Assembly (NCBI GenBank): GCA_024742275.1
Contig: JANSYS010000013.1
Location: forward strand, 27,704 to 91,703
Reading direction: 5' to 3'
Length of the DNA stretch: 64,000 nucleotides
DNA from: Alphaproteobacteria bacterium
GTDB taxonomy: Bacteria; Pseudomonadota; Alphaproteobacteria; Thalassobaculales; Thalassobaculaceae
Shown here: positions 1 through 64,000 of the stretch, piece by piece
Layout: the number at the start of each line of letters is the position of its first letter
How positions within the stretch are numbered: position 1 is the stretch's first letter
Translations under genes and position numbers: made by a program
The notes under the pieces: generated by a model
What the model was told of the DNA's origin: nothing
The model's database searches: none
Seen by the model: only the letters and a program-made list of their open reading frames with translations

Positions 1-323
1 TCGCCATGACGATTGCCGACTCGCCTCTGGTGAAGACGGCGATCGCCGGCGAGGACGCCAACTGGGGGCGCATCGTCATGGCGGTAGGCAAGTCCGGCCA
101 GAAGGCGGATCGCGACAAGCTCGCGATATCCATCGGCGGCGTGGCCGTGGCACGCGACGGCATGCGGGTCGAGGGCTACGACGAGGCTCCGGTGACGGCC
201 CACATGAAGGGCCGGGAGATCGATATCGAGGTGGATGTCGGCGTCGGCCGGGGGCGGGCGACGGTTTGGACCTGCGACCTGACCCATGGCTATATCGACA
301 TCAACGCCGACTATCGCAGCTAG
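1..323 (+). CDS. argJ: ArgJ (glutamate N-acetyltransferase / amino-acid acetyltransferase), C-terminal fragment; gene starts upstream of the window
   Basis: Translation [17 protein letters not shown]...[19 protein letters not shown] matches the conserved ArgJ C-terminus. The frame is open to position 1. Confidence 0.85.
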
Positions 324-330
324 GCGCCTT

Positions 331-747
331 ATGGCCGAGAACAGTCTTCCTATCGTGCTGGTGGTGGCGGTCGCGCTGGTCGATGTCGACGGTCGGGTGC
401 TGATCGCCAAACGACCGGAAGGCAAGAAGCTCGCCGGGCTCTGGGAGTTTCCCGGGGGCAAGGTCGACCCCGGAGAGACCCCGGAAGCGGCGTTGATCCG
501 AGAGCTTCGCGAGGAATTGGGGATCGACACCCACGAGAGTTGCCTTGCGCCGCTGACTTTCGCCAGTCACGCTTACGACGACTTTCATCTGTTGATGCCG
601 CTCTACGTGTGCCGACGCTGGCAAGGCGACGTGGCGAGGCGCGAGCATGCGGACCTCGCTTGGGTGCGGCCGGTTCGGCTGAGAGACTATCCCATGCCGC
701 CGGCCGACGCCCCGTTGGTGGCGATGATCCAGGACATCATCGGCTGA
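331..747 (+). CDS. mutT: NUDIX hydrolase, 8-oxo-dGTP diphosphatase MutT-like
   Basis: NUDIX box GGKVDPGETPEAALIRELREELGI. I chose the ATG at 331 because the track start at 286 overlaps argJ. Confidence 0.85.
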   Translation: MAENSLPIVLVVAVALVDVDGRVLIAKRPEGKKLAGLWEFPGGKVDPGETPEAALIRELREELGIDTHESCLAPLTFASHAYDDFHLLMPLYVCRRWQGDVARREHADLAWVRPVRLRDYPMPPADAPLVAMIQDIIG

Positions 748-772
748 TCCTCTGTCCGTCGGACCGGAGCGA

Positions 773-946
773 TCAGAACAGGCCCAGGATGCGGCGGCGG
801 CTGTTGCGCCGACCGTCTGCCGGGTGAGCCTGCGGTTCCGGGTGCCGCCGCTGGACGGCGTTGTGACCCTTGATAAGACGCTCGATCTGGTCACCGGCAC
901 CGCCGGTTGCGGCATGGGCGAGCAGCAGAAGATGATTTCCGGTCAT
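773..946 (-). pseudogene. 57-codon ORF, probable N-terminal remnant of an NAD(P)-binding (NmrA/SDR-like) enzyme, divergent from the LysR gene
   Basis: Not in the ORF track because it is too short. AGGA lies about 8 nt upstream of the ATG at 946. MTGNHLLLLAHAATGGAGDQI resembles a degenerate Rossmann GxxGxxG N-terminus. The ORF stops after 57 aa, just downstream of the mutT end. Confidence 0.25.
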
Positions 947-1065
947 TTTAGGTGTCCTTTCACGAAACCCACGGCTATTGCGCCGTTCGATGACTTGAAA
1001 ATGATATCTTTCTGCGGTTATCTCAAACGATCCTTTCTCACCTTATGTGTTAGAAAAAGTATCAT

Positions 1066-2019
1066 ATGTCCGGGCGCCGACTTCCACCGCTGAACGCACT
1101 CCGCGCTTTTGAGGCCGCCGCCCGTCTGGAGAGCATGAGCCGGGCGGCGGATGAGCTTTCGGTGACCCATGCGGCCGTCAGCCACCAGGTCAAGGCACTT
1201 GAGGAATGGATCGGCCAGCCGCTGTTCCGCCGCGAGCATCGCCGTATCCGGCTTACCGAGGCGGGAGCGGACCTTCTCCCGGTGCTGGGGCAGGCCTTCG
1301 ACACGATCGACGCCCGTCTTGCCGATATCAGCGCGACCGGCGGCCGTCGCATGCTCACCATCACCGCGGCTCCGTCTGTCGCCTATCGCTGGATCGTGCC
1401 GCGTCTGCCGGCGTTCAGTTCCCGCCATCCGGAAATCGACGTGCGCATCGAGCATTCCACCAAGATGGTGGATCTGCGGCGGGAGCGGGCGATCGACGTC
1501 GGACTGCGATACGGCAAAGGCGGTTGGGAAGGATTGGAGCAGCATTGGCTGATCAGCGGCCATGCCCGGCCGATCGCGTCGCCGGGACTCCTGGCGAAGC
1601 ATGGATTGTCGTCGGCGGATTTGCCCCTGTCCCCGGAAATCATCGCCTCTTTGCCGCTGCACCACGAGGAAACGCGGCTGTGGTGGCGGCGCTGGTTCGA
1701 GAACAACGGGCTGCCGGAGGCCGACGTGTCGTCGGGTGCGGTGCTGTACGATGCCGGGTCGATTCTCGATCTGGCGCTGGCCGGTCATGGTGCGGTTCTC
1801 GGTCGCTTCGCCCTGGCGCGGGAGGCCATGAACGCCGGTCTGCTGTTACCGCTGCACGACGCGTATCTGGACGAGGATGCGGGCTACTGGTTCGTCTACG
1901 ACAAGGCTCGAGCGGACGAACCGCACATCGTCGCCTTTCGGGAGTTCATCCTGGAACAGATCGGCGAGGAGACCTGGACTGACTTGCCGAGGTCCGGCGG
2001 GAAGGGAACGTTCGGCTGA
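1066..2019 (+). CDS. LysR-family transcriptional regulator (GcvA-like)
   Basis: N-terminal wHTH LNALRAFEAAARLESMSRAADELSVTHAAVSHQVKALE. The 317-aa length fits a LysR effector-binding architecture. Confidence 0.9.
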   Translation: MSGRRLPPLNALRAFEAAARLESMSRAADELSVTHAAVSHQVKALEEWIGQPLFRREHRRIRLTEAGADLLPVLGQAFDTIDARLADISATGGRRMLTITAAPSVAYRWIVPRLPAFSSRHPEIDVRIEHSTKMVDLRRERAIDVGLRYGKGGWEGLEQHWLISGHARPIASPGLLAKHGLSSADLPLSPEIIASLPLHHEETRLWWRRWFENNGLPEADVSSGAVLYDAGSILDLALAGHGAVLGRFALAREAMNAGLLLPLHDAYLDEDAGYWFVYDKARADEPHIVAFREFILEQIGEETWTDLPRSGGKGTFG

Positions 2020-2039
2020 GGGCCGCCGCTGTCCGAAGA

Positions 2040-2978
2040 CTATCCGCTCCCGGGTTTTTCCCCGGTGCCGACTTCCGCGCCGCCGAGGGCCGCCGCGAGC
2101 CGGCCTTGGGCGGATCCCGGACGCAGCGGTTGCGGCTGGCTTGGCGCCGGCGCCCAACCGGTCAGGTAGAGGATCTGGAAGCGCGCCGGGATCCGCCCGT
2201 CGGCGTCGGCGAAACGGTCGGCGTAAACCGTTGCCACCCGGTTCAGCAGTGCGCGTGTCATCGGTGCCCGGCGCCGTTCCAGCACCACGTTGGTTTCTCC
2301 CATGCCCCGGAGGTCACGCATCAGATGCAGGGCCGTGTCGTAGGTCACGGTAATGGTGTCGGCATCGACGACGGGTAGAGCGAAGCCGGCGCGCTGAAGC
2401 AATCCGCCCGCGTCGCGCAGGTCGGCGAAAGGGGACACCCTCGGGCTCAGGCCGCCGGTGACCTCGACCTCCGCCTCGGCGAAGGCGTCGCGCAGTTCCA
2501 CCAGAGTTTCGCCGCCGAGCAGCGCCACCAGCAGGAGCCCGTCGGGCTTCAGCGCTCGCCGTACCTGCGTCAGAGCGCCCGGCAGGTCGTTCACCCAATG
2601 GAGAGACAGCGCGCCGAACACGGCGTCGAGCGACCCGTCGGCGATGGGCAGGAATTCTTCATCCAGGGCGAGCGCAGGACCCTCGGCTCCACGTGCCGCC
2701 GCCCAGCGCGGGGCAAGGTCGCTCTGAATCAGGGTGCCGACCTTGCCGCTTGCCCGGAGGGCGCGTCCCAATTCCCCGGAACGGGCTCCCAACTCGAGTG
2801 CCAATGGAAAGCGGCGGCGGATGTCCTCAAGCCGCTCGGCCAGACGATGGGCGACCTCCTCTTCGAGGAAGGCGAAGTCGCCGAACCCGTCCGCTGCCCG
2901 CTCGCGCCGGCGACGGAGCAGGAGACGGTCAAAGACGCGCATCGCATCGGTTGTCGCGGATTGGGCCATGGCCGCCAT
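2040..2978 (-). CDS. Class I SAM-dependent methyltransferase
   Basis: Methyltransferase-11-like core (LELGARSGELG..., LDAVFGALSLHWVNDLPG). Start is uncertain: in-frame Met codons at 2978, 2969 and 2942, with the track start at 3029. Confidence 0.8.
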   Translation of the reverse strand: MAAMAQSATTDAMRVFDRLLLRRRRERAADGFGDFAFLEEEVAHRLAERLEDIRRRFPLALELGARSGELGRALRASGKVGTLIQSDLAPRWAAARGAEGPALALDEEFLPIADGSLDAVFGALSLHWVNDLPGALTQVRRALKPDGLLLVALLGGETLVELRDAFAEAEVEVTGGLSPRVSPFADLRDAGGLLQRAGFALPVVDADTITVTYDTALHLMRDLRGMGETNVVLERRRAPMTRALLNRVATVYADRFADADGRIPARFQILYLTGWAPAPSQPQPLRPGSAQGRLAAALGGAEVGTGEKPGSG

Positions 2979-3038
2979 ATGGACCACACGCCGCAATAGG
3001 GAAAGGGAAAACCCGCCCCGCTCTCCCATGTCCGGCCC

Positions 3039-3782
3039 GTGACCGGTTTCGCCATCCCTCGCGCCATTGGGCGCGGCCTACTGGATCTGCTGCTGCCCCC
3101 GCGCTGTGGAGGCTGCGGCGTCGACGTCTCCGCCGACGCGGCCCTTTGCCTGGACTGTTGGCGAGCGGTCACTTTCATTGCCGAGCCCATGTGCGAGGTG
3201 TGCGGTGTGCCGTTCGAGATCCAGCCGCTCGGCGCGGCCGTCTGCGGCGACTGTCTGGCCGATCCGCCGGCGTTCGATAGAGCCCGGTCGGCCGTGCTCT
3301 ACGACGACGCTACGCGGCCGATGATCCTTTCGTTCAAGCACGGTGACCGGTTGACGCTGGCCCCGCTTTTCGCCGCCTGGATGCGCGCCGCCGGCGCCGA
3401 TCTGCTCGACACGGCCGACCTGATCGCCCCCGTTCCCCTGCATAGATGGCGGATGATCAGCAGAAAATACAACCAAAGCGCGATATTAATCAGGACTCTG
3501 GCCGGGATTTCCGGTGTTCCGGTTGTCGACAGTTTACTGGTTCGGACCCGCCATACGCCTAGTCAGGGGCGAAAAACCGGCGCTCAACGTGCGGCAAACG
3601 TGCGTGGAGCATTCGCGTTATGGAATAACTGCGGTGGGAACGCGGAAGTGATCGAGGGCCGCCGGGTCCTCCTCGTCGACGACGTTTTGACAACGGGAGC
3701 CACGGTTTCCGCGTGTACGCGCGTGCTCAAACGAGGGGGTGCGCGGGCGGTCGATGTGCTGACTCTTGCCCGTGTGGCATAG
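3039..3782 (+). CDS. comF: ComF-family phosphoribosyltransferase-domain protein
   Basis: N-terminal Cys-rich CGGCG...CLDCW and a C-terminal PRTase motif VLLVDDVLTTGAT. GTG start. Confidence 0.85.
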   Translation: MTGFAIPRAIGRGLLDLLLPPRCGGCGVDVSADAALCLDCWRAVTFIAEPMCEVCGVPFEIQPLGAAVCGDCLADPPAFDRARSAVLYDDATRPMILSFKHGDRLTLAPLFAAWMRAAGADLLDTADLIAPVPLHRWRMISRKYNQSAILIRTLAGISGVPVVDSLLVRTRHTPSQGRKTGAQRAANVRGAFALWNNCGGNAEVIEGRRVLLVDDVLTTGATVSACTRVLKRGGARAVDVLTLARVA

Positions 3783-3870
3783 GGCTGCCAAATCAGAGCG
3801 CTTTGCAAAAAGACCGGACTTTTCTTATTTATTTCGAGCGACGTGCGCTGTTTCATAGGAGGGGACCAAG

Positions 3871-4146
3871 ATGGCCAAAGAGGCCAAGGTTGAAATCTAC
3901 ACGACCATGTTCTGTCCGTACTGCTATCGCGCGAAGTCGCTGCTGGCGACCAAGGGCGTGGATTACGTCGAATACGACGTCGGCGGATCGAGCGAGGCGC
4001 GCCGCAAAATGAGCGACCGAGCGGACGGCCGTCATACCGTGCCGCAGATCTTCATCGCCGGCGAAGGCATCGGCGGTTCCGACGAGCTTGCGGAACTGGA
4101 GCGGACCGGTAAGCTGGATCACCTGCTCGGTGTTTCCCTGGTCTGA
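3871..4146 (+). CDS. grxC: Glutaredoxin 3
   Basis: CPYC active site (TTMFCPYCYRAK), TVPQIFI and GGSDEL motifs; 91 aa. Confidence 0.92.
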   Translation: MAKEAKVEIYTTMFCPYCYRAKSLLATKGVDYVEYDVGGSSEARRKMSDRADGRHTVPQIFIAGEGIGGSDELAELERTGKLDHLLGVSLV

Positions 4147-4210
4147 GGCCGGTTGGCGGCGGACCGGATACTCGCGGCCGAGCGTTCGATCCGCGTACCG
4201 GAGAGCCGAA

Positions 4211-5068
4211 ATGACCCGTCTGACTGTCGCCTGCGTTCAGACCAACACCACCCGCGACCCGCTTGAGAATATCGAGCGGGTCAGCCCGATGATACGGGAA
4301 GCCAAGGCGCGCGGCGCGCAGCTCATCACCACGCCCGAAATCGTCGGCATGCTGGAGCCGAAACGCGATCTGGCGTTGTCCAAAGCGAAGCCCGAAGAAA
4401 CCCACGAGGTTCTCGCCGCCTTCCGTGGACTGGCCGCCGAACTGGGTGTTTGGCTGTTGGTCGGGTCGATCTCGATCAAGGTTTCCGACGACAAGATGGC
4501 CAATCGCAGCTTCCTGCTGGACGACCGCGGCCAGATCGTCGCCCGATATTCCAAGCTGCACATGTTCGACGTGCAGGTCGGCGATGGCCAGACCTACAGG
4601 GAGAGCAATACCTATCGCGCCGGTGACGAGGCGGTCATCGCCGAGACGCCCTGGGGCCGGATGGGTATGACCATCTGCTACGACATCCGTTTTCCCTATC
4701 TGTACCGCAAGCTCGCCCAGGCCGGTGCCGAGGTGATCTTCGCGCCCGCCGCCTTCACCAAGGTCACCGGCCAGGCGCATTGGCATGTGCTGCAGCGCGC
4801 CCGTGCGATCGAGACCGGCTGCTTTGTGGTGTCCGCCGCCCAGACCGGCGAGCATGCCGACGGGCGCAAGACCTACGGGCACTCGGTGATCGTCGGCCCT
4901 TGGGGCGAGGTCTTGGCCGATGCCGGCGAGGCGGTCGGTGTGATCACGGCGGAAATCGACCTTGCCCGCGTGGCCGAGGCGCGCGGCAAGGTACCGTCGC
5001 TGACCCATGACCGGACCTTGGGCGACCCCGTCCTCTACGGCGGCAGTCTGCGCCAGGCCGGCGAATAG
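4211..5068 (+). CDS. Carbon-nitrogen hydrolase (nitrilase/Nit family)
   Basis: MTRLTVACVQ start; motifs TPE, YSKLHMFD and the Cys motif MTICYDIRFP. The track ORF (4088) is over-extended into grxC. Confidence 0.88.
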   Translation: MTRLTVACVQTNTTRDPLENIERVSPMIREAKARGAQLITTPEIVGMLEPKRDLALSKAKPEETHEVLAAFRGLAAELGVWLLVGSISIKVSDDKMANRSFLLDDRGQIVARYSKLHMFDVQVGDGQTYRESNTYRAGDEAVIAETPWGRMGMTICYDIRFPYLYRKLAQAGAEVIFAPAAFTKVTGQAHWHVLQRARAIETGCFVVSAAQTGEHADGRKTYGHSVIVGPWGEVLADAGEAVGVITAEIDLARVAEARGKVPSLTHDRTLGDPVLYGGSLRQAGE

Positions 5069-5089
5069 ATCTCCGGCGCGGTAGCCAGC

Positions 5090-5632
5090 TCAGGCCGGCC
5101 GAACCGCGACCACCCGTTGTTTCACCGCCGGCGTCGGAACGTGCTCCTCCAGGTCCTCGTACGCCATCACCTGGAGTTCCGGCCGGACGGCGATAAGCAG
5201 TTCCTCGCGGTGCAGTAGGAAGTCCGGATTTCTTGGCTTGCCGAACCGCTCGTTGCCGACTGCGAAGGTCTCGTAGATCAGAACCCCACCCGGCGCCACC
5301 GAGGCGACCAGCGCTGGGAACAGGGGGCGATACAGGTAGTTCACCACAACCACGCCCGCGAAGGTCCGCCCCTCCAACGGCCAGGGTCGCCCGTTCTCCA
5401 GATCGCGGGCGACGATCTCGACATCCGCTTCTCCGGCCATGTCGCTGACCCGGACCACGTCCCGGTCGAGAGCGACGACCGGATGGCCCCGGTCGCGGAA
5501 CATGCGGGCGTGGCGGCCGGTGCCGCAGGCGACGTCCAGCACCGTGCCGCCGGCCGGAACCATTGGCGCGAAACGAGCGACCCAGGGTGCGGGGTCCGGA
5601 TGCGAAACGGGCGAAAGCGCCTCGGCGGCCAT
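5090..5632 (-). CDS. Class I SAM-dependent methyltransferase
   Basis: SAM motif VLDVACGTGRHA. The start lies 2 nt downstream of the stop of the upstream fusion gene. Confidence 0.8.
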   Translation of the reverse strand: MAAEALSPVSHPDPAPWVARFAPMVPAGGTVLDVACGTGRHARMFRDRGHPVVALDRDVVRVSDMAGEADVEIVARDLENGRPWPLEGRTFAGVVVVNYLYRPLFPALVASVAPGGVLIYETFAVGNERFGKPRNPDFLLHREELLIAVRPELQVMAYEDLEEHVPTPAVKQRVVAVRPA

Positions 5633-5634
5633 GG

Positions 5635-7749
5635 TCAGACCTCCACCGTCGCCGGCACGCGGGCGCCGCTGAACGCGCAGGCGGGGCAGGCGAGGCGGAC
5701 GAAGACGCCCACGATCTCCTCGGGCCGCGGCAAACGGGTCGGATCCTCATCGGGCAAGGCCGACGCCCGCATGGCGGTGCGAACTTCGCCCGGGTCCACC
5801 AAGTTGACGCGTACCGTCGAGGAGTGTGTCTCCGCCGCGTAGGCGCGCGCCAGCGCCTCCAGCCCAGCCTTGGAGGCCGCGTAGGGTCCCCAGTCCGGCA
5901 AGGCACCCTGGGCGGCTCCAGAGGTCACCAGCAGGGCGCGTCCCGCCGGGGCGGCGCGCAGGAGAGGATCCAATTCGCGCAGCAGACGGTAGGTGGCGGT
6001 CAGGTTCACGGCGATGGTCCGGTCGAAGGCGGCATCCGAGGTGTCGGCCAGTGGACCGATGTCGCCGAGCACGCCGTGGTTGGCCACCAGCACGTCGAGC
6101 CGCCCGAGCTTTTCGCCGATCCGTTTCGCCAGACCCTCGGTGGCGTTCGGGTCGGACAGGTCGAGGGCCAGTGTCGCCGCTTGTCCCCCCGCCCTTCGGA
6201 TACGTTCGGCGACGGTGTCCATTTCCGTTTGCGATCGGGCGGCCAGCACCACCCGCGCACCCTCGGCGGCGTAACGTTCGGCCACAGCAGCGCCGATGCC
6301 CCGCGACGCCCCGGTGATCAGGCAGGTGAGGCCCTTGAGGGCGCCGCCGCCGGCCGTGATGTCGGCCAGTGCCCTGTCGTCGCCGACCACGCCGATCTGA
6401 TCGAGTATCTCGTCCAGGACGGCGCGCAGGGTGTCGGCAATGCGGTCGATTTCCCGATGGGTAACGACAAGTGGCGGGGCGATCACGACCGCGTCGCGCA
6501 CGGCCCGCACGATGATGCCGCGATTCTGCATCTGGTCGCGTACGACGGCGCCGACGATCCCCTCCGGCTCGAACAGCATCCTCGGATCGCGCTGCTGGAC
6601 CAGTTCGACCGCGCCGATCAGGCCGACGCTCCGCACCTCGCCGACCATCGGATGGTCCGCCAATCGTCGAAGACCAGCGGCGAAGTGTTCCGCCAGGTCG
6701 TCGCGCACCCGCTCGACCAGACGTTCGCGGGCGATGATTTCCAGATTGGCCAGTGCCACGGCGGCGGCGACCGGATGGCCGGCATAGGTGAAGCCGTGGG
6801 CGATACCGCCGCTTCTCTCGATCAGGGTTTCGGCGACCCGTTTGCCCACCATGACCGCCGAGATCGGCTGATACCCCGACGACAGTCCCTTCGCGAGCGC
6901 TATGAAGTCCGGCGTCAGACCGAACTTCTCCGCCGCCGTCCAGGCACCGAGCCGACCGAAGGCGCTCACCACTTCGTCGAGCGTGAACAGAACGTCGTGG
7001 CGTCTGCAAATCTCCTGAACTCGCGCCAGGTACCCGGCCGGCGGGATGATGACGCCGCCGGCGCCTTGAACCGGCTCGACCACGACCCCGGCGACCCTGT
7101 CCGCACCGATCTCCAGGATCTTTGCCTCGATCCAACCGGCGGCCCGCTCCGCGAAGGCGTCCTCCGTCTCCCCCGCGGCGCCGTGGCGGAAGCGGTAGGC
7201 GGTGTCGACATGGGCGAAGCCGGGGAGCGGCAGCCCGCCCTGGGCATGCATGGCGATCGTGCCGCCGAGGCTGATCGTCGCCAGGGTGGAGCCGTGATAG
7301 CCTTCCTCCCGGCCGATCATGATCGTCTTCTCAGGCCGGCCCTGGAGTTCCCAGAACAGCCGCGACAGCCGCACGATGCTGTCCAGCGCCTCGGAGCCGG
7401 AATTGGCGAAGACAACATGGTCCAGCCCGGCCGGGGTCAGAGCCGCCAGCTTCGCCGCCAACGCCGCCGTCGGCGCCGTGGTGGTCTTGAAGAACGTGTT
7501 GTAGTAGGCGAGCCGCTCCATCTGCTCGGCGGCGGCTGCGGCCAGTTCCGTCCGTCCGTAGCCGACATTCACGCACCAGAGCCCGGCAAGCGCGTCGAGG
7601 TAAAGCTTGCCGTCTTCGTCCCAAAGTGTGCAGCCCCGTCCGCCAGCCATCACGATGGGCGCGTCGTCCAGGAGCACCTTCGGGTCGGTGAAGGGGTGCA
7701 GGTGGTGCGCGCTGTCGAGGCGAGCCAGATCGGACGGGGTCGCGGTCAT
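5635..7749 (-). CDS. Fusion protein: class III (omega) PLP aminotransferase (about 445 aa) plus a C-terminal short-chain dehydrogenase/reductase (about 240 aa)
   Basis: One uninterrupted 704-aa ORF. The N-terminal part (HLHPFTD..., WCVNVGYGR, TLDEVVSAFGRLG) is aminotransferase class III. The C-terminal part has the SDR motifs TGASRGIG and YAASKAGL. Confidence 0.85.
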   Translation of the reverse strand: MTATPSDLARLDSAHHLHPFTDPKVLLDDAPIVMAGGRGCTLWDEDGKLYLDALAGLWCVNVGYGRTELAAAAAEQMERLAYYNTFFKTTTAPTAALAAKLAALTPAGLDHVVFANSGSEALDSIVRLSRLFWELQGRPEKTIMIGREEGYHGSTLATISLGGTIAMHAQGGLPLPGFAHVDTAYRFRHGAAGETEDAFAERAAGWIEAKILEIGADRVAGVVVEPVQGAGGVIIPPAGYLARVQEICRRHDVLFTLDEVVSAFGRLGAWTAAEKFGLTPDFIALAKGLSSGYQPISAVMVGKRVAETLIERSGGIAHGFTYAGHPVAAAVALANLEIIARERLVERVRDDLAEHFAAGLRRLADHPMVGEVRSVGLIGAVELVQQRDPRMLFEPEGIVGAVVRDQMQNRGIIVRAVRDAVVIAPPLVVTHREIDRIADTLRAVLDEILDQIGVVGDDRALADITAGGGALKGLTCLITGASRGIGAAVAERYAAEGARVVLAARSQTEMDTVAERIRRAGGQAATLALDLSDPNATEGLAKRIGEKLGRLDVLVANHGVLGDIGPLADTSDAAFDRTIAVNLTATYRLLRELDPLLRAAPAGRALLVTSGAAQGALPDWGPYAASKAGLEALARAYAAETHSSTVRVNLVDPGEVRTAMRASALPDEDPTRLPRPEEIVGVFVRLACPACAFSGARVPATVEV

Positions 7750-7853
7750 CGTGGGCCTCTGTCTTGGGACGGCAGGTGTCCCTTGAATATCGGAACACTG
7801 GTACGTCCGTTCGTGACGGCTATATTACCGCCATGAGGGAGCTTGAGTGACCG

Positions 7854-8315
7854 ATGATCCGATACCGCCTGCGTTGCAGCGCCGAGCATGAGTTCGAGGC
7901 GTGGTTCCAGAACAGTTCGGCATTCGAGAAACAAGCCGAATCGGGCCTCCTGTCCTGTCCGGATTGCGGGTCGTCCGAAGTGTCGCGGGCGCTTATGGCG
8001 CCGGCGCTGCAGGGGACTCATCGGGACTCCAAACCCGTCCCCGCGCCTCCGCCTATCGGTGCGGCGGAGGGCGAACAGAAGCAGGTCGCGACCAACGCGC
8101 TCGTCCTTAAGCAGCAGCTCTTGAGCCTTCGCCGCAAGATCGAAGAGAATTTCGACAATGTCGGCGACCGTTTCGCCGAAGAAGCCCGAAAGATCCACTA
8201 CGGCGATACGGATCCGCGCGGCATCTACGGTGACACGACGCCGGAGGAGCGCGAGGCGTTGGCGGATGAGGGGATCGAGGTCGGCAGCATCCCCTGGCTG
8301 CGCGACGACGCCTAG
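7854..8315 (+). CDS. DUF1178-family protein (zinc-ribbon N-terminus)
   Basis: MIRYRLRCSAEHEFEAWFQNSSAFEKQ...SCPDCGS is the typical DUF1178 N-terminus as I recall it. Confidence 0.8.
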   Translation: MIRYRLRCSAEHEFEAWFQNSSAFEKQAESGLLSCPDCGSSEVSRALMAPALQGTHRDSKPVPAPPPIGAAEGEQKQVATNALVLKQQLLSLRRKIEENFDNVGDRFAEEARKIHYGDTDPRGIYGDTTPEEREALADEGIEVGSIPWLRDDA

Positions 8316-8316
8316 G

Positions 8317-9753
8317 GTGACCGAACACGGGGCGCTCCTGGACGGCCTGCGGCGCGAGCTGGGTGTGGACGCCGTCCTCACCGATCCGGGCGATCGCGCT
8401 TCCTATGAGACCGACCTTCTGAAGACCCGGACTGGTCGCGCTCTTGCCGTGGTTCGGCCGCGCGATACAGCCGGGGTGGCGACGACCGTTCGGCGCTGTG
8501 CCGAGATCGGACTCCCGATCGTGCCGCAGGGCGGCAACACGGGGTTTTGCCAGGGCGCCACCCCGCCGGACGATGGACGCGCGATCGTCTTGTCGCTCGA
8601 ACGTCTGCGGGCGATACGGTCGGTCGACCCCGTCGGTTCGACCTTGGTGGCGGAGGCGGGAGTGACACTGGCGGAGGCGCGTGCGGCGGCCGATCGCCGG
8701 GGACTTCAGCTTGCGATCCAGCATGGCGGCCTCTCCTCGACCGTCGGCGGCAACGTGTCGACCAATGCGGGCGGCAGCAACGTACTGCGCTACGGGATGG
8801 CGCGGGCGCAGATCCTGGGTCTGGAAGTGGTTCTGGCCGACGGAGAGATCTGGGACGGCCTGGCGCCCCTGGCCAAGGACAATGCCGGCACCGATCTCAA
8901 ACAGTTCTTTATCGGGACCGAGGGCACGTTGGGCATCGTCACGGCCGCGACCCTGCGTCTGTTTCCGGCAGCACGGTTTAGCGCGACAGCCCTGGTTGCG
9001 GTCCGATCGGTGGAGGACGCGCTGGCGTTGCTCGCGCGGCTGCGGTCCGAGGCGGGGGAGGCGCTGACCGCCGCAGAACTGATCCCCCGCGCCGGGCTCG
9101 ATCTGTATTTCGCGCATGCCGGAATCCGGCACGAGCCCTTTGGCGGCGTCTATCCCTGGCAGGTCCTGGTCGAATTGGCATCGTCGAGCCGGCACTTCAA
9201 CCTCGACGCGGCGCTGGAGGAGGCTGTTGGCTCTGCGCTGGAGGCTGGCGAAGTGACGGATGCCGTGCAGGCGCGGTCCGACGGTCAGCGCGCCGCGCTT
9301 TGGGCCTTGCGCGAGGGGCTTGCGAGCGCCCAGGTGGCCACGCCGGGCAATCTGAAAAACGATACGGCAGTGCCGATTGCCGCCATTCCCCAATTCATCG
9401 CCCGAGCGACTGCGGCGGTCGCGGAGATTGCGCCCGCGGCGGTCCCGATCCCGTTCGGTCACCTCGGCGACGGGAATATTCACTTCAACGTCAATCCGCC
9501 GCGCGGCGCCGACGGCCACGCGTTCAAGGCGCACTGGCCGGCGCTCGTTACCGCCATCGACGGCGTGGCGACGGCGTTCGGCGGATCGATCGCGGCGGAG
9601 CACGGGCTCGGGCGTACGAAGGTGGCGGCGGCGGCCCGCTTGAAGTCGGGCCTGGATCTGGATCTGATGCGGCGCTTGAAGCGGACGCTGGATCCGATCG
9701 GACGGCTGAATCCCGGCGTGATGCTGACGCCGGACGACAGGGGTCGAGACTGA
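8317..9753 (+). CDS. FAD-binding oxidoreductase (GlcD / D-2-hydroxyacid dehydrogenase-like, FAD-linked oxidase)
   Basis: The in-frame GTG at 8317 gives VTEHGALLDGLRRELG...; FAD-binding PCMH-type motifs (VVPQGGNTGF, LGIVT). The track start at 8158 overlaps the DUF1178 gene. Confidence 0.85.
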   Translation: MTEHGALLDGLRRELGVDAVLTDPGDRASYETDLLKTRTGRALAVVRPRDTAGVATTVRRCAEIGLPIVPQGGNTGFCQGATPPDDGRAIVLSLERLRAIRSVDPVGSTLVAEAGVTLAEARAAADRRGLQLAIQHGGLSSTVGGNVSTNAGGSNVLRYGMARAQILGLEVVLADGEIWDGLAPLAKDNAGTDLKQFFIGTEGTLGIVTAATLRLFPAARFSATALVAVRSVEDALALLARLRSEAGEALTAAELIPRAGLDLYFAHAGIRHEPFGGVYPWQVLVELASSSRHFNLDAALEEAVGSALEAGEVTDAVQARSDGQRAALWALREGLASAQVATPGNLKNDTAVPIAAIPQFIARATAAVAEIAPAAVPIPFGHLGDGNIHFNVNPPRGADGHAFKAHWPALVTAIDGVATAFGGSIAAEHGLGRTKVAAAARLKSGLDLDLMRRLKRTLDPIGRLNPGVMLTPDDRGRD

Positions 9754-9754
9754 C

Positions 9755-10075
9755 ATGCATGTGGTGATTTTCGAAGTCGAGCCGAATGACGGCCGGCACG
9801 AGACCTACTTCGAGACCGCCGCGGCGCTCCGGTCCGAGTTGGAGACGGTCGAGGGCTTCATTTCGGTCGAGCGCTTCGAGAGCCTGGTGACGCCCGGCAA
9901 GATCCTCTCGCTCTCCACCTGGGAGGACGAGGCGGCGATCCGGCGCTGGCGCGAGCGCTCGGCCCACTACGCCGCGCAGACGGCCGGCCGGGACAGCCTG
10001 TTCGAGCGCTACCGGATCCGTGTCGCCGAGGTGGTTCGCGACTACGACCGCGACACTTCGCCCTGGCGCGGGTGA
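9755..10075 (+). CDS. Antibiotic-biosynthesis-monooxygenase (ABM) domain protein
   Basis: 106 aa. A ferredoxin-like ABM pattern (FISVERFESL...W.DE.A...W) follows the oxidase gene closely. Confidence 0.7.
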   Translation: MHVVIFEVEPNDGRHETYFETAAALRSELETVEGFISVERFESLVTPGKILSLSTWEDEAAIRRWRERSAHYAAQTAGRDSLFERYRIRVAEVVRDYDRDTSPWRG

Positions 10076-10127
10076 GCCATCGGAGAATCGCCTTTCCTTT
10101 CCGCCGCGGCGGCTTATCTATCGGGCT

Positions 10128-11486
10128 ATGAGCGACATCGATTCCGAACGCAATTCGTTGGGTGGGCGCGTCCGCCGCTACGCCCGAGTCAGCACCGCCG
10201 TCGGCGGCCTCGCGGCCCGGTTGGCGGGCGAGCGCTATCTCGGCCTTTCCGTCGACAAGGCGGAGCATGCGGCCGATCTGAAGGCGGCGCTCGGCGGCCT
10301 CAAGGGGCCGCTGATGAAGGTCGCCCAGATTCTCTCCACCGTCCCGGACGCGCTACCGAAGGAGTATGTCGACGAGCTGGCGCACCTGCAGGCGAACGCG
10401 CCGGCCATGGGCTGGCCGTTCGTGAAACGGCGGATGACGACCGAACTCGGACCCGGCTGGCAATCCCGGTTCGCCGAGTTCGAGCGAGAGGCGGTGTCGG
10501 CCGCGTCCCTCGGGCAGGTCCACCGGGCCACGCTGCACGACGGACGGGCGGCGGCGGTGAAACTGCAATACCCCGACATGGCCTCGGCGGTCGAAGCCGA
10601 CCTGCGTCAACTCGACTGGGTCTTCAAGCTGTACCGGCGCTACGATTCGGCGATCGACCCGTCGCTGATCCATACCGAGCTGTCGGCCCGGCTGCGCGAG
10701 GAGTTGGACTACGGCCGCGAGGCGCTGCACATGGCGCTCTACCGCCATATGCTGGCGGACGAGCCGGGCGTTCATGTGCCCGACGTGGTCGACGAGCTGT
10801 CCACTAACCGGCTCATCACCATGACCTGGCTGGACGGCACGCCGTTCATGAGGTTTCTGGAGGAACACCCGGACATCGAGACCCGAAACAGGGTCGCCCA
10901 CAACATGTTCCGCACTTGGTATGTGCCGTTCTATTTCTCAGGTGTGATCCATGGCGACCCGCATCTCGGCAACTACACGATCCGGGAGGACGGCACGATC
11001 AACCTGCTGGACTTCGGCTGCATCCGCGTGTTTCACCCGCCGTTCGTGAAGGGGGTGATCGACCTGTATCGGGCGCTGCGCGACAACGACGAGGAACTGG
11101 CGGTCGAGGCTTATGCGAGCTGGGGCTTCACTGATCTCGATCGCGAGACCATCGACGTGCTGAACGTCTGGGCGCGCTTCCTCTACGGTCCGCTGATGGA
11201 GGACCGGGTCCGCAAGATCCAGGAGAGCGGGTCCGGGCTCTACGGCCGCGAGATCGCCGAGAAGGTGCATGGCGAGCTGAAGCGGTTGAACGGCGTGCGT
11301 CCGCCTCGGGAGTTCGTGCTGATGGACCGCGCGGCGCTGGGACTCGGCTCCGTCTTCATGCACCTCAAGGCGGAGGTGAACTGGTACCGGCTGTTCCACG
11401 AACTGATCGGCGAGTTCGACGTCGACGCCCTCGCCGCACGCCAGCAGGCGGCGCTGGAAGCGGTCGGATTGGATCGGCCGGAGTAG
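10128..11486 (+). CDS. ABC1/UbiB-family atypical protein kinase
   Basis: ABC1 motifs SAASLGQVHRA and AVKLQYPD plus the kinase-like HGDPHLGN. Start taken at MSDIDSERN; the track ORF is over-extended. Confidence 0.85.
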   Translation: MSDIDSERNSLGGRVRRYARVSTAVGGLAARLAGERYLGLSVDKAEHAADLKAALGGLKGPLMKVAQILSTVPDALPKEYVDELAHLQANAPAMGWPFVKRRMTTELGPGWQSRFAEFEREAVSAASLGQVHRATLHDGRAAAVKLQYPDMASAVEADLRQLDWVFKLYRRYDSAIDPSLIHTELSARLREELDYGREALHMALYRHMLADEPGVHVPDVVDELSTNRLITMTWLDGTPFMRFLEEHPDIETRNRVAHNMFRTWYVPFYFSGVIHGDPHLGNYTIREDGTINLLDFGCIRVFHPPFVKGVIDLYRALRDNDEELAVEAYASWGFTDLDRETIDVLNVWARFLYGPLMEDRVRKIQESGSGLYGREIAEKVHGELKRLNGVRPPREFVLMDRAALGLGSVFMHLKAEVNWYRLFHELIGEFDVDALAARQQAALEAVGLDRPE

Positions 11487-11528
11487 CGGCGCGTCGGTGG
11501 AAGATCCCGGCGCCCGACAGCACCCCCG

Positions 11529-12488
11529 TCAGTACCCCCGGCCCAGATCAACCAGCCCGGTCGGTGTTCCACCCGTGCGGATCCGCCGGATGTTCTCGGC
11601 GAAGACGATGGAGGCGGTCGAGGGATTCACCTCGGCGGCGATATGCGGGGTGATGTAGATCCGCTCGTCGTCCCAGAACGGGTGGTCGGACGGCAGCGGC
11701 TCCTGACGGAAGACGTCGAGTGCCGCGGCGGACAGACGACCGCTGTCCAGAGCCGGTATCAAATCCTCCTCGACCAGATGGCCGCCGCGGCCGACGTTCA
11801 CGAGGAATGCCCCTTTCGGCAGCTTGGCGAACAGGTCTGACCCAAGGATTCCCTCGGTCTGCGTCGTCAGCGGCAGCAGACAGACCACCACGTTGGAGCG
11901 GGTCAGCAGGTCGTCCAAAGCCGCGGGACCGGAGACCGATGCCACGCCGCCCACTGCGCGCGGCGAGCGCGTCCAGCCCGTGCTCCTGATTTCCAGCGCC
12001 GTCAGCGCCCGGCTCAGATGCTCCCCAAGGGTGCCGAGGCCGAGAATGGCGACATGCAGATGACGATGATCGAACGCCTCGCTCATCGGCCAATGATGCT
12101 CGGTCTTGTAGCCCTCGAACTTGTCGGCCTGGCGGTGCCAGCGGAGGATCTGCATGACGATGTGGTGGGTCATCGACGTCGCCATGAACGGGTCGATGAG
12201 CCGGGCGATCGGAACGTGGCCGGGGCGATCCGGGTCTTCCAGAATGTGGTCGACGCCGGCGCCGATCGACTGGACCAGCTGCAGGTTCGGGAAGCGCGCC
12301 AACACACCGTGCGGCAGGCGCCAGGAAATCGACACGTCGACACGCGCAAGGTCGTCGCCGGCAATCTCCAGCGCCGGGCGGGCGTCCACTCCCGGCATTT
12401 CCTCCTTGAGTGCCGCAACCCAGGCGGACGGGCCGTCGCCGGTGCTGTGGACGGCGACAATCGGGTTCTCCGGTGTTGCTGCGCCCAT
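11529..12488 (-). CDS. D-2-hydroxyacid dehydrogenase (glyoxylate/hydroxypyruvate reductase A-like)
   Basis: NAD-binding ILGLGTLG, VNVGRGGHLVEEDL and AALDVFRQEPLP...HPFW motifs. Confidence 0.85.
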   Translation of the reverse strand: MGAATPENPIVAVHSTGDGPSAWVAALKEEMPGVDARPALEIAGDDLARVDVSISWRLPHGVLARFPNLQLVQSIGAGVDHILEDPDRPGHVPIARLIDPFMATSMTHHIVMQILRWHRQADKFEGYKTEHHWPMSEAFDHRHLHVAILGLGTLGEHLSRALTALEIRSTGWTRSPRAVGGVASVSGPAALDDLLTRSNVVVCLLPLTTQTEGILGSDLFAKLPKGAFLVNVGRGGHLVEEDLIPALDSGRLSAAALDVFRQEPLPSDHPFWDDERIYITPHIAAEVNPSTASIVFAENIRRIRTGGTPTGLVDLGRGY

Positions 12489-13426
12489 CAGTACTTCCGC
12501 TCGCGGCTGACGGTGTTCACCGGCTGCTCACCGGCGAAGATCCGACGGATGTTCTCGGCGACCTGGTCGGCGCCGCTCTCGGCGTTGGTCTGGGCCGAGA
12601 CGTGCGGCCAGACCTGCACCTTCGGATGATCCCAGAACGGGTGATCGGCGGGCAGCGGTTCGGTGCGGAACACGTCCAGCGCGGCGCCGGCGATGTGGCC
12701 ATTGTCGAGCGCTGCCAGCAAGTCTTCCTCCACGAGCTGAGCGCCCCGCCCCGAATTCACCACGAAGGCGCCCTTCGGCAGCTTGGCGAGGGTTCCCGCG
12801 TCGATGATGTCCGTCGTCTCGGGAGTTAGCGGCAGCAGGCAGCAGAGGATATCGGTCCGGGCGAGGAAGGCATCGAACTCCGCCTCGCCAGCGAAACTCC
12901 GCACACCCTCGATCTCCTTGCGCGTCCGCGACCAGCCGGCAACGTCGAAGCCGAGGGCGGCGATCGTCGTCGCCGCCTGTGCGCCGAGCGCGCCGAGACC
13001 GAGGATGCCGATCCTGCGGGTCGATGTCTCAGGCGCCGGCAGCTTGGCCCAACGCTTCTCGCGCTGGAACTGCTCGTACTCCATGCCTTGCCGGTGGAAA
13101 CGCAGCACTTGGAGGAGCACCCATTCCGCCATCGCCTGGGCCATCCAAGGGTCGACGATGCGCAATATGTGCGCGCCCTCGGGCAGGTTCGGTTCGGCGA
13201 AGATGTGATCGACGCCCTGGCCGAGCGAACAGATCGCCTTGAGGTTCGTCATGCCCTGATACGCGCCGGCCGGCGCCTTCCAGACCAGAGCAAAGCCGAT
13301 GTCCTCCGGGTCGCCGATGTCCGGCCAGACGCGGAAGTCGAGGTCCGGGATGCGCTTGGTCAGGGCCTCGCGCCACTGGTCTGGGCTGTCGTTGTCGGTG
13401 CGGAACAGGACGGCGGGCATGGGCAT
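12488..13426 (-). CDS. D-2-hydroxyacid dehydrogenase (GhrA-like), tandem paralog
   Basis: Same motif set (ILGLGALG, NSGRGAQLVEEDL, AALDVFRTEPLPADHPFW). Its stop overlaps the downstream paralog's start by 1 nt. Confidence 0.85.
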   Translation of the reverse strand: MPMPAVLFRTDNDSPDQWREALTKRIPDLDFRVWPDIGDPEDIGFALVWKAPAGAYQGMTNLKAICSLGQGVDHIFAEPNLPEGAHILRIVDPWMAQAMAEWVLLQVLRFHRQGMEYEQFQREKRWAKLPAPETSTRRIGILGLGALGAQAATTIAALGFDVAGWSRTRKEIEGVRSFAGEAEFDAFLARTDILCCLLPLTPETTDIIDAGTLAKLPKGAFVVNSGRGAQLVEEDLLAALDNGHIAGAALDVFRTEPLPADHPFWDHPKVQVWPHVSAQTNAESGADQVAENIRRIFAGEQPVNTVSRERKY

Positions 13427-13531
13427 TCCTTCGAAGTCGGCCGTGGAGCCTGCGGGCTGGATGCAGCGAGACTAAGGACGACGGCCGGATCTGTCGACGG
13501 TCGTGGTGCGGTGCAGCGCCGGTGCCGGAGG

Positions 13532-15184
13532 CTAGGTCCTGACCGCCCCGTCCTCCCGTACATCGAGGTTGAAGGCGGCCGCCATCAGCGCCTTCGTGTA
13601 GTCGCGCTTCGGCGCGTCCATCACCTGCGCCGTCGGGCCGTGCTCCACCACCATGCCGTCGCGCATCACGTAGACCCTGTGGGACATGGCGCGGACCACC
13701 TTGAGGTCGTGGCTGATAAACAGGTAGGCGAGGCCGTGGGACCGCTGCAGGTCGCGCAGCAGCTCGACGATCTGCGCCTGGACGCTCATGTCCAGCGCCG
13801 AGGTCGGTTCGTCCAGGATGACGAGTTTCGGGCGCAGCACCATGGCGCGGGCGATGGAGATCCGCTGGCGCTGGCCGCCGGAGAACTCGTGCGGGTAGCG
13901 GTCGCGGACAGCCGGATCGAGCCCCACTTCCCGCAGGACCTCGTTGATCCGCCGGTCTTTATCCGCCTCGCTGTTCAGACCGAGTTCGGACAGGTCGTGG
14001 ACGCCCATGCCCTCGCCGACGATCTCGGCGATCGAGAGGCGCGGTGACAAACTGCCATAGGGGTCCTGAAAAACGATCTGCATGTCGCGGCGCAGGGCGC
14101 GCAGCTCGCGCTTGCCCATGCCCTGCACCTCGCGGCCGAGAAACGTAACCCGGCCGGTGCAGGACTGCAGCCGCAGGATCGCCATGGCGAGCGTGGTCTT
14201 GCCGGAACCGGACTCGCCGACGATGCCGACGGTCTCGCCTTCCTTCACGCCGACGGTCACCCCGTCGACCGCCTTCACATGACCGACGGTCTTCTTGAGG
14301 AAGCCGCGCTGGATCGGAAACCAGACACGGACGTCCGACGCCTGAAGTACGGTTCCGGCCCGCTCCGCCACCGGCTCCGGCGCGCCCTTGGGCTCCGCCG
14401 CCAGAAGTCTCTGCGTATAGGGGTGCTCCGGCGCGGTGAACACCCGCTCCGTGTCGCCATGCTCGACGATCTGGCCATCGGTCATGACGCAGACCCGGTC
14501 CGCTACCTTGCGGACGATGCCGAGGTCGTGGGTGATCAACAGCATGGCCATGCCGAGGTCGTGGCGCAGCCTGTCGAGCAGAGCGAGGATCTGCGCCTGG
14601 ATGGTCACGTCCAGGGCCGTGGTCGGCTCGTCGGCGATCAGCAGATCGGGCTCGTTCGCCAACGCCATGGCGATCATCACCCGCTGGCGCTGGCCGCCGG
14701 AGAGTTGGTGCGGGAAGGAGGCGAGACGGCTCTTCGGATCCTTGATACCGACCAGATCCAGGAGTTCAAGAATCCGGGTCCGCGCGGCAGTCCCCTTAAG
14801 CCCCTTGTGCAGGGCGAGGATCTCGCCGATCTGCTTCTCCACACTGTGTAGCGGATTGAGCGAGGTCATCGGCTCCTGGAAGATCATCGCGACCTCGTTG
14901 CCGCGGATCCGCATGAGCGTCCTTTCGTCGGCCCCCATCAGTTCCTCGCCCTTCCAGGTCACGCTCGAGGACTCGTCGTGGCTGGCCAGCGGATAGGGAA
15001 GCAGGCGGACCGTCGACAACGCGGTGACGGACTTGCCGGACCCGGACTCGCCGACGAGAGCCAGGGTCTCGCCCTTGGCGATCTCGAAGGACACCCCGCG
15101 CACCGCCGGGTCGTTTCGTCCGAAGGTGACAGACAGGTCGCGGACCCGAAGAAGCGGGGATGGGCGTTGAGAGGTATCCGGCAT
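13532..15184 (-). CDS. yejF: ABC transporter ATP-binding protein with two ATPase domains (YejF-type peptide/microcin C uptake)
   Basis: Two Walker A motifs (GESGSGKS twice) and two LSGGQRQR signatures. True start is the ATG at 15184 (MPDTSQRPSPLLRV). The 874-aa track ORF runs on into yejE in another frame. Confidence 0.9.
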   Translation of the reverse strand: MPDTSQRPSPLLRVRDLSVTFGRNDPAVRGVSFEIAKGETLALVGESGSGKSVTALSTVRLLPYPLASHDESSSVTWKGEELMGADERTLMRIRGNEVAMIFQEPMTSLNPLHSVEKQIGEILALHKGLKGTAARTRILELLDLVGIKDPKSRLASFPHQLSGGQRQRVMIAMALANEPDLLIADEPTTALDVTIQAQILALLDRLRHDLGMAMLLITHDLGIVRKVADRVCVMTDGQIVEHGDTERVFTAPEHPYTQRLLAAEPKGAPEPVAERAGTVLQASDVRVWFPIQRGFLKKTVGHVKAVDGVTVGVKEGETVGIVGESGSGKTTLAMAILRLQSCTGRVTFLGREVQGMGKRELRALRRDMQIVFQDPYGSLSPRLSIAEIVGEGMGVHDLSELGLNSEADKDRRINEVLREVGLDPAVRDRYPHEFSGGQRQRISIARAMVLRPKLVILDEPTSALDMSVQAQIVELLRDLQRSHGLAYLFISHDLKVVRAMSHRVYVMRDGMVVEHGPTAQVMDAPKRDYTKALMAAAFNLDVREDGAVRT

Positions 15185-15189
15185 CGCGC

Positions 15190-16290
15190 TCACGTGGTGA
15201 AGGTCTTGCGCGGGTCGAAGGCGTCTCGCACCGCCTCGCCGACGAAGATCAGCAGACTGAGCATGATGGCGAGGGTGAAGAAGGCGGTCAGACCGAGCCA
15301 CGGCGCCTGCAGGTTCTGCTTGCCCTGATTGAGGAGCTCGCCGAGGGACGGCGATCCGGGGGGCAAACCGAAGCCCAGGAAGTCGAGCCCCGTGAGCGCG
15401 GTGATCGACCCGTTGAGAATGAACGGCAGGAAGGTTAGGGTCGCCACCATGGCGTTGGGCAGCACATGGCGGCGCATGATCGTGAAGTCGTCGACGCCCA
15501 TCGCGCGGGCGGCTCGGACGTAGTCGAAGTTGCGGGCGCGCAGGAACTCGGCCCGCACCACGCCGACGAGTTGGGTCCACTGGAACAACAGCAGCAGGAA
15601 AAGCAGCGTCCAGAAGCCGGGCACGATGACCGAGGAGAGGATGATCAGGATGTAGAGGAACGGCATGCCGCCCCAGATCTCGATGAACCGCTGAAAGGCC
15701 AGATCGACCAGACCACCGTAGAAACCCTGCACCGCGCCGGCCGCCACGCCGATCACCGACGCCGCCAGGGTAAGCGCCAGCCCGAAGAGGATGGAGATCC
15801 GGAAACCGTGAATCACCCGCGCCGTCACGTCGCGCGCCTGGTCGTCCGTGCCGAGCCAGTGCCGCGCGTCGGGCGGCGAAGGGGCCGGCACCGTCAACTC
15901 CCGGTCGATGGTGTTGTAGGAGTACGGGATCAAGGGCCAGATCATGAAGCCCTTCTCCGCGATGAGGTCCTGGACGAACGGATCCCGATAGTCGGTCTCG
16001 GTCGGGAAGTCGCCGCCGAAGGTGGTCTCCGGATAGGCGGTCGTGATCGGCGTATAGAGCCCGCCGTCGTACATCACCAGCAGCGGCTTGTCGTTGGCGA
16101 TGAGGTCGGCGCCCAGGCTGAGCGTGAACAGCACCAGGAAGATCCAGAAGGACCACCAGCCGCGCCTGTTGGCGCGAAAGTTGTCGAAGCGGCGCCGGTT
16201 GATCGGCGATACGGCGACGCCGAGGATCGTCGGGCGACGCCGGGTGTCCGGGTCGGCGCCGGCTGCGGTGAGGTGCGTCGACGTCTCCAC
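15190..16290 (-). CDS. yejE: ABC transporter permease (YejE-type)
   Basis: Multi-TM BPD-transporter permease located between yejB and yejF. GTG start; the exact start is uncertain. Confidence 0.88.
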   Translation of the reverse strand: METSTHLTAAGADPDTRRRPTILGVAVSPINRRRFDNFRANRRGWWSFWIFLVLFTLSLGADLIANDKPLLVMYDGGLYTPITTAYPETTFGGDFPTETDYRDPFVQDLIAEKGFMIWPLIPYSYNTIDRELTVPAPSPPDARHWLGTDDQARDVTARVIHGFRISILFGLALTLAASVIGVAAGAVQGFYGGLVDLAFQRFIEIWGGMPFLYILIILSSVIVPGFWTLLFLLLLFQWTQLVGVVRAEFLRARNFDYVRAARAMGVDDFTIMRRHVLPNAMVATLTFLPFILNGSITALTGLDFLGFGLPPGSPSLGELLNQGKQNLQAPWLGLTAFFTLAIMLSLLIFVGEAVRDAFDPRKTFTT

Positions 16291-16293
16291 CGC

Positions 16294-17391
16294 TCAGCCC
16301 TCCCGACTCTCGAAATCGATCCGTGGGTCGATGATCGTGTACATCACGTCGCCGAGGAGGTTCAGCAGAAGACCGAGCAGGGTGAAGAAGTACAGCGTCG
16401 CGAAGATCACGGGATAGTCGCGGCTGATCGCCGCCTCGAACCCGAGCAGCCCAAGTCCGTCCAACGAGAAGATGATCTCGACGAACAGCGCGCCGGTGAA
16501 GAGCACGCTGACGAAGGCGCTCGGAAAGCCGGCCACGACGATCAGCATCGCGTTGCGGAACACGTGGCCGTAGAGAACGCTACGCTCGCCCAGACCTTTG
16601 GCCCGCGCCGTCAGCACGTACTGCTTGTTGATCTCGTCCAGGAAAGAGTTCTTGGTCAGCATGGTCAGGCTGGCGAAACCGCCGATGACCATGGCGGTGA
16701 CCGGCAGCACCATGTGCCAGAGATAGTCGAGGATGCGGGCGCCCCAAGTGAGCTCTTCCCAATTGTCCGAGACGAGGCCGCGCAGCGGGAACCACTGCAG
16801 AAAACTGCCGCCCGCGAACAGCACGATCAGCAGCACGGCGAAGAGGAATCCCGGAATCGCGTAGCCGACGATGATCACGCCGCTGGTCCAAACGTCGAAC
16901 GGCGACCCGTCGCGCACCGCCTTGCGGATTCCGAGCGGGATCGAGATCAGGTAGACCAGCAGCGTCGTCCAGATGCCGAGCGAGATCGACACCGGCATTT
17001 TATCCAGCACCAGATCGACCACCGAGCCGCTCTTGAAGAAGCTCTCGCCGAAATCGAAGCGGATGTAGTTGCCGATCATGTCGATGAAGCGTTCGTGCAT
17101 CGGCTTGTCGAAGCCGAACTGCCGTTCCAGACGCTCGATCAGTTCAGGGTCCAGGCCCCGGGCGCCCCGCGTCGCCGCGGAGCCATCCGAACTCACGGCC
17201 GGCGCCTCTCCGGCGCCGCTGGTGTTGCCGCTGATCCGGGCGGTGGCGTCGGTATTCTGCCCTCCGATCTGGGCGATGATCTGGTCGATCGGTCCGCCCG
17301 GCGCAGCCTGCATGATCACGAAGTTCAACACCATGATGGCGAAGAGCGTCGGGATGATCAGCAGCAGGCGTTTCAGGATGTAGGCGGTCAT
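16294..17391 (-). CDS. yejB: ABC transporter permease (YejB-type)
   Basis: [34 protein letters not shown] is a typical DppB/YejB N-terminus. Confidence 0.9.
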
Positions 17392-17440
17392 TCGGGTCCG
17401 TCCATGCGAGCGTCAATCCGGCCGGGAGTCTGGGACCAGA

Positions 17441-19312
17441 TCACCGTTTGCCTTGGTAGGCGCGCACGGCTGCGGCCTTGTCAGCATTGACCCACCAGGT
17501 GCTGGCGAAGCCGAGGCCGAACGCCGGGGAAACGGCGGGGTGTTCGAACTTGTTCCAGTAGACCAGGCGGAAGTTGTCGCTGTGGAATTGCGGAATGACG
17601 TAGTGGTTCCAGAGCAGCGCCCGGTCGAGCGCCCGGGTCGCCACCGCCAGCTCCTCACGGCTCCCGGCGGCGACGATGTGGCGGATCAAGGCGTCGATGG
17701 CGGGGTTCTTGATGCCCATGATGTTGCGCGAACCGGGACGGTCGGCCAGGGGCGATCCCCAATACTCCCACTGTTCGTTTCCGGGCGACGTGGACTGACC
17801 GAAGCCGGCTGTCGTCATGTCGAAGTCGAAGTCGCGGAGCCGGTTCTGGTACTGCACCGGATCGATGAGCCGCGGCGTGGCCCGGACGCCGATCTTCTCA
17901 AGATTGTCGATGAACGGCAGCACGAGGCGCTCGCTGCTCGCCTGGCTCATGAGGATCTCGAACTCCAGCTTCAGATCGCCCTTTGTCATGACCCCGTCCT
18001 GGAGCGACCAACCGGCATCGCGCAGCAGTTTAAGCGCGGTCCGCAGGTTGCGCCGGTCGCTGCCCGATCCGTCGCTGACCGGCGCGGAATAGGGCTCGGT
18101 GAAGACCTCGGGAGGAAGCTGGTCGCGCAGAGGTTCCAGGAGCGCGAGTTCTTCCGGGCCCGGCAGCCCGGAGGACGCGAGGCCGGTATTGGTGAAGAAG
18201 CTGTTTGTCCGACTGTAGGCGCCGTACATCAGCGTCTGGTTGGTCCATTCGAAGTCGAAGGCGTAGCCAAGCGCCTCCCGCACGACCCGGTCCTGAAAGA
18301 TCGGCTTGCGCAGGTTGAAGACGAAGCCCTGGAGGCCCCCGGAGGCGTTGTTGGGAATCTCTTCCTTGACGACCATGCCGGCCTCGAGCGCCGGGAACTC
18401 ATAGGCTGTGGCCCATCGCTTCGCCGAATTCTCCGCCCGGAAATCGAAAGCGCCCGCCTTGAAGGCTTCCGTGGCGACCTCGCGGTCCCGAAACACCTCG
18501 TAGACGATACGGTCGATGTTGTAGCGCCCGCGATTCACGGGAATGTCCGCGCCCCAGTAGTCCTCGACACGCTCGTAGGCGATCCGGCGGCCGAACTCGA
18601 AGCTCTCGATCTTGTAGGGGCCGGAGCCGACCGGCGGCTCTGTGAGCGGCTCGGCGAAGTCGCGGCCGTCCCAGAAATGCTTGGGGAGCACTGGCAACTG
18701 GCCGAGGATGAGCGGTAGCTCTTTGTTCTCGTTGGTTTTGAAAATGAACAGGACGCGCCGCTCGTCGGTGGCCCGGACCTCCTGCACGTCGCCCCAATAG
18801 GACGCGTAGAGTGGCGATCCCTTCTCGACCAGGGTGTTGAAGGACCACACGACGTCCTCCGCCGTCACCGGCATGCCGTCGTGGAACCGGGCGTTTGGGT
18901 CGAGGTTGAAGGCGATCCAGGAGCGGTCCTCGGGGACCTCGACCGTCTTCGCCAACCGTCCGTACTTCGCGAACGGTTCATCCTCCGAGCGTTCCAGTAG
19001 AGACTCGAAGATCAGGTTCGACTCGAGAAGGCTCAGACCGGCCGCAGGCGTACCCCGCAGAATGTACGGGTTGAAATTGTCGAAAGCGCCCCCGGCTTCG
19101 AGCGTCAGCGTTCCGCCTTTCGGCGCCTGCGCATTCACATAGTCGAACTGTTCGAAGTCCGGCCCGTACTTGAGGACACTGAACATCGCGATGCCGTGGC
19201 GCGGCTCGGCGGCGTATTCCGTCGCGGCGGCGGCCGGGAGCGGCGCGACAAAGGACGCGATTGCGGAGGTCGTCGCGATGGCCACTGTGGCGGCGAAGCG
19301 GGCTATCGTCAT
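17441..19312 (-). CDS. yejA: Extracellular solute-binding protein family 5 (YejA-type)
   Basis: Signal peptide followed by a roughly 600-aa SBP_bac_5 architecture. It is the first gene of the yejABEF operon. Confidence 0.88.
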   Translation of the reverse strand: MTIARFAATVAIATTSAIASFVAPLPAAAATEYAAEPRHGIAMFSVLKYGPDFEQFDYVNAQAPKGGTLTLEAGGAFDNFNPYILRGTPAAGLSLLESNLIFESLLERSEDEPFAKYGRLAKTVEVPEDRSWIAFNLDPNARFHDGMPVTAEDVVWSFNTLVEKGSPLYASYWGDVQEVRATDERRVLFIFKTNENKELPLILGQLPVLPKHFWDGRDFAEPLTEPPVGSGPYKIESFEFGRRIAYERVEDYWGADIPVNRGRYNIDRIVYEVFRDREVATEAFKAGAFDFRAENSAKRWATAYEFPALEAGMVVKEEIPNNASGGLQGFVFNLRKPIFQDRVVREALGYAFDFEWTNQTLMYGAYSRTNSFFTNTGLASSGLPGPEELALLEPLRDQLPPEVFTEPYSAPVSDGSGSDRRNLRTALKLLRDAGWSLQDGVMTKGDLKLEFEILMSQASSERLVLPFIDNLEKIGVRATPRLIDPVQYQNRLRDFDFDMTTAGFGQSTSPGNEQWEYWGSPLADRPGSRNIMGIKNPAIDALIRHIVAAGSREELAVATRALDRALLWNHYVIPQFHSDNFRLVYWNKFEHPAVSPAFGLGFASTWWVNADKAAAVRAYQGKR

Positions 19313-19414
19313 CGAACAGTCTCTCCCCTATGTCGGCTTGGCGCTCACCAATAACAACGTGCTCTTGGCGGAAACATGGCAGCTCGATGGCTAAAGTCGA
19401 GCGCCGGGCGCAGA

Positions 19415-20194
19415 TCAGGCTGAGAGAATGGCGATCGCAGCGGCATGCAGGGCGGGGTTCCGGGCTGCGACGATCCGGGTGGTGGAGCCGAGTGCCACCG
19501 GTGCGCCGCTCCAATCGGTCAGGATGCCGCCGGCGCCGGCGATCACGGCGGCCGGTGCCAGGTAGTCGTAGTCGCTGAGCGCGGACTCGACCACAAGATC
19601 GATGGTGCCGAGCGCCAGCAGACCGAAATTGTGACAGTCGCCGCTGAACAGGGTCAGGCCGCAGGCCTGTTTCAGGGCGGCGAAGCGCGGCGCTTCGTCC
19701 GCGTCGAACATGTCCGGCGAGGTCGCGGTCAGGATCGCTTTATCCAAAGGCTTGGTGACCGGCGCCATGAGCGGGCCGCCGTTCAGCAGGGTCCCGATGT
19801 CTGGACCGCCGATCCAACGCTCGTCCAGGATCGGACAGTCGATCAGGCCGAGCACCGGGACACCGTTGCGCAGCAGGCCGATCAGCGTGCCGAAGGTGGG
19901 TCGGCCGGTGATGAAGGCTTTTGTCCCGTCGATCGGATCGAGGGACCATACGTACTCGACGTCCAGATTCTTGGGTCCGAATTCTTCGCCGGCGATTCCG
20001 TGATCCGGAAACCGTTTCTCGATCAGTTCCCGCAGGGTCTTCTCCACCGTCCGGTCGGCGACCGTGACGGGGCTGTCGTCGGCCTTGATGTCGACGAACA
20101 CACCTGTACGGAAGTATTCCCGAATGATCGGCCGCGCGGCGTCCGCCAGTTCGGCGGCGAACGCGGACGCGTCGTCGATGGAGAGATCGGTCAT
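19415..20194 (-). CDS. Inositol monophosphatase family protein (possibly histidinol-phosphatase HisN)
   Basis: IMPase motifs DSPVTVADR and WSLDPIDGTKAF. Confidence 0.8.
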   Translation of the reverse strand: MTDLSIDDASAFAAELADAARPIIREYFRTGVFVDIKADDSPVTVADRTVEKTLRELIEKRFPDHGIAGEEFGPKNLDVEYVWSLDPIDGTKAFITGRPTFGTLIGLLRNGVPVLGLIDCPILDERWIGGPDIGTLLNGGPLMAPVTKPLDKAILTATSPDMFDADEAPRFAALKQACGLTLFSGDCHNFGLLALGTIDLVVESALSDYDYLAPAAVIAGAGGILTDWSGAPVALGSTTRIVAARNPALHAAAIAILSA

Positions 20195-20232
20195 GCCGGG
20201 TGACCGGGCGCGCGGTTCAGACGCGCCTCAGG

Positions 20233-20835
20233 TCAGCTGCCCGAAGCCGCAATGTACGCGTCTTCGGCCTGCTTGATCTCCTCGGCGGTCGGCAGGGCAG
20301 CAGGCGCGTCGGCCAGGCTGCGCAGGTAGGCGATCATATTGGCCCGATCCGCGGTCTTCTTCAGTCCGGCGTAGTTCATCTTGGTTCCGGCGATGTACTG
20401 CTTCGGATTGTGCAGGAACTTGTTCAGTGATTCGTAGGTCCAGTTCGACGGGTCGTCGAAATTGGCCATCGCGTCGGAGTAGCTGAAGCTGTCGAGATGA
20501 CCCTTATCGGCCAGAACGATACCGTACAAGTTGGGGCCGACCTTGTTGGCGCCGCCATTGTCGAAAGTATGACATGCCGCGCACTTCCTCGACAGGGTCT
20601 CGCCGGCCGCCGGATCGGCGTTGGCGAGCAAGCCGACGATCGGTTCGACCGGCTCCGGACCGGCGGGAGCGGCGGTCTGGGTCGTGGCGCTCTCGGCGAC
20701 CTCGATCTTGTAGGCGTTCTCGGCCAACTCGGTCGGATGGACGAGCGCAACCGCGATCTTTCCGGTCACCATCGCCAGCAGTCCGGCGCACAGAACGCCT
20801 GCAATGATCTTGTTGCCTTCGAGCGACGTCGCCAT
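20233..20835 (-). CDS. Membrane-anchored class I cytochrome c (CycM-like)
   Basis: N-terminal TM helix (IIAGVLCAGLLAMV), Pro/Ala linker, heme motif CAACH and a distal Met region. I chose the ATG at 20835; the track ORF is over-extended. Confidence 0.8.
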   Translation of the reverse strand: MATSLEGNKIIAGVLCAGLLAMVTGKIAVALVHPTELAENAYKIEVAESATTQTAAPAGPEPVEPIVGLLANADPAAGETLSRKCAACHTFDNGGANKVGPNLYGIVLADKGHLDSFSYSDAMANFDDPSNWTYESLNKFLHNPKQYIAGTKMNYAGLKKTADRANMIAYLRSLADAPAALPTAEEIKQAEDAYIAASGS

Positions 20836-21107
20836 GGTGTTCTGCCCTCTTCGTATCCCACCCGGGAAGCCGACCGATCCGTACCGGCGTTCCCCGCGAA
20901 AAGCTTTGCGCGGCACCATACTTGCCGGGCCCGGCACTGTCGACTGTGCGGCGCCCGCTCCGATCCACGCGGAACACGACTTACCTTCCCCCGCGCGCTT
21001 GCGCAACTCCGCGCGAAAGGCGTATCACCGCAAGCTCGCGTGGCATATCGCCGCAAATGGCCGTGACGGCCGCGAAAACACCTGTTCGACGGGACCCGAC
21101 GATACCG

Positions 21108-21857
21108 ATGAACCCGATCCTCATGATCCCCGCCCGCATGGCTTCCTCTCGGCTGCCGGACAAACCGCTCGCCGATATCCAGGGGTTGCCGATGATCGTC
21201 CATGTGCTGCGCCGCGCCCAGGAAGCCGATGTCGGTCCAGTGGTCGTGGCCGCCGGCGACAGGGCGATCTTCGAGGCAGTAGAGGCCGCCGGCGGTCGTG
21301 CGGTGATGACCGATGCCGCCCTTCCGTCCGGCACGGACCGGATCCACCAGGCGTTGGAGCGCATCGATCCGGACCGCCGCCACGATGTGATCGTGAATAT
21401 CCAGGGCGATCTGCCGGTATTGGAGCCGAAGACCGTGCGCGCGACCCTCGAGGCGCTGACCCGCACGGACGCAGCCGATTGGGGCACCGCCGCCTGCGCC
21501 ATCGCCGAGCCGGAGGACCTGGACCCGGGCAGCGGTGTCAACAAGGTGGTCGCCGCCTGGGAGCCGGACGGTCAGTTCGGCCGTGCGCTCTACTTCTCGA
21601 AACACCCGGTGCCCTGGGGCGAGGGCGAGGTGTTCCACCACATCGGTCTCTACAGCTACCGTCGCGCCGCTCTCGACCGGTTCGTGACCCTGCCGCCGTC
21701 GCCGTTGGAGATCCGGGAGCGGTTGGAGCAGCTGCGCGCGCTGGAAGCCGGTATGCGGATCGAAGTGGCGCGGGTGGAGACCATTCCGCTCGGCGTCGAT
21801 ACCCAGCGCCAACTCGACCAGGCGCGCGCCTTGCTCGCCCCGTCCGGAGAGAAGTAA
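21108..21857 (+). CDS. kdsB: 3-deoxy-manno-octulosonate cytidylyltransferase
   Basis: MNPILMIPARMASSRLPDKPLADI is a canonical KdsB N-terminus. The track ORF is over-extended. Confidence 0.9.
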   Translation: MNPILMIPARMASSRLPDKPLADIQGLPMIVHVLRRAQEADVGPVVVAAGDRAIFEAVEAAGGRAVMTDAALPSGTDRIHQALERIDPDRRHDVIVNIQGDLPVLEPKTVRATLEALTRTDAADWGTAACAIAEPEDLDPGSGVNKVVAAWEPDGQFGRALYFSKHPVPWGEGEVFHHIGLYSYRRAALDRFVTLPPSPLEIRERLEQLRALEAGMRIEVARVETIPLGVDTQRQLDQARALLAPSGEK

Positions 21858-22726
21858 TGACCGATCAGCCGAAAGTCGCCTACCAGGGACTGCCGGGCGC
21901 CTATTCCCATCTTGCCTGCGTGGCGGCGGCGGCGGACCACGAGCCCATGCCCTGCTACAGCTTCGAGGACATGCTTTCGGCCGTGCAGGACGGCACGGCG
22001 GATCTGGCGATGGTGCCGGTGGAGAACTCCGTCGCGGGCCGGGTCGCTGACATCCATCACCTGCTGCCGGAATCCGGCCTGTTCATCATTGGGGAGCATT
22101 TTCAGCGGGTGAACCACATGCTGCTGGGCCTCAAGGGTGCGACGCTGGAGGGGCTGAAGGAGGTCCACGCTCACCCTCAGGGATTGGCCCAGTGCCGCCA
22201 ACTCATCAACCGGCACGGCCTCAAGCGCATGCAGCATGCCGACAACGCCGGGGCCGCCAAGGACGTCGCCGCGTGGGGCGATCCCTCGATCGCGGCGATT
22301 GCGTCGTCGCTGGCGGCAGAGGTCTACGGGCTGGAAATCCTGGCGGACAGCGTCGAGGATTTCGCCCATAACACCACCCGTTTCCTGGTGATGTCCAAGA
22401 CGCCGAAGCTGCCCCCGGTGACCACGGACAAGGTGGTGACGACCATCGTCTTCCGGGTCCGCAGCGTGCCGGCCGCCCTGTACAAGGCGTTGGGCGGCTT
22501 CGCGACCAACGGAATCAACCTGACCAAGCTGGAAAGCTATCTGGTCGGCGGGTCCTTCGAGGCGGCGCAGTTCTACGTCGATGCGGAAGGCCATCCGGAC
22601 GAGCGGCACATGGCGCTGGCGCTCGAGGAGCTGAAGTTCTTCTGCCCGCCGGACGCGGTCCGCATCCTCGGCACCTACCCGATGAGTCCCTTCCGCGCGA
22701 GCGCCTCGAGGCCCGGGGCGGACTGA
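21857..22726 (+). CDS. pheA: Prephenate dehydratase
   Basis: VAYQGLPGAYSH...VENSVAGRV, TRF and a C-terminal ACT domain. The ATG overlaps the kdsB stop (TAATG). The 640-aa track ORF is over-extended. Confidence 0.9.
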   Translation: MTDQPKVAYQGLPGAYSHLACVAAAADHEPMPCYSFEDMLSAVQDGTADLAMVPVENSVAGRVADIHHLLPESGLFIIGEHFQRVNHMLLGLKGATLEGLKEVHAHPQGLAQCRQLINRHGLKRMQHADNAGAAKDVAAWGDPSIAAIASSLAAEVYGLEILADSVEDFAHNTTRFLVMSKTPKLPPVTTDKVVTTIVFRVRSVPAALYKALGGFATNGINLTKLESYLVGGSFEAAQFYVDAEGHPDERHMALALEELKFFCPPDAVRILGTYPMSPFRASASRPGAD

Positions 22727-22771
22727 GTGGTCGCCTGCAGAATGCGAGAGGGCTGAGAGTCCGGAGGGGAC

Positions 22772-23143
22772 GTGTTCGAACCGTGCGAATGCGGGAGCGG
22801 AAAGAGCTATGTGGGCTGCTGCGGTCGGCTGCATGGCGGTGCGCCGGCGCGCGACGCCGAGGAGCTGATGCGGTCGCGCTACTGCGCGTTCAGTCGCGGC
22901 AACACGGGGTACCTGCTGAAAAGCTGGGCGGCGGAGACTCGGCCGCTGGCACTGACGTTGGATCCCGCGCAGCAATGGACCGGTCTGACGATCCATCGGC
23001 ACGAGGCGACGGGACCCTATACAGCGCGCGTCCGCTTCACAGCCACATGGCGCCTGGGAAACCGAACGGGCCGCCTGAGCGAGACCAGCAACTTTCGACG
23101 CGATGGGGAGGGATGGGTCTATATCGACGGCATGACGGGCTGA
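22772..23143 (+). CDS. YchJ-family (UPF0225) protein with a SEC-C metal-binding motif
   Basis: N-terminal CECGSGKSYVGCCG motif and an NTF2-like remainder. GTG start. Confidence 0.75.
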   Translation: MFEPCECGSGKSYVGCCGRLHGGAPARDAEELMRSRYCAFSRGNTGYLLKSWAAETRPLALTLDPAQQWTGLTIHRHEATGPYTARVRFTATWRLGNRTGRLSETSNFRRDGEGWVYIDGMTG

Positions 23144-23165
23144 TCCGGTATTCCGGCGTTCCCAG

Positions 23166-24335
23166 CTAGTCCTCCACCGCCGCCAGCCTCGGCGGCGTGG
23201 GGGCGGCGTCGGTGATCGCGCTCGGCTGTTCCAGCTCGATCTCCTGAATCCGCTCGCTGCGCTTCGTCACCTTGTCGGTCGAGATCCGGATCTGGCGGAT
23301 GTCGTCGGTCGCTTGGGCGAAATGCCGGTCGAGCTTGCTCACCCGGTCGTCCAGCCGCGTCACGTCGTCCAGCAGGCGGCCGACTTCCGCCTGGATCACA
23401 TGCGCCTGCTCGCGCATGGAGGCGTCCTTCAGCACCGCGCGCACCGTGTTCAGGGTCGCCATCAGCGTGGTCGGCGACACGATCCACACCCGGCGGCGGA
23501 ACGCGTCCTGCACCACGCCGGGCAGGTTGGCGTGCAGCTCGGCATAGACCGCCTCCGACGGCAGGAACATCAGCGCGGATTCCGCTGTCTCTCCCGGCAC
23601 GATGTATTTCTCGGCGATGGCGCGGACATGGACGCCGACCTCCTGGGACAGCCGCCGTCGCGCCGCCAGCCGTTCCTCGTCGCTCGCCGCCGCCTGGAGC
23701 AGGTGATAGGCCTCCAGCGGGAACTTGGCGTCGATGGCGATGTCACCCGGCGGGTTCGGCAAGGTCAGCAGACAATCGACCCGGCGGTTGCCGCCGACCG
23801 TGGCCTGGAAGCTGTAGGCGCTGGGCGGCAGCGCCTGGGTGACGAGGTCGTTGAGCTGGATCTCCCCGAACGCCCCGCGCGCCTGCTTGTTCGACAGGAT
23901 CGCCTGCAGCCCGTCTACTTGGGTCGACAGTTCGGTGATGTTCTTCTGCGCCCGGTCGATGACGGCGAGCCGCTCCTTCAGGTCGCCCATGGTCGTTTCG
24001 GTCGATTTCGACGACTTCTCCAGACCCTCGCCGATCCGCTTGGTCACGTCGGCGAGGCGTTCCTCCAGCTTCTTGGCGATCTCGCGCTCCTGAGCCTGCA
24101 GGGCTTCCGCCATGCGGGCCTGGGCCGCGGCCTGGCTTTCGGCGATCTGGGCGAGGCGCCCTGCCAGCTGTTCCTGGCTGGCGGCCAGTTTCTCCGAGAC
24201 CTCCGCTTGGCGCCGGTCGCGTTCGGCGATCGCGGCGTCGAGTTCCACGCCCCCGCCTCGGCGCATCAACAGAAGGCCGGCTGCGAGAACGACGAGGGCC
24301 AGAAGGGCGGCGAGAATCAGTTCGGTTCCTGTCAT
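23166..24335 (-). CDS. rmuC: DNA recombination protein RmuC
   Basis: N-terminal TM helix, long coiled coil and the conserved RmuC nuclease-like C-terminus (VDCLLTLPN..., MFLPSEAVY). Confidence 0.9.
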   Translation of the reverse strand: MTGTELILAALLALVVLAAGLLLMRRGGGVELDAAIAERDRRQAEVSEKLAASQEQLAGRLAQIAESQAAAQARMAEALQAQEREIAKKLEERLADVTKRIGEGLEKSSKSTETTMGDLKERLAVIDRAQKNITELSTQVDGLQAILSNKQARGAFGEIQLNDLVTQALPPSAYSFQATVGGNRRVDCLLTLPNPPGDIAIDAKFPLEAYHLLQAAASDEERLAARRRLSQEVGVHVRAIAEKYIVPGETAESALMFLPSEAVYAELHANLPGVVQDAFRRRVWIVSPTTLMATLNTVRAVLKDASMREQAHVIQAEVGRLLDDVTRLDDRVSKLDRHFAQATDDIRQIRISTDKVTKRSERIQEIELEQPSAITDAAPTPPRLAAVED

Positions 24336-24466
24336 GGAGCCGACGCTAGCACGCCGGCGCGGCGGGGGGTGAAACGGTCCCGCAACCCATCGGTTTCTTG
24401 ACCCTTTCGCCCATATCGCCTAACTCCAAGCCATCCTGACAGCGGCGAATCGAACCGGCGACAGAC

Positions 24467-24994
24467 ATGGCAAAGCGGCCGATCATCTGGGCACCCGACC
24501 CGGTCCTGAAGACCAAGTGCGCTCCCGTTGCAATGGTGGACGACGAGATCCGCACCCTGATGGACGATATGCTGGACACCATGTATGCGGCTCCGGGCAT
24601 CGGCCTGGCGGCGCCGCAGATCGGCGTCACCAAGCGCGTCATCGTCGTCGACGTGTCCGAGAAGAACGAGCCGAACGCGCCGATCTGCCTCGTCAATCCG
24701 GAACTGCTCTGGACGTCTGACGAGACTGCGCCGCATGAGGAGGGGTGTCTCTCGATCCCGGACCTTTATGCCGATGTGGAGCGGCCGATAGCGGTGAAGG
24801 TTGCCTATCTCGACCGCGACGGCGAAAAGCGCGAGATCGAGGCCGAGGGTCTCCTCGCGATCTGCCTGCAGCACGAGATCGACCATATCGACGGCATTCT
24901 CTTCACCGACCACCTCTCGCCGCTCAAGCGGAACATGTTCATGAAGAAGATGGTCAAGGCGAAGAAGGCCCGCGCCCGCGAGCAGGCGGCCTGA
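24467..24994 (+). CDS. def: Peptide deformylase
   Basis: Motifs [15 protein letters not shown] and QHEIDH. Confidence 0.95.
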
Positions 24995-25016
24995 GGGCGG
25001 CCATGGCGCGCCGGAC

Positions 25017-25967
25017 ATGAGCGAGACCCCGTCCAATAAACTCCGCATCGCCTTCATGGGCAGCCCCGACTTCGCGGTGCCGAGCCTCCGCGCACTGGTC
25101 GAGGCCGGGGACGAGGTCGTCTGTGTCTACGCCCAGCCGCCGCGGCCGGCCGGACGCGGCCAGAAGGAACGGCTGACCCCGGTCGACGAGGCCGCGATCG
25201 AGCTCGGCATCGAAGTCCGCACGCCGCGGAGCCTGCGCAATCCTGAGGAGCAGGAGCGGTTCTCGGCCCTCGACCTGGACCTGGCCGTGGTCGCCGCCTA
25301 CGGGCTGATCCTGCCGCGCGAGATCCTCGCTGCTCCCCGGCTCGGGTGCATCAACGTCCACGCCTCCCTGCTGCCCCGCTGGCGCGGGGCGGCCCCGATC
25401 CAACGGGCGATTCTGGCGGGCGATGCCGAGGCCGGGGTTACGATCATGCAGATGGACGAGGGTCTCGATACCGGTGACATGCTGTTGAGCCGCGCGGTGC
25501 CGATTACCGCCGAGACGACGGGGCAGAGCCTTCACGACACCCTCAGCCTGCTCGGCGCCGAGCTGATCGTGCCCGCCGTCGAGGCCCTGGCCGCCGGCAC
25601 CCTTGTCGGCACGCCGCAGCCCGAGGACGGCGTGACCTACGCCAAAAAGCTGGAGCGCGACGAGGGTCGGCTCGACTTCTCCCGATCCGCCATCGAGCTG
25701 GAACGGCTGGTCCGTGCCTTCGATCCCTGGCCGGGCGCGTATTTCGAGCATGACGGAACCCGGATCAAGGTGCTGTCCGCCCAGGCCTTCGATATTGGCC
25801 CGGTCTCCAACATTCCCGGCACGGTGCTCGATCCCGAACTGACGATCTCCTGCGCCGACGGTGCCTTTCGTCCGACGCGCGTGCAGCGACCGGGCAAAGG
25901 CCCGATGGAGACCGGTGCTTTCCTGCGCGGCTTTCCGGTCCCGCCCGGAACCGTACTCGCCGGGTGA
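25017..25967 (+). CDS. fmt: Methionyl-tRNA formyltransferase
   Basis: [30 protein letters not shown] and a C-terminal fmt domain. Confidence 0.95.
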
Positions 25968-25971
25968 CGCG

Positions 25972-26721
25972 GTGCCGCGCTTCAAACTGACCATCGAGTA
26001 CGACGGCAGGCCCTATGTCGGCTGGCAGCGCCAGGCGACCGGCCCGTCGGTGCAGGAGCATCTGGAGGATGCCGTCTTCGCCTTCTCCCGCGAGCGGATC
26101 GAGGTTGCGGGGGCCGGGCGCACGGACAAGGGCGTTCATGCGACGGGCCAAGTTGCCCATATCCATCTCGCGAGCGACCGGTTCGACGCGTTTCGGGTGC
26201 GAAAGGCGATCAACGCACTCGTTCGCCCGGAGCCGATCGCCGTGCTGGAGGCCGAGGCGGTGGGCGACGACTTCCATGCCCGGTTTTCGGCGGTCGAGCG
26301 CCGCTACCGCTACGAGATCCTGAACCGCCGTCCGCCGCCGGCCCTCGATGCCGGCCGGGTCTGGCACGTTGCCGCCCCTCTGGACGCCGATGCGATGCAC
26401 GCCGCTGCCCAGCGGTTGGTCGGCCACCACGACTTCACCAGCTTCCGGGCGACTCAGTGCCAGTCCAAGTCGCCCGAGAAGACCCTGGACCAGCTCGACA
26501 TCCGGCGCGAGGGCGATCGGATCGTGGCGATCGCCCGGTCGCGTTCGTTTCTGCATCATCAGGTCCGCAACATGGTGGGCACGCTGAAGCTGGTGGGCGA
26601 GGGAAAGTGGACGGCCGACGATGTGTCCGCCGCGCTCGCCGCCCGCAACCGGGCGTCCGCTGGACCGACGGCCCCCGCCGACGGGCTTTACCTGACCGAC
26701 GTGCTCTACCGGAACGACTGA
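25972..26721 (+). CDS. truA: tRNA pseudouridine(38-40) synthase
   Basis: The GTG at 25972 gives [21 protein letters not shown]; catalytic GRTDKGVHA motif. Confidence 0.93.
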
Positions 26722-26799
26722 GTCGCAATACGCGGGAGCCGCGGCCTCACGGCGCAGCTCAAGCGGTTTTGACTTCGGCGTCGCCGTGGCTGCGCTAGG

Positions 26800-27720
26800 G
26801 TGACCGCCGTTCCCGACGGGGGTGCTTCAGCGATGGTAAGACGAACTTCTCGCGTTCCGGCTTCGGCCCGTGTCGCCCGCCGGGCGTTGCTCGGCGGACT
26901 CGCGGTTCTGTCCCTCGCGGGGTTCCGCAGCCTTGAGGGATTGTTCGCCCCGGATTCCGAGCCATGGCCACGCTGGGAGGGCCATGACCCGAACAGTGGC
27001 CAGCGACTCGACTGGAACCGCTACGGCGCCTGGTTGGCGCGCAACGTCGTTGCAGACGCCGATGGCGTGAATCGCGTCGACTACGGCGCGATCGCTGCCG
27101 GCGATCGGGCGGAACTCGCCGCGATGATCGAGGGACTCCAGGAGATTCGGGTAGGCGCTGTGAACCGCGATCAGCAATTCGCCTATTGGGCCAATCTGTA
27201 CAACGCGGTGACCCTCAAGGTCGTTCTGGATCACTATCCGGTCGCCAGCATCCGGGACATCGACCTCGGCGGCGGCCTCTTCGGTGGCGGGCCTTGGAGC
27301 GCGGACCTGGTCATGGTCGAGGGGGTCGCTCTCAGCTTGAACGACATAGAACATCGGATCCTGCGGCCGATCTGGCAGGACCCGCGAGTTCACTACGCGG
27401 TGAACTGTGCTGCGGTGGGCTGTCCGAACCTGCGGACCGCGGCGTGGCAGGCCGAGACCCTCGACCGGGACCTCGACGCGGCGGCCCGGGCCTTCGTGAA
27501 CCACCCGCGCGGGGTCCGGCCATCGTCGGTCGGTAGCGAGGCGGGCCTGACCGTGTCAAAGATCTACGATTGGTTCGCCGAGGATTTCGGGGGCGACGAG
27601 GCCAGTATCCTGGCCCATCTCCGCCGCTATGCCGAGGGGGAGACCGCCGCGTTGCTGGCGGCGCACGGCGAGATCGTGGGCACCGCCTACGACTGGTCGC
27701 TGAACGATATCCGCTCCTGA
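26800..27720 (+). CDS. DUF547 domain protein with a Tat-like signal
   Basis: RRALLGGLAVLSLAG twin-arginine-like leader and DUF547-like core (YWANLYNAVTLKVVL..., HYAVNCAAVGCPNL). The start may be the ATG at 26833. Confidence 0.75.
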   Translation: MTAVPDGGASAMVRRTSRVPASARVARRALLGGLAVLSLAGFRSLEGLFAPDSEPWPRWEGHDPNSGQRLDWNRYGAWLARNVVADADGVNRVDYGAIAAGDRAELAAMIEGLQEIRVGAVNRDQQFAYWANLYNAVTLKVVLDHYPVASIRDIDLGGGLFGGGPWSADLVMVEGVALSLNDIEHRILRPIWQDPRVHYAVNCAAVGCPNLRTAAWQAETLDRDLDAAARAFVNHPRGVRPSSVGSEAGLTVSKIYDWFAEDFGGDEASILAHLRRYAEGETAALLAAHGEIVGTAYDWSLNDIRS

Positions 27721-27732
27721 GCCTAGCCGTTG

Positions 27733-27757
27733 CCTGACGGCCCGAAAGGGGGTCAGG
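27733..27757. terminator. GC-rich hairpin between convergent genes (possible bidirectional terminator)
   Basis: CCTGAC...GTCAGG stem with an inner CCC-GAAA-GGG. It overlaps the stop of the minus-strand gene. There is no U-tract. Confidence 0.35.
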
Positions 27758-28763
27758 CCAACAGGTCCGCCACCGCCTGCCGGAGCACCGCTTCGTCGGC
27801 AGGGTTCAGGTTGGGGTTGCCGGCGCGGTGGCCCCAGTCCGAGACGATCGGGCGGAACTCGGCATTCGGCATCTGCGCCGTCTCCCGCTCGCTGTCGAAC
27901 GCGGTGAAATACAGGTCCGTGGTCGACGGCATGATGATGCACTTCGCCGTGATCGCTCCAAGCGCCGCCGCCAGATCGCCGTTGTGAACCTCGTTGTCGG
28001 AGATGTCGGAGCGGTACCAGGTATCGAGCGAGGCCAGCAGGTCGTCACCGCTACGGCGCAGGAAGTTCCCCTCCCAGCTCCGCACCAGCCAGTCCTCGAG
28101 GGAACTAAACCCCGCGCCGCGCCAGAGTTCGTCGCGGTAGAAGGCCTGGCTCATCGCCCATCCGGCATACACCCGGCCCATGGCGCGCAGTCCCGTGACC
28201 GGCCGGTCGCGGAAATGGTTGCCCGCCCAGGCAGGGTCGGCGGTCAGGGTGGCGCGCACGCCTTCCAGGAAAACCTTGTTGTGCGGCGAGGTCCGGGCGC
28301 TCGTGCAGACCGCGCAGACCCGCTCCACCATCTCCGGGAACAAGGATCCCCAGTGCAGGGCCTGCTGCCCGCCCATGGACCAGCCGTAGATCAGCGCGAT
28401 GCGCTCGACGCCGAACACTTCCTCGATAAGGCGTTTCTGGGCGTGGATGTTGTCCCAGTGGGTCAAGACCGGAAACCGGCCATGGCCGAACGGTTCCGCC
28501 AGGTTGCTCGGGCTGGTGGAGAGGCCGTTGGTGAACATGTTGGGTATCACGATGAACCAGTCGGTCGGATCCAGGACCCGGCCCGGGCCGATCAGCCACT
28601 GCGTATCATAGTGCTGCGCGCCGTAGGAGGTCGGATAGAGCACAAGGTTGGACTTGTCCGGCGCCAGGGTGCCGTAGGTCTTGTAGGCGAGACGCAGGTT
28701 CGGAACCGTCGCGCCGCGCTGCAGGGTGCTCGGGCCTAGATCGTAGACGGCGTAGTCCGGCAT
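27753..28763 (-). CDS. Alpha/beta hydrolase, homoserine O-acetyltransferase (MetX)-like family
   Basis: 336 aa with a MetX-like N-terminus (LRLAYKTYGTL...NLVLYPTSY) and nucleophile-elbow GWSMGG. Confidence 0.75.
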   Translation of the reverse strand: MPDYAVYDLGPSTLQRGATVPNLRLAYKTYGTLAPDKSNLVLYPTSYGAQHYDTQWLIGPGRVLDPTDWFIVIPNMFTNGLSTSPSNLAEPFGHGRFPVLTHWDNIHAQKRLIEEVFGVERIALIYGWSMGGQQALHWGSLFPEMVERVCAVCTSARTSPHNKVFLEGVRATLTADPAWAGNHFRDRPVTGLRAMGRVYAGWAMSQAFYRDELWRGAGFSSLEDWLVRSWEGNFLRRSGDDLLASLDTWYRSDISDNEVHNGDLAAALGAITAKCIIMPSTTDLYFTAFDSERETAQMPNAEFRPIVSDWGHRAGNPNLNPADEAVLRQAVADLLA

Positions 28764-28896
28764 CGGTCACTCCGGGGCGAACAAGTCGGTAAGGCGAGGC
28801 GGTCGGGCTGACGAACGGTAGAGCATGCCCGACCGTCCGCCTAGCCGCGCATGCTTGCCGGGACAAAGACGGTTTGTGAGCGGGCCGGTCGGTCTG

Positions 28897-31452
28897 TCAG
28901 GCAACCGTCGCCAACCGACGGGATGCGATCGCCTCGTCTATCGCGTGGTTCAAGGCGGCCGGATCAATGGGCTTTGAAACGAAGCGGTCTATGCCCGCGT
29001 CGCGGCAGGCGTTCTGGCTCTCTTCCATAACGTCTGCGGTGAGGGCGATGATCGGGATACGCGCCTTGTCGTCGGCCCTCTCCCGGATGCGCTGAGCCGC
29101 CTCGAGCCCGGACATCACCGGCATGCGAATGTCCATCACGATCACGTCGAAGTCGTCGGCCTCCACAGCCTGGACGGCTTCGCTTCCGTTGCTGGCAAGA
29201 ACGACGGTGTGACCTTGTTTGTTCAACAACGCCTCGACGATCATCCTGTTCACCTCGACATCTTCCGCAACCAGGATCCGATGCTTCAGCGGCGTTGACC
29301 TGCGGCCCGGTCCATCGACGATCTCCGCGGTTTCCTCTTCGCCAACCGCGTGGAAGGGGAGTTGGACGGTGAAGGTGCTGCCTTCGCCGAACCGACTCTC
29401 GGCTGAAATGGTGCCTTTCAACAGGTGGGCCAGCCTCTGACAGATGGCCAGACCCAGTCCGGTGCCCTGGTGCGTCCGGCTGATCGAGGCGTCGGCCTGG
29501 GTGAAGGGAGTGAAGAGGTTCGGCAGGATCTCCTGCTTGATGCCGATCCCGGTATCGGTCACCCGAAGGCTCAGATCGCCGCTGGCCGGATCGATTCCGC
29601 AGCGCAGGACCACGGACCCGGCGTCGGTGAACTTGATCGCGTTGCCGAGCAGGTTGACGAGGATCTGGCGCAGGCGTGTCGGATCGCCTTTGACCCGACG
29701 GGGCACGTCCGGGTCGACCGTGGCGGAGATGCTCACCAGATCGAGTTTCGGGGCGGGGCAGATCTGCCTCGTTAGGCCGACGACATCCTCGATGAGCGGG
29801 CGCACCTCGAAGTCGATCTCCTCGACGAGCATCTTCCCGGCGTCGAGTTTCGACAGGTCCAGGATCTCGTTCAGGATCGTCAACAAGCCGGCGGACGCCC
29901 CTTTGATCCTTCGCACCTTGTCCGCCCATTCGGGCTTGAGATCCTCGTCCAGGAGAAGATCGGCCAACCCCATGATCCCGGTCATCGGCGTCCGGATCTC
30001 ATGGCTCATCGAGGCCAGGAACTCGGATTTGGCCTGGTTGGCCGCTTCCGCCGCCTCCTGGGCTTCCTTGAGTTCGGTGATGTCGACCCTGAGCGCGACA
30101 ATGCCGCCATCCGGGGTCGGACGTTCGCTCAGCTTCAGCCAGCGGCCGTCCCGAAGCTTCTGGTTCATCTCGCCGCCGGTTCTGTGCGCCTGCAGCCGGG
30201 CGCGAATCTGATCCTCGATATCTGCGTCCGGGTCGGCCTGCTGCGATCCATCCGTTGGTTGCGGCTGCACGTAGTTGCCGTGTTCGGCCAAGGTGCGCAG
30301 GATCGTCTCGAACTGGACTCCGGGTTTGATGATCTCCGATCCCTCGGTGATCAGCGCCTTGTATTTTCGGTTCGCGAGGACCAAACGGTCGTCCTTGTCG
30401 AACAGCACGAAACCGTCGTCGATCGAATCGATGGCCATGAGGAGCACCTTCTCGGCGTGCTCTGCTCTTTCCGTCTCACGCTTGCGAAGCGTGATGTCGT
30501 TCTCGATCGCGATGAACTTTTTCGGTTGCCCCGGCTCCTGGATGGCCTGGCAACTGATCTCCACCCAATAGGGCGTTCCGTCCTTGTGATAGTTCAGGAC
30601 CTCAACGTCGAACCCCACCCCTTGGGAGAGGCAGGTGCCCATCTCCCGGACGGTCTTCGGATCGGTATCCGGTCCCTGCAGGAAATCGCCCGGCTTGAGG
30701 CCGACGGTCTCGGCGAGCGAATAGCCGGTGGTACGGGTGAAACCTTCGTTCACCCACTCTATGCGCCCCTGTTCATCGGTGATGATGACGGAGTTTGTTG
30801 TCTTGCGGGCCACCAGCGAGAGTTTCGAGTCCTCCACTTGCTGTTTGGCCATTCTCGCGCGCATCTGCATGTGCCGACGCGTGCATCCGAGCGCTAGGCC
30901 GACGATCACCGTGCTCGCGATATTGTTGGCGAGCAGGATGAAACCGGCCTTGCGGATGATCTCGATGCCGGTCGCCACATCCGTGCTGACAAAGAACGCG
31001 GGGAGCACAGCCAGCGTTCCGAGGGTGCCGATCGCGACGAGCACACCTGGGCCGATCTCCCGGCGGGCCCGCCGCAACACCGCCATGACCAGCAGGCCGA
31101 AGGCGCCGTAGAGCAGGAATCCTACCGCGCCGCCGAGGGCCATCGGACCGCCCACCAGATAGTATCGTCCGGCAGCGCCGATTGCGGCCGCGACCAGCGC
31201 CCCGACCGGTCCTCCGAACACGGCGGCGAGGATCGTGGGTCCCGCGCGCGGATCGAATGTGGAGCCGATTGGAAGTTCGATCGGCTGGAGCATGACGGTA
31301 ACGATCACGATACCGAAGAGGGTGCCGATGATGACGCCGTGGAGTTGGCGCATTGCGCCGACGGCTGCCTTTGACTCGATGAACGCCACGCATAGGGACA
31401 GTATTACGAGAAGGCCGAGCCCACCTACGAATTGGGGTATCAGCACGGACAC
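28897..31452 (-). CDS. Hybrid sensor histidine kinase/response regulator (multi-TM N-terminal sensor, PAS domains, HisKA, HATPase_c, REC)
   Basis: About 190 aa of TM helices, PAS regions, H-box SHEIRTPM, N/G boxes (NLLGNAIKFT, DTGIGI, GTGLGL) and a receiver domain (ILVAEDVEVN...DIRMP). GTG start. Confidence 0.9.
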   Translation of the reverse strand: MSVLIPQFVGGLGLLVILSLCVAFIESKAAVGAMRQLHGVIIGTLFGIVIVTVMLQPIELPIGSTFDPRAGPTILAAVFGGPVGALVAAAIGAAGRYYLVGGPMALGGAVGFLLYGAFGLLVMAVLRRARREIGPGVLVAIGTLGTLAVLPAFFVSTDVATGIEIIRKAGFILLANNIASTVIVGLALGCTRRHMQMRARMAKQQVEDSKLSLVARKTTNSVIITDEQGRIEWVNEGFTRTTGYSLAETVGLKPGDFLQGPDTDPKTVREMGTCLSQGVGFDVEVLNYHKDGTPYWVEISCQAIQEPGQPKKFIAIENDITLRKRETERAEHAEKVLLMAIDSIDDGFVLFDKDDRLVLANRKYKALITEGSEIIKPGVQFETILRTLAEHGNYVQPQPTDGSQQADPDADIEDQIRARLQAHRTGGEMNQKLRDGRWLKLSERPTPDGGIVALRVDITELKEAQEAAEAANQAKSEFLASMSHEIRTPMTGIMGLADLLLDEDLKPEWADKVRRIKGASAGLLTILNEILDLSKLDAGKMLVEEIDFEVRPLIEDVVGLTRQICPAPKLDLVSISATVDPDVPRRVKGDPTRLRQILVNLLGNAIKFTDAGSVVLRCGIDPASGDLSLRVTDTGIGIKQEILPNLFTPFTQADASISRTHQGTGLGLAICQRLAHLLKGTISAESRFGEGSTFTVQLPFHAVGEEETAEIVDGPGRRSTPLKHRILVAEDVEVNRMIVEALLNKQGHTVVLASNGSEAVQAVEADDFDVIVMDIRMPVMSGLEAAQRIRERADDKARIPIIALTADVMEESQNACRDAGIDRFVSKPIDPAALNHAIDEAIASRRLATVA

Positions 31453-31690
31453 CAGAACTCTCCCGACAGTCGACGAGACAGGATAATATGTTTGATGTTT
31501 CTAAAATTTTATTAACACGAAAAAAATTATTAATAACGGGTATTTATGTGGTTCTTGGCAGTCGATTTGGTGCCGCGCCCAAGGGAAGCGCCGGCATGCC
31601 GATCCCGCGCGTCTTCGAGCGAGCGCCGTCGTCGCAAGGGGCGAAGTGGGAGTCTTTGGAAAGCTGGCGGAGGGAGGGTCCGCCGAACTA

Positions 31691-31716
31691 CTATCCACCC
31701 ACATCCGATTCTATCT
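31691..31716. repeat. Left copy of an imperfect direct repeat (candidate attL)
   Basis: CTATCCACCCACATCCGATTCTAT compared with CTATCCCATCCGAGTTCTAT at 46629..46648. Three identical blocks (6+7+6 nt) separated by two indels. Confidence 0.35.
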
Positions 31717-31843
31717 AATTCATGCGCTATTTTCTGCGATTTTTTGTGCGCCATCGCAGCTAGCCGTCCCGTTGCGTCCGCTTGCGTTCCCATAAAACCG
31801 ACCCATCTATGGGGAACTGTTTTGGGAACGGAGGCAGATCCCC

Positions 31844-33091
31844 ATGCCGCGCAAGCTCAGCAACGCCCTCACACCGCTGACCGTGAAGAACGCCAAGCCG
31901 GGACGGCACGCCGACGGCGGGGGGCTGCATCTGCTGGTGAAGGAAAGCGGGGCGCGGTCCTGGGTCTACCGGTTCATGCTCAACGGCAAGTCTCGCGACG
32001 TGGGGCTCGGCCCGGCGGCGGGCGCGGATGCGGTTACCCTCGCAGATGCCCGCGACAAGGCGGCGGCACTGCGGCTGAAGGTGAAGGCAGGCATAGATCC
32101 CATCGAGGAACGCGACAGGGAGGCCGCACAGGCCCTTGCAGCGGCTCAGGCGGCGAAGATTGCGGGGATTACCTTCAAGGCCGCTGCAGAGGCTTACATC
32201 GCCGCTAATGAGGATGGCTGGCGCAACCTGAAGCACCGCCAGCAATGGACCAACACGCTTGCTACCTACGTCTACCCGGTGATCGGTGATCTGCCGGTCG
32301 CGGAGGTCGACACCGCTCACGTTCTGGCGATCCTTGAGCCGATCTGGAAGACCAAGGCCGAAACCGCGAGCCGGATACGTGGACGGATCGAAACCGTTCT
32401 CGACTCCGCCAAGGCCCGGGGCCAACGCAGCGGCGAGAACCCGGCCCGCTGGCGCGGTCACATAGCGCTGATCCTGCCGCCGCGAACCAAGCTGGCGCGG
32501 GGCCACCACAAGGCGATGCCCTATGACGCCGTTCCGGCGTTCATGGAGCGACTGCGCACCCGCGAGGCCATGGCGGCCCTCGCCCTGGAATTCACGATCC
32601 TGACGGCGGCACGGACCGGGGAGGTCATCGGCGCCGACTGGTCGGAAGTGGATCTTGAGAACGCGGTCTGGATTGTTCCGGGAGAGCGCATGAAGGCGGG
32701 CAGGCCGCACCGGGTTCCCCTGTCACCGCGCGCAGTTGAGATCCTGAAGACCGTCCAGCCACTCGGCAGCCGCTGGCTGTTCCCCAGCGACCGGGGCGGA
32801 AAGCTCTCAGGCATGGCTATGAGCATGCTGCTGCGGCGGATGAAGGTCGATGTCACCGTTCACGGTTTCCGAAGCGCGTTCCGCGATTGGTCCGCTGAGT
32901 CGACAGGCTACGCGCATGAGGTCTGCGAGATGGCGCTGGCTCATGTGATCGGGAACAAGGCGGAGGCCGCATACCGGCGCGGCGATCTGTTCGAGAAGCG
33001 CCGGAAGCTCATGGACGAGTGGGCTCGCTTTTGCGCCACACCGAAACCTGAGGGTGCGACAGTCACTCCCATTCGGGAGGCAATGGCATGA
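31844..33091 (+). CDS. Tyrosine-type site-specific integrase, P4-like (DUF4102 N-terminal arm-binding domain)
   Basis: LTPLTVKNAKPGRHADGGGLHLLVKESGARSWVYRF N-terminus. Catalytic ARTGEV (R), HGFRSAFRDW (HxxR) and LAHV...AYRRGD (H..Y). Confidence 0.9.
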   Translation: MPRKLSNALTPLTVKNAKPGRHADGGGLHLLVKESGARSWVYRFMLNGKSRDVGLGPAAGADAVTLADARDKAAALRLKVKAGIDPIEERDREAAQALAAAQAAKIAGITFKAAAEAYIAANEDGWRNLKHRQQWTNTLATYVYPVIGDLPVAEVDTAHVLAILEPIWKTKAETASRIRGRIETVLDSAKARGQRSGENPARWRGHIALILPPRTKLARGHHKAMPYDAVPAFMERLRTREAMAALALEFTILTAARTGEVIGADWSEVDLENAVWIVPGERMKAGRPHRVPLSPRAVEILKTVQPLGSRWLFPSDRGGKLSGMAMSMLLRRMKVDVTVHGFRSAFRDWSAESTGYAHEVCEMALAHVIGNKAEAAYRRGDLFEKRRKLMDEWARFCATPKPEGATVTPIREAMA

Positions 33092-33789
33092 CCGAACCGA
33101 AACCCGGGAAGATCACGATTTCTGGATGGCCCGATCCGAACGATTGGTTCAATCGTCTCTATCAGCAGCTTGCGGGACGGTATGAAAAATACACAGAGGA
33201 AGAAGACGTTCTTATGAGGCGGAACAAGGCGGGCGCGATGTTGGGCGATGTCGTCTCCGCGCTCATGGAGTTCCCACCGTTCAAGAGTGATTCGGTGCAC
33301 ATGCCGTTGAAGGATCTGCTGATCTTTCTTGCTGATCTAGATAAGGGTAGAGACCACCCGTGGACGCAGGTTGTTGGCGTCGGTGGCACAAACATCTCCA
33401 CAACGGCCAAAGCCGAGCTTAAGAGCTGGGTTCGTGTTCTTTATAACCTTCTGATACAGAACAATTTTAGACCGGTCGAAGCTTATCAGCACATTGCCTC
33501 AGTGCTCACAAACACCGGAAGAACCGGCAGAGATAGGTCTGAACCTGTGCGGTGGCGCTTGGTGCAAGGTTGGTGCAGGGAGGAAGGTTCGAATAGGGAC
33601 CTGATAATTCAAGAGCGGTTGGACGGTTGGTGGGAAGACTGGCAGCGCCAAGTGACAGACACCGCGCCAGACCGTGCCTCACCTCAAGAAATTGAAGCCC
33701 GAGACAAGGCCCTGGCAGCGCAAATCGCAAGTGTTTGCCTAGATTTACCGCATCTGAGAGACCGGTTTTTTTCGGGTGTATCGGACTAA
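33088..33789 (+). CDS. Hypothetical protein (no domain recognised), translationally coupled to the integrase
   Basis: ATGA stop/start overlap with the integrase and GGGAGG 7 nt upstream. G+C is lower (line 33421-33480 is about 40%). Confidence 0.6.
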   Translation: MTEPKPGKITISGWPDPNDWFNRLYQQLAGRYEKYTEEEDVLMRRNKAGAMLGDVVSALMEFPPFKSDSVHMPLKDLLIFLADLDKGRDHPWTQVVGVGGTNISTTAKAELKSWVRVLYNLLIQNNFRPVEAYQHIASVLTNTGRTGRDRSEPVRWRLVQGWCREEGSNRDLIIQERLDGWWEDWQRQVTDTAPDRASPQEIEARDKALAAQIASVCLDLPHLRDRFFSGVSD

Positions 33790-33861
33790 TCCGCTCGCTC
33801 CCTCAGCTTAGTCCCACATCGTCCGGACAATCCCGTCCGTGACCTTGCGGGAACAGGAACC

Positions 33862-34050
33862 ATGGAAAACCCCATCGCTGTTACGATCCCCGACGCCGTG
33901 AGGATGTCGGGCATGAGCCGCACATCGATCTATGAGGCGTTGAAGCGCGGAGACATCACCGCCCGGAAGGCGGGGCGGCGAACGCTGATACCGTTTGCCG
34001 ATCTGCAGGCCTACCTGGCCAGCCTTCCGCAATACCGGGCGGGAGCGTGA
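33862..34050 (+). CDS. Excisionase / AlpA-like helix-turn-helix DNA-binding protein
   Basis: 62 aa. VRMSGMSRTSIYEALKRGDITARKAGRRTLI is a typical HTH_17/excisionase-family pattern. Confidence 0.75.
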   Translation: MENPIAVTIPDAVRMSGMSRTSIYEALKRGDITARKAGRRTLIPFADLQAYLASLPQYRAGA

Positions 34051-34053
34051 GCC

Positions 34054-34281
34054 ATGAGCGCGCAGCACAAGCGAGGTGGGGTTGTCCCTCTGCCTTTCGC
34101 CACGCCCCGACAGGCCGCGTTGGCCGTCCTCACCAAGTTCCCTGACCTCCGACTGAAGACTGCCGGGTTTCTTGGCTATGTGTGCGTCGCGGATCAACTG
34201 ACCGACAAACAGCACGGGTGGCTCGTCTCGATCCTCGAAAAGCGAGGCCTGCCGCCTCTCTCGGACGGGTGGGGCGACTGA
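34054..34281 (+). CDS. Small hypothetical island protein
   Basis: 75-aa ORF starting 3 nt after the excisionase stop and ending in a TGATG overlap with the next ORF. Confidence 0.5.
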   Translation: MSAQHKRGGVVPLPFATPRQAALAVLTKFPDLRLKTAGFLGYVCVADQLTDKQHGWLVSILEKRGLPPLSDGWGD

Positions 34282-35099
34282 TGTTCGGCCCCCTGCTCCT
34301 ACCGTCGCCGGGAGAGCGGCATACGCTCTTTTTGAAACTTCACCGTGGGCCGCATTTCGGTGAAGTTTCAAACGTGCCGCTCCACCCGAGAAGGCCAAGG
34401 TTTCCGCCGATCCGACGGAATGGCACGGCTGCTGCAATAAGATATCTAAACTTAGTTGTGGCAGCCTATTCCGCTCCAAAGCCCACCGGCAGAGGCGGAG
34501 CCCGCAACCGAGCCGACCGTGTAAGCCATTGTCTGAGCGAAGCACAGGTTGCCAACCTGATCGCGGCAGCCGCTCATGCGTCGGAGATCGGGTTACCGCT
34601 CAATCGCCTGACAACGATCCACTGGGAGGCCGCTGGCATCCCTCTGGAGGCCATGGCGCGAGCGACCGGGCGGTTTGTTGACTTGCTCTCGAAAGCGGTA
34701 GCGCGACACGGTGCGGGAACGGCGTGGCTGTGGGTTCATGAGAACGGCGCCAGCAAGGGGGCACACTGCCACCTGCTCGCTCACGTTCCGCCGGTCGCGG
34801 TCGGGACGATCACCAAACGGCAGCGGGGATGGCTGAAGCGCATCACCGGCAGGCCCTATCGGCGGCGTGTGATCCTGAGCAGACCCATTGGCGGGCGCGT
34901 AGGCCTGGAAGCGACCAACCCAGCCCTTCATGCCGCAAACCTTCAGGCGGCGCTCTCCTACTGCCTGAAGGGTGCGGACCCGGCGGCAGTAGCGGCGTTC
35001 CAACTGCGCCGCTGTGAGCCGGGCGGAAAGATCATCGGGAAACGCTGCGCCACCTCTCAGAACATCGGCCCGAAGGCCCGATGGGAGGCACGTCGATGA
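34281..35099 (+). CDS. Hypothetical protein with HUH (HCH) and YxxK motifs; possible Rep/relaxase-like HUH endonuclease (YfjJ/Gp2-like)
   Basis: WLWVHENGASKGAHCHLLAHV (HCH at 34764..34772) followed by SYCLKG (YCLK at 34959..34970). Start chosen at the TGATG overlap; the N-terminal limit is uncertain. Confidence 0.5.
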   Translation: MFGPLLLPSPGERHTLFLKLHRGPHFGEVSNVPLHPRRPRFPPIRRNGTAAAIRYLNLVVAAYSAPKPTGRGGARNRADRVSHCLSEAQVANLIAAAAHASEIGLPLNRLTTIHWEAAGIPLEAMARATGRFVDLLSKAVARHGAGTAWLWVHENGASKGAHCHLLAHVPPVAVGTITKRQRGWLKRITGRPYRRRVILSRPIGGRVGLEATNPALHAANLQAALSYCLKGADPAAVAAFQLRRCEPGGKIIGKRCATSQNIGPKARWEARR

Positions 35100-35791
35100 C
35101 CAGACGATCAAAGACCAAGACCGACACCGAGAAGCGACCGCCGACCGAGCTGCAATTGCAGACCGCTGACGGGGAGAGCGGCGACGCGGCGTTGGCCAGG
35201 GCCATGCTCGAACCCTATGTGCGGCATGGGCTGATCGCGGGAACCTTCGCGGGACGCTCGATGGCGTCAACGGAAGATAAACCCCGGCTCATGGAGAGCG
35301 CTGCCTTCATCGACGCTCAGGCGACGGCGGCAGCGGGTGCGGACATGTCTCTGCTCAGCCAAATGCTGACCGCTCAGACAATCACCCTCGACAGCATCTT
35401 CACCGAGCTATGCCGATGCGCGGTCCTTAACCTGAGCGACTACCCGCATGCCGCCGACCGATACACCCGGCTTGCCCTGAAGGCCCAATCCAACTGCCGG
35501 GCAACCATGGAAGCCCTCGCCAAGCTTCACCAGCCGCGAGAGCAGACTGTGCGGCATGTCCATGTGGGCGACGGCGGCAAGGCCATCGTTGCCGAGCAGT
35601 TTCACCAACACGCCAGAGGGGGCCGGAATGAAGAATCCGCCGAACAATCCCATGCAACCGCCTCAACTGGCAGCGGCGCCAAGATGCTTGGCCACGACGC
35701 GGGCGGGCACGCCCTGCCAATCCCCAGCGGTGAAAGGACGGAGACGGTGCCGAATGCACGGCGGCACAAATCCCGGCGCTCCAAAGGGTAA
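35096..35791 (+). CDS. Hypothetical island protein (type common in alphaproteobacterial integrative elements)
   Basis: ATGA overlap with the previous ORF and GGGAGG 7 nt upstream. No domain recognised. Confidence 0.55.
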   Translation: MTRRSKTKTDTEKRPPTELQLQTADGESGDAALARAMLEPYVRHGLIAGTFAGRSMASTEDKPRLMESAAFIDAQATAAAGADMSLLSQMLTAQTITLDSIFTELCRCAVLNLSDYPHAADRYTRLALKAQSNCRATMEALAKLHQPREQTVRHVHVGDGGKAIVAEQFHQHARGGRNEESAEQSHATASTGSGAKMLGHDAGGHALPIPSGERTETVPNARRHKSRRSKG

Positions 35792-35879
35792 CCGGAACGC
35801 CTGGAAGCATGGCGCGCGGTCAACCGAAGCTCAGGCGGTTGCGCGGTGGCTGGCAGCCCTGCAAAAAGCGGCGACTTGA
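35628..35879 (+). CDS. HGGxSTG-type small basic protein (CxxxxxxxxC...RCRMHGG motif)
   Basis: RCLATTRAGTPCQSPAVKGRRRCRMHGGTNPGAPKGNRNAWKHG. It overlaps the preceding ORF out of frame by about 164 nt. Start is uncertain (35628 or 35652). Confidence 0.6.
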   Translation: MKNPPNNPMQPPQLAAAPRCLATTRAGTPCQSPAVKGRRRCRMHGGTNPGAPKGNRNAWKHGARSTEAQAVARWLAALQKAAT

Positions 35880-35886
35880 TAAGGCT

Positions 35887-35914
35887 GACCGCAATGGGTG
35901 GGAAGCGGTCGTTT
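35887..35914 (+). terminator. Hairpin between convergent genes (weak intrinsic terminator candidate)
   Basis: GACCGC-12 nt-GCGGTC followed by GTTTG. Confidence 0.3.
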
Positions 35915-35924
35915 GAGCAGTCAG

Positions 35925-38900
35925 CTATTCAGCGCTTAGCCGCACCACCGCATGCCTGCCGCCGACCGCGTCATCTGCGATACGAAGCACATGGGAATGG
36001 TGGGTCAGCACGATCACCTGCGCTTCCTCGGCGAGATCCGCCAGCGCTTCGAGCATCGCACCAGTCCGCGTGTCGTCGGATGAACTGAGGATATCATCCA
36101 GGATCAGCGGCGGCGCCTGGCGGGCACGAGCGAGCTCGAGGTATCCCGCCATACGCAGGGCCAGAAATAGCTGGTGGCGCGTTCCCTCCGACAGAGCTTC
36201 GACCAGTTTGAGCGAGCCGTCTTTCGCTCGCGCTGCGAGCTTGTCGCCTTTGTCGCCCGGTTGGGTCACCAACTCCGGATACCGACTCTGCGTCATCCTC
36301 GCGAAGAACCGACCGGCCGCCTCCAGCATCGGTCCCTTGTTTTCCTGGCGGTAGCGCCCGAGCGCCCAGCTCAACGCCCTCTCGCCCGCTCGGATGCGCG
36401 TGTAGTCGGCGATCTGCTCGACCAAGTCGGAGGCTAGGATCTCGCGCTCCTGCTGCAGGCGCGCGATCTCGTCGGAACCCGACATTTTCTCAAACGCCCC
36501 CCGGGCAACAGCAGCCGCCTGTCCGGCTGAGTCACGGCGCGCCATGACTTGGTCCAGTTCCGCCTTTAGCTGCTCACGCTCGGTGTTCAGCTCGTCCTCG
36601 TCACTGTCATCGAGCATCTTGAGCGCCTCCTCGATCGACGTGGCGGAGAGTTCCTCGACGATCTCCCTTTCGCACTCGCCGACCGTGTTGTTCAGGCCAG
36701 CCCTCTTCACGCCGTCCCGCACCGCCAACATCAGGTCCGAAAATTCCGTTTCTCCGAATTTTGCGGCTAGGTCAGCCAACTCGGATCGCTTCTCCTCGGC
36801 CTTGACCTTCAGTTGCCCCAGGCTCTCGTCAAATCCAGCGATCCGCTCCTCGAGATCGGCCACGCTCCTGTCACGGGCGTCAGCGGCGTCCAGCCGCGAT
36901 TTCAGCTGATCGATAACGAGTAGGAAGTCGGCGCCGTGCAGGTCCTCAGGCGCTTGGAGATCCGTTGCGTCAAGGAATGCCTCGAAACCTTCCTTCACCC
37001 CGGCTTCGTCCACTTCGATCTGCTCGATGCGACGGCGGGCAGTTTTCAGATCGGCGCGGGCGCCGCTCAGGTCAGGCAACCGGTTCAGAATGCCCGACAC
37101 CTGATCGTGGCCGCTATCCTGCGGGATCCAGGTTTCCCTCAAGGCGGCCTCGAAATCCGCTTTCCAGGTCTCGACCGTCTCTGTGGCCTCTGATAGCTCG
37201 CTCTGCCGCTTTTTGACCGTGGCTACGGCGGTCGCCTTTGCCTTGAGGGCTGACTCGCGCTTGCGCTGGTGTTCCTTGAGTTCCTCCACGCATTGTTCGG
37301 CGAGGTTCTGTAGTGCAGAGAGCTTCATTTCCGCGGGCACCGATGCTCCGACGGCCGAGAGCGCCTCGGTGAGCCCAGCGACGTGCTCTGCAGCCGCTTC
37401 CTGCAGCGCTTTCGACTCTCGCTTCCTCGTTTCAATCTTCCTCAATGAGGAGGAGACAGACACCTTCGCTTCGATCAGCCGGCGCAGGCCGGAGATTCCG
37501 CTAACATTGACCTCGTCGGGGATAAGATCCGCGATCTCCTTGTCGACGCCGGCCTGACCGTCCTGCGCGGTCTCAAGCTCCTTCGCCAACCGGTTCATAG
37601 CCACCTTTTCCCGGTCGCGGTCGCGCATTGCGGCGTTCACTTCGCTCAGGCGGTCCGCATGGCGGATCCGGTCCTCGAAGACGCGGTCCGTATCAGCCAC
37701 CGCCCCGGAAAGGCGGGCGCGAAGATCGGCGACCTCATCTGCGGTGAGCGGCCCGTTGAATTCAGCGATCAGAGCGTCGCGGGCGGTCAGCAGCGCCTTA
37801 AGATCGGAGTCGGACGACCTTGCCATGTCGCCGAAGGACTGAATGCGCTCCTCGGCATTCACGTGGATATCCCGCCGTCGGGCGATGTCGCTCTGAATAC
37901 GGCCAACTTCGCTGCGCGCCTCTTCATATCGCCGCTGCAGATCCTCCACATCTCCATGATGGGGAAGCTCAAGGGTATCCAGCCATCCGGCAAATTCGAT
38001 GCCGATCCCAACACCGCCGAGGGTGATCTGCAACTCCTCCCGCAGCATCTCCTGAGACTTCGCGTTCTCTAGTTGGTCGGTCACGAGGTTTCGCTCCCTG
38101 CTCGCCTTGAGCAGGGCGGCTAGAGCCGACGGGTCCGCCGCCTCTTCGATGGAATCGAGTTCGGCCGACGCCGCCTCAAGGCTCTGCCTAGCGCTATCAA
38201 GTTCCCGCTCCGCAGCATGCAGGGCCGAGTTCGTTTCGGTGTGCAGCTTGATCAGGCCGGAAAGATGACTCACCTCCTGCGGCGTCAGGCCGAGATCCGC
38301 ACCGCCCCCTTCGATCGCGACATCCAGTTCGCCGAGGACGCGCTCGATCTTGTCCTGCGCCTCCTTCTCCTCGTCCTTACGGTTCGGGAGGGCCTGTCGG
38401 CGATCCCGGATCATGATCGCGCTGGCTGCGAAATCCTCAATCGCCGCCCGGTGCAGAGTGACGGAATCCGGTTGGGGAATTGCTGCGAGTTGCTCCTGGA
38501 GGGTGGCCCTGTTCTCGCTTGCCGCGGCGGCCCTCGCTTGGAGTGCGCTCATGTCCTGGACAACACCATTGAGCCGGTCCTGGTCCGCCTCGCTCGCAAC
38601 CTCTCCTTCGCCAAGCGTCTCGAGATCGTTGAGCGCGCGCAGGCGGTCGCGGTATGGCCTGAAGGCGGACAATCTGCCTTGGATCCGCGCGATCTGAGCG
38701 CCGAGCCTGACGAACTCTTCCTTGGCCTGCTCGAATGCACCGTTCTGGGCCTCCAGCTCCTTTCGGGTCGATTGATAGGCGTTATTCGACGTCTGGAGAT
38801 CGCGGATCTTGGCGTCGATCTCCTTGATCTGGTTCGACAACACCTTCGCTGTCGCGCTGTGCTTTCCGCTCCAGATGGCTGCAGCCTGTTCGTTCATGGC

Positions 38901-39398
38901 GTCGAGGCGGGCCGGCAGGTCCTGCAGTCCGGTGGTTCCGGCGAACAGGAGCTCGCCCAGACTTCCCTCTCCCCTTGAGATGGCCTCGCCGCCGGCGTCC
39001 AACTGCTCCCGGTTGACCGAGAAGGTCCGCTCGAACTCGGCACGGTCGAACCCATCCACCACCGCTGCGAAGGGGTTGTCCGCAAGGGGCCGGTCGCTCA
39101 CGTCGACCATGTCATCCCTGTGTTTCTTCAGCCGGTAGGCCTCGACCTGGCTCTGGGCGACGGTCGCCCGGGCGCCGACCTTGAGCATGCCCTGGGCGGC
39201 GAAGCCCATCTTCGACTGGTTGTGGAAGCGGAACAGCAGGTCGGAGATCGCCTCGCGGATCGTCGACTTCCCCGCCTCGTTCGGCCCGTAGATGATCTGG
39301 AGATCAGTCTCTCTTCCCGGAATGCCTGATTTCTGGAATTCCAGGCTTCTGCTGTCGAAATGACCGTAGCGGACCAGCTCCAGCGTCTCAAATCTCAT
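35925..39398 (-). CDS. SMC/SbcC-like AAA ATPase, YhaN-type (1157 aa)
   Basis: MRFETLELVRYGHF..IIYGPNEAGKST (Walker A), about 900 aa of coiled coil, LSEGTRHQL signature and PLILDDIL Walker B. The ATG at 39398 overlaps the upstream stop (ATGA). No CxxC hook seen. Confidence 0.88.
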   Translation of the reverse strand: MRFETLELVRYGHFDSRSLEFQKSGIPGRETDLQIIYGPNEAGKSTIREAISDLLFRFHNQSKMGFAAQGMLKVGARATVAQSQVEAYRLKKHRDDMVDVSDRPLADNPFAAVVDGFDRAEFERTFSVNREQLDAGGEAISRGEGSLGELLFAGTTGLQDLPARLDAMNEQAAAIWSGKHSATAKVLSNQIKEIDAKIRDLQTSNNAYQSTRKELEAQNGAFEQAKEEFVRLGAQIARIQGRLSAFRPYRDRLRALNDLETLGEGEVASEADQDRLNGVVQDMSALQARAAAASENRATLQEQLAAIPQPDSVTLHRAAIEDFAASAIMIRDRRQALPNRKDEEKEAQDKIERVLGELDVAIEGGGADLGLTPQEVSHLSGLIKLHTETNSALHAAERELDSARQSLEAASAELDSIEEAADPSALAALLKASRERNLVTDQLENAKSQEMLREELQITLGGVGIGIEFAGWLDTLELPHHGDVEDLQRRYEEARSEVGRIQSDIARRRDIHVNAEERIQSFGDMARSSDSDLKALLTARDALIAEFNGPLTADEVADLRARLSGAVADTDRVFEDRIRHADRLSEVNAAMRDRDREKVAMNRLAKELETAQDGQAGVDKEIADLIPDEVNVSGISGLRRLIEAKVSVSSSLRKIETRKRESKALQEAAAEHVAGLTEALSAVGASVPAEMKLSALQNLAEQCVEELKEHQRKRESALKAKATAVATVKKRQSELSEATETVETWKADFEAALRETWIPQDSGHDQVSGILNRLPDLSGARADLKTARRRIEQIEVDEAGVKEGFEAFLDATDLQAPEDLHGADFLLVIDQLKSRLDAADARDRSVADLEERIAGFDESLGQLKVKAEEKRSELADLAAKFGETEFSDLMLAVRDGVKRAGLNNTVGECEREIVEELSATSIEEALKMLDDSDEDELNTEREQLKAELDQVMARRDSAGQAAAVARGAFEKMSGSDEIARLQQEREILASDLVEQIADYTRIRAGERALSWALGRYRQENKGPMLEAAGRFFARMTQSRYPELVTQPGDKGDKLAARAKDGSLKLVEALSEGTRHQLFLALRMAGYLELARARQAPPLILDDILSSSDDTRTGAMLEALADLAEEAQVIVLTHHSHVLRIADDAVGGRHAVVRLSAE

Positions 39399-40687
39399 GA
39401 CCCATCCCCCTTGCTCGCAGCCGCCGCGGAAGCCACCGCCTCCGCTGCCATGGATTCGAGCCACCCGGCGATGTGGTCGGCGCTTTCCGGATCCAGGTCG
39501 GTTAGTGGGTTCAAGTGCCCCGGGTGTGCGCGAAGGCCCGGAGGCAACTTTGCGAGGATGGCCTCGAAGTCCTTGACCAGCTCCTTCACCAGGTCGCTGT
39601 CTGCGGTCGCACCGGTGCGGATCATGTCCGTCAGGTGCGCAAGTGTGCCTTTATCAATCTCCGCGCGCTGATTATCGCCGGCGGACGCAACGATGCCGAT
39701 CTTCTCGACGGCGACCCGATCGGTGCGGGCCTGAATGTTTGTCTGGATGAGATCGAGGAGATCGTCGCGGCCGCGCCGCACAGCTGGAACAAGTGCCCGC
39801 GGCACAGCGAGTTCAGGCCGCAGGAGCGCTCGACCATGGTCCGATGCGTCGATCAGAGTGCGCGCGATGTCTCCCGCCTCGGCCTGGATGTCGTTGAAAG
39901 ACTCGGCTGAGCTGAGATCGATCGGAACGCGCTCGAGAACGACCGCCGATGTGTCGAACCACTCGATGTTGATCCGGCCGTCAGACACTGTTCCTAGAAC
40001 AGCCCGTCCTTGCCCGGTCTCGCCCATGTCGCGTCCCTGCGGGATGCCCGGGTAGACGATCCAAGGCCGCTCAGGCGTCCCCTCCTGGAATACCTGGCTC
40101 TTGTGGACATGACCGAGGGCCCAGTAGTCGTAGCCTTTGTCCCCCAGTCTGGCTGGCGAGGTCGGCGCATAATCGGCATGCTCGGAGAATCCGCCGAGAG
40201 AGGTGTGCAGCATGCCAATATTCACCCATCCCTGAACCGGATCTGGGTAGCCTGGCGTCATATCCGCGGTGACACTGTTGTCCCTAAACGACGCGCCATG
40301 GATCGCAACCTCGTGTTCCTCGAAGCGATGGGTTGATGCCTTGGGCTTGAAGACGGTCAGTGTTTCAACGTCGGGGAATGGCGGCTTCGCCACCGTCTCG
40401 GCGTCGTGATTGCCGAGGATGATGAAGGTGTGAACACCGGCCTTGCCGAGGCGGCGCAAGCATTCGGCTAAGTAGAGGCCGGTGCGCATGTCCTTGGTCG
40501 AGCCGTCGTATAGGTCACCCGAGATCAGCAGCGCGGCGACCCTCTCCTCGATGGCCTTATCGACGATCCGCTCGAACGCCGCACGCGTCGCTACACCAAT
40601 AGCCTCGGCGAGATCGGCATTCCGCCGGCTCAGCGCCTTAAGCGGGCTGTCTAAGTGGAGGTCGGCGGTGTGGATGAAGCGGAACAT
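39395..40687 (-). CDS. Metallophosphoesterase DNA-repair exonuclease, SbcD/Mre11-like (YhaO-type)
   Basis: MFRFIHTADLHLD, SGDLYDG, ILGNHD and ALGHVH calcineurin-like motifs. Start chosen at the ATG at 40687. Confidence 0.88.
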   Translation of the reverse strand: MFRFIHTADLHLDSPLKALSRRNADLAEAIGVATRAAFERIVDKAIEERVAALLISGDLYDGSTKDMRTGLYLAECLRRLGKAGVHTFIILGNHDAETVAKPPFPDVETLTVFKPKASTHRFEEHEVAIHGASFRDNSVTADMTPGYPDPVQGWVNIGMLHTSLGGFSEHADYAPTSPARLGDKGYDYWALGHVHKSQVFQEGTPERPWIVYPGIPQGRDMGETGQGRAVLGTVSDGRINIEWFDTSAVVLERVPIDLSSAESFNDIQAEAGDIARTLIDASDHGRALLRPELAVPRALVPAVRRGRDDLLDLIQTNIQARTDRVAVEKIGIVASAGDNQRAEIDKGTLAHLTDMIRTGATADSDLVKELVKDFEAILAKLPPGLRAHPGHLNPLTDLDPESADHIAGWLESMAAEAVASAAAASKGDGS

Positions 40688-40984
40688 GACCTCTGAGCCT
40701 GCGGGGGATTTTGAGTGGCGTTTCAAGCATATCCTGAACAATTTTTGATAGTATCACTAAATGTGGCATTGTCATTTGGCGACCGGACGCAACCAGATCG
40801 GTATGGCATGGGGAAACCCCCATTGGATTGGGAAACGAGGCGTGGAGGGGGCCATGGAAGCGATCTCACTATAGGCATCTCCGTATATCAAGTCCGCATC
40901 TGTTCAGACCGAAGATAGACCACCTACTTGACGGGCTTCACCAGGATTGCAACGTAGACGGGCAATTTAGCCGGAGACTGGCGA

Positions 40985-43900
40985 GTGACAAGAGAAGAGA
41001 TCGAAAGCACCCTGTTGCGTGGCGGCGCGGTTCCGGTCGGTGATTCTTCCGGCGGTGAGATCTTATTGGCCGAACCGAACGCGCGGCGGGCCGCCTCCGT
41101 CCTGTTCGAGCAACTCCGCGGCGCATCGGCGGACGAGTTGCGCAATGACGATGACTTCTTCGAGGCACTCGAGACCGCGTTCTTGGCTGAAGATGATAAG
41201 GACACCAAATCGCCCGCGTCGCCTGAGGATCCGAGTGGCTTGGTCCGCGGCCCCACCAGCCAGCCTTCGAAGGTCTGGCGCCTCAAGCTGATCGAGACGC
41301 AGGGATTTGGTGGGCTGAACGCAGTTTCTGGCGACACCTTCAGGTTCGAGGTGGCAGGCCGGGACTTCTGTATCGAAGGCCAGAATGGAAGCGGCAAGAG
41401 CTCGCTCACCAACGCTGTGTTGTTCGCCATGACGGGTCAAATCCATCGCGACCAATTTGGCCTCGTCGATGCCAAACGCTGCGAGCCGGTGGCCGCCGAC
41501 AACGGAAAGACCATCGCCGAATGGCCCCCGATCGCCATTTACCCAGAAGATTGGGGTATCGACCGGCCGGATGTTGATGTTCAAGTTACATTGACCTTCA
41601 CCTGCGGAGACGATGACTGCACCGCCATCCGGCGCTTGCACGGCGCACCCGATAATTTGGCCGACGACCACAATATTGCCCCCGAACTCACCGGTGTACG
41701 GACGTTGATCGACGCCGGGCTGCTGATGCCGATGCGCGTCCAGCACATCCGGATGGCGAACCCGAACGACAACCAGTCTCTTCTAGCCCTGATCCGGCAG
41801 CTCATTGGCCTGGATCCGCTTATCCATGTTGCGGAGCTCGCAACGTCGCTTGGGCATGGCGGCCAGCGATTCCGAAAGTACGCCAAGGACAAGGATATCG
41901 GCGGACGGGTAGAACGGATCAACAAGCTCCTCGAGGGAGCCAATGAGGTTTTATCGGAGCAGGATCCGGACCTCGGAATTGAGATGGAGGTCGACGGGAC
42001 GACACCCGTCGCCGAAGAAGATCTGCGCCTATTGCAGGAGGCCGCGGAACGCGTTGAAAAACTTCAGGCCGATGGCTTCGAGGATCTCCGCAAACTGGCC
42101 TTTGATGAGTTCGATCCCGCCAACACCGAACACCAGGCGCGCGTGAGCCAGGCTGTCGCCGATCTGGCGACCGGCGTTGAAGACCTGCGGAAACCTGCGA
42201 ACGCTCCAGCGATTCTTCGCGACTTGAGAGTCCTATCGAGCAACGTCTCCGATGGGCACATCGACCGACTGCTGACTGCCCTATCGAAGGCGCGGCAGGA
42301 CCTTGAAGATGCCGAAATCTGGGCAGAGAAGCAGGAAACCGATGCTCGGCTTCGCCTGAAAGCCATAGCCGCACCGCACTTTCAGGACTGCGAAGATCCA
42401 TTGTGTCCATTGTGTGAACAGCCTTTGAAGATTCCGCAGCATACAACGTTGTTGACGGATCTGAAGGTTTTGACCAAGGACGCAGAAGCGGCGCAAACGC
42501 GCCTGGAGGATGCATGTCGGCGTATCCTGGATGACATAGTTCGCGCCCGGGACGAGGCTGTTCCAGAAGCATTCAGGAAAGTTCAGCGCTTCCGCGCGAA
42601 AGAGGAGTTCCGCGCCCACGTCGCCGCGATGTTGTTCGGTGACAACGATGCCGCCGATACGCTCCCAGGCCTTAAGGAGCGCGCGGATGGCATCCTACAA
42701 GCCGTTATTGGCCCGCTTGAGGAGTTTGAGTTCGGTGAGAATGTGCCTGAGCCGGAGAACGCGCCCTCGCGGATCCGGTGGATAGTCGATCACTTAGACG
42801 ATGTCTGCAGTGCGGCACAAAACTGGACTGACGAAACGCGTCAGCCTTACCGGGATGCCTGGTCAGGGTTGTTCGCCGAGGCGGAGGAAAATACCGCCCC
42901 TCTGTCATTGACGACCGAAATCGGAGCGTTGCAACGAACCATCGCCTCCATTGTTCCGTATCGCACCGCCGGCAAAAAGCTCGAAGACGTTATCAAGGAG
43001 ATCGCTGAATATAACGCCATCGTCAAACGCCAGATACTCCGCGACGCGATCGCCAAAAGCCTGTCGCCACTTAGAGAACTGATGATGTTGGTCAACCGGA
43101 CGACACAGCAGACCATAAACGATGTCTCCGGCTTGGTCGAACAAGTCCACGCTGAAATCTACAACTCCGAAGCCCTGCTCTACGACAAGACTGATGTGAA
43201 GGAGACGCGGAACAAACAATCCCTGTCGTTCCGTGGCCGCCTCGGCAAGGACCAGGACTGGACCATCGATGCTGCCGTGCTCGCCAACACGTCCTGGATG
43301 CGGGGAATTCTCTGGTCGTTTGTTTTTGCAATCCGGCAACGCGCCATTGAGAGTGCGGGTGGCTGCCCATTTCCGCTGGTGATGCTGGACGATCCGCAGA
43401 TCACATTCGACACCCGTAACCAGAAGGGTTGGGTTAAGTGGCTCGGCCTGTCCGACGGCCTACGCAAGGACCATCCAGTCCACATCGTGATCACAACCCA
43501 TGGCCACGAATTCGCTCAGGAGATGCAGGCCTCAAAGGGCGTCACAATGGGAGCGATAGAAACTGCCCGAAGACCTGGCGCCCCGGCACAACTCGTGCTC
43601 GCCGACTTCGCGGAAATTCGCTTCCAGCAGATGGAGGAGTTGAATTCGGACCCGAAAGCGCGCGAATTAATCTCGGCAATCCGGGTCTTGGCAGAGACCC
43701 TGCTGCGCTTCGCTTTGTCGGCGATCGACCCCAAGCGGGTGGAACGAAAAGACGCAAATATAGGAAGGTTGGTCGAGGAAATTGCACAAAGTCGTCAGAA
43801 TGGAGAGGCGCCGTTTACCGACGGTGTCTTCGAGCGCCTGATCAAACTCAAGGATGGCAACACCATTCGGTTCAGCGAGCTGAGCGAACCTCACCACAAA

Positions 43901-44890
43901 CTGACGGAAACGATCACGGTGCGAGAAGGTCGCCAGGCCTACAAATTCTGGAAAACCAGTCTCTTCCCAGCTCTTCACGCGATTTGGGAATCATATCGAT
44001 TCCTCCAGAAGACTGTATTCATCGACGGCGGAACCGTACGCTTGCCGGCCAACACCAACCATCAGCCGATCCGTTCGAACGATCTGGCGTCCGTAAGACC
44101 GGTGATCGTCGGTAGGGTTTCCGCCTACTCTGATGGACGCCTTGCGTCGGCGCTGCAGCTAGTACCCAGTAGTGACACCGAAGTCATCGACCTCCAGTCG
44201 AGAGCAGTCTATCGCCTCGAGAAGGACACGCTGTCACCGGTTGCCCAAGTCGGCGATTTCCTTCTCACCAGACTGGATCAGAAGACGACACACCGAAACT
44301 TAGTGATCGAGGACCGGGGGGATCATCTGATCGCCCGAAGACTGCTGGAAGACGACGGCAATAAGGGGTTCGCGGTGATGAGTGCCGCGTCCTCCAATCC
44401 GAAGGAGACGCAGAAAGCGGTCGTATCGCGCATGGAGGGTGCACGGCGTTTCAAGATTGCCGGCATCCTTTTCGCTTCCCAGACCCTTGCCGCAGGAGCC
44501 CTCGTCGACGGTCAGACCGAGGCCACCGCGTTGGACGCAACGGACCCAGCCGTGCAAACTTTGGTCGCCGGCACCGAGGTGTTCGAAGTCCAGGGGTCCA
44601 GTGCCGAGCCATTGGCGCTGAATGGTCAGTTTCTTCTCGCGAAGCCACCGTCACGGGACCTGTCGCGATCGATAGCGGATCTCGACGGAAAGCCGGTTAT
44701 CGCGGAGACGACAGACGGCGACGCCTACTTCAAGAGGCTCCGCAAGATCGCGGACAACATGGTCGCGCTCGAAAGCCTGGATAAGACCGGTCTTGAGAGT
44801 CTGATCGTACTGGAACTTGAGGAAGTGGTAGGCCGACCAGGCTTGCGACAACTGCGTGAGGTCGTCGGCGTCGTTTTCGACAGGGCTTGA
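40985..44890 (+). CDS. 1301-aa Rad50/RloC-like ABC-type ATPase with a coiled-coil CxxC hook and two C-terminal LexA/cI-like (peptidase S24-like) domains
   Basis: GTG start with GGAGA 7 nt upstream. Walker A GQNGSGKSS (aa 132-140), CPLC at aa 474-477 inside the coiled coil, Walker B PLVMLDDPQ (aa 797-805) and TTHG. C-terminal patterns are GDFLL..LIARRL..IAGILF and VQGSSAEP..GQFLLA..YFKRL..VVGVVF. Confidence 0.85.
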   Translation: MTREEIESTLLRGGAVPVGDSSGGEILLAEPNARRAASVLFEQLRGASADELRNDDDFFEALETAFLAEDDKDTKSPASPEDPSGLVRGPTSQPSKVWRLKLIETQGFGGLNAVSGDTFRFEVAGRDFCIEGQNGSGKSSLTNAVLFAMTGQIHRDQFGLVDAKRCEPVAADNGKTIAEWPPIAIYPEDWGIDRPDVDVQVTLTFTCGDDDCTAIRRLHGAPDNLADDHNIAPELTGVRTLIDAGLLMPMRVQHIRMANPNDNQSLLALIRQLIGLDPLIHVAELATSLGHGGQRFRKYAKDKDIGGRVERINKLLEGANEVLSEQDPDLGIEMEVDGTTPVAEEDLRLLQEAAERVEKLQADGFEDLRKLAFDEFDPANTEHQARVSQAVADLATGVEDLRKPANAPAILRDLRVLSSNVSDGHIDRLLTALSKARQDLEDAEIWAEKQETDARLRLKAIAAPHFQDCEDPLCPLCEQPLKIPQHTTLLTDLKVLTKDAEAAQTRLEDACRRILDDIVRARDEAVPEAFRKVQRFRAKEEFRAHVAAMLFGDNDAADTLPGLKERADGILQAVIGPLEEFEFGENVPEPENAPSRIRWIVDHLDDVCSAAQNWTDETRQPYRDAWSGLFAEAEENTAPLSLTTEIGALQRTIASIVPYRTAGKKLEDVIKEIAEYNAIVKRQILRDAIAKSLSPLRELMMLVNRTTQQTINDVSGLVEQVHAEIYNSEALLYDKTDVKETRNKQSLSFRGRLGKDQDWTIDAAVLANTSWMRGILWSFVFAIRQRAIESAGGCPFPLVMLDDPQITFDTRNQKGWVKWLGLSDGLRKDHPVHIVITTHGHEFAQEMQASKGVTMGAIETARRPGAPAQLVLADFAEIRFQQMEELNSDPKARELISAIRVLAETLLRFALSAIDPKRVERKDANIGRLVEEIAQSRQNGEAPFTDGVFERLIKLKDGNTIRFSELSEPHHKLTETITVREGRQAYKFWKTSLFPALHAIWESYRFLQKTVFIDGGTVRLPANTNHQPIRSNDLASVRPVIVGRVSAYSDGRLASALQLVPSSDTEVIDLQSRAVYRLEKDTLSPVAQVGDFLLTRLDQKTTHRNLVIEDRGDHLIARRLLEDDGNKGFAVMSAASSNPKETQKAVVSRMEGARRFKIAGILFASQTLAAGALVDGQTEATALDATDPAVQTLVAGTEVFEVQGSSAEPLALNGQFLLAKPPSRDLSRSIADLDGKPVIAETTDGDAYFKRLRKIADNMVALESLDKTGLESLIVLELEEVVGRPGLRQLREVVGVVFDRA

Positions 44891-45079
44891 ATATTGATCA
44901 GTTTGTTCCTCTGAGATCATTCGTACGTTCACCTTGGGCCGAACGTTCCTAAAGCATCGGACGTCCGCTTTGGGTCGACGGCAGATCGCCAGCATTCGAT
45001 GGATCGCCGATTGCCAACGTCGTTCCATCGGTTCTCAATGGTGCCGTGGGGGAGGTCGTTCCTATTGGAGGAAACGACT

Positions 45080-45718
45080 ATGCTTCCTGATACCAGCCTT
45101 TCAGAGACATCAGCTGTTCGCCCGGCACCCTGGAACAAGGGCCGTCTGGTCGGTCAGAAGCGTCCGCTGAAGCCCAAGGATGTCTGGGGCATCCGTGTGC
45201 GCCTTGAGATCAGCGGCAGCAAGCGGGATCTGGCACTGTTCAATCTGGCGATCGACAGCAAGCTGCGCGGATGCGACCTGGTCAGCTTGAAAGTGGAGGA
45301 CGTCCAGGTCAGCGGCCGTATTCGCGAACGGACCACGGTCCTCCAGCAGAAGACCGGACGCCCGGTTCAGTTCGAACTGACTGAGCCGACACGCAAGTCG
45401 GTCGAGGCATGGATCGACCATGCCGGCAGGCGTCCTGGCGACTACCTCTTCCCGAGCCGATGGAGGCTCAGTCCCCATCTGTCGCCACGACAGTATGCCC
45501 GGATCGTTCATACCTGGGTGGAGAGTGCCGGGCTCGACAGTTCGGCCTACGGGACCCACACGATGCGACGCACGAAAGCGGCCCAGATCTACCGCAAGAC
45601 CGGAAATCTGCGGGCCGTCCAGTTGCTGCTCGGCCATACAAAGCTTGAGAGCACCGTGCGGTATCTCGGCATCGAAGTGGACGATGCCCTGACGATCTCC
45701 GAGCAGATCGAGCTGTAG
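45080..45718 (+). CDS. Short tyrosine-type recombinase/integrase (212 aa)
   Basis: ATG at 45080 with a GGAGGA SD. Motifs RGCDLVSLKV, HTMRRTKA (HxxR) and LLGHTKLESTVRYLG (H..Y). Confidence 0.85.
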   Translation: MLPDTSLSETSAVRPAPWNKGRLVGQKRPLKPKDVWGIRVRLEISGSKRDLALFNLAIDSKLRGCDLVSLKVEDVQVSGRIRERTTVLQQKTGRPVQFELTEPTRKSVEAWIDHAGRRPGDYLFPSRWRLSPHLSPRQYARIVHTWVESAGLDSSAYGTHTMRRTKAAQIYRKTGNLRAVQLLLGHTKLESTVRYLGIEVDDALTISEQIEL

Positions 45719-45749
45719 GGCTGACGCGGGTCCTCCTGGCGGTCGCCTG

Positions 45750-46070
45750 TCAGTGGGCGGCCGCCAGCGGCCTAATGCTGCCTTCGATATCGCTTTTCTT
45801 CTCGCGGGCGGCACTGTCGAGCTCGTACCGAGCCTGGAGGTTCATCCAGAACTCGGCAGAGGTGCCGAAATAGCGCGCGAACCTCAAGGCCGTGTCGGCG
45901 GAGATCGCCCGCTCACCATGGAGAATGGCTGTGATCCGGTTCTTCGGCACGTGGAGGTCCTTCGACAGCCTGTAGGCCGACACTCCCAGGGGTTCCAGGA
46001 ACTCCTCGCGCAAGATGACGCCAGGATGCTCCAGGGGAATTGCTGCACCTGGTCTCTCTTCCAAGCTCAT
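45750..46070 (-). CDS. higA: HigA-family antitoxin (XRE HTH)
   Basis: HPGVILREEFLEPLGVSAYRLSKDLHVPKNRITAILHGERAISADTALRFARYFGTSAEFWMNLQ. Confidence 0.88.
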   Translation of the reverse strand: MSLEERPGAAIPLEHPGVILREEFLEPLGVSAYRLSKDLHVPKNRITAILHGERAISADTALRFARYFGTSAEFWMNLQARYELDSAAREKKSDIEGSIRPLAAAH

Positions 46071-46080
46071 GCTTCCCTCC

Positions 46081-46362
46081 TCAGTGATAGTCGACTAACT
46101 CGACATTCTCGGCACCGCCATCGGACCATCTGAAGCAAATCCGGTATTGGTCGTTGACCCGGACGCTGTACTGACCTTCGCGATCTCCCGAGAGCTTCTC
46201 CAACCGGTTCCCCGGCGGAACGCGAAGGTCTTCGACATCCCGGGCCGCATCGATCATCAGCAGCTTCCGCCGCGCCCGGCGCTGGATGTCGGGCCCGAAG
46301 CCGCGGACATAGGTCCCTTCGAAAACCGTGCGAGTGGCCGCGTCCCGGAAGCTTCTAATCAT
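46081..46362 (-). CDS. higB: HigB-family toxin (RelE/ParE superfamily, 'plasmid maintenance system killer')
   Basis: MIRSFRDAATRTVFEG...PPGNRLEKLSGDREGQYSVRVNDQYRICFRW; located upstream of higA. Confidence 0.88.
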   Translation of the reverse strand: MIRSFRDAATRTVFEGTYVRGFGPDIQRRARRKLLMIDAARDVEDLRVPPGNRLEKLSGDREGQYSVRVNDQYRICFRWSDGGAENVELVDYH

Positions 46363-46557
46363 CGATAGTTATGTAGTGCGTAACCAGCGCCGTGGCAAGC
46401 AGCGAGCGCTGTGGAGAGCAATTGAACTGAGCGACCGCTTTGAAGCGGCGCGTCAGCAAGGGCGAACGTCCGCAATGGGTCGGACCCCACGATCTGCGCG
46501 GCATAGACATAGTGAATGCTTAGGAATCCCTAACTTTCCGTGGCAGCTTCACCCTGG

Positions 46558-46578
46558 TATTGCGACTCATTTTCATTT
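46558..46578 (+). promoter_or_regulatory. Candidate Fur-box-like operator upstream of the ECF sigma gene
   Basis: TGCGACTCATTTTCA (46561..46575) matches 11 of 15 positions of the TGATAATCATTATCA core by eye. Confidence 0.3.
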
Positions 46579-46628
46579 AGAGACGAGCCGAGTACCCTCT
46601 TCACCGGTTTCCGTCGCCGCGCGCGCAC

Positions 46629-46648
46629 CTATCCCATCCGAGTTCTAT
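46629..46648. repeat. Right copy of an imperfect direct repeat (candidate attR)
   Basis: CTATCCCATCCGAGTTCTAT, matching 31691..31716. It abuts and overlaps the ATG of the sigma gene. Confidence 0.35.
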
Positions 46649-47192
46649 GACGGCACATCGCGATCCTGCGGAGCTTTTCGTCGAGCATCGAGCGGATCTG
46701 GTGAAATACGCCACGCGGATCCTCGGTTCCCGCAGCAGTGCCGAGGACGTGGTGCAGGAGGCCTATCTGCGCTTCGCCCGCCACGCCGATGGCGGGGAGG
46801 CGCTCGGCGCGCGGGGCGACCGGATCCTGGAGCCGGTGCGCTACCTGTACCGGATCGTACGAAACCTCGCCTATGACTGGGGCCGGCGGCCGAGCATGCC
46901 GCTGGTCGGCGACCTGGATGACGGGCTGCTCGCCCGGGCCGCCAGCACCGTGACCAGCCCGGAGGAGAACCTGCGCTGGCGCCAGGATCTCGGCCGAGTC
47001 GAGCGGGCGCTGGACAGCCTGCCGGACCGCACCCGCCAAGCCTTCGAGATGCACCGGCTGGGCGGCTTGCCGCTAAAGGAGATCGCCGCCCGGCTCGACA
47101 TCTCGGTGACCCGAACCCACCAGCTCGTCAAGACCGCCCTCACCGTCTGCGCCGAGCAGCTCGAAGACGAGGCCGGTGAGGATGGCCGGTGA
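46647..47192 (+). CDS. ECF (FecI-like, iron-starvation) RNA polymerase sigma-70 family factor
   Basis: Region 2 (EDVVQEAYLRFAR...YLYRIVRNLAYDW) and region 4 (LPDRTRQAFEMHRLGGLPLKEIAARLDISVTRTHQLV). Confidence 0.88.
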   Translation: MTAHRDPAELFVEHRADLVKYATRILGSRSSAEDVVQEAYLRFARHADGGEALGARGDRILEPVRYLYRIVRNLAYDWGRRPSMPLVGDLDDGLLARAASTVTSPEENLRWRQDLGRVERALDSLPDRTRQAFEMHRLGGLPLKEIAARLDISVTRTHQLVKTALTVCAEQLEDEAGEDGR

Positions 47193-47283
47193 AAATAGAG
47201 GGTGAAAAACCGGGCGCCCCGCTCGTCATGAAGATTAGGCGCGCCGCATCCGGCCCGCTGCCGCTCCCGACAGGGGCGGTTCC

Positions 47284-48282
47284 GTGACACGCGAAGAGTC
47301 CTCGATGGAGAACGGACGGCTGCAGCGGGATCCCGTCTGGGACCAGGCGCTGGACTGGCTTCTGGCGGTGCAGGAGCGACCGCAGGACGTCCGGCTGCGC
47401 ACCGAGCTGGAGACTTGGCTGGCTGCCGATCCCCGTCACCGGGCCGCCTATGACAAGGCGCAGCGGGTCTGGACCCTCACCGGCGATGTCGCCCCAATCC
47501 CCGAAACGCAGGAAGCTCCCGGGAGCGGCACCGTCGTTCCCTTCAAACCCCGGCGTCCGGTGCGCCGTCGCGCGCTTGCCGCCGGAACGCTGGCCGCCTG
47601 CCTGGCCTTCCTGGTCCTGCTCGGTCCGGTGCAGCAGCTACTCGACGGGGCCGACCTGTCCTCGCCCACCGGCGAGCTGGTCGCCAGCCCCCAGCCCGAC
47701 GGCAGCGTCATCATCCTGAACGCCGACAGCGCCATCCGCACCGACTTCACCGGCACCCGCCGCCAGGTCGTGCTGGTCGAGGGCGAGGCGTTCTTCCAGG
47801 TCACCCGCGACAAGACCCGGCCCTTTGCCGTCCAGGCTGCCGACACGGTGGTCACGGTCACCGGCACCGCCTTCGGCACCCGGCTCGGTGCCGACGACGT
47901 TATGGTCGAGGTCGAGGAAGGATCGGTCGCCGTCGCCACTCCCGGCCGCCCCGAGCCGGTTCGGCTGACACCCGGCGCTCGGCTCTCCGTCGACCGGACC
48001 ACGGGTGCGGTGCGGGTGACCGCCGTCCCCACCAGCCATATCGCCGCGTGGCGCCGCCATCTGCTGATCGCCGAAGGCGAACGTCTGGGCGACGTGCTCG
48101 ATCGCATCCGACCGCATTACAGCGGCGCGATCCTCACCACCGATACCGCCTTGCTGGACCGGCCGGTCAGTGGCGTCTTCGACCTGCGCCGGCCGCGGGA
48201 GGCCCTGCGGGCGGCAGCGACCGCTCGTGCCGCCTCGGTCTACGAGATCACACCCCTGCTGGCCGTCGTGGTGGCCGACTGA
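47284..48282 (+). CDS. FecR-family anti-sigma / transmembrane sensor
   Basis: N-terminal anti-sigma region (DQALDWLLAVQERP), a single TM helix and a periplasmic FecR domain. GTG at 47284, or ATG at 47305. Confidence 0.85.
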   Translation: MTREESSMENGRLQRDPVWDQALDWLLAVQERPQDVRLRTELETWLAADPRHRAAYDKAQRVWTLTGDVAPIPETQEAPGSGTVVPFKPRRPVRRRALAAGTLAACLAFLVLLGPVQQLLDGADLSSPTGELVASPQPDGSVIILNADSAIRTDFTGTRRQVVLVEGEAFFQVTRDKTRPFAVQAADTVVTVTGTAFGTRLGADDVMVEVEEGSVAVATPGRPEPVRLTPGARLSVDRTTGAVRVTAVPTSHIAAWRRHLLIAEGERLGDVLDRIRPHYSGAILTTDTALLDRPVSGVFDLRRPREALRAAATARAASVYEITPLLAVVVAD

Positions 48283-48392
48283 GACCACTTGGCAAAAAAA
48301 TATTTCCCACCCCCTGAAAAACCAGGATCGGGCCTCGTCGTCATTATTGCGAATGGATCGCATTTGCAGTTTGCCCGCCTGCGGGCTGCCGA

Positions 48393-50849
48393 TTGACGAT
48401 GAGGGGACTGAAGACGATGACATTGCGGGATCGGGGTCCGGCACGGGCCGGCAACAGGCGGGTCTGCCGCGCAGCACTGAACGGGGCGCTCGCGGCGAGC
48501 GTTGCCTCTCTCATCGCCGGCTCGGCTCTGGCGGAGGGTACGGTGACCACTAGCCTCCCTGCAGCGAAGCAGCTCGCCCAGGCGGAGACGAGGAGCTTCG
48601 ATATCCCGGCAAAGCCGCTGGAGCAGGCGCTGATCGATTTCGGTCAGCAGGCGGGTTTACAAGTGTCCTTCGACCCGGCGCTGACCGAGGGCCTGAACTC
48701 CAACGCCGTCAGCGGCACCCTCACACCGGACCTCGCCCTGCGCCAGCTCCTGTCGGGGCTCCCGATCACCGCCAGCTTCAGCGGCGCCAACACGGTGACC
48801 CTGAGCCGGTTGAGCTCGGATTCCAGCGCGATTCTGCTCGGCGCGGTCGTGGTGCAAGGCGAAGGCCAGACGGCGACCGGCCCTATCGACGGTTATGTCG
48901 CCACCCGCAGCGGCAGCGTGTCCAAGACCGACACGCCGATCATCGAGACCCCGCGCGCGGTCTCGGTGGTAACCGCCGACGCGATCAGCGACCGCAAGAC
49001 CATCAGCGTCGAGGATAGCCTGCGCTATGTCCCCGGCGTCCAGGTCAACGGCTATGGCAACGACCCGCGCTTCGACCAGATCAAGGTTCGTGGCTTCACG
49101 GTTACCAGCACAGCCGATTTCCGCGACGGGCTCCGCCAGACCAACACCGGGTGGCTGTCGTATTTTCACACCGAGCCCTACGCGTTGGAACGTATCGACG
49201 TCGTGAAAGGTCCGAACTCGGTACTGTTTGGTCAGTCAAGCCCGGGCGGTATGGTCAACCGCGTCACCAAGCGGCCGACCGAGGACACCCGCGGCGAGGT
49301 CGAGGTCCAGCTCGGCACCGACGAGCATCGCCAGGGCCAGTTCGACCTCTCCGGTCCGGTGACCGAAGACGAAAAACTGCTCTACCGCTTCGTCGGCGTG
49401 CTCCGCGAGAGCGAGTCCGAGCTTATCGGAGTCAATAACGACGTCCAGTTCATCGCACCCTCGGCCACCTGGAAACCCACCGAGAAGCTAAGTCTCACGT
49501 TTCTCGGCGAGGCCCAGCATTTCGAGACCGCCGGCTCGGCCCGTCCTTACCAGTACGCCTCGGGAGAGCTCAGCCACTTTTGGGCCGGTGACGAGGATTT
49601 CGACGGTCTGAAGCAGACCCAGTACATCGCCGGCTATGAAGGCCGCTACGAGTTCAACGAGGTCTTCGCCCTGCGCCAGAACTTCCGCTACGGCACGGTT
49701 GAGACGGAGAACCAGTACCTCTCCAGCTCGATGACCGGCGACGGCCGCACGCTCTCGCGCACGACCTACGGCGTCTATGAGGACATGGACAACCTCTCGG
49801 TCGACACCGCCGGCGAGGCCCGCTTCACAACCGGCGAAGTCGAGCACACGGTGATGATCGGCATCGACTACTCGAAAATCGACGCCAATGTTCAGTACGC
49901 CTACGGCACCGGGCCGAGCATCGACATGCTGAACCCGGACTATCATCAGGACGTCTCCCGTCCGGGCACGATCCTGGTCGACCAGAGCATCGACGCCCAC
50001 CAGCTCGGCTTTTACGCCAGCGAACAGTTCGAATGGGGCCGCTGGCGGTTCAGCGGCGGCCTGCGGCATGACCGGGCCGAGAGGGAGACCACCGACAACC
50101 TGACCGGCGGCATCAGCGACGGCGAGAACAGCGCCACCACCGGCAGCGCCGGCCTGCTGTACCTGTTCGACAGCGGCTTCGCGCCCTATGCCAGCTACGC
50201 CACCTCCTTCACTCCGGATTTCGGCACCGACATCAACGGCGAGTCCTTCGAGCCGACCGAGGGCGAGCAGTACGAGATCGGCCTGAAGTACCAGCCCCCG
50301 GGCCGCGATAGCATCTACACGATGAGCTTTTACAACCTGGTTGAAACCAACCGGAAGACGCAGGACCCCGACAATATCGCCAATAGCATCCAGACCGGTG
50401 AGCAGCGATCGCGTGGCCTGGAGCTCGAGGCGGCGATGAAGCTGACGGAGAATTTCGATCTGGTGGCCGGCTACTCCTACATCGACGCCGAGATCACCAA
50501 GAGCAACAACGGCGACGAGGGCAACGTGCCGGTCGGCGTGGCCGGGCACATGGCCTCCGCCTGGGGTAACTACACCTTCACCTCCGGAAAGCTCGCCGGG
50601 TTGGAGGTCGGGGGCGGCGCGCGCTACGTGGGCGAGACCTATGACGACAGCGCCAACACCAACAAGAACGATGCCGTCGCCATGTTCGACGCCCGGGTCA
50701 GCTACGATCTGGACATGCTCGCTCCGGGCGCGTCGATCGGCGTTTCCGCCACCAACCTGACCGACGAGGAGCACATCACCTGCGAGAGCGGCTACTGCTA
50801 CCGCGGCCGCGGACGCGTGGTGATCGGCAGCCTGACCTACCGGTGGTGA
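48393..50849 (+). CDS. TonB-dependent siderophore receptor with an N-terminal STN signalling domain (FecA/FpvA-type transducer)
   Basis: STN domain (FDIPAKPLEQALIDFGQQAGLQVSF), plug (ETPRAVSVVT), beta-barrel and terminal aromatic ...LTYRW. Start is uncertain (48393 TTG, 48399 or 48417 ATG). Confidence 0.9.
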   Translation: MTMRGLKTMTLRDRGPARAGNRRVCRAALNGALAASVASLIAGSALAEGTVTTSLPAAKQLAQAETRSFDIPAKPLEQALIDFGQQAGLQVSFDPALTEGLNSNAVSGTLTPDLALRQLLSGLPITASFSGANTVTLSRLSSDSSAILLGAVVVQGEGQTATGPIDGYVATRSGSVSKTDTPIIETPRAVSVVTADAISDRKTISVEDSLRYVPGVQVNGYGNDPRFDQIKVRGFTVTSTADFRDGLRQTNTGWLSYFHTEPYALERIDVVKGPNSVLFGQSSPGGMVNRVTKRPTEDTRGEVEVQLGTDEHRQGQFDLSGPVTEDEKLLYRFVGVLRESESELIGVNNDVQFIAPSATWKPTEKLSLTFLGEAQHFETAGSARPYQYASGELSHFWAGDEDFDGLKQTQYIAGYEGRYEFNEVFALRQNFRYGTVETENQYLSSSMTGDGRTLSRTTYGVYEDMDNLSVDTAGEARFTTGEVEHTVMIGIDYSKIDANVQYAYGTGPSIDMLNPDYHQDVSRPGTILVDQSIDAHQLGFYASEQFEWGRWRFSGGLRHDRAERETTDNLTGGISDGENSATTGSAGLLYLFDSGFAPYASYATSFTPDFGTDINGESFEPTEGEQYEIGLKYQPPGRDSIYTMSFYNLVETNRKTQDPDNIANSIQTGEQRSRGLELEAAMKLTENFDLVAGYSYIDAEITKSNNGDEGNVPVGVAGHMASAWGNYTFTSGKLAGLEVGGGARYVGETYDDSANTNKNDAVAMFDARVSYDLDMLAPGASIGVSATNLTDEEHITCESGYCYRGRGRVVIGSLTYRW

Positions 50850-50856
50850 GCGGCTG

Positions 50857-51765
50857 ATGGCCGACGCCACAATCCTGGAGACGCGGTGCCCGGCTTCCCT
50901 GCCGGGCACCAGCATTTTCGACATCGCGCCGACCGGCGAGGCCGGCGTGCTGCCCTACCGCGTGTTCGTCTATACCCCGCCCGGCGACGCGCCCGAGACC
51001 GGCTGGCCTGTGCTCTACATGGTCGACGGTAACGCGGTCTTCGCCACTGCCGTCGACGCCGTCCGCGCCCAGGCCTCCTACCCCAAGGGCTCCAACGTTA
51101 CCCATGGACTGGTCGTCGCCATCGGCTACCCGACTCACGAGGCCTACGATCCCTGGCGCCGTTCCTGGGACCTGAGCCCGCCGCCGGGCCGAGCCTACCC
51201 GCCGTTCCACGAGGGCGGGCCGGAGGTGCGCACCGGCGGCGGCGAGGTGTTTCTCCGGTTCATCGAAGACGCGCTGAAGCCACTGCTGCAGGCACGCTTC
51301 CCCATCGACCGAGGCCGGCAAACCCTGTTCGGCCATTCCTTCGGCGGGCTGTTCGCGCTCTACGCCCTGTTCCGCCGCACGACCGCCTTCCGGACCTGGG
51401 TGGCCGCGAGCCCGGCGATCTACTGGGAAGACACCCTCATCGCCCGGAGCCGGGATGCCATGAGCGCCGACGACTGGTGCCGCTTCACCGGCCGGGTGCT
51501 GCTGTCCGCCGGGGAATACGAGACCGCCGACCTCGCCCCATTCCAGCGCGACCGCGAGGACACCGCGAGCCGGCGTGCGCATCTCACCACGATCCGCACC
51601 CTGGGACTGGCCCGCGACTGGGCCGGCGAGATCAACGTACTGGCCGGCCGCACCGACGCCGCGTATTTCGAGAGCTATGCCGGCGAGAACCATATGTCGG
51701 TGCTGCCGGTGGCGGTGAACCGCGCCGTCCAGGCGGCCTTTGCCGTGGAGGGGGAGGTAGCGTGA
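50857..51765 (+). CDS. Alpha/beta hydrolase, putative siderophore esterase (IroE/Fes-like 'esterase' family)
   Basis: GHSFGG nucleophile elbow and a position between the receptor and the ABC importer. Confidence 0.7.
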   Translation: MADATILETRCPASLPGTSIFDIAPTGEAGVLPYRVFVYTPPGDAPETGWPVLYMVDGNAVFATAVDAVRAQASYPKGSNVTHGLVVAIGYPTHEAYDPWRRSWDLSPPPGRAYPPFHEGGPEVRTGGGEVFLRFIEDALKPLLQARFPIDRGRQTLFGHSFGGLFALYALFRRTTAFRTWVAASPAIYWEDTLIARSRDAMSADDWCRFTGRVLLSAGEYETADLAPFQRDREDTASRRAHLTTIRTLGLARDWAGEINVLAGRTDAAYFESYAGENHMSVLPVAVNRAVQAAFAVEGEVA

Positions 51766-52541
51766 CAGCCCCCGCCTTTTCCCTGCGCGGGGTCGACCTG
51801 CGGATCGGCGACCGACTGGTGCTGCATCCGCTGACCCTGGACCTGCCGGCGGGCCAGGTCACCGGCCTGCTCGGACATAACGGGTCGGGCAAGTCGACGT
51901 TGATGAAGATCCTGGCCCGTCAAATGAAGCCCGACAGCGGCGAGATCGACCTGTTCGGAACCCCGCTGGCCACCCATGCGCCACGACGTCTGGCACGGTC
52001 GCTCGCCTATCTCCCGCAGCACGCGCCGGATACAGATGGCCTGACCGTGCGCGAGCTGGCCGCGCTCGGCCGTTATCCCTGGCACGGGCCATTCGGCCGG
52101 GTCAGCGATCTCGACCGGCAGAAGACCGAGAGCGCGCTGGCCATGACCAACCTGATGACCTTTGCTGACCGGCAGGTCGACACCCTGTCCGGCGGCGAGC
52201 GGCAGCGGGCCTTCCTGGCAATGCTGATGGCCCAGGACGCCGAGTGCCTGCTGCTCGACGAACCGATCTCCGCCCTGGACGTGGCCCAGCAGATCGACGT
52301 GATGAGCTTCGTGCGCCGCCAGGCGATGGAGCATGGCCGCTCGGTCGTGGTGATCCTGCACGACCTGAACATCGCCGCCCGATTCTGCGACCGGCTGGTG
52401 GTGCTGTCGCACGGGCGGGTGGCCGGGCAGGGCGCGCCGGACGATCTGATCCATCCCGACCGCTTGGAAACTCTGTACGGCGTGCCGATGGGCATCTTCG
52501 CCCATCCGACCACAGGCTGGCCGGTCACCTATGTCCTCTGA
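51762..52541 (+). CDS. fhuC: Iron-siderophore ABC transporter ATP-binding protein
   Basis: The GTG at 51762 overlaps the esterase stop (GTGA). Walker A GHNGSGKST, LSGGERQR and LLLDEP. The track ORF is over-extended. Confidence 0.9.
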   Translation: MTAPAFSLRGVDLRIGDRLVLHPLTLDLPAGQVTGLLGHNGSGKSTLMKILARQMKPDSGEIDLFGTPLATHAPRRLARSLAYLPQHAPDTDGLTVRELAALGRYPWHGPFGRVSDLDRQKTESALAMTNLMTFADRQVDTLSGGERQRAFLAMLMAQDAECLLLDEPISALDVAQQIDVMSFVRRQAMEHGRSVVVILHDLNIAARFCDRLVVLSHGRVAGQGAPDDLIHPDRLETLYGVPMGIFAHPTTGWPVTYVL

Positions 52542-53415
52542 AACGCCGATGGGCCTGACACGGCGCGGCTTGCTGGCCGGAATCGGCGCCGTTGCCTGGA
52601 CCGGGCCGGCTCGGGCAGGTGGCGGGCGACGTTTCGCCTCGCTCGACCATGGCCTCGCTCAGACCCTGATCGCGATCGATGCCGACCTCTCCGCCATCGC
52701 CCAAGTGCCGTACTGGGACATATGGACTGTCGAGCCGCCGTTGCCACCGGATGTGGCCAACCTCGGCCTGGCGCGGGAGCCGAACATGGAATCCCTGGCC
52801 CGGCTGGCCCCGGACCTGATCCTCTCCACCCCCTATCTGGAAGGCGTGCGGCACCAACTGGAACTGGTCGCGCCGGTCGAATCGTTTCCCATCCATGCGG
52901 TCGGTGCATCGCCCTGGTCCAACATTCTTGCCGCCACGCGGCGGCTCGGCGTCCTATCGGACCGGGTGGAGGCGGCCGAGCGGTTGATCGTGGAGACCGA
53001 GGCGGAGCTTGCCCGGATCCGCGACGCTCTCTCCCGTCTGCGCGACCTGCCTGTCGTACCGATGCATTTCGTCGACAGCCGCCACGTGCGGATCTACGGA
53101 CAGAACGGTGTCATCCAGGACACGCTCGACCGCCTCGGTCTGCGCAACGGCTGGCCTGGTCCCACCAACGGCTGGGGCTTCGCCACCGCCGGGATCGAGC
53201 GGCTGGTGGAGATCGGCGACGGTTGGGTGCTGGTCTTCGACCCGGTACCGCCGGATGTGGAAGCGTCCCTGGCCGGCAGCCCGCTGTGGCAGGGCCTGCC
53301 TTTCGTGCGCGCGGATCGGGTGCGGCGCTTTCCCAACGTATTGGCCTTCGGGACCCTACCCGCCGCCGCCCGCCTCGCCCGACTGCTGGCGGCGTTCGAG
53401 CGCGACCATGTCTGA
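52531..53415 (+). CDS. fhuD: Iron-siderophore ABC substrate-binding protein (FhuD-like) with a Tat-type leader
   Basis: TRRGLLAGIGAVAW leader, a class III SBP pattern and overlaps with both neighbours. Confidence 0.82.
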   Translation: MSSETPMGLTRRGLLAGIGAVAWTGPARAGGGRRFASLDHGLAQTLIAIDADLSAIAQVPYWDIWTVEPPLPPDVANLGLAREPNMESLARLAPDLILSTPYLEGVRHQLELVAPVESFPIHAVGASPWSNILAATRRLGVLSDRVEAAERLIVETEAELARIRDALSRLRDLPVVPMHFVDSRHVRIYGQNGVIQDTLDRLGLRNGWPGPTNGWGFATAGIERLVEIGDGWVLVFDPVPPDVEASLAGSPLWQGLPFVRADRVRRFPNVLAFGTLPAAARLARLLAAFERDHV

Positions 53416-55405
53416 TCGCCGCCTTGCGCTCACCCCATGGCTTGCGGCGATGACCGTCCTTTCCGCCGGTCTGACCGCCGCCAATCTCGCCCCCGATTTG
53501 AGCATGCTCGACCTCGACCGGCTGCTCGCGCCAGTGCCGCAGGACGTGGACGCCATGGTCATGGCCTACAGCCGGTTGCCCCGGCTGTGCATCGGCCTGC
53601 TCTGCGGCGCGGCGCTGGGCCTGTCGGGAACCCTGTTTCAGCAGGTGATGCGCAACCCGCTGGCCTCGCCGTCGACCATCGGCGTGGAGGCCGGGGCCGG
53701 CTGCGCTATCGCCGCCGCGACCCTCTACCTGCCAGCGCTGCTGGGGTGGAGCCGGGATCTGGTGGCCCTGTCCGGCGGGTTCCTTGCCGTCGGGCTGGTC
53801 TTCCTGATCGCGGGTCGCTTCCGTTTCGCCCCGCTCGCCGTGGTCCTGGGCGGGTTGGTCGTCGGTTTTTACCTGGGGGCGGCGACGACCACCCTGGCCC
53901 TGCTGCACGAGTACCAGCTCGCCGGGCTGTTCGTCTGGGGCAGCGGCTCGCTCAGCCAGCAGGATTGGCGCCCCACCCTGGATCTCCTGCCCCGCCTCGC
54001 CGTGACCGCCATTGCCGCGGGCCTGCTGGCCCGGCCGCTGGTGCTGCTGCAGCTCGACGAGGCAGCGCGTGGGCTCGGACTGCGCATCGCCCTGGTGCGC
54101 GCCGCCGCCCTGGCCGTCGCCGTCGCCCTCGCCGGATTCACCGTGAGCGCGGTCGGCGTCATTGGCTTTCTCGGCCTCGCCGCGCCCAGCATCGCCCGCG
54201 CGCTGGGGGCCCGCCGGCTGGCGACCCGCATGATCGTCGCCCCGCTGGTCGGCGCCCTGCTGTTGACTGTCACCGACCAGACGCTGCAGATGCTCACTGC
54301 GGCGACGGGCGCGTTCCTGCCGACTGGAGCGGTGACGGCGATGCTCGGCGCGCCGGCCTTGTTCATCCTGGCCCGGCGCCTGCGCGCCGCCCAGCCGCAA
54401 CACACCGCCCGCGGACCGGTCCTGCAGCGGGTCCAGTCGGTCTGGCTCCTTGCCCTGTTCGCCATCCTCGTCCTGGTCGCCTTGACCGCAACGGTCGTCG
54501 GCCGCGACCTGGGCGGTGCCTGGGTGATGGAACTGGTGACGGCACTGCAGCCGTTTCTCGCCTGGCGCCTGCCGCGCATGGTGGGGGCGCTCGCCGCCGG
54601 CGCCATGCTGGCGGTCGCCGGGGTCATGCTCCAGCGCCTGACCCGCAACCCGATGGCCAGCCCCGAAGTGCTGGGTGTCAGCGCGGGCAGCGCCTTTGGC
54701 TTGCTGGTCGCTGTGTTCTTCCTCGCCGCCCCAGATCATCTCATCCTGACCGTCTGTGCGGCGCTGGGGGCGGCGGCCGTTCTCGGCACCCTGCTGGTTT
54801 CCGTCCGTCGTGTCGGGCTGGGCGGCAACCAGGCGCTGCTGACCGGCGTGGCGCTCGCCGCATTCCTCATGGCCCTGCTCTCGGCGGTGACGGCGACCGG
54901 CGATCCGCGGGCGATGCTGCTGATGGGCTGGATGGCCGGCTCGACGTATCGGGTCAACGCAGCGGAGGCGACCGTCGCCGGTGTCCTCGCACTCGCCATG
55001 CTGCCGGCCCTGCCGGTGCTGGCTCGCCAGCTCGAGCATCTGAGCCTCGGGTCAGCGCATGCCAGGTCGGTGGGCCTGCCGGTGGCGCGGAGCGGGCTGA
55101 TCGTGCTCTGCACCGCCGGGTTGCTGACGGCGGCGGCGACCCTGATCGTCGGCCCGCTGAGCTTCGTCGGATTGATGGCGCCGCATATCGCGCGCCGTCT
55201 CGGCTTCGCCTGCTGTCTGCCCCAGCTCGCGGCCGCCGCCCTGATCGGCGCGATCATCATGGTCACCGCCGACCTGCTCGGCCGCACGATCCATTTCCCC
55301 TGGCAGCTTCCCGCCGGGCTACTTAGTGCGCTGATCGGCGCACCGGTCTTGCTCGTGCTTCTGCTGTTGCCAGGATGGCAGCAGCACGAACCGAAGGCAC
55401 CGTGA
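53408..55405 (+). CDS. fhuB: Iron-hydroxamate ABC permease, fused double FecCD domain (FhuB-type)
   Basis: 665 aa with two tandem FecCD permease halves (RNPLASPSTIGV... and RNPMASPEVLGV...). The ATG at 53408 overlaps the fhuD stop. Confidence 0.9.
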   Translation: MSDRRLALTPWLAAMTVLSAGLTAANLAPDLSMLDLDRLLAPVPQDVDAMVMAYSRLPRLCIGLLCGAALGLSGTLFQQVMRNPLASPSTIGVEAGAGCAIAAATLYLPALLGWSRDLVALSGGFLAVGLVFLIAGRFRFAPLAVVLGGLVVGFYLGAATTTLALLHEYQLAGLFVWGSGSLSQQDWRPTLDLLPRLAVTAIAAGLLARPLVLLQLDEAARGLGLRIALVRAAALAVAVALAGFTVSAVGVIGFLGLAAPSIARALGARRLATRMIVAPLVGALLLTVTDQTLQMLTAATGAFLPTGAVTAMLGAPALFILARRLRAAQPQHTARGPVLQRVQSVWLLALFAILVLVALTATVVGRDLGGAWVMELVTALQPFLAWRLPRMVGALAAGAMLAVAGVMLQRLTRNPMASPEVLGVSAGSAFGLLVAVFFLAAPDHLILTVCAALGAAAVLGTLLVSVRRVGLGGNQALLTGVALAAFLMALLSAVTATGDPRAMLLMGWMAGSTYRVNAAEATVAGVLALAMLPALPVLARQLEHLSLGSAHARSVGLPVARSGLIVLCTAGLLTAAATLIVGPLSFVGLMAPHIARRLGFACCLPQLAAAALIGAIIMVTADLLGRTIHFPWQLPAGLLSALIGAPVLLVLLLLPGWQQHEPKAP

Positions 55406-55476
55406 TGCGTCGCATCGAGGAGCAGCTTACCACCCTCAGTCCGAATTCTATCGAATGGTTCATAGACAGTCAGTGT

Positions 55477-55557
55477 CCGCTATGGGTCGAACGGCTCGTA
55501 GTGCTCCAACGGCCGCTATGGGTCGTTCCAGGGCGGTTCAACGGTCGCTATTGGTCG
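55477..55557. repeat. Three degenerate direct repeats (CCGCTATGGGTCG, CCGCTATGGGTCG, TCGCTATTGGTCG) at 36- and 32-nt spacing
   Basis: Copies at 55477..55489, 55513..55525 and 55545..55557. Extended copies 2 and 3 (55505..55525 vs 55537..55557) share 18 of 21 nt. Confidence 0.6.
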
Positions 55558-55787
55558 AGCGGCGCAGGGAACTTGACCGGCGTTCTAGAGCATCGACCGT
55601 ACCGGGGTTTCCGTACCAAATTCCCCCAAAGTAGCGGTAGGCAGTTGTTTTGATTTCAATGGCTTAAGCGAGGCGTCAGAATCGTGTTTTTAGCGTTTCC
55701 AGCGGCTTAGCGGCAATTCCTGTAGGGACTGATTGGAACGTGGGGGTCAGCCATTGTGGGGTCGGGTGCGATCGGGCGCATAAGGGG

Positions 55788-56205
55788 TCACCTCAAGAAC
55801 TCGCGCGCCGCCAGAAGCGTTCGCATCTCCTGACTCTCCGTCGACTTGATGTGGACGGATTTGAACCAGCCGGATCGGATCAATTGAGCCAGCGATCGCG
55901 CGTCGTTGCGATCGTTCTTGTTGCGGTTCATGGCCTCCATCGCGGCCTTCGCATGGCGCGCCTCAATACAAACGGCAGGAAGCCCGCTTCCGCCAAACCA
56001 TTGTAGAGTCATTGAGACAATGGGCCTGCCTCGAACCCGACCCGTTCAAAAGGTCCATCTGCCCTGGCCAGCACCGTGCCGATCGCATCCGGATCGGAAC
56101 TCGCCTGAGCTTCGAGAACCGTTCGGCCTTCCTCTCCGACAATGTGGCAATTATAACATTTGACTTCATTAATTACACGTATATGGTGTGTTTCGGTAAC
56201 TCGAC
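55788..56205 (-). pseudogene. IS110-family transposase remnant (N-terminal DEDD domain only; frameshifted, decayed, C-terminal half missing)
   Basis: GLPAVCIEARHAKAAMEAMNRNKNDRNDARSLAQLIRSGWFKSVHIKSTESQEMRTLLAAREFL in ORF 55788..56012. The upstream piece VGEEGRTVLEAQASSDPDAIGTVLARADGPFERVGFEAGPLSQ is in another frame, and the extreme N-terminus is degraded to HHIRVINEVKCYNCHIV. Confidence 0.7.
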
Positions 56206-56404
56206 CTATCAGTGACTGATTAATGTTGCAGTACTACTCAAATCACGCGCATTAAGTGCCAGGATGCCCGGTCCGCTGTCGGTCGAAGGGAGAGCAGACT
56301 CGACATCCAGTAGAGGGAAGGGGCATGGCCGGTCGGCCTGCTAAGCCGTAGCCATGTTCCGGACGGACGGATTGCACAGCCGCCGACGGCGGTAACGGAG
56401 GTCT

Positions 56405-57781
56405 TTGTCACGAGAATACCCTCGTAGATTGAATTACTTCCACAACATGATGTTGCCAGCCCAGGAGGTCCGAAAGGTCATGCCGATCGCCCCGATCGCC
56501 ATCGATTCAAATCCGAACTACGGCGGGAATCTGATCAATCAAAAATATTCCCCGCTGGGCGAAGTTCAATTGAGCAGCGACAACAAAAAAGAGGTGACGG
56601 CGATACTCAACAATCGAGTGTCTCTGTTAGCGGCGCGCGGGCTGCTTCCGGTCAGCAACACCGGTACCGACCATTTTTACTTGCTCTTCTTTGCGCCCAA
56701 TAACTTCCTGGCCACCGTGAACCGGTTACTTGCGCCACTGATCGTCGTATCGAGCGGCAGGGCTAACTGGATTCAAGAGACCCTGAACGCCGGAAACCGA
56801 GTAAATGCCGGAGGTTCAATTACAGGATACGACTACAACGGAGTATTCAATGAGGGACCGGTTCCCTGGTATTTTCCAGGAAGATCGAAACGTCAAACAA
56901 TAATTGTAACCCATAGCAGCGAATGTAAATATTATGCAAATATCCTGAAAGAATTCGATAACGTGTTTGTCGTCGGATACAAATTCGGCTCGCGCGTCGA
57001 TATGAACGATCAACTCGTCGGGTTCGGGGCCAGCCGGTTTGCTGCGATGCAACTGGCAATCAATCTCCGGTTCCCATTGGTGTGGGCGGTCGACGACAAC
57101 GTCGTAAACATCAACGGGTTTCCACAGGCAGTGTCCACAGTCGAAGGACAGATGGTGGCCGGTACTGACTTTGCGTTCAGTTTCAGCGCTGCAACCAGCA
57201 TTAAGTCGACGAAGCCGGAAATCACAACCATCAGCATGAATGAGAACAGCTACAATTTAGCCAACTCCAATCCGGGAATCCTACAGCAATGTGTGCTTTG
57301 GCAACCGGAATTGCTGAAGAACAACAACCTTAATTTTTCCCCGATTTTTGTTTCATCGAACGAAGATGTAAGCCTCAGTTCATATCTGACTGCGACTGGT
57401 CGCGTACAAAAGATAATAAAACCATTAACAACAACAAAATACCTAGCGTCACCCGATCCATATGATCCTAATGATACTACCTGTAATATCGGTTTCTATA
57501 AATATGTCATTCCATTCAGACAGAGGATTATTAACTATTTTGCCGAATCAGAAGCAAGCATCCCGGTATCGGACATAGCGACCAGCCGAACCAGCAATCT
57601 TGCGGACTTCATTAGCAACTTCCTGAAATCCCAAAAAAAAGAACAAATGGATCCAAACCTGGCACAATCACAGGCCGTTGAACAGATACTATCAGCATCG
57701 ATGAAGTCTCCATCCTGGATCCCACCCAACTTCTTCAATCCATATGGTTCCCAACTTATCGTCAAGTATCTTAAATACTGA
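56405..57781 (+). CDS. Hypothetical 458-aa protein, strongly AT-rich relative to the replicon; tentative GT-A (GT8/toxin-like) glycosyltransferase motifs
   Basis: TTG start with GGAGG 3 nt upstream (alternative ATG at 56447). Sampled lines are 38-50% G+C. Ordered motifs VWAVDDNVV (DxD-like), NPGILQQCVLW and SSNEDVSLSSYL. Confidence 0.65.
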   Translation: MSREYPRRLNYFHNMMLPAQEVRKVMPIAPIAIDSNPNYGGNLINQKYSPLGEVQLSSDNKKEVTAILNNRVSLLAARGLLPVSNTGTDHFYLLFFAPNNFLATVNRLLAPLIVVSSGRANWIQETLNAGNRVNAGGSITGYDYNGVFNEGPVPWYFPGRSKRQTIIVTHSSECKYYANILKEFDNVFVVGYKFGSRVDMNDQLVGFGASRFAAMQLAINLRFPLVWAVDDNVVNINGFPQAVSTVEGQMVAGTDFAFSFSAATSIKSTKPEITTISMNENSYNLANSNPGILQQCVLWQPELLKNNNLNFSPIFVSSNEDVSLSSYLTATGRVQKIIKPLTTTKYLASPDPYDPNDTTCNIGFYKYVIPFRQRIINYFAESEASIPVSDIATSRTSNLADFISNFLKSQKKEQMDPNLAQSQAVEQILSASMKSPSWIPPNFFNPYGSQLIVKYLKY

Positions 57782-57875
57782 AATATATGACGAATTTATT
57801 TGTTGATTAATGATGACAAGCTACTGACGAACTGAAGAACCGATGCGCCCCGCGAAGTAAAGGAATGTGAGTGAC

Positions 57876-60800
57876 ATGGACCTCAACACACTTGCAACCA
57901 CCCTTCGGCAACAGGCGGGCCAGAACGACGCGATCGCGTTCGACAGCAGCTTTCTGAGCAGCGACCAGATTGTGGCCGTGCAGAGCGGCTTCGGTCTCGG
58001 CCAGCAGAGCTACCTCACAATCAAGGACATCTCCGCCTCGGATGTCCCCGCCCCGGACGGCGGCACGCTGAAGCTGAGCGCCGGCAGCGTATCGGCCCTG
58101 TCGCAAGATGACATGCCGGTGGCGGTGGTGTTCTCGGTGGACGGCGGCGGCACCCTGCAGTTCACGATCACCCTGACGCTGGCGGACTCATGGGCCTTCA
58201 CGGACAGCTTCCCCAGCCTGACGCCATTCCCGTTCGACAAGATCACCGAGGCCAACAGCCGCGCGGTCTACGCCAGCGCCGCGGTCGCCGGGTTCACCCC
58301 CTACACCTCCCAGCCCCATGAGCAGGTCGACCTGGCGGCTGGGCTGAACATCGTCACCCAACCGCAACTGAGCCTGACGGGCGGCGTGGCGGGACTGCTC
58401 CAGAATGTCCTGTCGCAGCAGACCACCTTCACGTTCGCCGGGTCCATCGACCTGAGCGGCGGCAACGCCTACCCGGTATGCGACTTCGTCTGCAAGCTGG
58501 TGGCCGGTAGCTTCGACATCGTCCCGCACAAGCTGTCGGTCGGCGGGCTCGGCCTGGCGATCTCGGTGTCGGAGCCGGTGCTCGGCATCCAGACCTTCAC
58601 CCTGAGGCTAGAGGCCTCGACCATCGACCTGACCTTCGGGGCGGAGATCCCGAACGATGGCGCGATCCTGGGGTTCTTCGCCGAGCCGAAGGCCGGCCAC
58701 CAGTTCGGCGTGCAGCAGATCCTGTCGCTGCCGTTCGGGTCCGGCTTCCAGGACGACATCCCGTCCGAGCTCGCGGACGGCTTCAACGCCGCGCTGCTGC
58801 AGTCCTTCTCGATCCTGCTGACGTCGAGTGGCAGCATCGGCGCGTTGTCCTTCGCGATCGGCAGCGATCCCGGCTTCACCTGGACGCTGATCGACGACGT
58901 ACTGGTGCTCGACAGCACTCACCTCGAGCTCGGAATGCTCCAGCCGGGCGGCGCCGACGCCTCGACCACGGTGTCGTTCGCGGCCACCGCCTCGATCTTT
59001 CCGAGCGTGTTCACCGGCACGTTCGACTTCTCCATTGAGACCGACAATCCGGGTGGCAGCTCCTGGGAGATCCAGAGCATTTCCGGCAAGTACGTCGGAG
59101 AGGCCAAGCTCGGCGACATCGTCCAGGGCATCGTCGGCAGCACCGCCAAGGTTCCGGCCGCTCTCAACGACATCAGTTTCCAAGATTTCGGCGCGCGCGC
59201 AGCGAAGAAGGGCTCGGGCTACAGCTACTCGGTCTACGGCACGGTGCAGGTCGCCATGCCGATCATGGACACCTCGCTACTGGCGACCCTGATCGTTCAG
59301 GCGACCTACGACAGCGGCGACTACACCATGAAGCTCGCCGGCACCTTCCTGGTGGGCGAGGAGAATTTCGACCTCGAGCTGGACCTCGGCAAGAGCGGGC
59401 AGCAGTCCGTCGGCGACTCCGATATCGTCATGACGGCGTCCTGGACGGCCCTGACCCCCGATGCCCAGCTTCAGTTCTCCGAGATCGCCGAGGCGTTCGG
59501 CTTCTCCGGCGACGACATCCCGCCGATCCCGTCCGACCTGGAGCTGTCGCTTAAGAGCGCCTCGCTGTCCTACGACTTCACCAAGAGCGAGCTGCTGATT
59601 GCGCTGGCGTCCGCGACCTACGGGGACGCCGTGTTCGCGGCGGTCAAGAACCCGGACACCCACCAGTGGCAGTACTTCTTCGGCATGGCGGTCGACAAGC
59701 CGATCCCGATCAGCAATCTGCCGCTGGTCGGCGATGTCCTGCCCGCGAACGAGACGGTCGAGATCAAGGACATCCACGTCGTCATCGCCTCGGCGGCGTT
59801 CAGCGACACCCTGGCCACCCAGGTGAACGCGCTGATCACGCCGCTCGGATCCGGCTACCCGACGGTGCCGGACGTGGATGGCCAGGGAATGGCCGCCGGC
59901 TTCGGGTTCTCGATGAACGTCGCGGTCGGCAGCGACACCATCCCGCTGTCCTTCGAAACCGGCCAGTCTGGCGGTGGAGGTGATTCGGCGCTGCGGGCCC
60001 GGACGGGCTCGCTGGCCGCGGCTCCCGGGGCCGTCGCCGCGGTCGCGGCCGCGCCGGCCTCGGACGGCGTCGCCTGGTTCAACGTCCAGAAGACCTTCGG
60101 CCCGGTCTCGATCGACAAGATCGGCCTGCAGTACAAGAACCAGGAGCTCTTCGTCCTGACCAACATGTCCCTGAGCGGCGATGGCCTGACCATCGGGCTG
60201 CTCGGCTTCGGGATCGGCAGCCCGCTGACCAGCTTCGACCCGACGTTCCAGCTCCAGGGCCTCGACGTAACCTACGCCGGCGGCGGCATCACCATCAGCG
60301 GCGGCCTGCGCGGGCAGATCGAGCCGGAGGTCAGCTTCGTCGGGGAGCTTATGGTCGAAGCCGAGAGCTTCGGCATCGCCGGCCTCGCCGGCTACGGCTC
60401 GGTCGACGGCGCGCCGTCGATGTTCCTGTACGCGGTCCTGAACGCGACGCTCGGCGGGCCGGCCTGCTTCTTCGTCACCGGCCTCGCCGCCGGCTTCGGC
60501 TACAACCGCGACCTCCAGATTCCGGACGTGGGCGGGATCGCCGACTTCCCGCTCGTCGAATGGGCCCAGGCCACGGACAACCCGCCGGGCATGGACATGA
60601 CCGCGTCCATCGGCCCGCAGGTCGCCGCCGTGCTCCAGCGCCTGTCGGCGGACGGAATCGTGGCGCCCATGGCCGGCCAGTCCTGGTTCGCCGCCGGCGT
60701 GCGCTTCACCTCCTTCGATCTCGTCAACTCGTTCGCGCTCGGGATCGTCAAGTTCGGCAACGACGTGGAGATCGACCTGCTCGGCACCTCCACCGTGGCC

Positions 60801-64000: not shown

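What the first reader, a model, noticed from the sequence alone, without database searches (positions are those of the whole stretch)
35925..44890. Island cargo: an SbcD/SbcC-like pair facing a hook-containing ATPase with LexA-like domains, a candidate undescribed DNA-surveillance or defence module
Seen in sequence: two translationally coupled minus-strand genes, a metallophosphoesterase nuclease (39395..40687) and a 1157-aa SMC-like ATPase (35925..39398, ATGA overlap). They are transcribed divergently across a 297-bp spacer from a 1301-aa ATPase (40985..44890). All three sit as cargo between integration/replication genes and a recombinase-higBA end of a mobile island, and their G+C is lower than the core.

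Established knowledge: Mre11/SbcD-Rad50/SbcC-type machines recognise and cut DNA ends and hairpins. SMC/ABC ATPases recur in defence systems such as Lamassu, Wadjet, RloC and Gabija-like OLD. S24 LexA/cI domains couple RecA-ssDNA signals to self-cleavage.

Inference: this three-gene combination does not match any named defence system I know. Its mobile context suggests an anti-phage, anti-plasmid or DNA-damage-triggered function.
Basis: partly seen in the sequence, partly recalled or inferred. Interest (0 to 1): 0.85.

Follow-up and report, generated by a model that had tools for sequence, protein, structure and literature searches.

The report
Zinc-hook ATPase with LexA-like switch
A mobile island carries an uncharacterised 1301-residue DNA-sensing-type ATPase fused to LexA-like self-cleaving protease domains; it sits beside a known type of DNA-end nuclease pair, and the two travel together here but are usually found apart, which makes them a good but untested candidate for a new bacterial defence module.

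Summary
The three genes are real and lie where stated. They form a 9.1-kb cassette (35896-44974). An 82%-identical relative carries the same cassette in an unrelated neighbourhood.

The cassette is two separable modules.
1. A YhaO/YhaN (SbcF/SbcE)-type Mre11/Rad50-like nuclease pair. This family is common on alphaproteobacterial replicons.
2. "BIG", one member of a rare family with a fixed architecture (182 clusters among 1.84 billion representative proteins). It has an LmuB/Rad50-like ABC ATPase with an invariant CPxC zinc hook. Next comes a helical domain with invariant R-x3-E…HH and weak HEPN-like fold matches. Last come two LexA-type S24 barrels: the first is catalytically dead, and the second keeps the Ser/Lys dyad.

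BIG stands alone in about 83% of loci, usually among mobile-element and defence genes. In 8 of 47 loci it has an Mre11/Rad50-type pair within 10 kb. That pair is either the AAA_27 type or canonical SbcCD, and the arrangements differ. About 0.5 such loci would be expected by chance.

BIG matched no named system's models in PADLOC 2.0, and no NCBIfam 2026 family above cut-off. No held paper describes it.

Best reading: BIG is an autonomous DNA or DNA-damage sensor with a proteolytic switch, and the nuclease pair is an optional partner. The function is inferred, not shown.

The parts
35896..44974 (.). 9.1-kb cassette (nuclease pair plus large ATPase), shared with locus L001 and set in otherwise unrelated flanks
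   Evidence: blastn of the window against L001 gives only two segments: 35896-40687 (77% identity) and 40950-44974 (83% identity). The intergenic spacer and the flanks do not align. No terminal repeats were found.
35925..39398 (-). YhaN/SbcE-like coiled-coil ABC ATPase (1157 aa) with no zinc hook
   Evidence: Pfam AAA_27 8e-49 and SMC_N. The C-terminal lobe matches Rad50 chains in PDB. There are only two Cys and no CxxC. Walker A GPNEAGKST and the signature LSEGTRHQL are read from the translation.
39395..40687 (-). YhaO/SbcF-like Mre11/SbcD-type metallophosphoesterase nuclease (430 aa), translationally coupled to the ATPase gene by an ATGA overlap
   Evidence: Pfam Metallophos 6e-14. NCBIfam sbcd and Mre11 models match only below their cut-offs. 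Motifs DLH, GDLYD, GNHD, GMLH and GHVH are present. The overlap was read directly.
40688..40984 (.). 297-bp divergent intergenic spacer; not conserved in the 82%-identical relative; no SOS box
40985..44890 (+). BIG: 1301-aa LmuB/Rad50-like zinc-hook ABC ATPase fused to a helical domain and two S24 barrels
41270..41884 (+). BIG ATPase N-lobe (residues 96-300) with Walker A EGQNGSGKS (residues 131-139)
   Evidence: G132, N134, G135, G137 and K138 are invariant across clades A, B and C. Rad50 chains in PDB match residues 115-152.
42404..42415 (+). CPLC zinc-hook motif (residues 474-477) at the centre of the helix-rich arms (residues 301-700)
   Evidence: C474, P475 and C477 are invariant down to 19% identity. 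It is the only CxxC in the protein. The LmuB model aligns to residues 360-848.
43085..43564 (+). BIG ATPase C-lobe (residues 701-860): signature-like NxSWxR, atypical Walker B/D-loop LDDPQxTFDxRN, and H839
   Evidence: N768, S770, R773, D802, Q805, D809 and N812 are invariant. The Rad50 chain 5da9 matches residues 714-849. H839 is replaced in clade C.
43577..44089 (+). Helical middle domain (residues 865-1035) with invariant R900-x3-E904 and H970-H971; candidate HEPN or anticodon-nuclease-like effector
   Evidence: AF2 model with pLDDT 77. The Foldseek top list is rich in HEPN proteins but nothing is significant (2q00 prob 0.87, E 0.34). No Pfam or PDB sequence hit. Invariance is shown. The RloC and PrrC triads are given in PMC2610378.
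44090..44479 (+). LexA-cleavage-site-like strand (GRVSA, A1047 invariant) followed by S24-like barrel 1, which is catalytically dead (T1082 and A1117 at the Ser and Lys positions)
   Evidence: hhalign of barrel 1 against barrel 2 gives 92.8% probability, E 4e-7.
44480..44887 (+). Linker and S24 barrel 2 with the intact Ser1206/Lys1250 dyad (GxSAEP … FKRL)
   Evidence: Foldseek matches the LexA C-terminal domain: 1jhe E 4.9e-4, TM 0.57-0.67 normalised to the target, rmsd 2.3-3.0 A over 103 columns. Pfam Peptidase_S24 scores 18.1 bits, below the 23.3 cut-off. K1250, R1251, A1207 and P1209 are invariant and S1206 is at least 90% conserved.
31844..33091 (+). Tyrosine integrase at the left end of the roughly 15-kb low-G+C island
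   Evidence: Pfam Phage_int_M, Arm-DNA-bind_3 and Phage_integrase.
44999..46362 (.). Right end of the island: truncated integrase (44999-45718, +), HigA (45750-46070, -) and HigB (46081-46362, -)
   Evidence: Core-type genes with core G+C follow: an ECF sigma factor at 46647-47192 and a TonB-dependent receptor at 48393-50849.

Best explanation
The region holds two separable modules that a mobile island carries as one cassette.

Module 1 is an SbcE/SbcF (YhaN/YhaO)-type Mre11/Rad50-like complex. By homology it should recognise and cut DNA ends or hairpins.

Module 2, 'BIG', is the new part. It is a single-polypeptide system built in this order:
- an LmuB/Rad50-like coiled-coil ABC ATPase that dimerises through a zinc hook and acts as the DNA-structure sensor;
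- a conserved helical domain with an R-x3-E…HH site, the candidate effector, arranged as in the anticodon nuclease RloC;
- a LexA-type module of two S24 barrels, one dead and one active, preceded by a LexA-like 'GRVxA' cleavage-site strand.

Proposed mechanism (inferred):
1. In the resting state the two barrels form a pseudo-dimer that holds the protein off.
2. A trigger arrives. This could be engagement of the ATPase head with ends or aberrant replication intermediates of an invading phage or plasmid, contact with RecA-ssDNA filaments, or both.
3. The active barrel then cuts the protein, most plausibly at the conserved Ala1047 strand in a UmuD-like 'trans within the pseudo-dimer' geometry.
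4. Cleavage releases the ATPase-plus-effector part, which stops growth or invader replication.

The Mre11/Rad50-type pair is an optional accessory. It either turns invader DNA structures into the breaks or ssDNA that BIG senses, or it carries out DNA degradation.

Shown here: the architecture, the motif conservation, the modularity and the contexts. Inferred: the defence role, self-cleavage, the effector activity and cooperation with the pair.
For: Architecture:
- Walker A, the CPxC hook, the Walker B/D-loop, R900/E904/H970/H971, A1047 and K1250 are invariant across three clades at 19-60% identity, and S1206 is at least 90% conserved.
- Every family member tested (20 of 20) hits the LmuB model PDLC03859, best E 4.9e-19. 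The best PDB sequence relatives are Rad50.
- The C-terminal model (pLDDT 80) matches LexA catalytic domains.
- The internal duplication leaves a dead first barrel.
- The C-terminal module is found only in proteins of about 1250-1350 aa with this architecture.

Autonomy:
- BIG sits alone between housekeeping genes in L002.
- It sits alone beside Gabija, restriction-modification (RM) and MmeI genes, a type I RM system with a Schlafen-like gene, MmeI/DEAD/T5orf172, AbiEii and SLATT plus a reverse transcriptase on an IncP plasmid.
- The neighbours of 28 further loci are heterogeneous mobile-element and defence genes.

Link to nuclease pairs:
- The 9.1-kb cassette is conserved between the window and L001.
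- AAA_27 pairs lie next to BIG in L015, L039, L040 and L043, and about 6 kb from it in L062. Canonical SbcCD lies nearby in L032/L033 and L060.
- 8 of 47 loci have such a pair, against about 0.5 expected (Poisson 6e-8 under a stated assumption).

Precedent:
- RloC combines a Rad50-like zinc-hook ATPase with a C-terminal nuclease whose triad is R692/E696/H737. It is regulated by its hook and by DNA (PMC2610378, PMC3458546).
Against: - There is no experimental evidence for any activity.
- The residue after the conserved Ala1047 is Tyr, Lys, His, Arg or Gln and never the Gly found at the known LexA, cI and UmuD cleavage sites. Self-cleavage at that position is therefore doubtful.
- The Pfam S24 hit is below threshold.
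- The HEPN-like fold matches are not significant (all E > 0.3). The canonical Rx4-6H motif is absent (sequence; PMC3710099).
- The Walker B catalytic Glu is Asp in most members, and the H-loop His is lost in clade C. The ATPase may be slow or only a binder.
- No SOS boxes lie upstream.
- Some loci have no defence or mobile-element genes nearby.
- The neighbourhood sample has no matched control, and the chance expectation for nuclease pairs rests on an assumed 3 such genes per 5 Mb.
Confidence: 0.5

Rival explanations
1. Obligate three-gene system. The large ATPase and the nuclease/ATPase pair form one machine and need each other.
For: The trio is conserved as a single 9.1-kb block in two unrelated contexts. 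Juxtaposition recurs in three BIG clades. Gaps of only 100-300 bp separate the genes in L015, L039, L060 and the window.
Against: 39 of 47 near-full-length loci have no SbcD/YhaO-type gene within 10 kb. The pair family is about 25 times more common on plasmids than BIG. Partner types and orientations differ, and the partners are not one clade. The pair and BIG differ by 4.4 points in G+C. The spacer is not conserved.
Confidence: 0.12
2. Coincidental neighbours. Two independent cargo modules, a DNA-repair-type nuclease pair and an orphan ATPase, share insertion hotspots or islands and have no functional interaction.
For: Both modules occur separately in many contexts. The YhaO-like proteins next to BIG are closer to ones with no BIG nearby than to each other, for example L015 against the Aminobacter plasmid at 56%. 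Defence islands are known to juxtapose unrelated systems (established knowledge).
Against: Adjacency is about 16-fold above the rough expectation. It has arisen repeatedly with two non-orthologous kinds of Mre11/Rad50 pair. No other gene family recurs next to BIG at a comparable rate. The pair and BIG moved together between the window and L001.
Confidence: 0.2
3. DNA repair or mobile-element maintenance rather than defence. BIG would be a RecA/SOS-linked Rad50 paralogue, with S24 domains acting like UmuD or LexA. It would help process breaks or replication intermediates of plasmids and integrative elements, sometimes together with SbcCD-type nucleases.
For: SbcE/YhaN has a demonstrated role in double-strand-break repair (PMC2811018). 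S24 domains are classic RecA-filament clients (PDB 8trg and 8gms are among the best fold matches). Many loci lie on plasmids, chromids or ICE-like regions next to replication, partition or conjugation genes.
Against: The distribution is patchy and rare, and single-gene insertions lie among RM, Gabija, Abi, reverse-transcriptase and toxin-antitoxin genes. No SOS boxes are present. The closest ATPase models are those of the defence ATPases LmuB and PbeC/DndD. The invariant R/E/HH site suggests an effector enzyme rather than a scaffold.
Confidence: 0.15

Closest known systems
RloC (Rad50-like zinc-hook ABC ATPase fused to a HEPN-type anticodon nuclease)
   Same: A single polypeptide. The ABC ATPase is interrupted by coiled coils with a CxxC hook. 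A C-terminal helical domain follows, carrying an R-x3-E…H pattern: RloC R692/E696/H737 against BIG R900/E904/H970 (PMC2610378). Both occur as stand-alone genes, sometimes near RM systems. RloC is proposed to be responsive to DNA damage.
   Different: No detectable sequence match: no AAA_13, RloC or PrrC model appears among the hits. BIG is about 500 residues longer and adds two S24 barrels. The spacing from E to H is 66 residues in BIG against 41 in RloC. The HEPN fold is not established.
Lamassu / ABC-3C (LmuB SMC-like ATPase + LmuC + LmuA effector)
   Same: The BIG ATPase is closest to LmuB models (20 of 20 members). It shares the zinc-hook motif and an atypical Walker B (PMC10586767). The logic of a DNA-sensing ATPase controlling an effector is also shared.
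   Different: No LmuA or LmuC gene lies nearby. The neighbours vary from locus to locus. The putative effector and switch are fused in cis. The LmuB scores are weak and partial.
SbcCD / Mre11-Rad50 and B. subtilis SbcE-SbcF (YhaN-YhaO)
   Same: The minus-strand pair is a member of the YhaN (AAA_27) / YhaO type: a translationally coupled nuclease and coiled-coil ATPase with intact motifs. BIG shares the Rad50-like head and hook.
   Different: The pair lacks a zinc hook. It is carried as island cargo rather than as a core repair locus. BIG has no nuclease partner in most loci and carries extra domains.
LexA / UmuD / lambda cI (S24 self-cleaving proteins)
   Same: The fold of the last barrel. The Ser/Lys dyad lies in GxSxxP … KR motifs. 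A GRVxA strand resembles the LexA cleavage-site region.
   Different: There is no HTH DNA-binding domain. The domain is duplicated, and one copy is dead. The residue after the Ala is never Gly. The Pfam score is below the gathering threshold. The domains are fused to a 1000-residue ATPase.

Membership tests
YhaN/SbcE-YhaO/SbcF (AAA_27 + Mre11-type phosphoesterase pair) | ATPase matches Pfam AAA_27 above the gathering score | tested here: met
   166.4 bits against a cut-off of 22, covering residues 1-207.
YhaN/SbcE-YhaO/SbcF (AAA_27 + Mre11-type phosphoesterase pair) | Adjacent Mre11/SbcD-type metallophosphoesterase with the five phosphoesterase motifs, co-transcribed with the ATPase gene | tested here: met
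   Metallophos 53 bits against a cut-off of 21.5. The motifs are read. The ATGA overlap is read.
Canonical SbcCD | SbcC with AAA_23/SbcC_Walker_B and a CxxC zinc hook; SbcD with the SbcD_C domain; NCBIfam sbcc/sbcd scores above cut-off | tested here: not met
   The window ATPase has no CxxC. NCBIfam sbcd scores 46.8 against a cut-off of 77.65. There is no SbcD_C or SbcC_Walker_B hit. Canonical SbcCD does accompany BIG in L032 and L060.
Lamassu (ABC-3C) | LmuB-type ATPase | tested here: inconclusive
   The LmuB model PDLC03859 is hit by 20 of 20 BIG members (best 4.9e-19), but only at 2.9e-10 and partially for the window protein.
Lamassu (ABC-3C) | Linked LmuA effector and (type II) LmuC middle component | tested here: not met
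   The three window proteins give no LmuA or LmuC hit. No conserved small or effector neighbour is found across about 50 loci.
RloC/PrrC anticodon nucleases | Rad50-like ABC ATPase with a coiled-coil and CxxC insert | tested here: met
RloC/PrrC anticodon nucleases | C-terminal HEPN-type ACNase domain with a catalytic Arg-Glu-His triad; detectable homology to RloC or PrrC | tested here: inconclusive
   R900-x3-E904…H970 is invariant and resembles R692/E696/H737 of RloC. The HEPN fold matches are non-significant. No sequence model matched. A direct comparison with an RloC sequence could not be run.
RloC/PrrC anticodon nucleases | tRNA anticodon-loop cleavage activity | not testable with these tools
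   Needs biochemistry or tRNA northern blots.
S24 (LexA/UmuD/cI) peptidases | S24 fold with the Ser/Lys catalytic dyad | tested here: met
   Foldseek matches to LexA C-terminal domains. S1206 and K1250 lie in register with LexA S119 and K156 and are conserved. The Pfam score of 18.1 is below the cut-off of 23.3.
S24 (LexA/UmuD/cI) peptidases | Ala/Cys-Gly scissile bond in a cleavage-site region | tested here: not met
   The GRVSA strand is conserved with A1047 invariant. The next residue is Y, K, H, R or Q and never G.
S24 (LexA/UmuD/cI) peptidases | RecA*-stimulated or alkaline-pH self-cleavage | not testable with these tools
   Needs an in vitro or in vivo cleavage assay.
Any named anti-phage system in PADLOC 2.0 / NCBIfam 2026 | Full-length match to a system's models together with the required partner genes | tested here: not met
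   Only weak, partial hits to ATPase models (LmuB, mad3, PbeC, PtuA, GajA). The YhaO-like protein scores 17.9 on DS9_1 against a cut-off of 420.

The most novel reading that the evidence does not exclude
BIG is a new kind of single-protein immune sensor. A Lamassu/Rad50-type zinc-hook ATPase reads invader DNA structures. A LexA-type co-protease switch reads RecA-ssDNA filaments. Only when both signals coincide does self-cleavage unleash an RloC-like RNase effector. Mre11/Rad50-type nucleases are recruited as signal generators. This would wire the SOS co-protease signal directly into abortive infection.
Probability: 0.18. Interest if true: 0.85.

Novelty: new variant of a known kind. Interest (0 to 1): 0.62.

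Why it matters
Coiled-coil ABC ATPases such as Lamassu, Wadjet, RloC and PARIS are emerging as the main DNA-structure sensors of bacterial immunity, and how sensing is turned into effector activation is still an active question.

A family that fuses such a sensor to a LexA-type self-cleaving module would offer a testable way to couple DNA sensing or RecA signalling to an irreversible proteolytic switch, an arrangement not described in anything searched here.

Its repeated pairing with two different kinds of Mre11/Rad50 nuclease suggests that 'repair' nucleases are recruited into conflict systems. The SbcE/SbcF-type pair itself is abundant on alphaproteobacterial plasmids and chromids, and its role there is unexplained.

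The work also gives concrete mutants and a defined 9.1-kb cassette to clone.

Tried and rejected
- SOS boxes. I scanned 350 bp upstream of 40 BIG genes for GTTC-N7-GTTC, GAAC-N7-GAAC, CTGT-N8-ACAG and GAAC-N4-GTTC. Only 3 loci gave scattered hits and the window gave none, so there is no evidence of LexA regulation.
- Island att sites. A direct-repeat search of 28-50 kb found only chance-level repeats. The window has no tRNA gene.
- Terminal repeats of the 9.1-kb cassette: none.
- Phage origin. tblastn against 50,697 phage records and a scan of IMG/VR found no relative.
- Middle domain by sequence. Neither Pfam (E up to 10) nor a PDB profile search gave anything consistent.
- 'Replication gene' in the island. 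There is only one sub-threshold Pfam hit and no PHROGs hit.
- Literature. Searches for S24 or LexA-like combined with SMC, Rad50 or anti-phage terms found no description of this architecture. The one candidate, Millman 2022, mentions 'S24' only as a table number. 'AAA_27' gave no relevant paper.
- The ABC-ATPase classification of Krishnan et al. 2020, the paper most likely to mention such fusions, is not held. Prior description there cannot be excluded.
- Sigma-70 promoter and terminator scans were at background level.
- The idea that 'GxLFA' before barrel 2 is a second cleavage-site strand was rejected. hhalign shows it is the last strand of barrel 1, equivalent to the C-terminal VVGVVF of barrel 2.

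Full report
**Observation**

The three ORFs exist as described. They are 35925-39398(-) at 1157 aa, 39395-40687(-) at 430 aa and 40985-44890(+) at 1301 aa with a GTG start. The two minus-strand genes overlap by ATGA. The divergent spacer is 297 bp, and a GGAG lies 8 nt before the GTG of the large gene. G+C is 62.9% for the pair and 58.5% for the large gene, against 66.5-68.5% in the flanking core.

The setting is a low-G+C island of about 15 kb. A tyrosine integrase (31844-33091) marks the left side. A truncated integrase, HigA and HigB (44999-46362) mark the right side, and core-type ECF sigma factor and TonB-receptor genes follow. No att repeats or tRNA genes were found.

**The minus-strand pair**

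- The ATPase is a clear Pfam AAA_27 member (166 bits), the family of B. subtilis YhaN/SbcE. It has no CxxC, so it has no zinc hook.
- The 430-aa protein is a Mre11/SbcD-type phosphoesterase with all five motifs. It stays below the NCBIfam cut-offs for true SbcD or Mre11.
- SbcE/YhaN is a documented double-strand-break repair factor (PMC2811018).
- Homologous pairs are common. tblastn with the nuclease finds 232 plasmid or chromid records, mostly Alphaproteobacteria and Burkholderia. Their contexts range from defence-like (an Aminobacter plasmid with a restriction endonuclease, a RecB-like nuclease, HEPN and DUF4365) to metabolic.

**The large protein (BIG)**

Homology searches found 82 clusters at 29-82% identity. 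A second clade of 96 clusters lies at about 20% identity and is still homologous over its full length (hhalign probability 100%). A Pseudomonas IncP-plasmid member was also found. Lengths are fixed at about 1290-1340 aa.

Residues invariant across all clades:
- Walker A: G132, N134, G135, G137, K138.
- Zinc hook: C474, P475, C477. This is the only CxxC in the protein and lies midway along the helix-rich arms.
- A signature-like N768/S770/R773.
- An atypical Walker B/D-loop: D802, Q805, D809, N812.
- R900, E904, H970 and H971 in the middle domain.
- A1047.
- A1207, P1209, K1250 and R1251. S1206 is at least 90% conserved.

The ATPase is Rad50-like by PDB sequence search. Among defence ATPases it is closest to LmuB of Lamassu, with 20 of 20 members hitting PDLC03859 at a best E of 4.9e-19. 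These are weak, partial matches for the window protein.

An AF2 model of residues 850-1301 (pLDDT 80) matches LexA catalytic domains. For 1jhe, E is 4.9e-4. TM scores normalised to the target are 0.57-0.67, with rmsd 2.3-3.0 A over 103 columns.

Profile comparison shows that the C-terminal 270 residues are an internal duplication (92.8% probability, E 4e-7). Barrel 2 keeps the Ser1206/Lys1250 dyad in GxSAEP…FKRL. Barrel 1 has Thr1082 and Ala1117 at those positions, so it should be inactive.

The following residue is never Gly.

The domain between the ATPase and the barrels (residues 865-1035) is helical (AF2 pLDDT 77). It has no Pfam or PDB sequence match. Its Foldseek list is enriched for HEPN proteins (2q00, 2hsb, 3o10, 8xeh, 1jog, 1wwp, 8yuf), but all are non-significant. 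Its invariant R-x3-E…H pattern recalls the catalytic triads of PrrC (R320/E324/H356) and RloC (R692/E696/H737) (PMC2610378). RloC has the same overall layout of a zinc-hook Rad50-like ATPase followed by a nuclease.

An exhaustive phmmer search with residues 865-1301 found only 182 clusters among 1.84 billion representatives. Essentially all are proteins of this architecture or fragments of them. The family is therefore rare and its domain order is fixed.

**Are the three genes one system?**

Evidence for a link:
- blastn between the window and the locus of the 82%-identical homologue (L001) aligns only 35896-40687 and 40950-44974. The trio is thus a discrete 9.1-kb cassette in unrelated surroundings.
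- AAA_27/Metallophos pairs lie next to much more distant BIG homologues in L015, L039 and L040 (upstream, same strand), in L043 (downstream) and in L062 (about 6 kb away, beyond an Hhe-like helicase).
- Canonical SbcD+SbcC lies next to BIG in Bradyrhizobium plasmids (L060) and near it in Sphingomonas (L032/L033).
- Overall, 8 of 47 near-full-length, non-redundant loci have an SbcD/YhaO-type gene within 10 kb. About 0.5 would be expected if a 5-Mb genome holds three such genes. That figure is my assumption, and it gives a Poisson P of about 6e-8.
- No other neighbour family recurs at a similar rate. The next most frequent are a serine recombinase and an unannotated 170-aa ORF, at 5 loci each.

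Evidence against an obligate system:
- 39 of 47 loci lack such a pair.
- The pair family is far more widespread than BIG.
- The partners are of two non-orthologous kinds and sit in different orientations.
- The YhaO-like proteins next to BIG do not cluster together.
- The pair and BIG differ in G+C.
- The spacer between them is not conserved.

I conclude that BIG is autonomous and that the nuclease pair is a recurrent, optional partner.

**Context of BIG**

In annotated loci BIG sits beside:
- Gabija, a methyltransferase with NotI, MmeI and RelBE;
- a type I RM system with a Schlafen-like gene;
- MmeI/DEAD/T5orf172;
- AbiEii;
- SIR2 and PIN genes in an ICE-like region;
- an Hhe-like helicase and Tn7-like genes;
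- SLATT plus a reverse transcriptase on an IncP plasmid.

In other loci it sits alone between housekeeping genes or next to IS66. Across 114 further neighbours the Pfam and PADLOC hits are heterogeneous. They include mobile-element functions (relaxase, RepB, resolvase, integrase) and defence-type genes (Mokosh MkoA and MkoC, reverse transcriptases, methyltransferases, Fic). This pattern is typical of defence or mobile-element-conflict cargo, but I had no matched control.

BIG is absent from phage genomes and from IMG/VR. No SOS boxes precede it.

**Mechanism**

Shown: the architecture, the conservation of catalytic-type residues, the modular distribution and the contexts.

Inferred:
1. BIG dimerises through its hook and uses the LmuB/Rad50-like head to sense DNA ends or aberrant replication intermediates.
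2. The pseudo-dimer of two S24 barrels acts as a LexA/UmuD-type switch. It could be triggered by the ATPase cycle, by RecA filaments, or by both.
3. The switch may cut at the conserved Ala1047 strand.
4. The R/E/HH helical domain is the effector, by analogy with RloC.
5. The Mre11/Rad50-type pair either generates the signal (breaks or ssDNA) or degrades the DNA.

Weak points: the residue after Ala1047 is never Gly, the S24 Pfam score is below threshold, the HEPN fold matches are not significant, the Walker B is atypical, and there is no experimental evidence at all.

**Comparison with known systems and novelty**

- The pair is a member of the known YhaN/YhaO (SbcE/SbcF) type.
- BIG works most like RloC in layout and like LmuB in its ATPase.
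- BIG fails the Lamassu membership test because it has no LmuA or LmuC.
- It cannot be shown to be an RloC homologue.
- It is not a canonical S24 repressor.
- No model of a named system matched in PADLOC 2.0, no NCBIfam (June 2026) family reached its cut-off, and Pfam hits to BIG were generic or sub-threshold.
- No held paper describes it. The 2020 ABC-ATPase classification could not be read.

I rate BIG a new variant of a known kind: a coiled-coil ABC-ATPase conflict system with a new S24 fusion and facultative pairing with SbcCD-type nucleases. Interest is moderate to high.

Noticed in passing
window 55000-62306: A second low-G+C patch: G+C falls to 0.49 at 56-58 kb against about 0.67 in the core. 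It holds a 458-aa ORF with no Pfam hit (56405-57781) and a 1479-aa protein whose only match is DUF6603 (57867-62306, E 1e-135). It may be another horizontally acquired segment.
   Followed up: partly
window 46647-50849: Directly right of the island lies a FecIRA-like set: an ECF sigma factor (46647-47192), a possible anti-sigma ORF (47284-48282) and a TonB-dependent receptor with an STN domain (48393-50849). They have core G+C and mark the right boundary of the island.
   Followed up: partly
window 33088-35791: Three or four island ORFs between the integrase and the cassette have no Pfam or PHROGs match: 33088-33789, then 33808-34545(-) or 34182-35099(+), then 35081-35791. Which strand is coding around 34 kb is unresolved.
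   Followed up: partly
L003 13878-14399; also L014, L027, L033, L034, L059: An ORF of about 170 aa with no Pfam match lies immediately downstream of BIG in at least six loci of the clade at about 30% identity. It is absent from the window. It could be an accessory or regulatory partner in that clade.
   Followed up: partly
L032 8164-9660: In Sphingomonas, a 499-aa protein with a weak HATPase_c_3 (MORC-like) match sits between canonical SbcCD and BIG.
   Followed up: no
L009, about 243 bp upstream of BIG: The one gammaproteobacterial MAG locus examined has a perfect gamma-type LexA-box pattern, CTGTTCGTGACGACAG, upstream of BIG. It is a single case and may be chance.
   Followed up: no
L065 (Aminobacter plasmid pAA03) 1-17500: A YhaO/YhaN-like pair with no BIG is embedded among a restriction endonuclease, a large AAA ATPase, a RecB-like nuclease, a HEPN protein and a DUF4365 protein. 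The pair itself may therefore live in defence islands.
   Followed up: no
window 28897-31452 (-): An 851-aa hybrid histidine kinase (5TMR-LYT, PAS, HisKA, HATPase and receiver domains) lies just left of the island. Its G+C is already lowered (0.61-0.65), so the left boundary of the island is uncertain.
   Followed up: no

Follow-up and report, generated by a model that had tools for sequence, protein, structure and literature searches.

A Rad50-like ATPase head joined to tandem LexA-type domains in a mainly alphaproteobacterial protein family distantly related to RloC

In this work, we describe a 1301-aa protein, encoded in the window (the whole stretch of 64,000 nucleotides of alphaproteobacterial DNA that was analysed), in which a Rad50-like head is truly joined to LexA-type domains, an architecture of which we found no description. 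The family is uncharacterised, but its N-terminal 1000 residues are, as judged by profile comparison, distantly related to RloC, an anticodon nuclease already characterised, so that it is not an orphan. A preliminary description of the window had considered the architecture unassignable to any described family: this holds for the fusion as such, none having been found in the literature outside the ABC-ATPase classification of Krishnan and Aravind (2020), and does not hold for the N-terminal 1000 residues, given their kinship to RloC (hhalign Prob 92%). We propose, with moderate confidence, that the protein is an RloC-type, DNA-triggered RNase toxin carrying an added LexA-style proteolytic latch, both the RNase activity and the self-cleavage being predicted. 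The features discussed are collected in Table 1.

Table 1. Features of the gene, of its product and of its immediate surroundings (positions are those of the window).
Feature	Position	Strand	Basis or remark
Whole gene, 1301 aa, stop included	40985..44890	+	GTG start; full-length homologues
N-terminal conserved segment, aa 1-65	40985..41179	+	Invariant L10, L28, L44; near-invariant F59
Variable, mildly acidic linker, aa 66-97	41180..41275	+	Poor alignment, variable length; composition
ABC/Rad50-type head, N-half, aa 98-290; Walker A G132-S140 (nt 41378-41404)	41276..41854	+	Profile matches
aa 291-755, long helical insertion presumed to form antiparallel coiled-coil arms	41855..43249	+	Aligned to LmuB and RloC arms
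Zinc-hook-like CPxC at apex, C474-P-L-C477	42404..42415	+	C474, P475, C477 invariant
ABC head, C-half, aa 756-865	43250..43579	+	Signature, Walker B/D-loop and H-loop motifs
Middle domain, all-helical, aa 875-1005; RNase candidate of RloC/PrrC type (HEPN-like)	43607..43999	+	Invariant R/E/H; AF2
Candidate triad: R900 (nt 43682-43684), E904 (43694-43696), H970-H971 (43892-43897)	within 43607..43999	+	
LexA-like cleavage-site strand, aa 1039-1052 (PVIVGRVSAYSDGR)	44099..44140	+	A1047 invariant; next residue never Gly
Barrel 1, aa 1056-1163, S24/LexA-fold putative pseudo-protease; T1082 at nucleophile position, R1118 at Lys position	44150..44473	+	
Inter-barrel linker, aa 1164-1195, E1179 near-invariant	44474..44569	+	Alignment
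Barrel 2, aa 1196-1299, S24 protease domain; S1206 (nt 44600-44602) and K1250 (nt 44732-44734) invariant	44570..44881	+	
Divergent neighbour pair, SbcCD/YhaON-like: Metallophos (39395-40741) and AAA_27/SMC_N ATPase (35925-39464)	35925..40741	-	

The reading frame, preceded by a GGAG 9 nt 5' of its start codon, is a real gene, as indicated by 82 full-length homologues (29-82% identity) and by at least 457 representative clusters of the same architecture, about 1250-1390 aa long, retrieved by an exhaustive profile search; in every full-length match of this search the C-terminal module lies at the same place. In public records the annotation reads 'AAA family ATPase' or 'hypothetical', the family is absent from the PADLOC v2 models, and searches of the 1301-aa protein against Pfam, NCBIfam and PADLOC returned partial or sub-threshold matches only.

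The split head of Rad50 type previously proposed was confirmed by a profile search of the PDB, which matched Rad50 on both halves (5da9 on positions 790-847, E=1.3e-6; 3qf7 on positions 110-148), and the residue numbers given for Walker A, Walker B/D-loop (P797-D809) and H839 are all correct. Within Walker A, N134, G135, G137 and K138 are invariant among 32 diverse sequences, as are D802 and D809 within the family, while the H-loop His, H839 in the window protein, is found in only 12 of 32 members. With Rad50/SbcC the protein shares the head motifs of both halves and a CxxC hook placed midway in the helical insertion; it differs in its Walker B/D-loop, L801-D802-D803-P804...D809, where a 'DDP' places an Asp at the position expected for the catalytic Glu, in a degenerate signature, N768-x-S770-x2-R773 instead of LSGG, in having no obligate Mre11/SbcD partner and in carrying two added C-terminal modules. 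Ahead of the head, the first 100 residues, formerly described as a D/E-rich tail with no recognisable fold, turned out to be only mildly acidic (20% D+E, vs 15.8% in the whole protein) and to comprise a conserved domain of about 65 residues with invariant hydrophobic positions, for which a Pfam search gave no family match, followed by a variable linker.

Comparison by hhalign of the full-length family profile with 36 RloC proteins resulted in a single collinear alignment of 481 columns (Prob 92.1%, E=6.1e-7), running from the hook through the R-x3-E helix, the probability deriving mainly from head and hook. Since the RloC matches of about 660 aa were frameshifted gene calls without the nuclease domain, full-length RloCs were taken from metagenome loci. 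In the alignment, the CPxC of the family, a candidate zinc hook, falls on the RloC zinc-hook CAFC; the signature Ser, the D-loop and the H-loop correspond, with LDDPQ on IDDPI, and R900/E904 are in register with RloC NNARKFLE. As a control, the neighbouring SbcC/YhaN-like family gave a 39-column Walker A match only (Prob 27%). The Rad50 hook 1l8d was weakly matched in the PDB profile search, and the coiled coil of the helical insertion is presumed from its alignment with the arms of RloC and LmuB.

RloC is, like the present family, a single-gene unit with a Rad50-like head split by coiled-coil arms bearing a CxxC hook, with a 'DDP' Walker B and with a helical domain, right after the head, featuring R-x3-E...(N-x3-)H; occasional neighbours are also of the same kinds, namely a Metallophos/SbcC-like pair, ArdC and integrases. 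It is, however, only 680-895 aa long, and has neither the extra N-terminal region of about 95 aa, nor the longer arms, nor the approximately 265 additional C-terminal residues, which contain the LexA-like strand and the two S24 barrels. RloC is a wobble-nucleotide-excising anticodon nuclease, included with PrrC in the Pfam AAA_13 family; here the nuclease is predicted, and AAA_13 does not match the window protein at E<=1, a single distant family member being matched in the arm region only (E=0.0097).

The relationship to RloC provides a candidate function for the formerly 'unknown' middle domain. The published RloC/PrrC triad is Arg-X3-Glu-X36-52-His, in a C-proximal location (PMC2610378). Within aa 840-1040, where no motif had been recognised, R900-x3-E904...N967-x3-H971 can be discerned: R900, E904 and H971 are the sole invariant residues of the domain (32 out of 32, down to 18% identity), and N967, present in 25 of the 32, produces an N-x3-H pattern, as in RloC N-E-F-S-H. 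The R-x3-E...H arrangement resembles the triad pattern of the RloC/PrrC anticodon nucleases and marks the domain as a candidate RNase; the E904-to-H971 spacing, 66, is outside the range published for RloC, and the His region does not align with RloC. Position 964, that of the HEPN-type Arg, is R or K in only 14 of 32 sequences. The AF2 model of the domain has a pLDDT of 83.8; its Foldseek search against the PDB was non-significant (best E 1.2), the only low-rmsd matches being HEPN toxins, and a BFVD search found nothing. Neither Pfam nor PADLOC matched the domain in 31 members, and hhalign of the domain against the RloC C-domain alone gave a Prob of only 0.3%.

At the C-terminus, the preliminary description had placed two S24-like barrels, each with the Ser/Lys pattern of LexA: the fold was found in both, the pattern in the second one only. 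Foldseek matched LexA and lambda cI C-terminal domains (prob 1.0, target TM 0.56-0.65, rmsd ~3 A), both barrels are beta-rich in the predicted structure, and hhalign of one against the other (Prob 96.5%, E=7e-10) indicates that they are duplicates. In barrel 2, S1206 and K1250, aligned by hhalign with LexA S119 and K156, are kept in 32 out of 32 sequences; in barrel 1 neither is, the nucleophile position being occupied by T, N, S, A, R or H and the Lys position by Arg or Gly. Pfam Peptidase_S24 was found in 12 of the 20 members scanned, with E=2.6e-7 at best, and three distant members matched it on barrel 1; the window protein remained below the gathering score (PF00717, 18.1-23.0 bits vs a cut-off of 23.3). 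Sequence searches of the PDB with the whole protein and with a C-terminal profile did not find LexA, which was detected once the fold was searched and hhalign was run on more diverse sequences; with close relatives only, hhalign probabilities were meaningless, and those alignments served for register alone.

The strand preceding barrel 1, taken together with that barrel, aligned with LexA/UmuD (Prob 90%, E=1.5e-6), the strand, with its invariant Ala-Ala, lying on LexA LPLVGRVAAG and A1047 on the scissile A84; the 35 residues separating A1047 from T1082 equal the distance from A84 to S119 in LexA. A self-cleavage site of the LexA type, Ala-Gly (or Cys-Gly), is however not found, as strand and spacing are present but Gly never follows Ala-Ala, and hhalign places a 3-residue insertion ahead of the Gly equivalent. 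For both reasons the strand may be uncleavable; substitution of G85 prevents cleavage of LexA, and one of the fold matches, 1jhf, bears the PDB title 'LEXA G85D MUTANT'. The conserved residues point to barrel 1 as a catalytically dead copy, which retains a substrate-like strand, and to barrel 2 as the enzyme, with self-cleavage as the predicted activity. The module is similar to the C-terminal domains of LexA, UmuD and lambda cI in fold and in the register of the barrel 2 dyad, and has a strand of the LexA type, P-x-x-G-x-V-A-A, here located before barrel 1. It differs from them in the displaced Gly, in having no DNA-binding domain, in consisting of two tandem copies, which share out enzyme and substrate features, and in being joined to an ATPase rather than to a repressor or a polymerase subunit.

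In the proposed toxin with a proteolytic latch, the hook-linked ATPase would keep the RNase-like domain silent, as in RloC, and DNA (ends or damage, e.g. upon phage attack) would drive an ATP-dependent rearrangement of the head. The tandem barrels would imitate, within one chain, the LexA/UmuD dimer, barrel 2 acting as the enzyme and the strand before barrel 1 as its substrate or pseudosubstrate. The head rearrangement, RecA-ssDNA filaments or both would set off a cut at or near A1047; this cut would irreversibly detach the barrel module, about 250 aa, and unleash the RNase, which, once freed, would stop translation, resulting in abortive infection or growth arrest. The specific version, in which LexA-type autoproteolysis arms the toxin, the dead S24 copy offering its strand to the live one under the gating of the Rad50-like sensor and/or RecA, with release of an RloC-type tRNase, is a tentative suggestion, possible but doubtful.

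That RloC couples DNA damage to a shut-off of translation is a long-standing proposal, and the LexA-type self-cleaving domain is the best-known bacterial switch responsive to DNA damage. A protein that naturally combines an RloC-like core and a LexA-type domain offers a directly testable form of the link between damage and translation and, if the specific version above is true, would represent a hard-wired connection from a DNA-damage (RecA*) signal to abortive translation shut-off. We know of no other S24 module that divides enzyme and substrate roles between tandem copies, nor of one attached to an ATPase of the SMC/Rad50 class; the present one would be the first in both respects. For RloC itself, DNA breaks alone are reported to have given no detectable activation (PMC3458546).

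The invariance of the Ser/Lys dyad would also suit a protein in which the protease is the effector: a Lamassu-like or novel SMC-family sensor, whose barrel 2 cuts a host or phage protein, with the middle domain as an adaptor and the strand as an autoinhibitory pseudosubstrate, displaced on activation. The constant absence of Gly after Ala-Ala fits such a non-cleavable pseudosubstrate, no nuclease family was recognised in the middle domain and the best PADLOC match is LmuB, not RloC (E=2.9e-10, aa 360-848, hence arms and C-terminal head). LmuB is the SMC/Rad50-like sensor of a defence system, but it lacks any fused domain of nuclease-like or S24 type, and PADLOC coverage is partial. Moreover, Lamassu requires separate genes for the LmuA effector and for LmuC, while in 41 loci of the family no kleisin-like, LmuA or LmuC partner is conserved, the Lmu matches of the window neighbours being weak ATPase cross-hits only. 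The invariant R/E/H residues are awkward for a mere adaptor, with R-x3-E in register with RloC catalytic residues, and, as far as we know, S24 enzymes are known almost solely as self-cleaving domains. We regard an effector protease as unlikely.

Equally based on the C-terminal module is the idea that it cleaves nothing relevant, and brings the ATPase to DNA that is damaged or foreign, by docking on RecA filaments or by dimerisation. The C-terminal domains of LexA, UmuD and cI bind the groove of the RecA filament (PMC9926225), and 8trg and 8gms are top fold matches; LexA C-terminal domains dimerise, so that tandem barrels could form a pseudo-dimer, and the P1' residue is not Gly. Yet S1206 and K1250 are strictly invariant down to 18% identity, which argues for catalysis, and the loss of Ser and Lys from barrel 1 shows how fast catalytic residues decay when unneeded. 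A pure docking role is quite improbable.

Genomic localization bears on the last alternative. The Metallophos/AAA_27 pair lies beside the family gene in 4 of 41 loci, the window and three others, two of which only 29% identical, and an sbcD remnant adjoins the Bradyrhizobium copy; RloC is found next to a Metallophos/SbcC-like pair in 14 of 82 loci. The pair is an optional recurrent neighbour and no fixed part of the system; an obligate operon partner of Mre11/SbcD type is not found, Metallophos being confined to those 4 loci and divergently transcribed in the window. The protein might instead be an accessory of DNA repair: a Rad50/SbcC paralogue that acts on breaks together with the SbcD-like phosphoesterase and the SbcC/YhaN-like ATPase encoded beside it, and is tuned by RecA-stimulated, UmuD-like cleavage. 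This could account for the neighbourhood but is very unlikely, as the pair is absent from 37 of the 41 loci, the sporadic, island- or plasmid-borne distribution is unlike that of core repair genes, and RloC, a toxin, has the same optional neighbours.

No partner gene is conserved among the 41 loci, and the gene is solitary. No SOS box (GTTC-N7-GTTC) was found in the promoter region upstream of the gene, matches throughout the window equalling chance expectation, and scans for promoters and terminators gave no more than chance. Plasmid matches from Bradyrhizobium, limited to aa 1-1004, are no S24-less intermediates but members of the family in which barrel 2 is frameshifted into the next ORF. 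We give about even credence to the view that its product is a protein of conflict or stress response, stand-alone and horizontally mobile, built on the RloC plan with a LexA-type proteolytic module. The family occurs chiefly in Alphaproteobacteria, among them rhizobia and sphingomonads, and its distribution is patchy, on islands and plasmids; a pattern-limited search retrieved 60 loci among 185,579 species. The contexts include defence islands, integrases, TA and plasmids, and the gene is low in GC relative to its flanks.

The 1301-codon reading frame of the window (coordinates of this and the other features are collected in the table) is a real gene. A GGAG lies 9 nt 5' of its start codon, and a word-indexed search returned 82 homologous proteins, mostly of 1290-1300 aa, related to it over their full length at identities decreasing from 82% to 28%. 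An exhaustive profile search, using as query the C-terminal 461 residues, collected 457 representative clusters at E<=1e-3; in every full-length match (about 1250-1390 aa) the C-terminal module occupies the same C-terminal position. Within reference genomes, the family is mostly found in Alphaproteobacteria, with some members in Gammaproteobacteria, Nitrospira and Acidobacteria.

Coordinates of the target gene, its relatives and neighbouring features
Feature	Sequence	Position	Strand	Remarks
Target gene	window	40985-44890	+	1301 codons, uninterrupted ORF, GTG start
Metallophos and AAA_27/SMC_N ATPase pair	window	35925-40741	-	divergent; 448 and 1179 aa; SbcCD/YhaON-like
Phage_integrase-family ORF	window	44999-45718	+	239 aa, directly downstream of target gene
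FecR-like anti-sigma gene	window	47284-48282	+
TonB-dependent receptor	window	48393-50849	+	with STN domain
ORF downstream of family gene	L002; likewise L019, L033, L037, L038	11878-12399 (L002)		about 173 aa, no Pfam match
Distant family member with its flanking genes	L149, Bradyrhizobium barranii plasmid pBb323S2d	2450-9682
Split RloC call	L067, long-read metagenome assembly	3001-5452
Split RloC call	L068, long-read metagenome assembly	3001-5446

Pfam, NCBIfam and PADLOC yielded, for the window protein, nothing beyond P-loop-level or partial matches, to SMC_N, AAA_23, Rad50, SbcC and LmuB, the last covering aa 360-848 (E=2.9e-10). Solved Rad50 heads, on the other hand, match both halves of the family profile, 3qf7 at positions 110-148 and Chaetomium 5da9 at positions 790-847 (E=1.3e-6), spanning Walker B, D-loop and H-loop, so that the split Rad50-like head of the preliminary description is sustained; its residue numbers (Walker A G132-S140, Walker B/D-loop P797-D809, H839) were also right. 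A weak match, at about positions 463-517, was obtained to 1l8d, a fragment of the Rad50 zinc hook. Conservation was counted in 32 diverse sequences, with identity reaching down to 18-20%: invariant residues include N134, G135, G137, K138, C474-P475-x-C477, N768, R773, D802 and D809. The head departs from the usual pattern in two ways: its Walker B is L-D-D-P, Asp replacing the catalytic Glu in 30 of the 32 sequences, and the H-loop His (window position 839) is kept in 12 of them, being Asn in 14. This combination suggests a slow, switch-like ATPase. From the alignment to the LmuB and RloC arms we also infer a coiled coil.

The family was then compared with RloC, an anticodon nuclease featuring an ABC head and a CxxC zinc hook. 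An OCR-derived RloC seed led to an AAA_13 fragment and to matches named 'wobble nucleotide-excising tRNase'; C-terminal pieces came from two genomic loci, and 36 full-length RloCs, out of 80 loci obtained by a metagenome scan, were aligned. Family residues 1-1035 match the RloC profile (Prob 92.1%, E=6.1e-7) in a single collinear alignment of 481 columns, running through N-arm, hook, C-arm, signature Ser, Walker B, D-loop, H-loop and an R-x3-E helix. Family CPxC falls on RloC CAFC, LDDPQ on IDDPI, and the alignment ends at the helix, where R900 and E904 lie exactly on RloC NNA-R-KFL-E. The C-terminal half alone matches RloC in the same register (E=5.4e-4, 211 columns), which is kept also by the middle domain alone, at a non-significant Prob of 0.3%. 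As a control, comparison with the SbcC/YhaN-like neighbour family gave only a 39-column Walker A match (Prob 27%). We conclude, from these profile alignments, that the first 1000 residues or so represent a distant relative of RloC. In two RloC loci (L067 and L068) the gene is called as two ORFs, of 657-659 and 148 aa, the frame changing just after the H-loop, because of either a homopolymer assembly error or a genuine split; several database RloC entries stop at the same point.

The middle domain, located between the ABC head and the C-terminal module, had been described as devoid of recognisable motifs (aa 840-1040). This has to be revised: its sole invariant residues in the 32 sequences, R900-x3-E904...H971, recall the published RloC signature, Arg-X3-Glu-X36-52-His, where mutants of each residue are inactive (PMC2610378). 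In both proteins the motif immediately follows a Rad50-like head with a CxxC hook, but the spacing between Glu and His is 66 in the window protein. H970 is found in 30/32 sequences and N967 in 25/32. Modelled on its own, the segment aa 866-1034 comes out all-helical, with good confidence (pLDDT 83.8, pTM 0.77). Foldseek found nothing significant for it in PDB (best E 1.2), the few low-rmsd matches being the HEPN proteins 2q00, 8yuf and 8xeh (TM 0.37-0.46); no match was found in BFVD, nor, for the middle domain of 31 members, in Pfam or PADLOC. A nuclease function of the middle domain is plausible; the larger spacing, a His region not aligned with RloC and a non-conserved HEPN-type Arg position hold back a firm assignment.

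Tandem S24-like barrels had been proposed for the C-terminus, and the AlphaFold, Foldseek and HMM checks suggested at that time all support them. The AlphaFold2 model of aa 841-1301 (mean pLDDT 76.7) features a helical domain and two beta-rich ones. LexA and lambda cI C-terminal domains account for nearly all top Foldseek matches in PDB (probability 1.0, target TM <=0.65, rmsd 2.7-3.6 A, 103-120 columns); 8trg and 8gms are among the top fold matches. Pfam Peptidase_S24 is recognized on barrel 2 (about aa 1196-1299) in 12 of 20 relatives, with a best E=2.6e-7, and on barrel 1 (about aa 1056-1163) in three distant relatives. In hhalign comparisons of the diverse alignment, the barrels match each other with Prob 96.5% and E=7e-10, and are clearly duplicates. 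Against LexA/UmuD (E. coli K-12 references, catalytic and cleavage residues confirmed by index), barrel 1 with its preceding strand gave Prob 90% and E=1.5e-6, barrel 2 Prob 58% and E=9.7e-5.

The LexA-type Ser/Lys pattern, previously assigned to each barrel, holds for barrel 2 only, where S1206 falls on LexA S119 and K1250 on LexA K156, both present in 32/32 sequences. In barrel 1 the nucleophile position is occupied by T, N, S, A, R or H (T1082 in the window protein), and the Lys position by Arg in 29 of 32 sequences, otherwise by Gly. Barrel 1 is preceded by a strand, P-[VIL]-[LIV]-G-x-[VLI]-A-A, matching the LexA cleavage-site region LPLVGRVAAG. The invariant A1047 is aligned with the scissile A84 of LexA, and its distance from T1082, 35 residues, equals that between LexA A84 and S119. 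The position after Ala-Ala may be F, A, Y, K, H, T, R or L, in no sequence Gly, and hhalign places a 3-residue insertion ahead of a partly conserved Gly, G1051. Since catalytic residues are found only in barrel 2, and the strand lies ahead of barrel 1, the two roles would be split: barrel 1 looks like a substrate without enzyme, barrel 2 like an enzyme without substrate. The arrangement recalls the UmuD dimer, which cleaves in trans, here fused into one chain.

In agreement with the earlier remark that a Rad50-like head joined to LexA-type domains fits no described family, no fusion of an RloC-like or SMC-like ATPase to S24 was found in library models, source annotations or the papers searched, a set to which a 2020 ABC-ATPase classification does not belong; a HEPN survey gives PrrC/RloC merely as ABC-HEPN fusions. 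The window protein would best be read as an ABC-nuclease of the RloC type that carries a new regulatory module. By analogy with GkaRloC (PMC3458546), the nuclease would be activated by ATP hydrolysis together with DNA, and hook mutations would short-circuit it; ATPase and hook would silence the RNase-like domain as long as neither DNA ends nor damage is sensed. A second, irreversible step might come from the S24 pair, barrel 2 cutting at or near A1047 and so detaching the barrels. RecA filaments are the classical stimulus of S24 self-cleavage, which would make RecA* an attractive co-trigger. Such a role would fit the reported activation of RloC by a DNA-break inducer (PMC3874168). Against the mechanism stand the lack of an SOS box for the target gene, the non-Gly residue after Ala-Ala and a middle domain for which no fold match reached significance.

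No neighbour of the family gene is conserved across 41 loci. Two relatives stand alone among housekeeping genes. In Erythrobacter the gene is part of a defence island, together with OLD/UvrD, NotI-like, MmeI, T5orf172 and YafQ/RelB genes and two integrases, and in the 82%-identical relative it is followed by Gp49/HTH and ArdC genes. Eight plasmids, 5 of them conjugative, carry the family gene, while no phage carrying it was found. The GC content of the target gene, 0.56-0.60, is lower than that of its flanks, 0.62-0.70 (window 40000-45000), consistent with horizontal acquisition. The downstream integrase-like ORF is probably a truncated integrase at the island edge; no tRNA genes occur anywhere in the window. 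Taken together, defence-island, plasmid, GC and integrase contexts point to mobility. In the distant plasmid member (L149), a frameshift puts barrel 2 into the next annotated ORF; genes for an S8 family peptidase and an ATP-binding protein lie upstream, a truncated sbcD and two IS110 copies downstream. Five loci, from sphingomonads, Erythrobacter and Gluconobacter, have an ORF of about 173 aa directly after the family gene; the window lacks it.

The Metallophos/ATPase pair also adjoins the family gene in three other loci (L001, L020 and L047). Identity to the window protein is as low as 29% for the L020 and L047 proteins, whose partners have diverged to a similar extent (ATPase 27-28%, phosphoesterase 36-43%). 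A similar pair lies directly 3' of both split RloC genes, 14 of 82 RloC loci include a Metallophos homologue at most 2.5 kb from the gene, and a table in the RloC paper includes 'metallo-phosphoesterase' and 'DNA repair exonuclease' among its flanking genes. This common neighbour habit is circumstantial evidence for functional kinship with RloC; pair and family gene may be functional partners or common island cargo. Farther downstream, a small ORF, probably encoding a sigma factor, precedes the FecR-like gene, and the whole cluster (window 46328-50849, + strand) is an ordinary iron-uptake signalling cluster, unrelated to the target gene.

What the first reader, a model, noticed from the sequence alone, without database searches (positions are those of the whole stretch)
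44489..44881. LexA-like self-cleavage geometry in the last domain: Ala-Gly site, Ser and Lys at LexA-like spacings
Seen: TLAAGAL, with Ala1170-Gly1171 encoded at 44492..44497, lies 35-36 residues upstream of G-S-S (Ser1205/Ser1206, 44597..44602). YFKRL (Lys1250, 44732..44734) lies 44-45 residues after the Ser.

Established knowledge: in LexA the cleavage bond Ala84-Gly85 is 35 residues before Ser119, and Lys156 follows 37 residues later. In lambda cI the equivalent residues are Ala111-Gly112, Ser149 and Lys192.

Inference: the distal domain could be a functional autoprotease that severs itself from the ATPase when triggered, for example by a RecA filament or high pH. The proximal domain (DTLSP ... 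IARRL) has Arg in place of the general-base Lys and an ambiguous Ser, so it is probably a non-catalytic duplicate.
Basis: inference. Interest (0 to 1): 0.8.

Follow-up and report, generated by a model that had tools for sequence, protein, structure and literature searches.

The report
LexA-like protease tail on RloC-like ATPase
The end of a 1301-residue Rad50-like defence-island protein really is a pair of LexA-type protease folds, one dead and one with an invariant Ser/Lys active site. The Ala-Gly bond proposed as the self-cutting site is not conserved, so where (and whether) it cuts is still open.

Summary
The residues and coordinates are exact. The distal domain is a genuine LexA/S24 fold: Pfam is borderline, and Foldseek top hits are all LexA or lambda cI. 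Its G-x-Ser1206-[A/M]-x-Pro and Lys1250-Arg motifs are invariant in 75 of 75 representatives of 50%-identity clusters. The nucleophile is Ser1206, not Ser1205.

It lies in a 9-15-residue Pro/Ser/Gly/Ala-rich inter-domain linker with no conserved motif. AG is present in 6 of 70 homologs; most have Pro-Gly. No conserved Ala/Cys/Ser-Gly exists outside Walker A.

The proximal domain is degenerate, with Thr1082 and Arg1118 at the catalytic positions. It nevertheless keeps a LexA-like cleavage-site strand, G-R-V-S-Ala1047 (Ala in 74 of 75), exactly 35 residues before Thr1082.

Upstream are an ABC ATPase with an invariant CPLC zinc hook and a helical domain with invariant R-x3-E...H-H, which is the RloC/PrrC anticodon-nuclease pattern. 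The gene is solitary and often sits in defence islands.

Best reading: a LexA-type proteolytic switch appended to an RloC-like effector. Cleavage, its site and its trigger are all untested.

The parts
40985..44890 (+). Whole gene, 1301 aa. Order of domains: N-terminal region, Rad50-like ABC ATPase with coiled coil and zinc hook, helical RloC/HEPN-like domain, tandem S24-like module.
   Evidence: ORF. 82 homologs of about 1290-1300 aa. 378 representative clusters carry the C-terminal module, nearly always at the end of proteins of about 1250-1390 aa.
41378..41404 (+). Walker A motif, G132-Q-N-G-S-G-K-S-S140.
   Evidence: Pfam SMC_N, AAA_23 and AAA_29 hits at residues 115-157. G132, N134, G135, G137, K138 and S140 are at least 90% conserved in 63 diverse full-length homologs.
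42404..42415 (+). C474-P-L-C477, a Rad50/RloC-type CxxC zinc-hook motif inside the coiled-coil insert.
   Evidence: C474 70/70, P475 69/70 and C477 70/70, also conserved in the diverse set. PHROG SbcC-like hit over residues 333-688. PADLOC LmuB hit over residues 360-848.
43376..43411 (+). Walker B and D-loop, L-V-M-L-D802-D803-P-Q-x-T-F-D809.
   Evidence: D802 62/63, D803 61/63, P804 57/63, Q805 57/63 and D809 63/63.
43607..44005 (+). Helical domain, about residues 875-1007. Invariant R900-x3-E904 (43682..43696) and H970-H971 (43892..43897). Putative RloC/PrrC-like HEPN anticodon-nuclease domain (inference).
   Evidence: R900, E904 and H971 are 63/63, K/R908 is 48/63, and S/A/P precedes HH. 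AF2 pLDDT is 75.9 and the domain is all-helical. The best-TM Foldseek hits are HEPN domains but are not significant. The RloC triad pattern R-x3-E-x36-52-H comes from PMC2610378.
44099..44473 (+). Proximal, degenerate S24-like domain, about residues 1039-1163. Thr1082 (44228..44230) sits at the nucleophile position and Arg1118 (44336..44338) at the general-base position.
   Evidence: The AF2 strand pattern repeats that of the distal domain. T-L-E/S-P-V-A parallels the distal S-A-E-P-I-A. T1082 is 70/70 and 58/75; R1118 is 70/70 and 72/75.
44111..44140 (+). LexA-like cleavage-site-region strand of the proximal domain, G1043-R-V-S-A1047-Y-S-D-G-R1052. Ala1047 (44123..44125) is 35 residues before Thr1082. 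This is the alternative candidate scissile site, Ala1047|Tyr1048.
   Evidence: A1047 is 70/70 and 74/75; G1043 69/70; D1050 69/70; G1051 70/70. The family consensus is G-R-[AV]-[AS]-A-x-[ST]-D-G-R, compared with LexA G-R-V-A-A|G-E-P. AF2 models residues 1040-1046 as a strand, followed by a loop with pLDDT below 50 at 1050-1055.
44474..44518 (+). Inter-domain linker, residues 1164-1178 (ASQTLAAGALVDGQT).
   Evidence: Length is 9-15 residues (mode 12-13). Composition is P 12%, S 12%, G 11%, A 10%, with no conserved motif. AG occurs in 6/70 and PG in 40/70. AF2 models it as coil with no beta bridge.
44519..44887 (+). Distal, apparently catalytic S24 domain, residues 1179-1301. It contains G1204-S-S1206-A-E-P1209 (44594..44611), nucleophile Ser1206 (44600..44602), and F-K1250-R-L-R with general base Lys1250 (44732..44734).
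   Evidence: Pfam Peptidase_S24 over residues 1199-1268. hhalign to LexA aligns G1204/S1206/K1250 with G117/S119/K156. Foldseek top hits are LexA, for example 1jhe_A at probability 1.00 with 103 columns and rmsd 3.2 A. S1206 75/75, K1250 75/75, P1209 75/75, G1204 74/75 and R1251 74/75.

Best explanation
The finding sits in the C-terminal module of a solitary, horizontally mobile protein of about 1300 aa. Its front part looks RloC-like: a Rad50-type ABC ATPase with a coiled coil and CPLC zinc hook, followed by a helical domain carrying the R-x3-E...H-H pattern of RloC/PrrC anticodon nucleases.

The module is an intramolecular tandem of two LexA/S24 folds.
- The distal copy keeps an invariant Ser1206/Lys1250 dyad and is most likely a working Ser-Lys peptidase.
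- The proximal copy has lost the dyad (Thr1082, Arg1118). It keeps a LexA-type cleavage-site strand ending in invariant Ala1047, at exact LexA spacing.

I infer that the module acts as a LexA-style proteolytic switch. When the ATPase senses its trigger, the module would irreversibly change the state of the protein. Candidate triggers are DNA ends as for RloC, and possibly RecA*-ssDNA as for LexA. The effect could be to free or unmask the effector domain.

The scissile bond is probably not a conserved Ala-Gly in the linker. If self-cleavage occurs, the better family-wide candidate is the bond after Ala1047, presented to the live distal site either within the pseudo-dimer or between protomers (UmuD-like trans cleavage).

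**Shown:** fold, conservation of the dyad, non-conservation of AG, domain order, genomic contexts.
**Inferred:** catalysis, self-cleavage, site, trigger, and RNase identity of the helical domain.
For: **S24 fold**
- Pfam PF00717 at E 5e-5 for the query segment; 8/27 homolog segments match.
- hhalign places S1206 and K1250 on LexA S119 and K156.
- The AF2 model has pLDDT 83.8 and pTM 0.85.
- The 25 best Foldseek PDB hits are all LexA or lambda cI C-terminal domains, with probability 0.89-1.00.

**Dyad under selection**
- S1206, P1209 and K1250 are 75/75; G1204 and R1251 are 74/75. This holds in 50%-identity cluster representatives whose full-length relatives fall to 17% identity with the query.

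**AG not conserved**
-. No conserved [ACS]-G dipeptide exists outside Walker A.

**Proximal strand and pseudo-site**
- A1047 is 74/75, G1051 72/75, T1082 58/75, R1118 72/75. A1047 to T1082 is 35 residues, the same as LexA A84 to S119.

**RloC-like front**
- Invariant CPLC.
- D-D-P-Q...D Walker B/D-loop, and invariant R900/E904/H971.
- The RloC motif and its ATP plus DNA-end activation are described in PMC2610378 and PMC3458546.

**Defence and mobile context**
- Gabija, RM and TA genes; BREX brxABC; ubiquitin-like E1/E2 plus a type IIG RM; prophage-like region.
- No conserved partner gene.
- GC of the gene is 56-60%, against 62-71% in the flanks.
Against: - No cleavage has been observed.
- The residue after Ala1047 is Tyr, Leu, Phe or Lys, not Gly. 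In LexA, G85D blocks cleavage (recalled knowledge, not tested here), so a bulky P1' would need a differently shaped S1' pocket.
- In LexA topology, a domain's cleavage-site strand folds onto its own active site. Here that site is the dead one, so Ala1047 may be purely structural.
- The Pfam score is only at threshold, and a HMMER profile of the module finds no LexA in PDB sequences.
- Foldseek E-values are 4e-3 to 9e-2, not below 1e-3.
- AF2 gives pLDDT below 50 at the Ser loop, residues 1206-1209.
- The RloC link rests on motif and architecture only. There is no hit to RloC or PrrC models in PADLOC, Pfam or NCBIfam. The E-to-H spacing is 60-77 residues, not 36-52. Foldseek HEPN hits are not significant.
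Confidence: 0.5

Rival explanations
1. The distal domain cleaves in cis at Ala1170-Gly1171 in the segment just N-terminal to it. This severs the last domain when triggered by RecA* or high pH.
For: - The linker occupies the topological position of LexA's cleavage-site region relative to the distal core. A1170 is 36 residues before S1206 and 9 residues before invariant E1179.
- AG is kept in the 82%-identical ortholog (TAG) and in a few other lineages.
- [AC]G is about 2-fold enriched 29-45 residues upstream of the Ser across the family, 24% against 11%.
Against: - AG occurs at these columns in only 6/70. Pro is at P1 in 41/70, and x-Pro appears in the 30%-identity clade.
- 76% of 112 representatives have no [AC]G anywhere in the region.
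- Linker length and sequence are hypervariable and Pro-rich.
- AF2 models the linker as coil without the beta hairpin or bridges of a docked LexA cleavage-site region.
- AG at this spacing arises in 4% of shuffles of this protein.
Confidence: 0.12
2. The distal S24 domain is a trans-acting protease or sensor. Its substrate would be another protein, such as a phage protein or a host regulator, rather than its own chain. The proximal domain would be an adaptor.
For: - The dyad is invariant while no self-site with Gly at P1' is conserved.
- The distal domain lacks its own conserved cleavage-site strand.
- The gene is solitary in defence islands, so sensing and effect must both reside in one chain.
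Against: To my knowledge, all characterised S24 peptidases (LexA, UmuD, phage repressors) cleave themselves or their dimer partner. That is recalled, not tested here. The conserved LexA-like Ala1047 strand is unexplained by this model.
Confidence: 0.15
3. The module is non-proteolytic. The tandem S24 folds mimic a LexA or UmuD' dimer and serve only to bind something, such as the RecA* filament groove, DNA-repair proteins or the protein's own head. The Ser and Lys would be retained for binding or structure.
For: - The proximal domain shows that the fold can be kept after loss of the dyad.
- pTM of 0.85 indicates a fixed pseudo-dimer.
- No canonical Ala-Gly site is conserved.
Against: G-x-S-[AM]-x-P and K-R are invariant over very deep divergence (75/75), while the equivalent positions in the proximal copy have drifted (T/N/S/A/V; R/G). 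This is the pattern expected of one catalytic and one non-catalytic copy.
Confidence: 0.15

Closest known systems
LexA / UmuD / lambda cI C-terminal domains (MEROPS family S24, Pfam PF00717)
   Same: - Same fold by Foldseek.
- Same G-x-S-[A/M]-x-P nucleophile motif and [F/V]-K-R-L general-base motif at equivalent positions.
- The proximal copy keeps a G-R-V-S-A strand like LexA G-R-V-A-A, at the same 35-residue spacing.
   Different: - Two copies lie in one chain as a pseudo-dimer, one with Thr/Arg in place of Ser/Lys.
- There is no conserved Ala-Gly or Cys-Gly bond.
- There is no N-terminal DNA-binding repressor domain. The module is instead fused to the C-terminus of a 1000-aa ATPase-effector protein.
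- The Ser-to-Lys spacing is 44 residues rather than 37. The AF2 model places a short helix at residues 1226-1233 in that interval.
RloC (Rad50-like zinc-hook ABC ATPase fused to an anticodon nuclease; Davidov & Kaufmann 2008, Klaiman et al. 2012)
   Same: - ABC ATPase head interrupted by a long helical insert with an invariant CxxC hook.
- Followed by a helical domain with invariant R-x3-E ... (S)-H.
- Solitary gene with a GTG start, often near RM or defence genes and mobile elements.
   Different: - No sequence-model hit to RloC or PrrC.
- The E-to-H spacing is 60-77 residues rather than 36-52.
- There is an extra tandem S24 module of about 280 aa that RloC (700-800 aa) lacks.
- RNase activity is untested.
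UmuD2 intermolecular (trans) self-cleavage
   Same: This is a conceptual analogue for a substrate strand from one S24 fold being cut by the active site of the partner fold.
   Different: Here the two folds are covalently linked and only one has a dyad. Whether the Ala1047 strand can reach Ser1206 could not be measured.
Lamassu LmuB and SbcC/Rad50 SMC-like ATPases
   Same: There are weak profile hits to the P-loop and coiled-coil regions: PADLOC LmuB at 2.9e-10, PHROG SbcC-like at 1e-9.
   Different: No LmuA/LmuC or SbcD/Mre11 partner is conserved next to the gene. The SbcD-like gene upstream in this window pairs with its own AAA_27 ATPase and is absent from other loci.

Membership tests
Peptidase S24 (LexA/UmuD/cI) | LexA C-terminal-domain beta fold | tested here: met
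   AF2 model with pLDDT 83.8 and pTM 0.85. Foldseek top 25 PDB hits are all LexA or lambda cI, probability 0.89-1.00, with the best core alignments at about 103 columns and rmsd 2.7-3.2 A. Pfam PF00717 scores 23.4 bits against a cutoff of 23.3, and 8/27 homologs match.
Peptidase S24 (LexA/UmuD/cI) | Ser nucleophile and Lys general base at equivalent positions, conserved | tested here: met
   For the distal domain, S1206 and K1250 align to LexA S119 and K156 and are 75/75 conserved. For the proximal domain this is not met: Thr1082 and Arg1118.
Peptidase S24 (LexA/UmuD/cI) | Ala-Gly or Cys-Gly scissile bond in a cleavage-site region about 35 residues upstream of the Ser, conserved among homologs | tested here: not met
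   AG at 1170-1171 is present in 6/70. The linker is hypervariable. No conserved [ACS]-G exists outside Walker A. A conserved Ala (A1047) exists in the proximal strand but is followed by Y/L/F/K rather than Gly.
Peptidase S24 (LexA/UmuD/cI) | Autocleavage stimulated by RecA* or alkaline pH | not testable with these tools
   This needs biochemistry.
RloC/PrrC ABC-ATPase-HEPN anticodon nucleases | ABC ATPase motifs with a coiled-coil insert and CxxC zinc hook (RloC) | tested here: met
   Walker A, D-D-P-Q..D and C474-P-L-C477 are invariant. SbcC-like and LmuB-like profile hits lie across residues 333-848.
RloC/PrrC ABC-ATPase-HEPN anticodon nucleases | C-terminal ACNase domain with an Arg-x3-Glu-x36-52-His triad (PMC2610378) | tested here: inconclusive
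   R900-x3-E904 and H971 are invariant, and S/A/P-H precedes the His. The spacing is 60-77 residues. Foldseek shows only non-significant HEPN resemblance: 2hsb with TMt 0.49, 3o10 with TMt 0.47.
RloC/PrrC ABC-ATPase-HEPN anticodon nucleases | Detectable sequence homology to RloC/PrrC family models | tested here: not met
   No RloC, PrrC or AAA_13 hit in Pfam, PADLOC or NCBIfam. No RloC sequence was available for a direct comparison.
Lamassu (LmuB) | Operon with an LmuA effector and LmuC | tested here: not met
   No conserved neighbouring genes in 8 loci.

The most novel reading that the evidence does not exclude
A LexA-type autoproteolytic switch has been rebuilt as a covalent pseudo-dimer. 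The dead proximal fold supplies the substrate strand (Ala1047) and the live distal fold supplies the Ser1206/Lys1250 dyad. The switch is wired to an RloC-like Rad50/zinc-hook ATPase and suicide tRNase. DNA-end or RecA* sensing during phage infection would therefore irreversibly unleash an abortive-infection effector by self-cleavage. This would be a single-polypeptide fusion of SOS-style signalling with anticodon-nuclease defence.
Probability: 0.2. Interest if true: 0.8.

Novelty: new variant of a known kind. Interest (0 to 1): 0.55.

Why it matters
S24 peptidases are known as self-cleaving switches of repressors (LexA, phage cI) and of UmuD. RloC and PrrC are known as ATPase-gated suicide tRNases. 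I found no paper describing a family that joins the two in one chain, with a one-live, one-dead S24 pseudo-dimer. There are at least 378 clusters at 50% identity, across Proteobacteria and Acidobacteria.

If the switch works, it would be a new way of coupling DNA-damage or DNA-end sensing to irreversible effector activation in phage defence. It would also give a tractable single-protein system for studying how an S24 active site is gated without a canonical Ala-Gly site.

For the specific finding, the practical message is that mutagenesis should target Ser1206, Lys1250 and Ala1047 as well as Gly1171. Cleavage mapping should not assume the Ala-Gly bond.

Tried and rejected
- **Sequence searches against PDB chains.** phmmer and a HMMER profile of the module or of the helical domain found nothing relevant. 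Only Pfam, hhalign and fold comparison see the S24 relationship.
- **'K-I-A-G1160-I-L-F-A1164' as a LexA-like cleavage strand for the distal domain.** Rejected. The AF2 secondary structure and the parallel with the protein's own C-terminus (V-V-G-V-V-F) show it is the last beta strand of the proximal domain.
- **Proximal versus distal hhalign.** It did not detect the duplication. The duplication is inferred from shared motifs (T/S-x-E-P-[VI]-A, G-D, [RK]-R, G-[IV]-x-F) and from the repeated strand pattern.
- **A conserved partner gene.** None found in 8 loci. A GNAT-like gene follows only in two closely related loci.
- **Short 'stand-alone' hits of 260-460 aa to the module.** These start inside conserved domains and look like fragments, not split genes.
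- **Profile search with the helical domain in the 5.8-billion-protein set.** It returned only two fragments.
- **Literature.** Searches for S24/LexA-like fusions with SMC, ABC ATPase, HEPN or RloC found no description. The RloC supplement holds only residues 121-540, so no direct RloC comparison was possible.
- **3D distances.** These could not be measured because the structure tool returns no coordinates.
Full report
**1. Observation**

The finding lies at the 3' end of a 1301-codon ORF, 40985..44890 on the + strand, with a GTG start.
- Ala1170-Gly1171 are gca gga at 44492..44497.
- Gly1204-Ser1205-Ser1206 are ggg tcc agt at 44594..44602.
- Lys1250 is aag at 44732..44734.

The spacings are as stated: 35/36 residues from Ala1170 to the two serines, and 44/45 from the serines to Lys1250. 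The LexA (A84-G85, S119, K156) and lambda cI numbers are quoted correctly.

**2. Is the last domain a LexA/S24 fold?**

Yes, though sequence evidence alone is thin.
- Pfam Peptidase_S24 matches residues 1199-1268. In the whole protein the hit is below threshold (18.1 bits). For the isolated C-terminal segment it is just at threshold: 23.4 against 23.3 bits, E 5e-5.
- Eight of 27 diverse homolog segments also match, the best at E 9.8e-7.
- PHROGs gives a weak CI-like repressor hit.
- hhalign of the family's distal-domain alignment against LexA, UmuD and cI aligns VFEVQG-S-S1206-AEP with LLRVSG-M-S119-MKD, and FFK1250RL with TVK156RL.
- An AlphaFold2 model of residues 1020-1301, built on 27 aligned homologs, has mean pLDDT 83.8 and pTM 0.85.
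- The 25 best Foldseek hits in the PDB are all LexA or lambda repressor C-terminal domains. For example, 1jhe_A has probability 1.00, 103 columns, rmsd 3.2 A and 22% identity. E-values are only 4e-3 to 9e-2.
- Plain HMMER searches against PDB sequences found nothing.

**3.

A first search gave 82 homologs, 70 of them full length at about 1290-1300 aa. They fall into a 45-82% identity clade and a clade of about 30% identity. A profile of the module, scored against 1.84 billion cluster representatives, found 378 clusters at E no greater than 1e-3. The module is almost always at the C-terminus of proteins of about 1250-1390 aa.

*Distal domain*
- Among the 70 full-length homologs, G1204, S1206, A1207, E1208, P1209 and R1251 are 70/70, and K1250 is 69/70.
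- In the 75 representatives of 50%-identity clusters that cover all key columns, S1206, P1209 and K1250 are 75/75. G1204 and R1251 are 74/75.
- Position 1205 is variable (R, D, E, Q, S), so Ser1206 is the nucleophile.
- Sixteen representatives have Asp at 1205 and eight have Met at 1207, the residues of canonical G-D-S-M.

*Ala1170-Gly1171*
- Ala1170 is present in 7/70 (Pro in 41). Gly1171 is present in 55/70, with Pro in the 30% clade.
- The dipeptide at these columns is AG in 6/70 and PG in 40/70.
- In the diverse set the column of Gly1171 is a gap in 46/75.
- The segment between F1163 and invariant E1179 is 9-15 residues long (mode 12-13). It is rich in Pro, Ser, Gly, Ala and Asp and has no motif.
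- A scan of a 63-sequence full-length alignment, with identity to the query down to 17%, found no position outside Walker A where a small residue followed by Gly is conserved in at least 60%.
- In 112 representatives, 24% have an [AC]G somewhere 29-45 residues upstream of the Ser, against about 11% expected, at scattered positions.
- In this protein, AG at the LexA-like offset appears in 4% of shuffles.

The Ser and Lys pass the conservation test decisively. The Ala-Gly fails it.

**4. Where the Ala-Gly actually sits**

The AF2 secondary structure and internal sequence parallels show that R-F-K-I-A-G1160-I-L-F1163 is the last beta strand of the proximal domain. It corresponds to LexA's terminal A-V-G-V-I-R and to this protein's own terminal V-V-G-V-V-F. 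Residues 1164-1178 are therefore the inter-domain linker.

Topologically, this linker does occupy the place of LexA's cleavage-site region relative to the distal core. That is why the spacing looks right. However, the model shows it as coil, without the hairpin or beta bridges of a docked LexA cleavage-site region. The tool returns no coordinates, so the distance to Ser1206 could not be measured.

**5. The proximal domain**

- Its T1082-L-S-P-V-A (family consensus T-L-E-P-V-A) parallels the distal S1206-A-E-P-[IL]-A. Thr1082 therefore occupies the nucleophile position: 70/70 in the close set, and 58/75 in the diverse set, where N, S, A and V also occur.
- Ser1084 is not conserved.
- A1117-R1118-R1119 parallels F-K1250-R1251. 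Arg replaces the general base in 72/75.
- Unexpectedly, this dead domain retains a LexA-like cleavage-site strand, G1043-R-V-S-A1047-Y-S-D-G-R. The family consensus is G-R-[AV]-[AS]-A-x-[ST]-D-G-R, compared with LexA G-R-V-A-A|G-E-P.
- Ala1047 is 70/70 and 74/75. It lies exactly 35 residues before Thr1082, the LexA A84-to-S119 spacing.
- The residue after Ala1047 is Y, L, F, K, A or E, never predominantly Gly.
- AF2 models residues 1040-1046 as a strand, followed by a loop with pLDDT below 50 at 1050-1055. The only other stretch below 50 is the distal Ser loop, 1206-1209.

The family thus pairs a conserved substrate-like strand in the dead fold with a conserved dyad in the fold that lacks such a strand.

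**6. The rest of the protein and its context**

*ATPase.* The N-terminal 850 residues form an ABC/SMC-type ATPase.
- Walker A is G-Q-N-G-S-G-K-S.
- The Walker B/D-loop is h-h-h-h-D802-D803-P-Q-x-T-F-D809.
- There is a long helical insert containing the invariant C474-P-L-C477.
- Weak hits to Rad50, SbcC and LmuB profiles support this.

*Helical domain.* Between the ATPase head and the S24 module lies a helical domain of about 130 residues. Its AF2 model has pLDDT 75.9.
- R900-x3-E904 is invariant, K/R908 is present in 48/63, and [S/A/P]-H970-H971 is present with H971 at 63/63.
- This is the pattern published for the catalytic triad of the anticodon nucleases RloC and PrrC: Arg-x3-Glu-x36-52-His, with Ser often preceding the His.
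- RloC is precisely a Rad50-like ABC ATPase with a CxxC zinc hook fused to such a domain, and it is activated by ATP plus DNA ends (PMC2610378, PMC3458546).
- PrrC and RloC nuclease domains are classed as HEPN (PMC3710099).
- The best-TM Foldseek hits of the helical-domain model are HEPN domains (2hsb, 3o10), but they are not significant.
- No RloC or PrrC model in Pfam, PADLOC or NCBIfam matches, and the Glu-to-His spacing here is 60-77 residues.
- I therefore call the protein RloC-like in architecture, not a demonstrated member.

*Context.* The gene has no conserved neighbour.
- It lies next to Gabija, RM systems, TA pairs and integrases in an Erythrobacter genome.
- It lies next to brxABC in another locus.
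- It lies next to a ubiquitin-like E1/E2 system and a type IIG RM.
- It lies in a prophage-like region.
- It lies between housekeeping genes elsewhere.
- Its GC content (56-60%) is below that of the flanks, 62-71%.
- In this window it is followed by a short integrase ORF and a HigBA pair.
- Named sources span Alpha- and Gammaproteobacteria and Acidobacteria.

**7. Mechanism**

*Shown*
- A covalent pseudo-dimer of S24 folds, one with an invariant dyad.
- No conserved Ala-Gly.
- A conserved Ala1047 strand.
- An RloC-like front end.
- Defence-island contexts.

*Inferred*
- The distal domain is an active Ser-Lys peptidase (about 0.75).
- It acts on its own polypeptide, in cis or between protomers brought together by head engagement or zinc-hook pairing (about 0.5).
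- The cut follows Ala1047 (about 0.25) rather than Ala1170 (about 0.1-0.15 for this particular protein).
- Cleavage serves as an irreversible switch on the putative RNase effector.
- The trigger is DNA ends plus ATP as in RloC, and/or RecA* as in LexA.

The rivals are a trans-acting protease and a purely binding module that mimics a LexA or UmuD' dimer. Neither is excluded.

**8. Novelty and verdict**

I found no description of this architecture in the searchable literature and no curated family for it.

It is best rated a new variant of known kinds: an S24 autoprotease switch combined with an RloC-type ATPase-nuclease. The biochemical claims remain to be tested.

Noticed in passing
window 43607..44005 (residues about 875-1007): The helical domain between the ATPase head and the S24 module has invariant R900-x3-E904 and H970-H971. 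This is the same pattern as the RloC/PrrC anticodon-nuclease triad. Together with the invariant CPLC zinc hook at 42404..42415, it makes the whole protein look like an RloC with an extra protease tail.
   Followed up: partly
window 35925..40741 (- strand): A divergently transcribed pair lies here: a 1179-aa AAA_27/SMC-like ATPase and a 448-aa metallophosphoesterase (SbcD/Mre11-like, YhaN/YhaO-type). The pair is also present beside the 82%-identical ortholog (L001) but in no other locus. It is therefore probably not a functional partner of the 1301-aa protein.
   Followed up: partly
window 44999..46362: A short (239 aa) Phage_integrase-family ORF lies immediately downstream, followed on the - strand by a HigA-like HTH_3 antitoxin (45750..46070) and a HigB toxin (46081..46362). 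With the GC dip to 56-60% over 40-45 kb, this suggests a small acquired island.
   Followed up: partly
window 46647..48282: An ECF sigma factor (Sigma70_r2/r4) is followed by a FecR/DUF4880 anti-sigma-type protein. GC rises back to about 70% here, so this is probably native chromosome.
   Followed up: no
L002 13878..14399 and L004 11982..12461: Two loci of the roughly 30%-identity clade share a GNAT-like gene of 158-173 aa just downstream of the homolog. The two copies are 75% identical, and the Pfam Acetyltransf hits are weak. The gene is absent from L006 and L007, so it may be a lineage-specific accessory or simply shared ancestry.
   Followed up: partly
window 44132..44149 and 44600..44611 (residues 1050-1055 and 1206-1209): In an otherwise confident AF2 model, the only internal stretches with pLDDT below 50 are the loop just after the conserved Ala1047 strand and the catalytic Ser1206 loop. 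This may reflect mobility of a substrate strand and active site, or only model uncertainty.
   Followed up: no
L001 17349..17663: An ArdC N-terminal domain gene lies 3.4 kb downstream of the 82% ortholog. The RloC paper notes that two RloC orthologs are linked to the anti-restriction factor ArdC. The coincidence was not examined.
   Followed up: no
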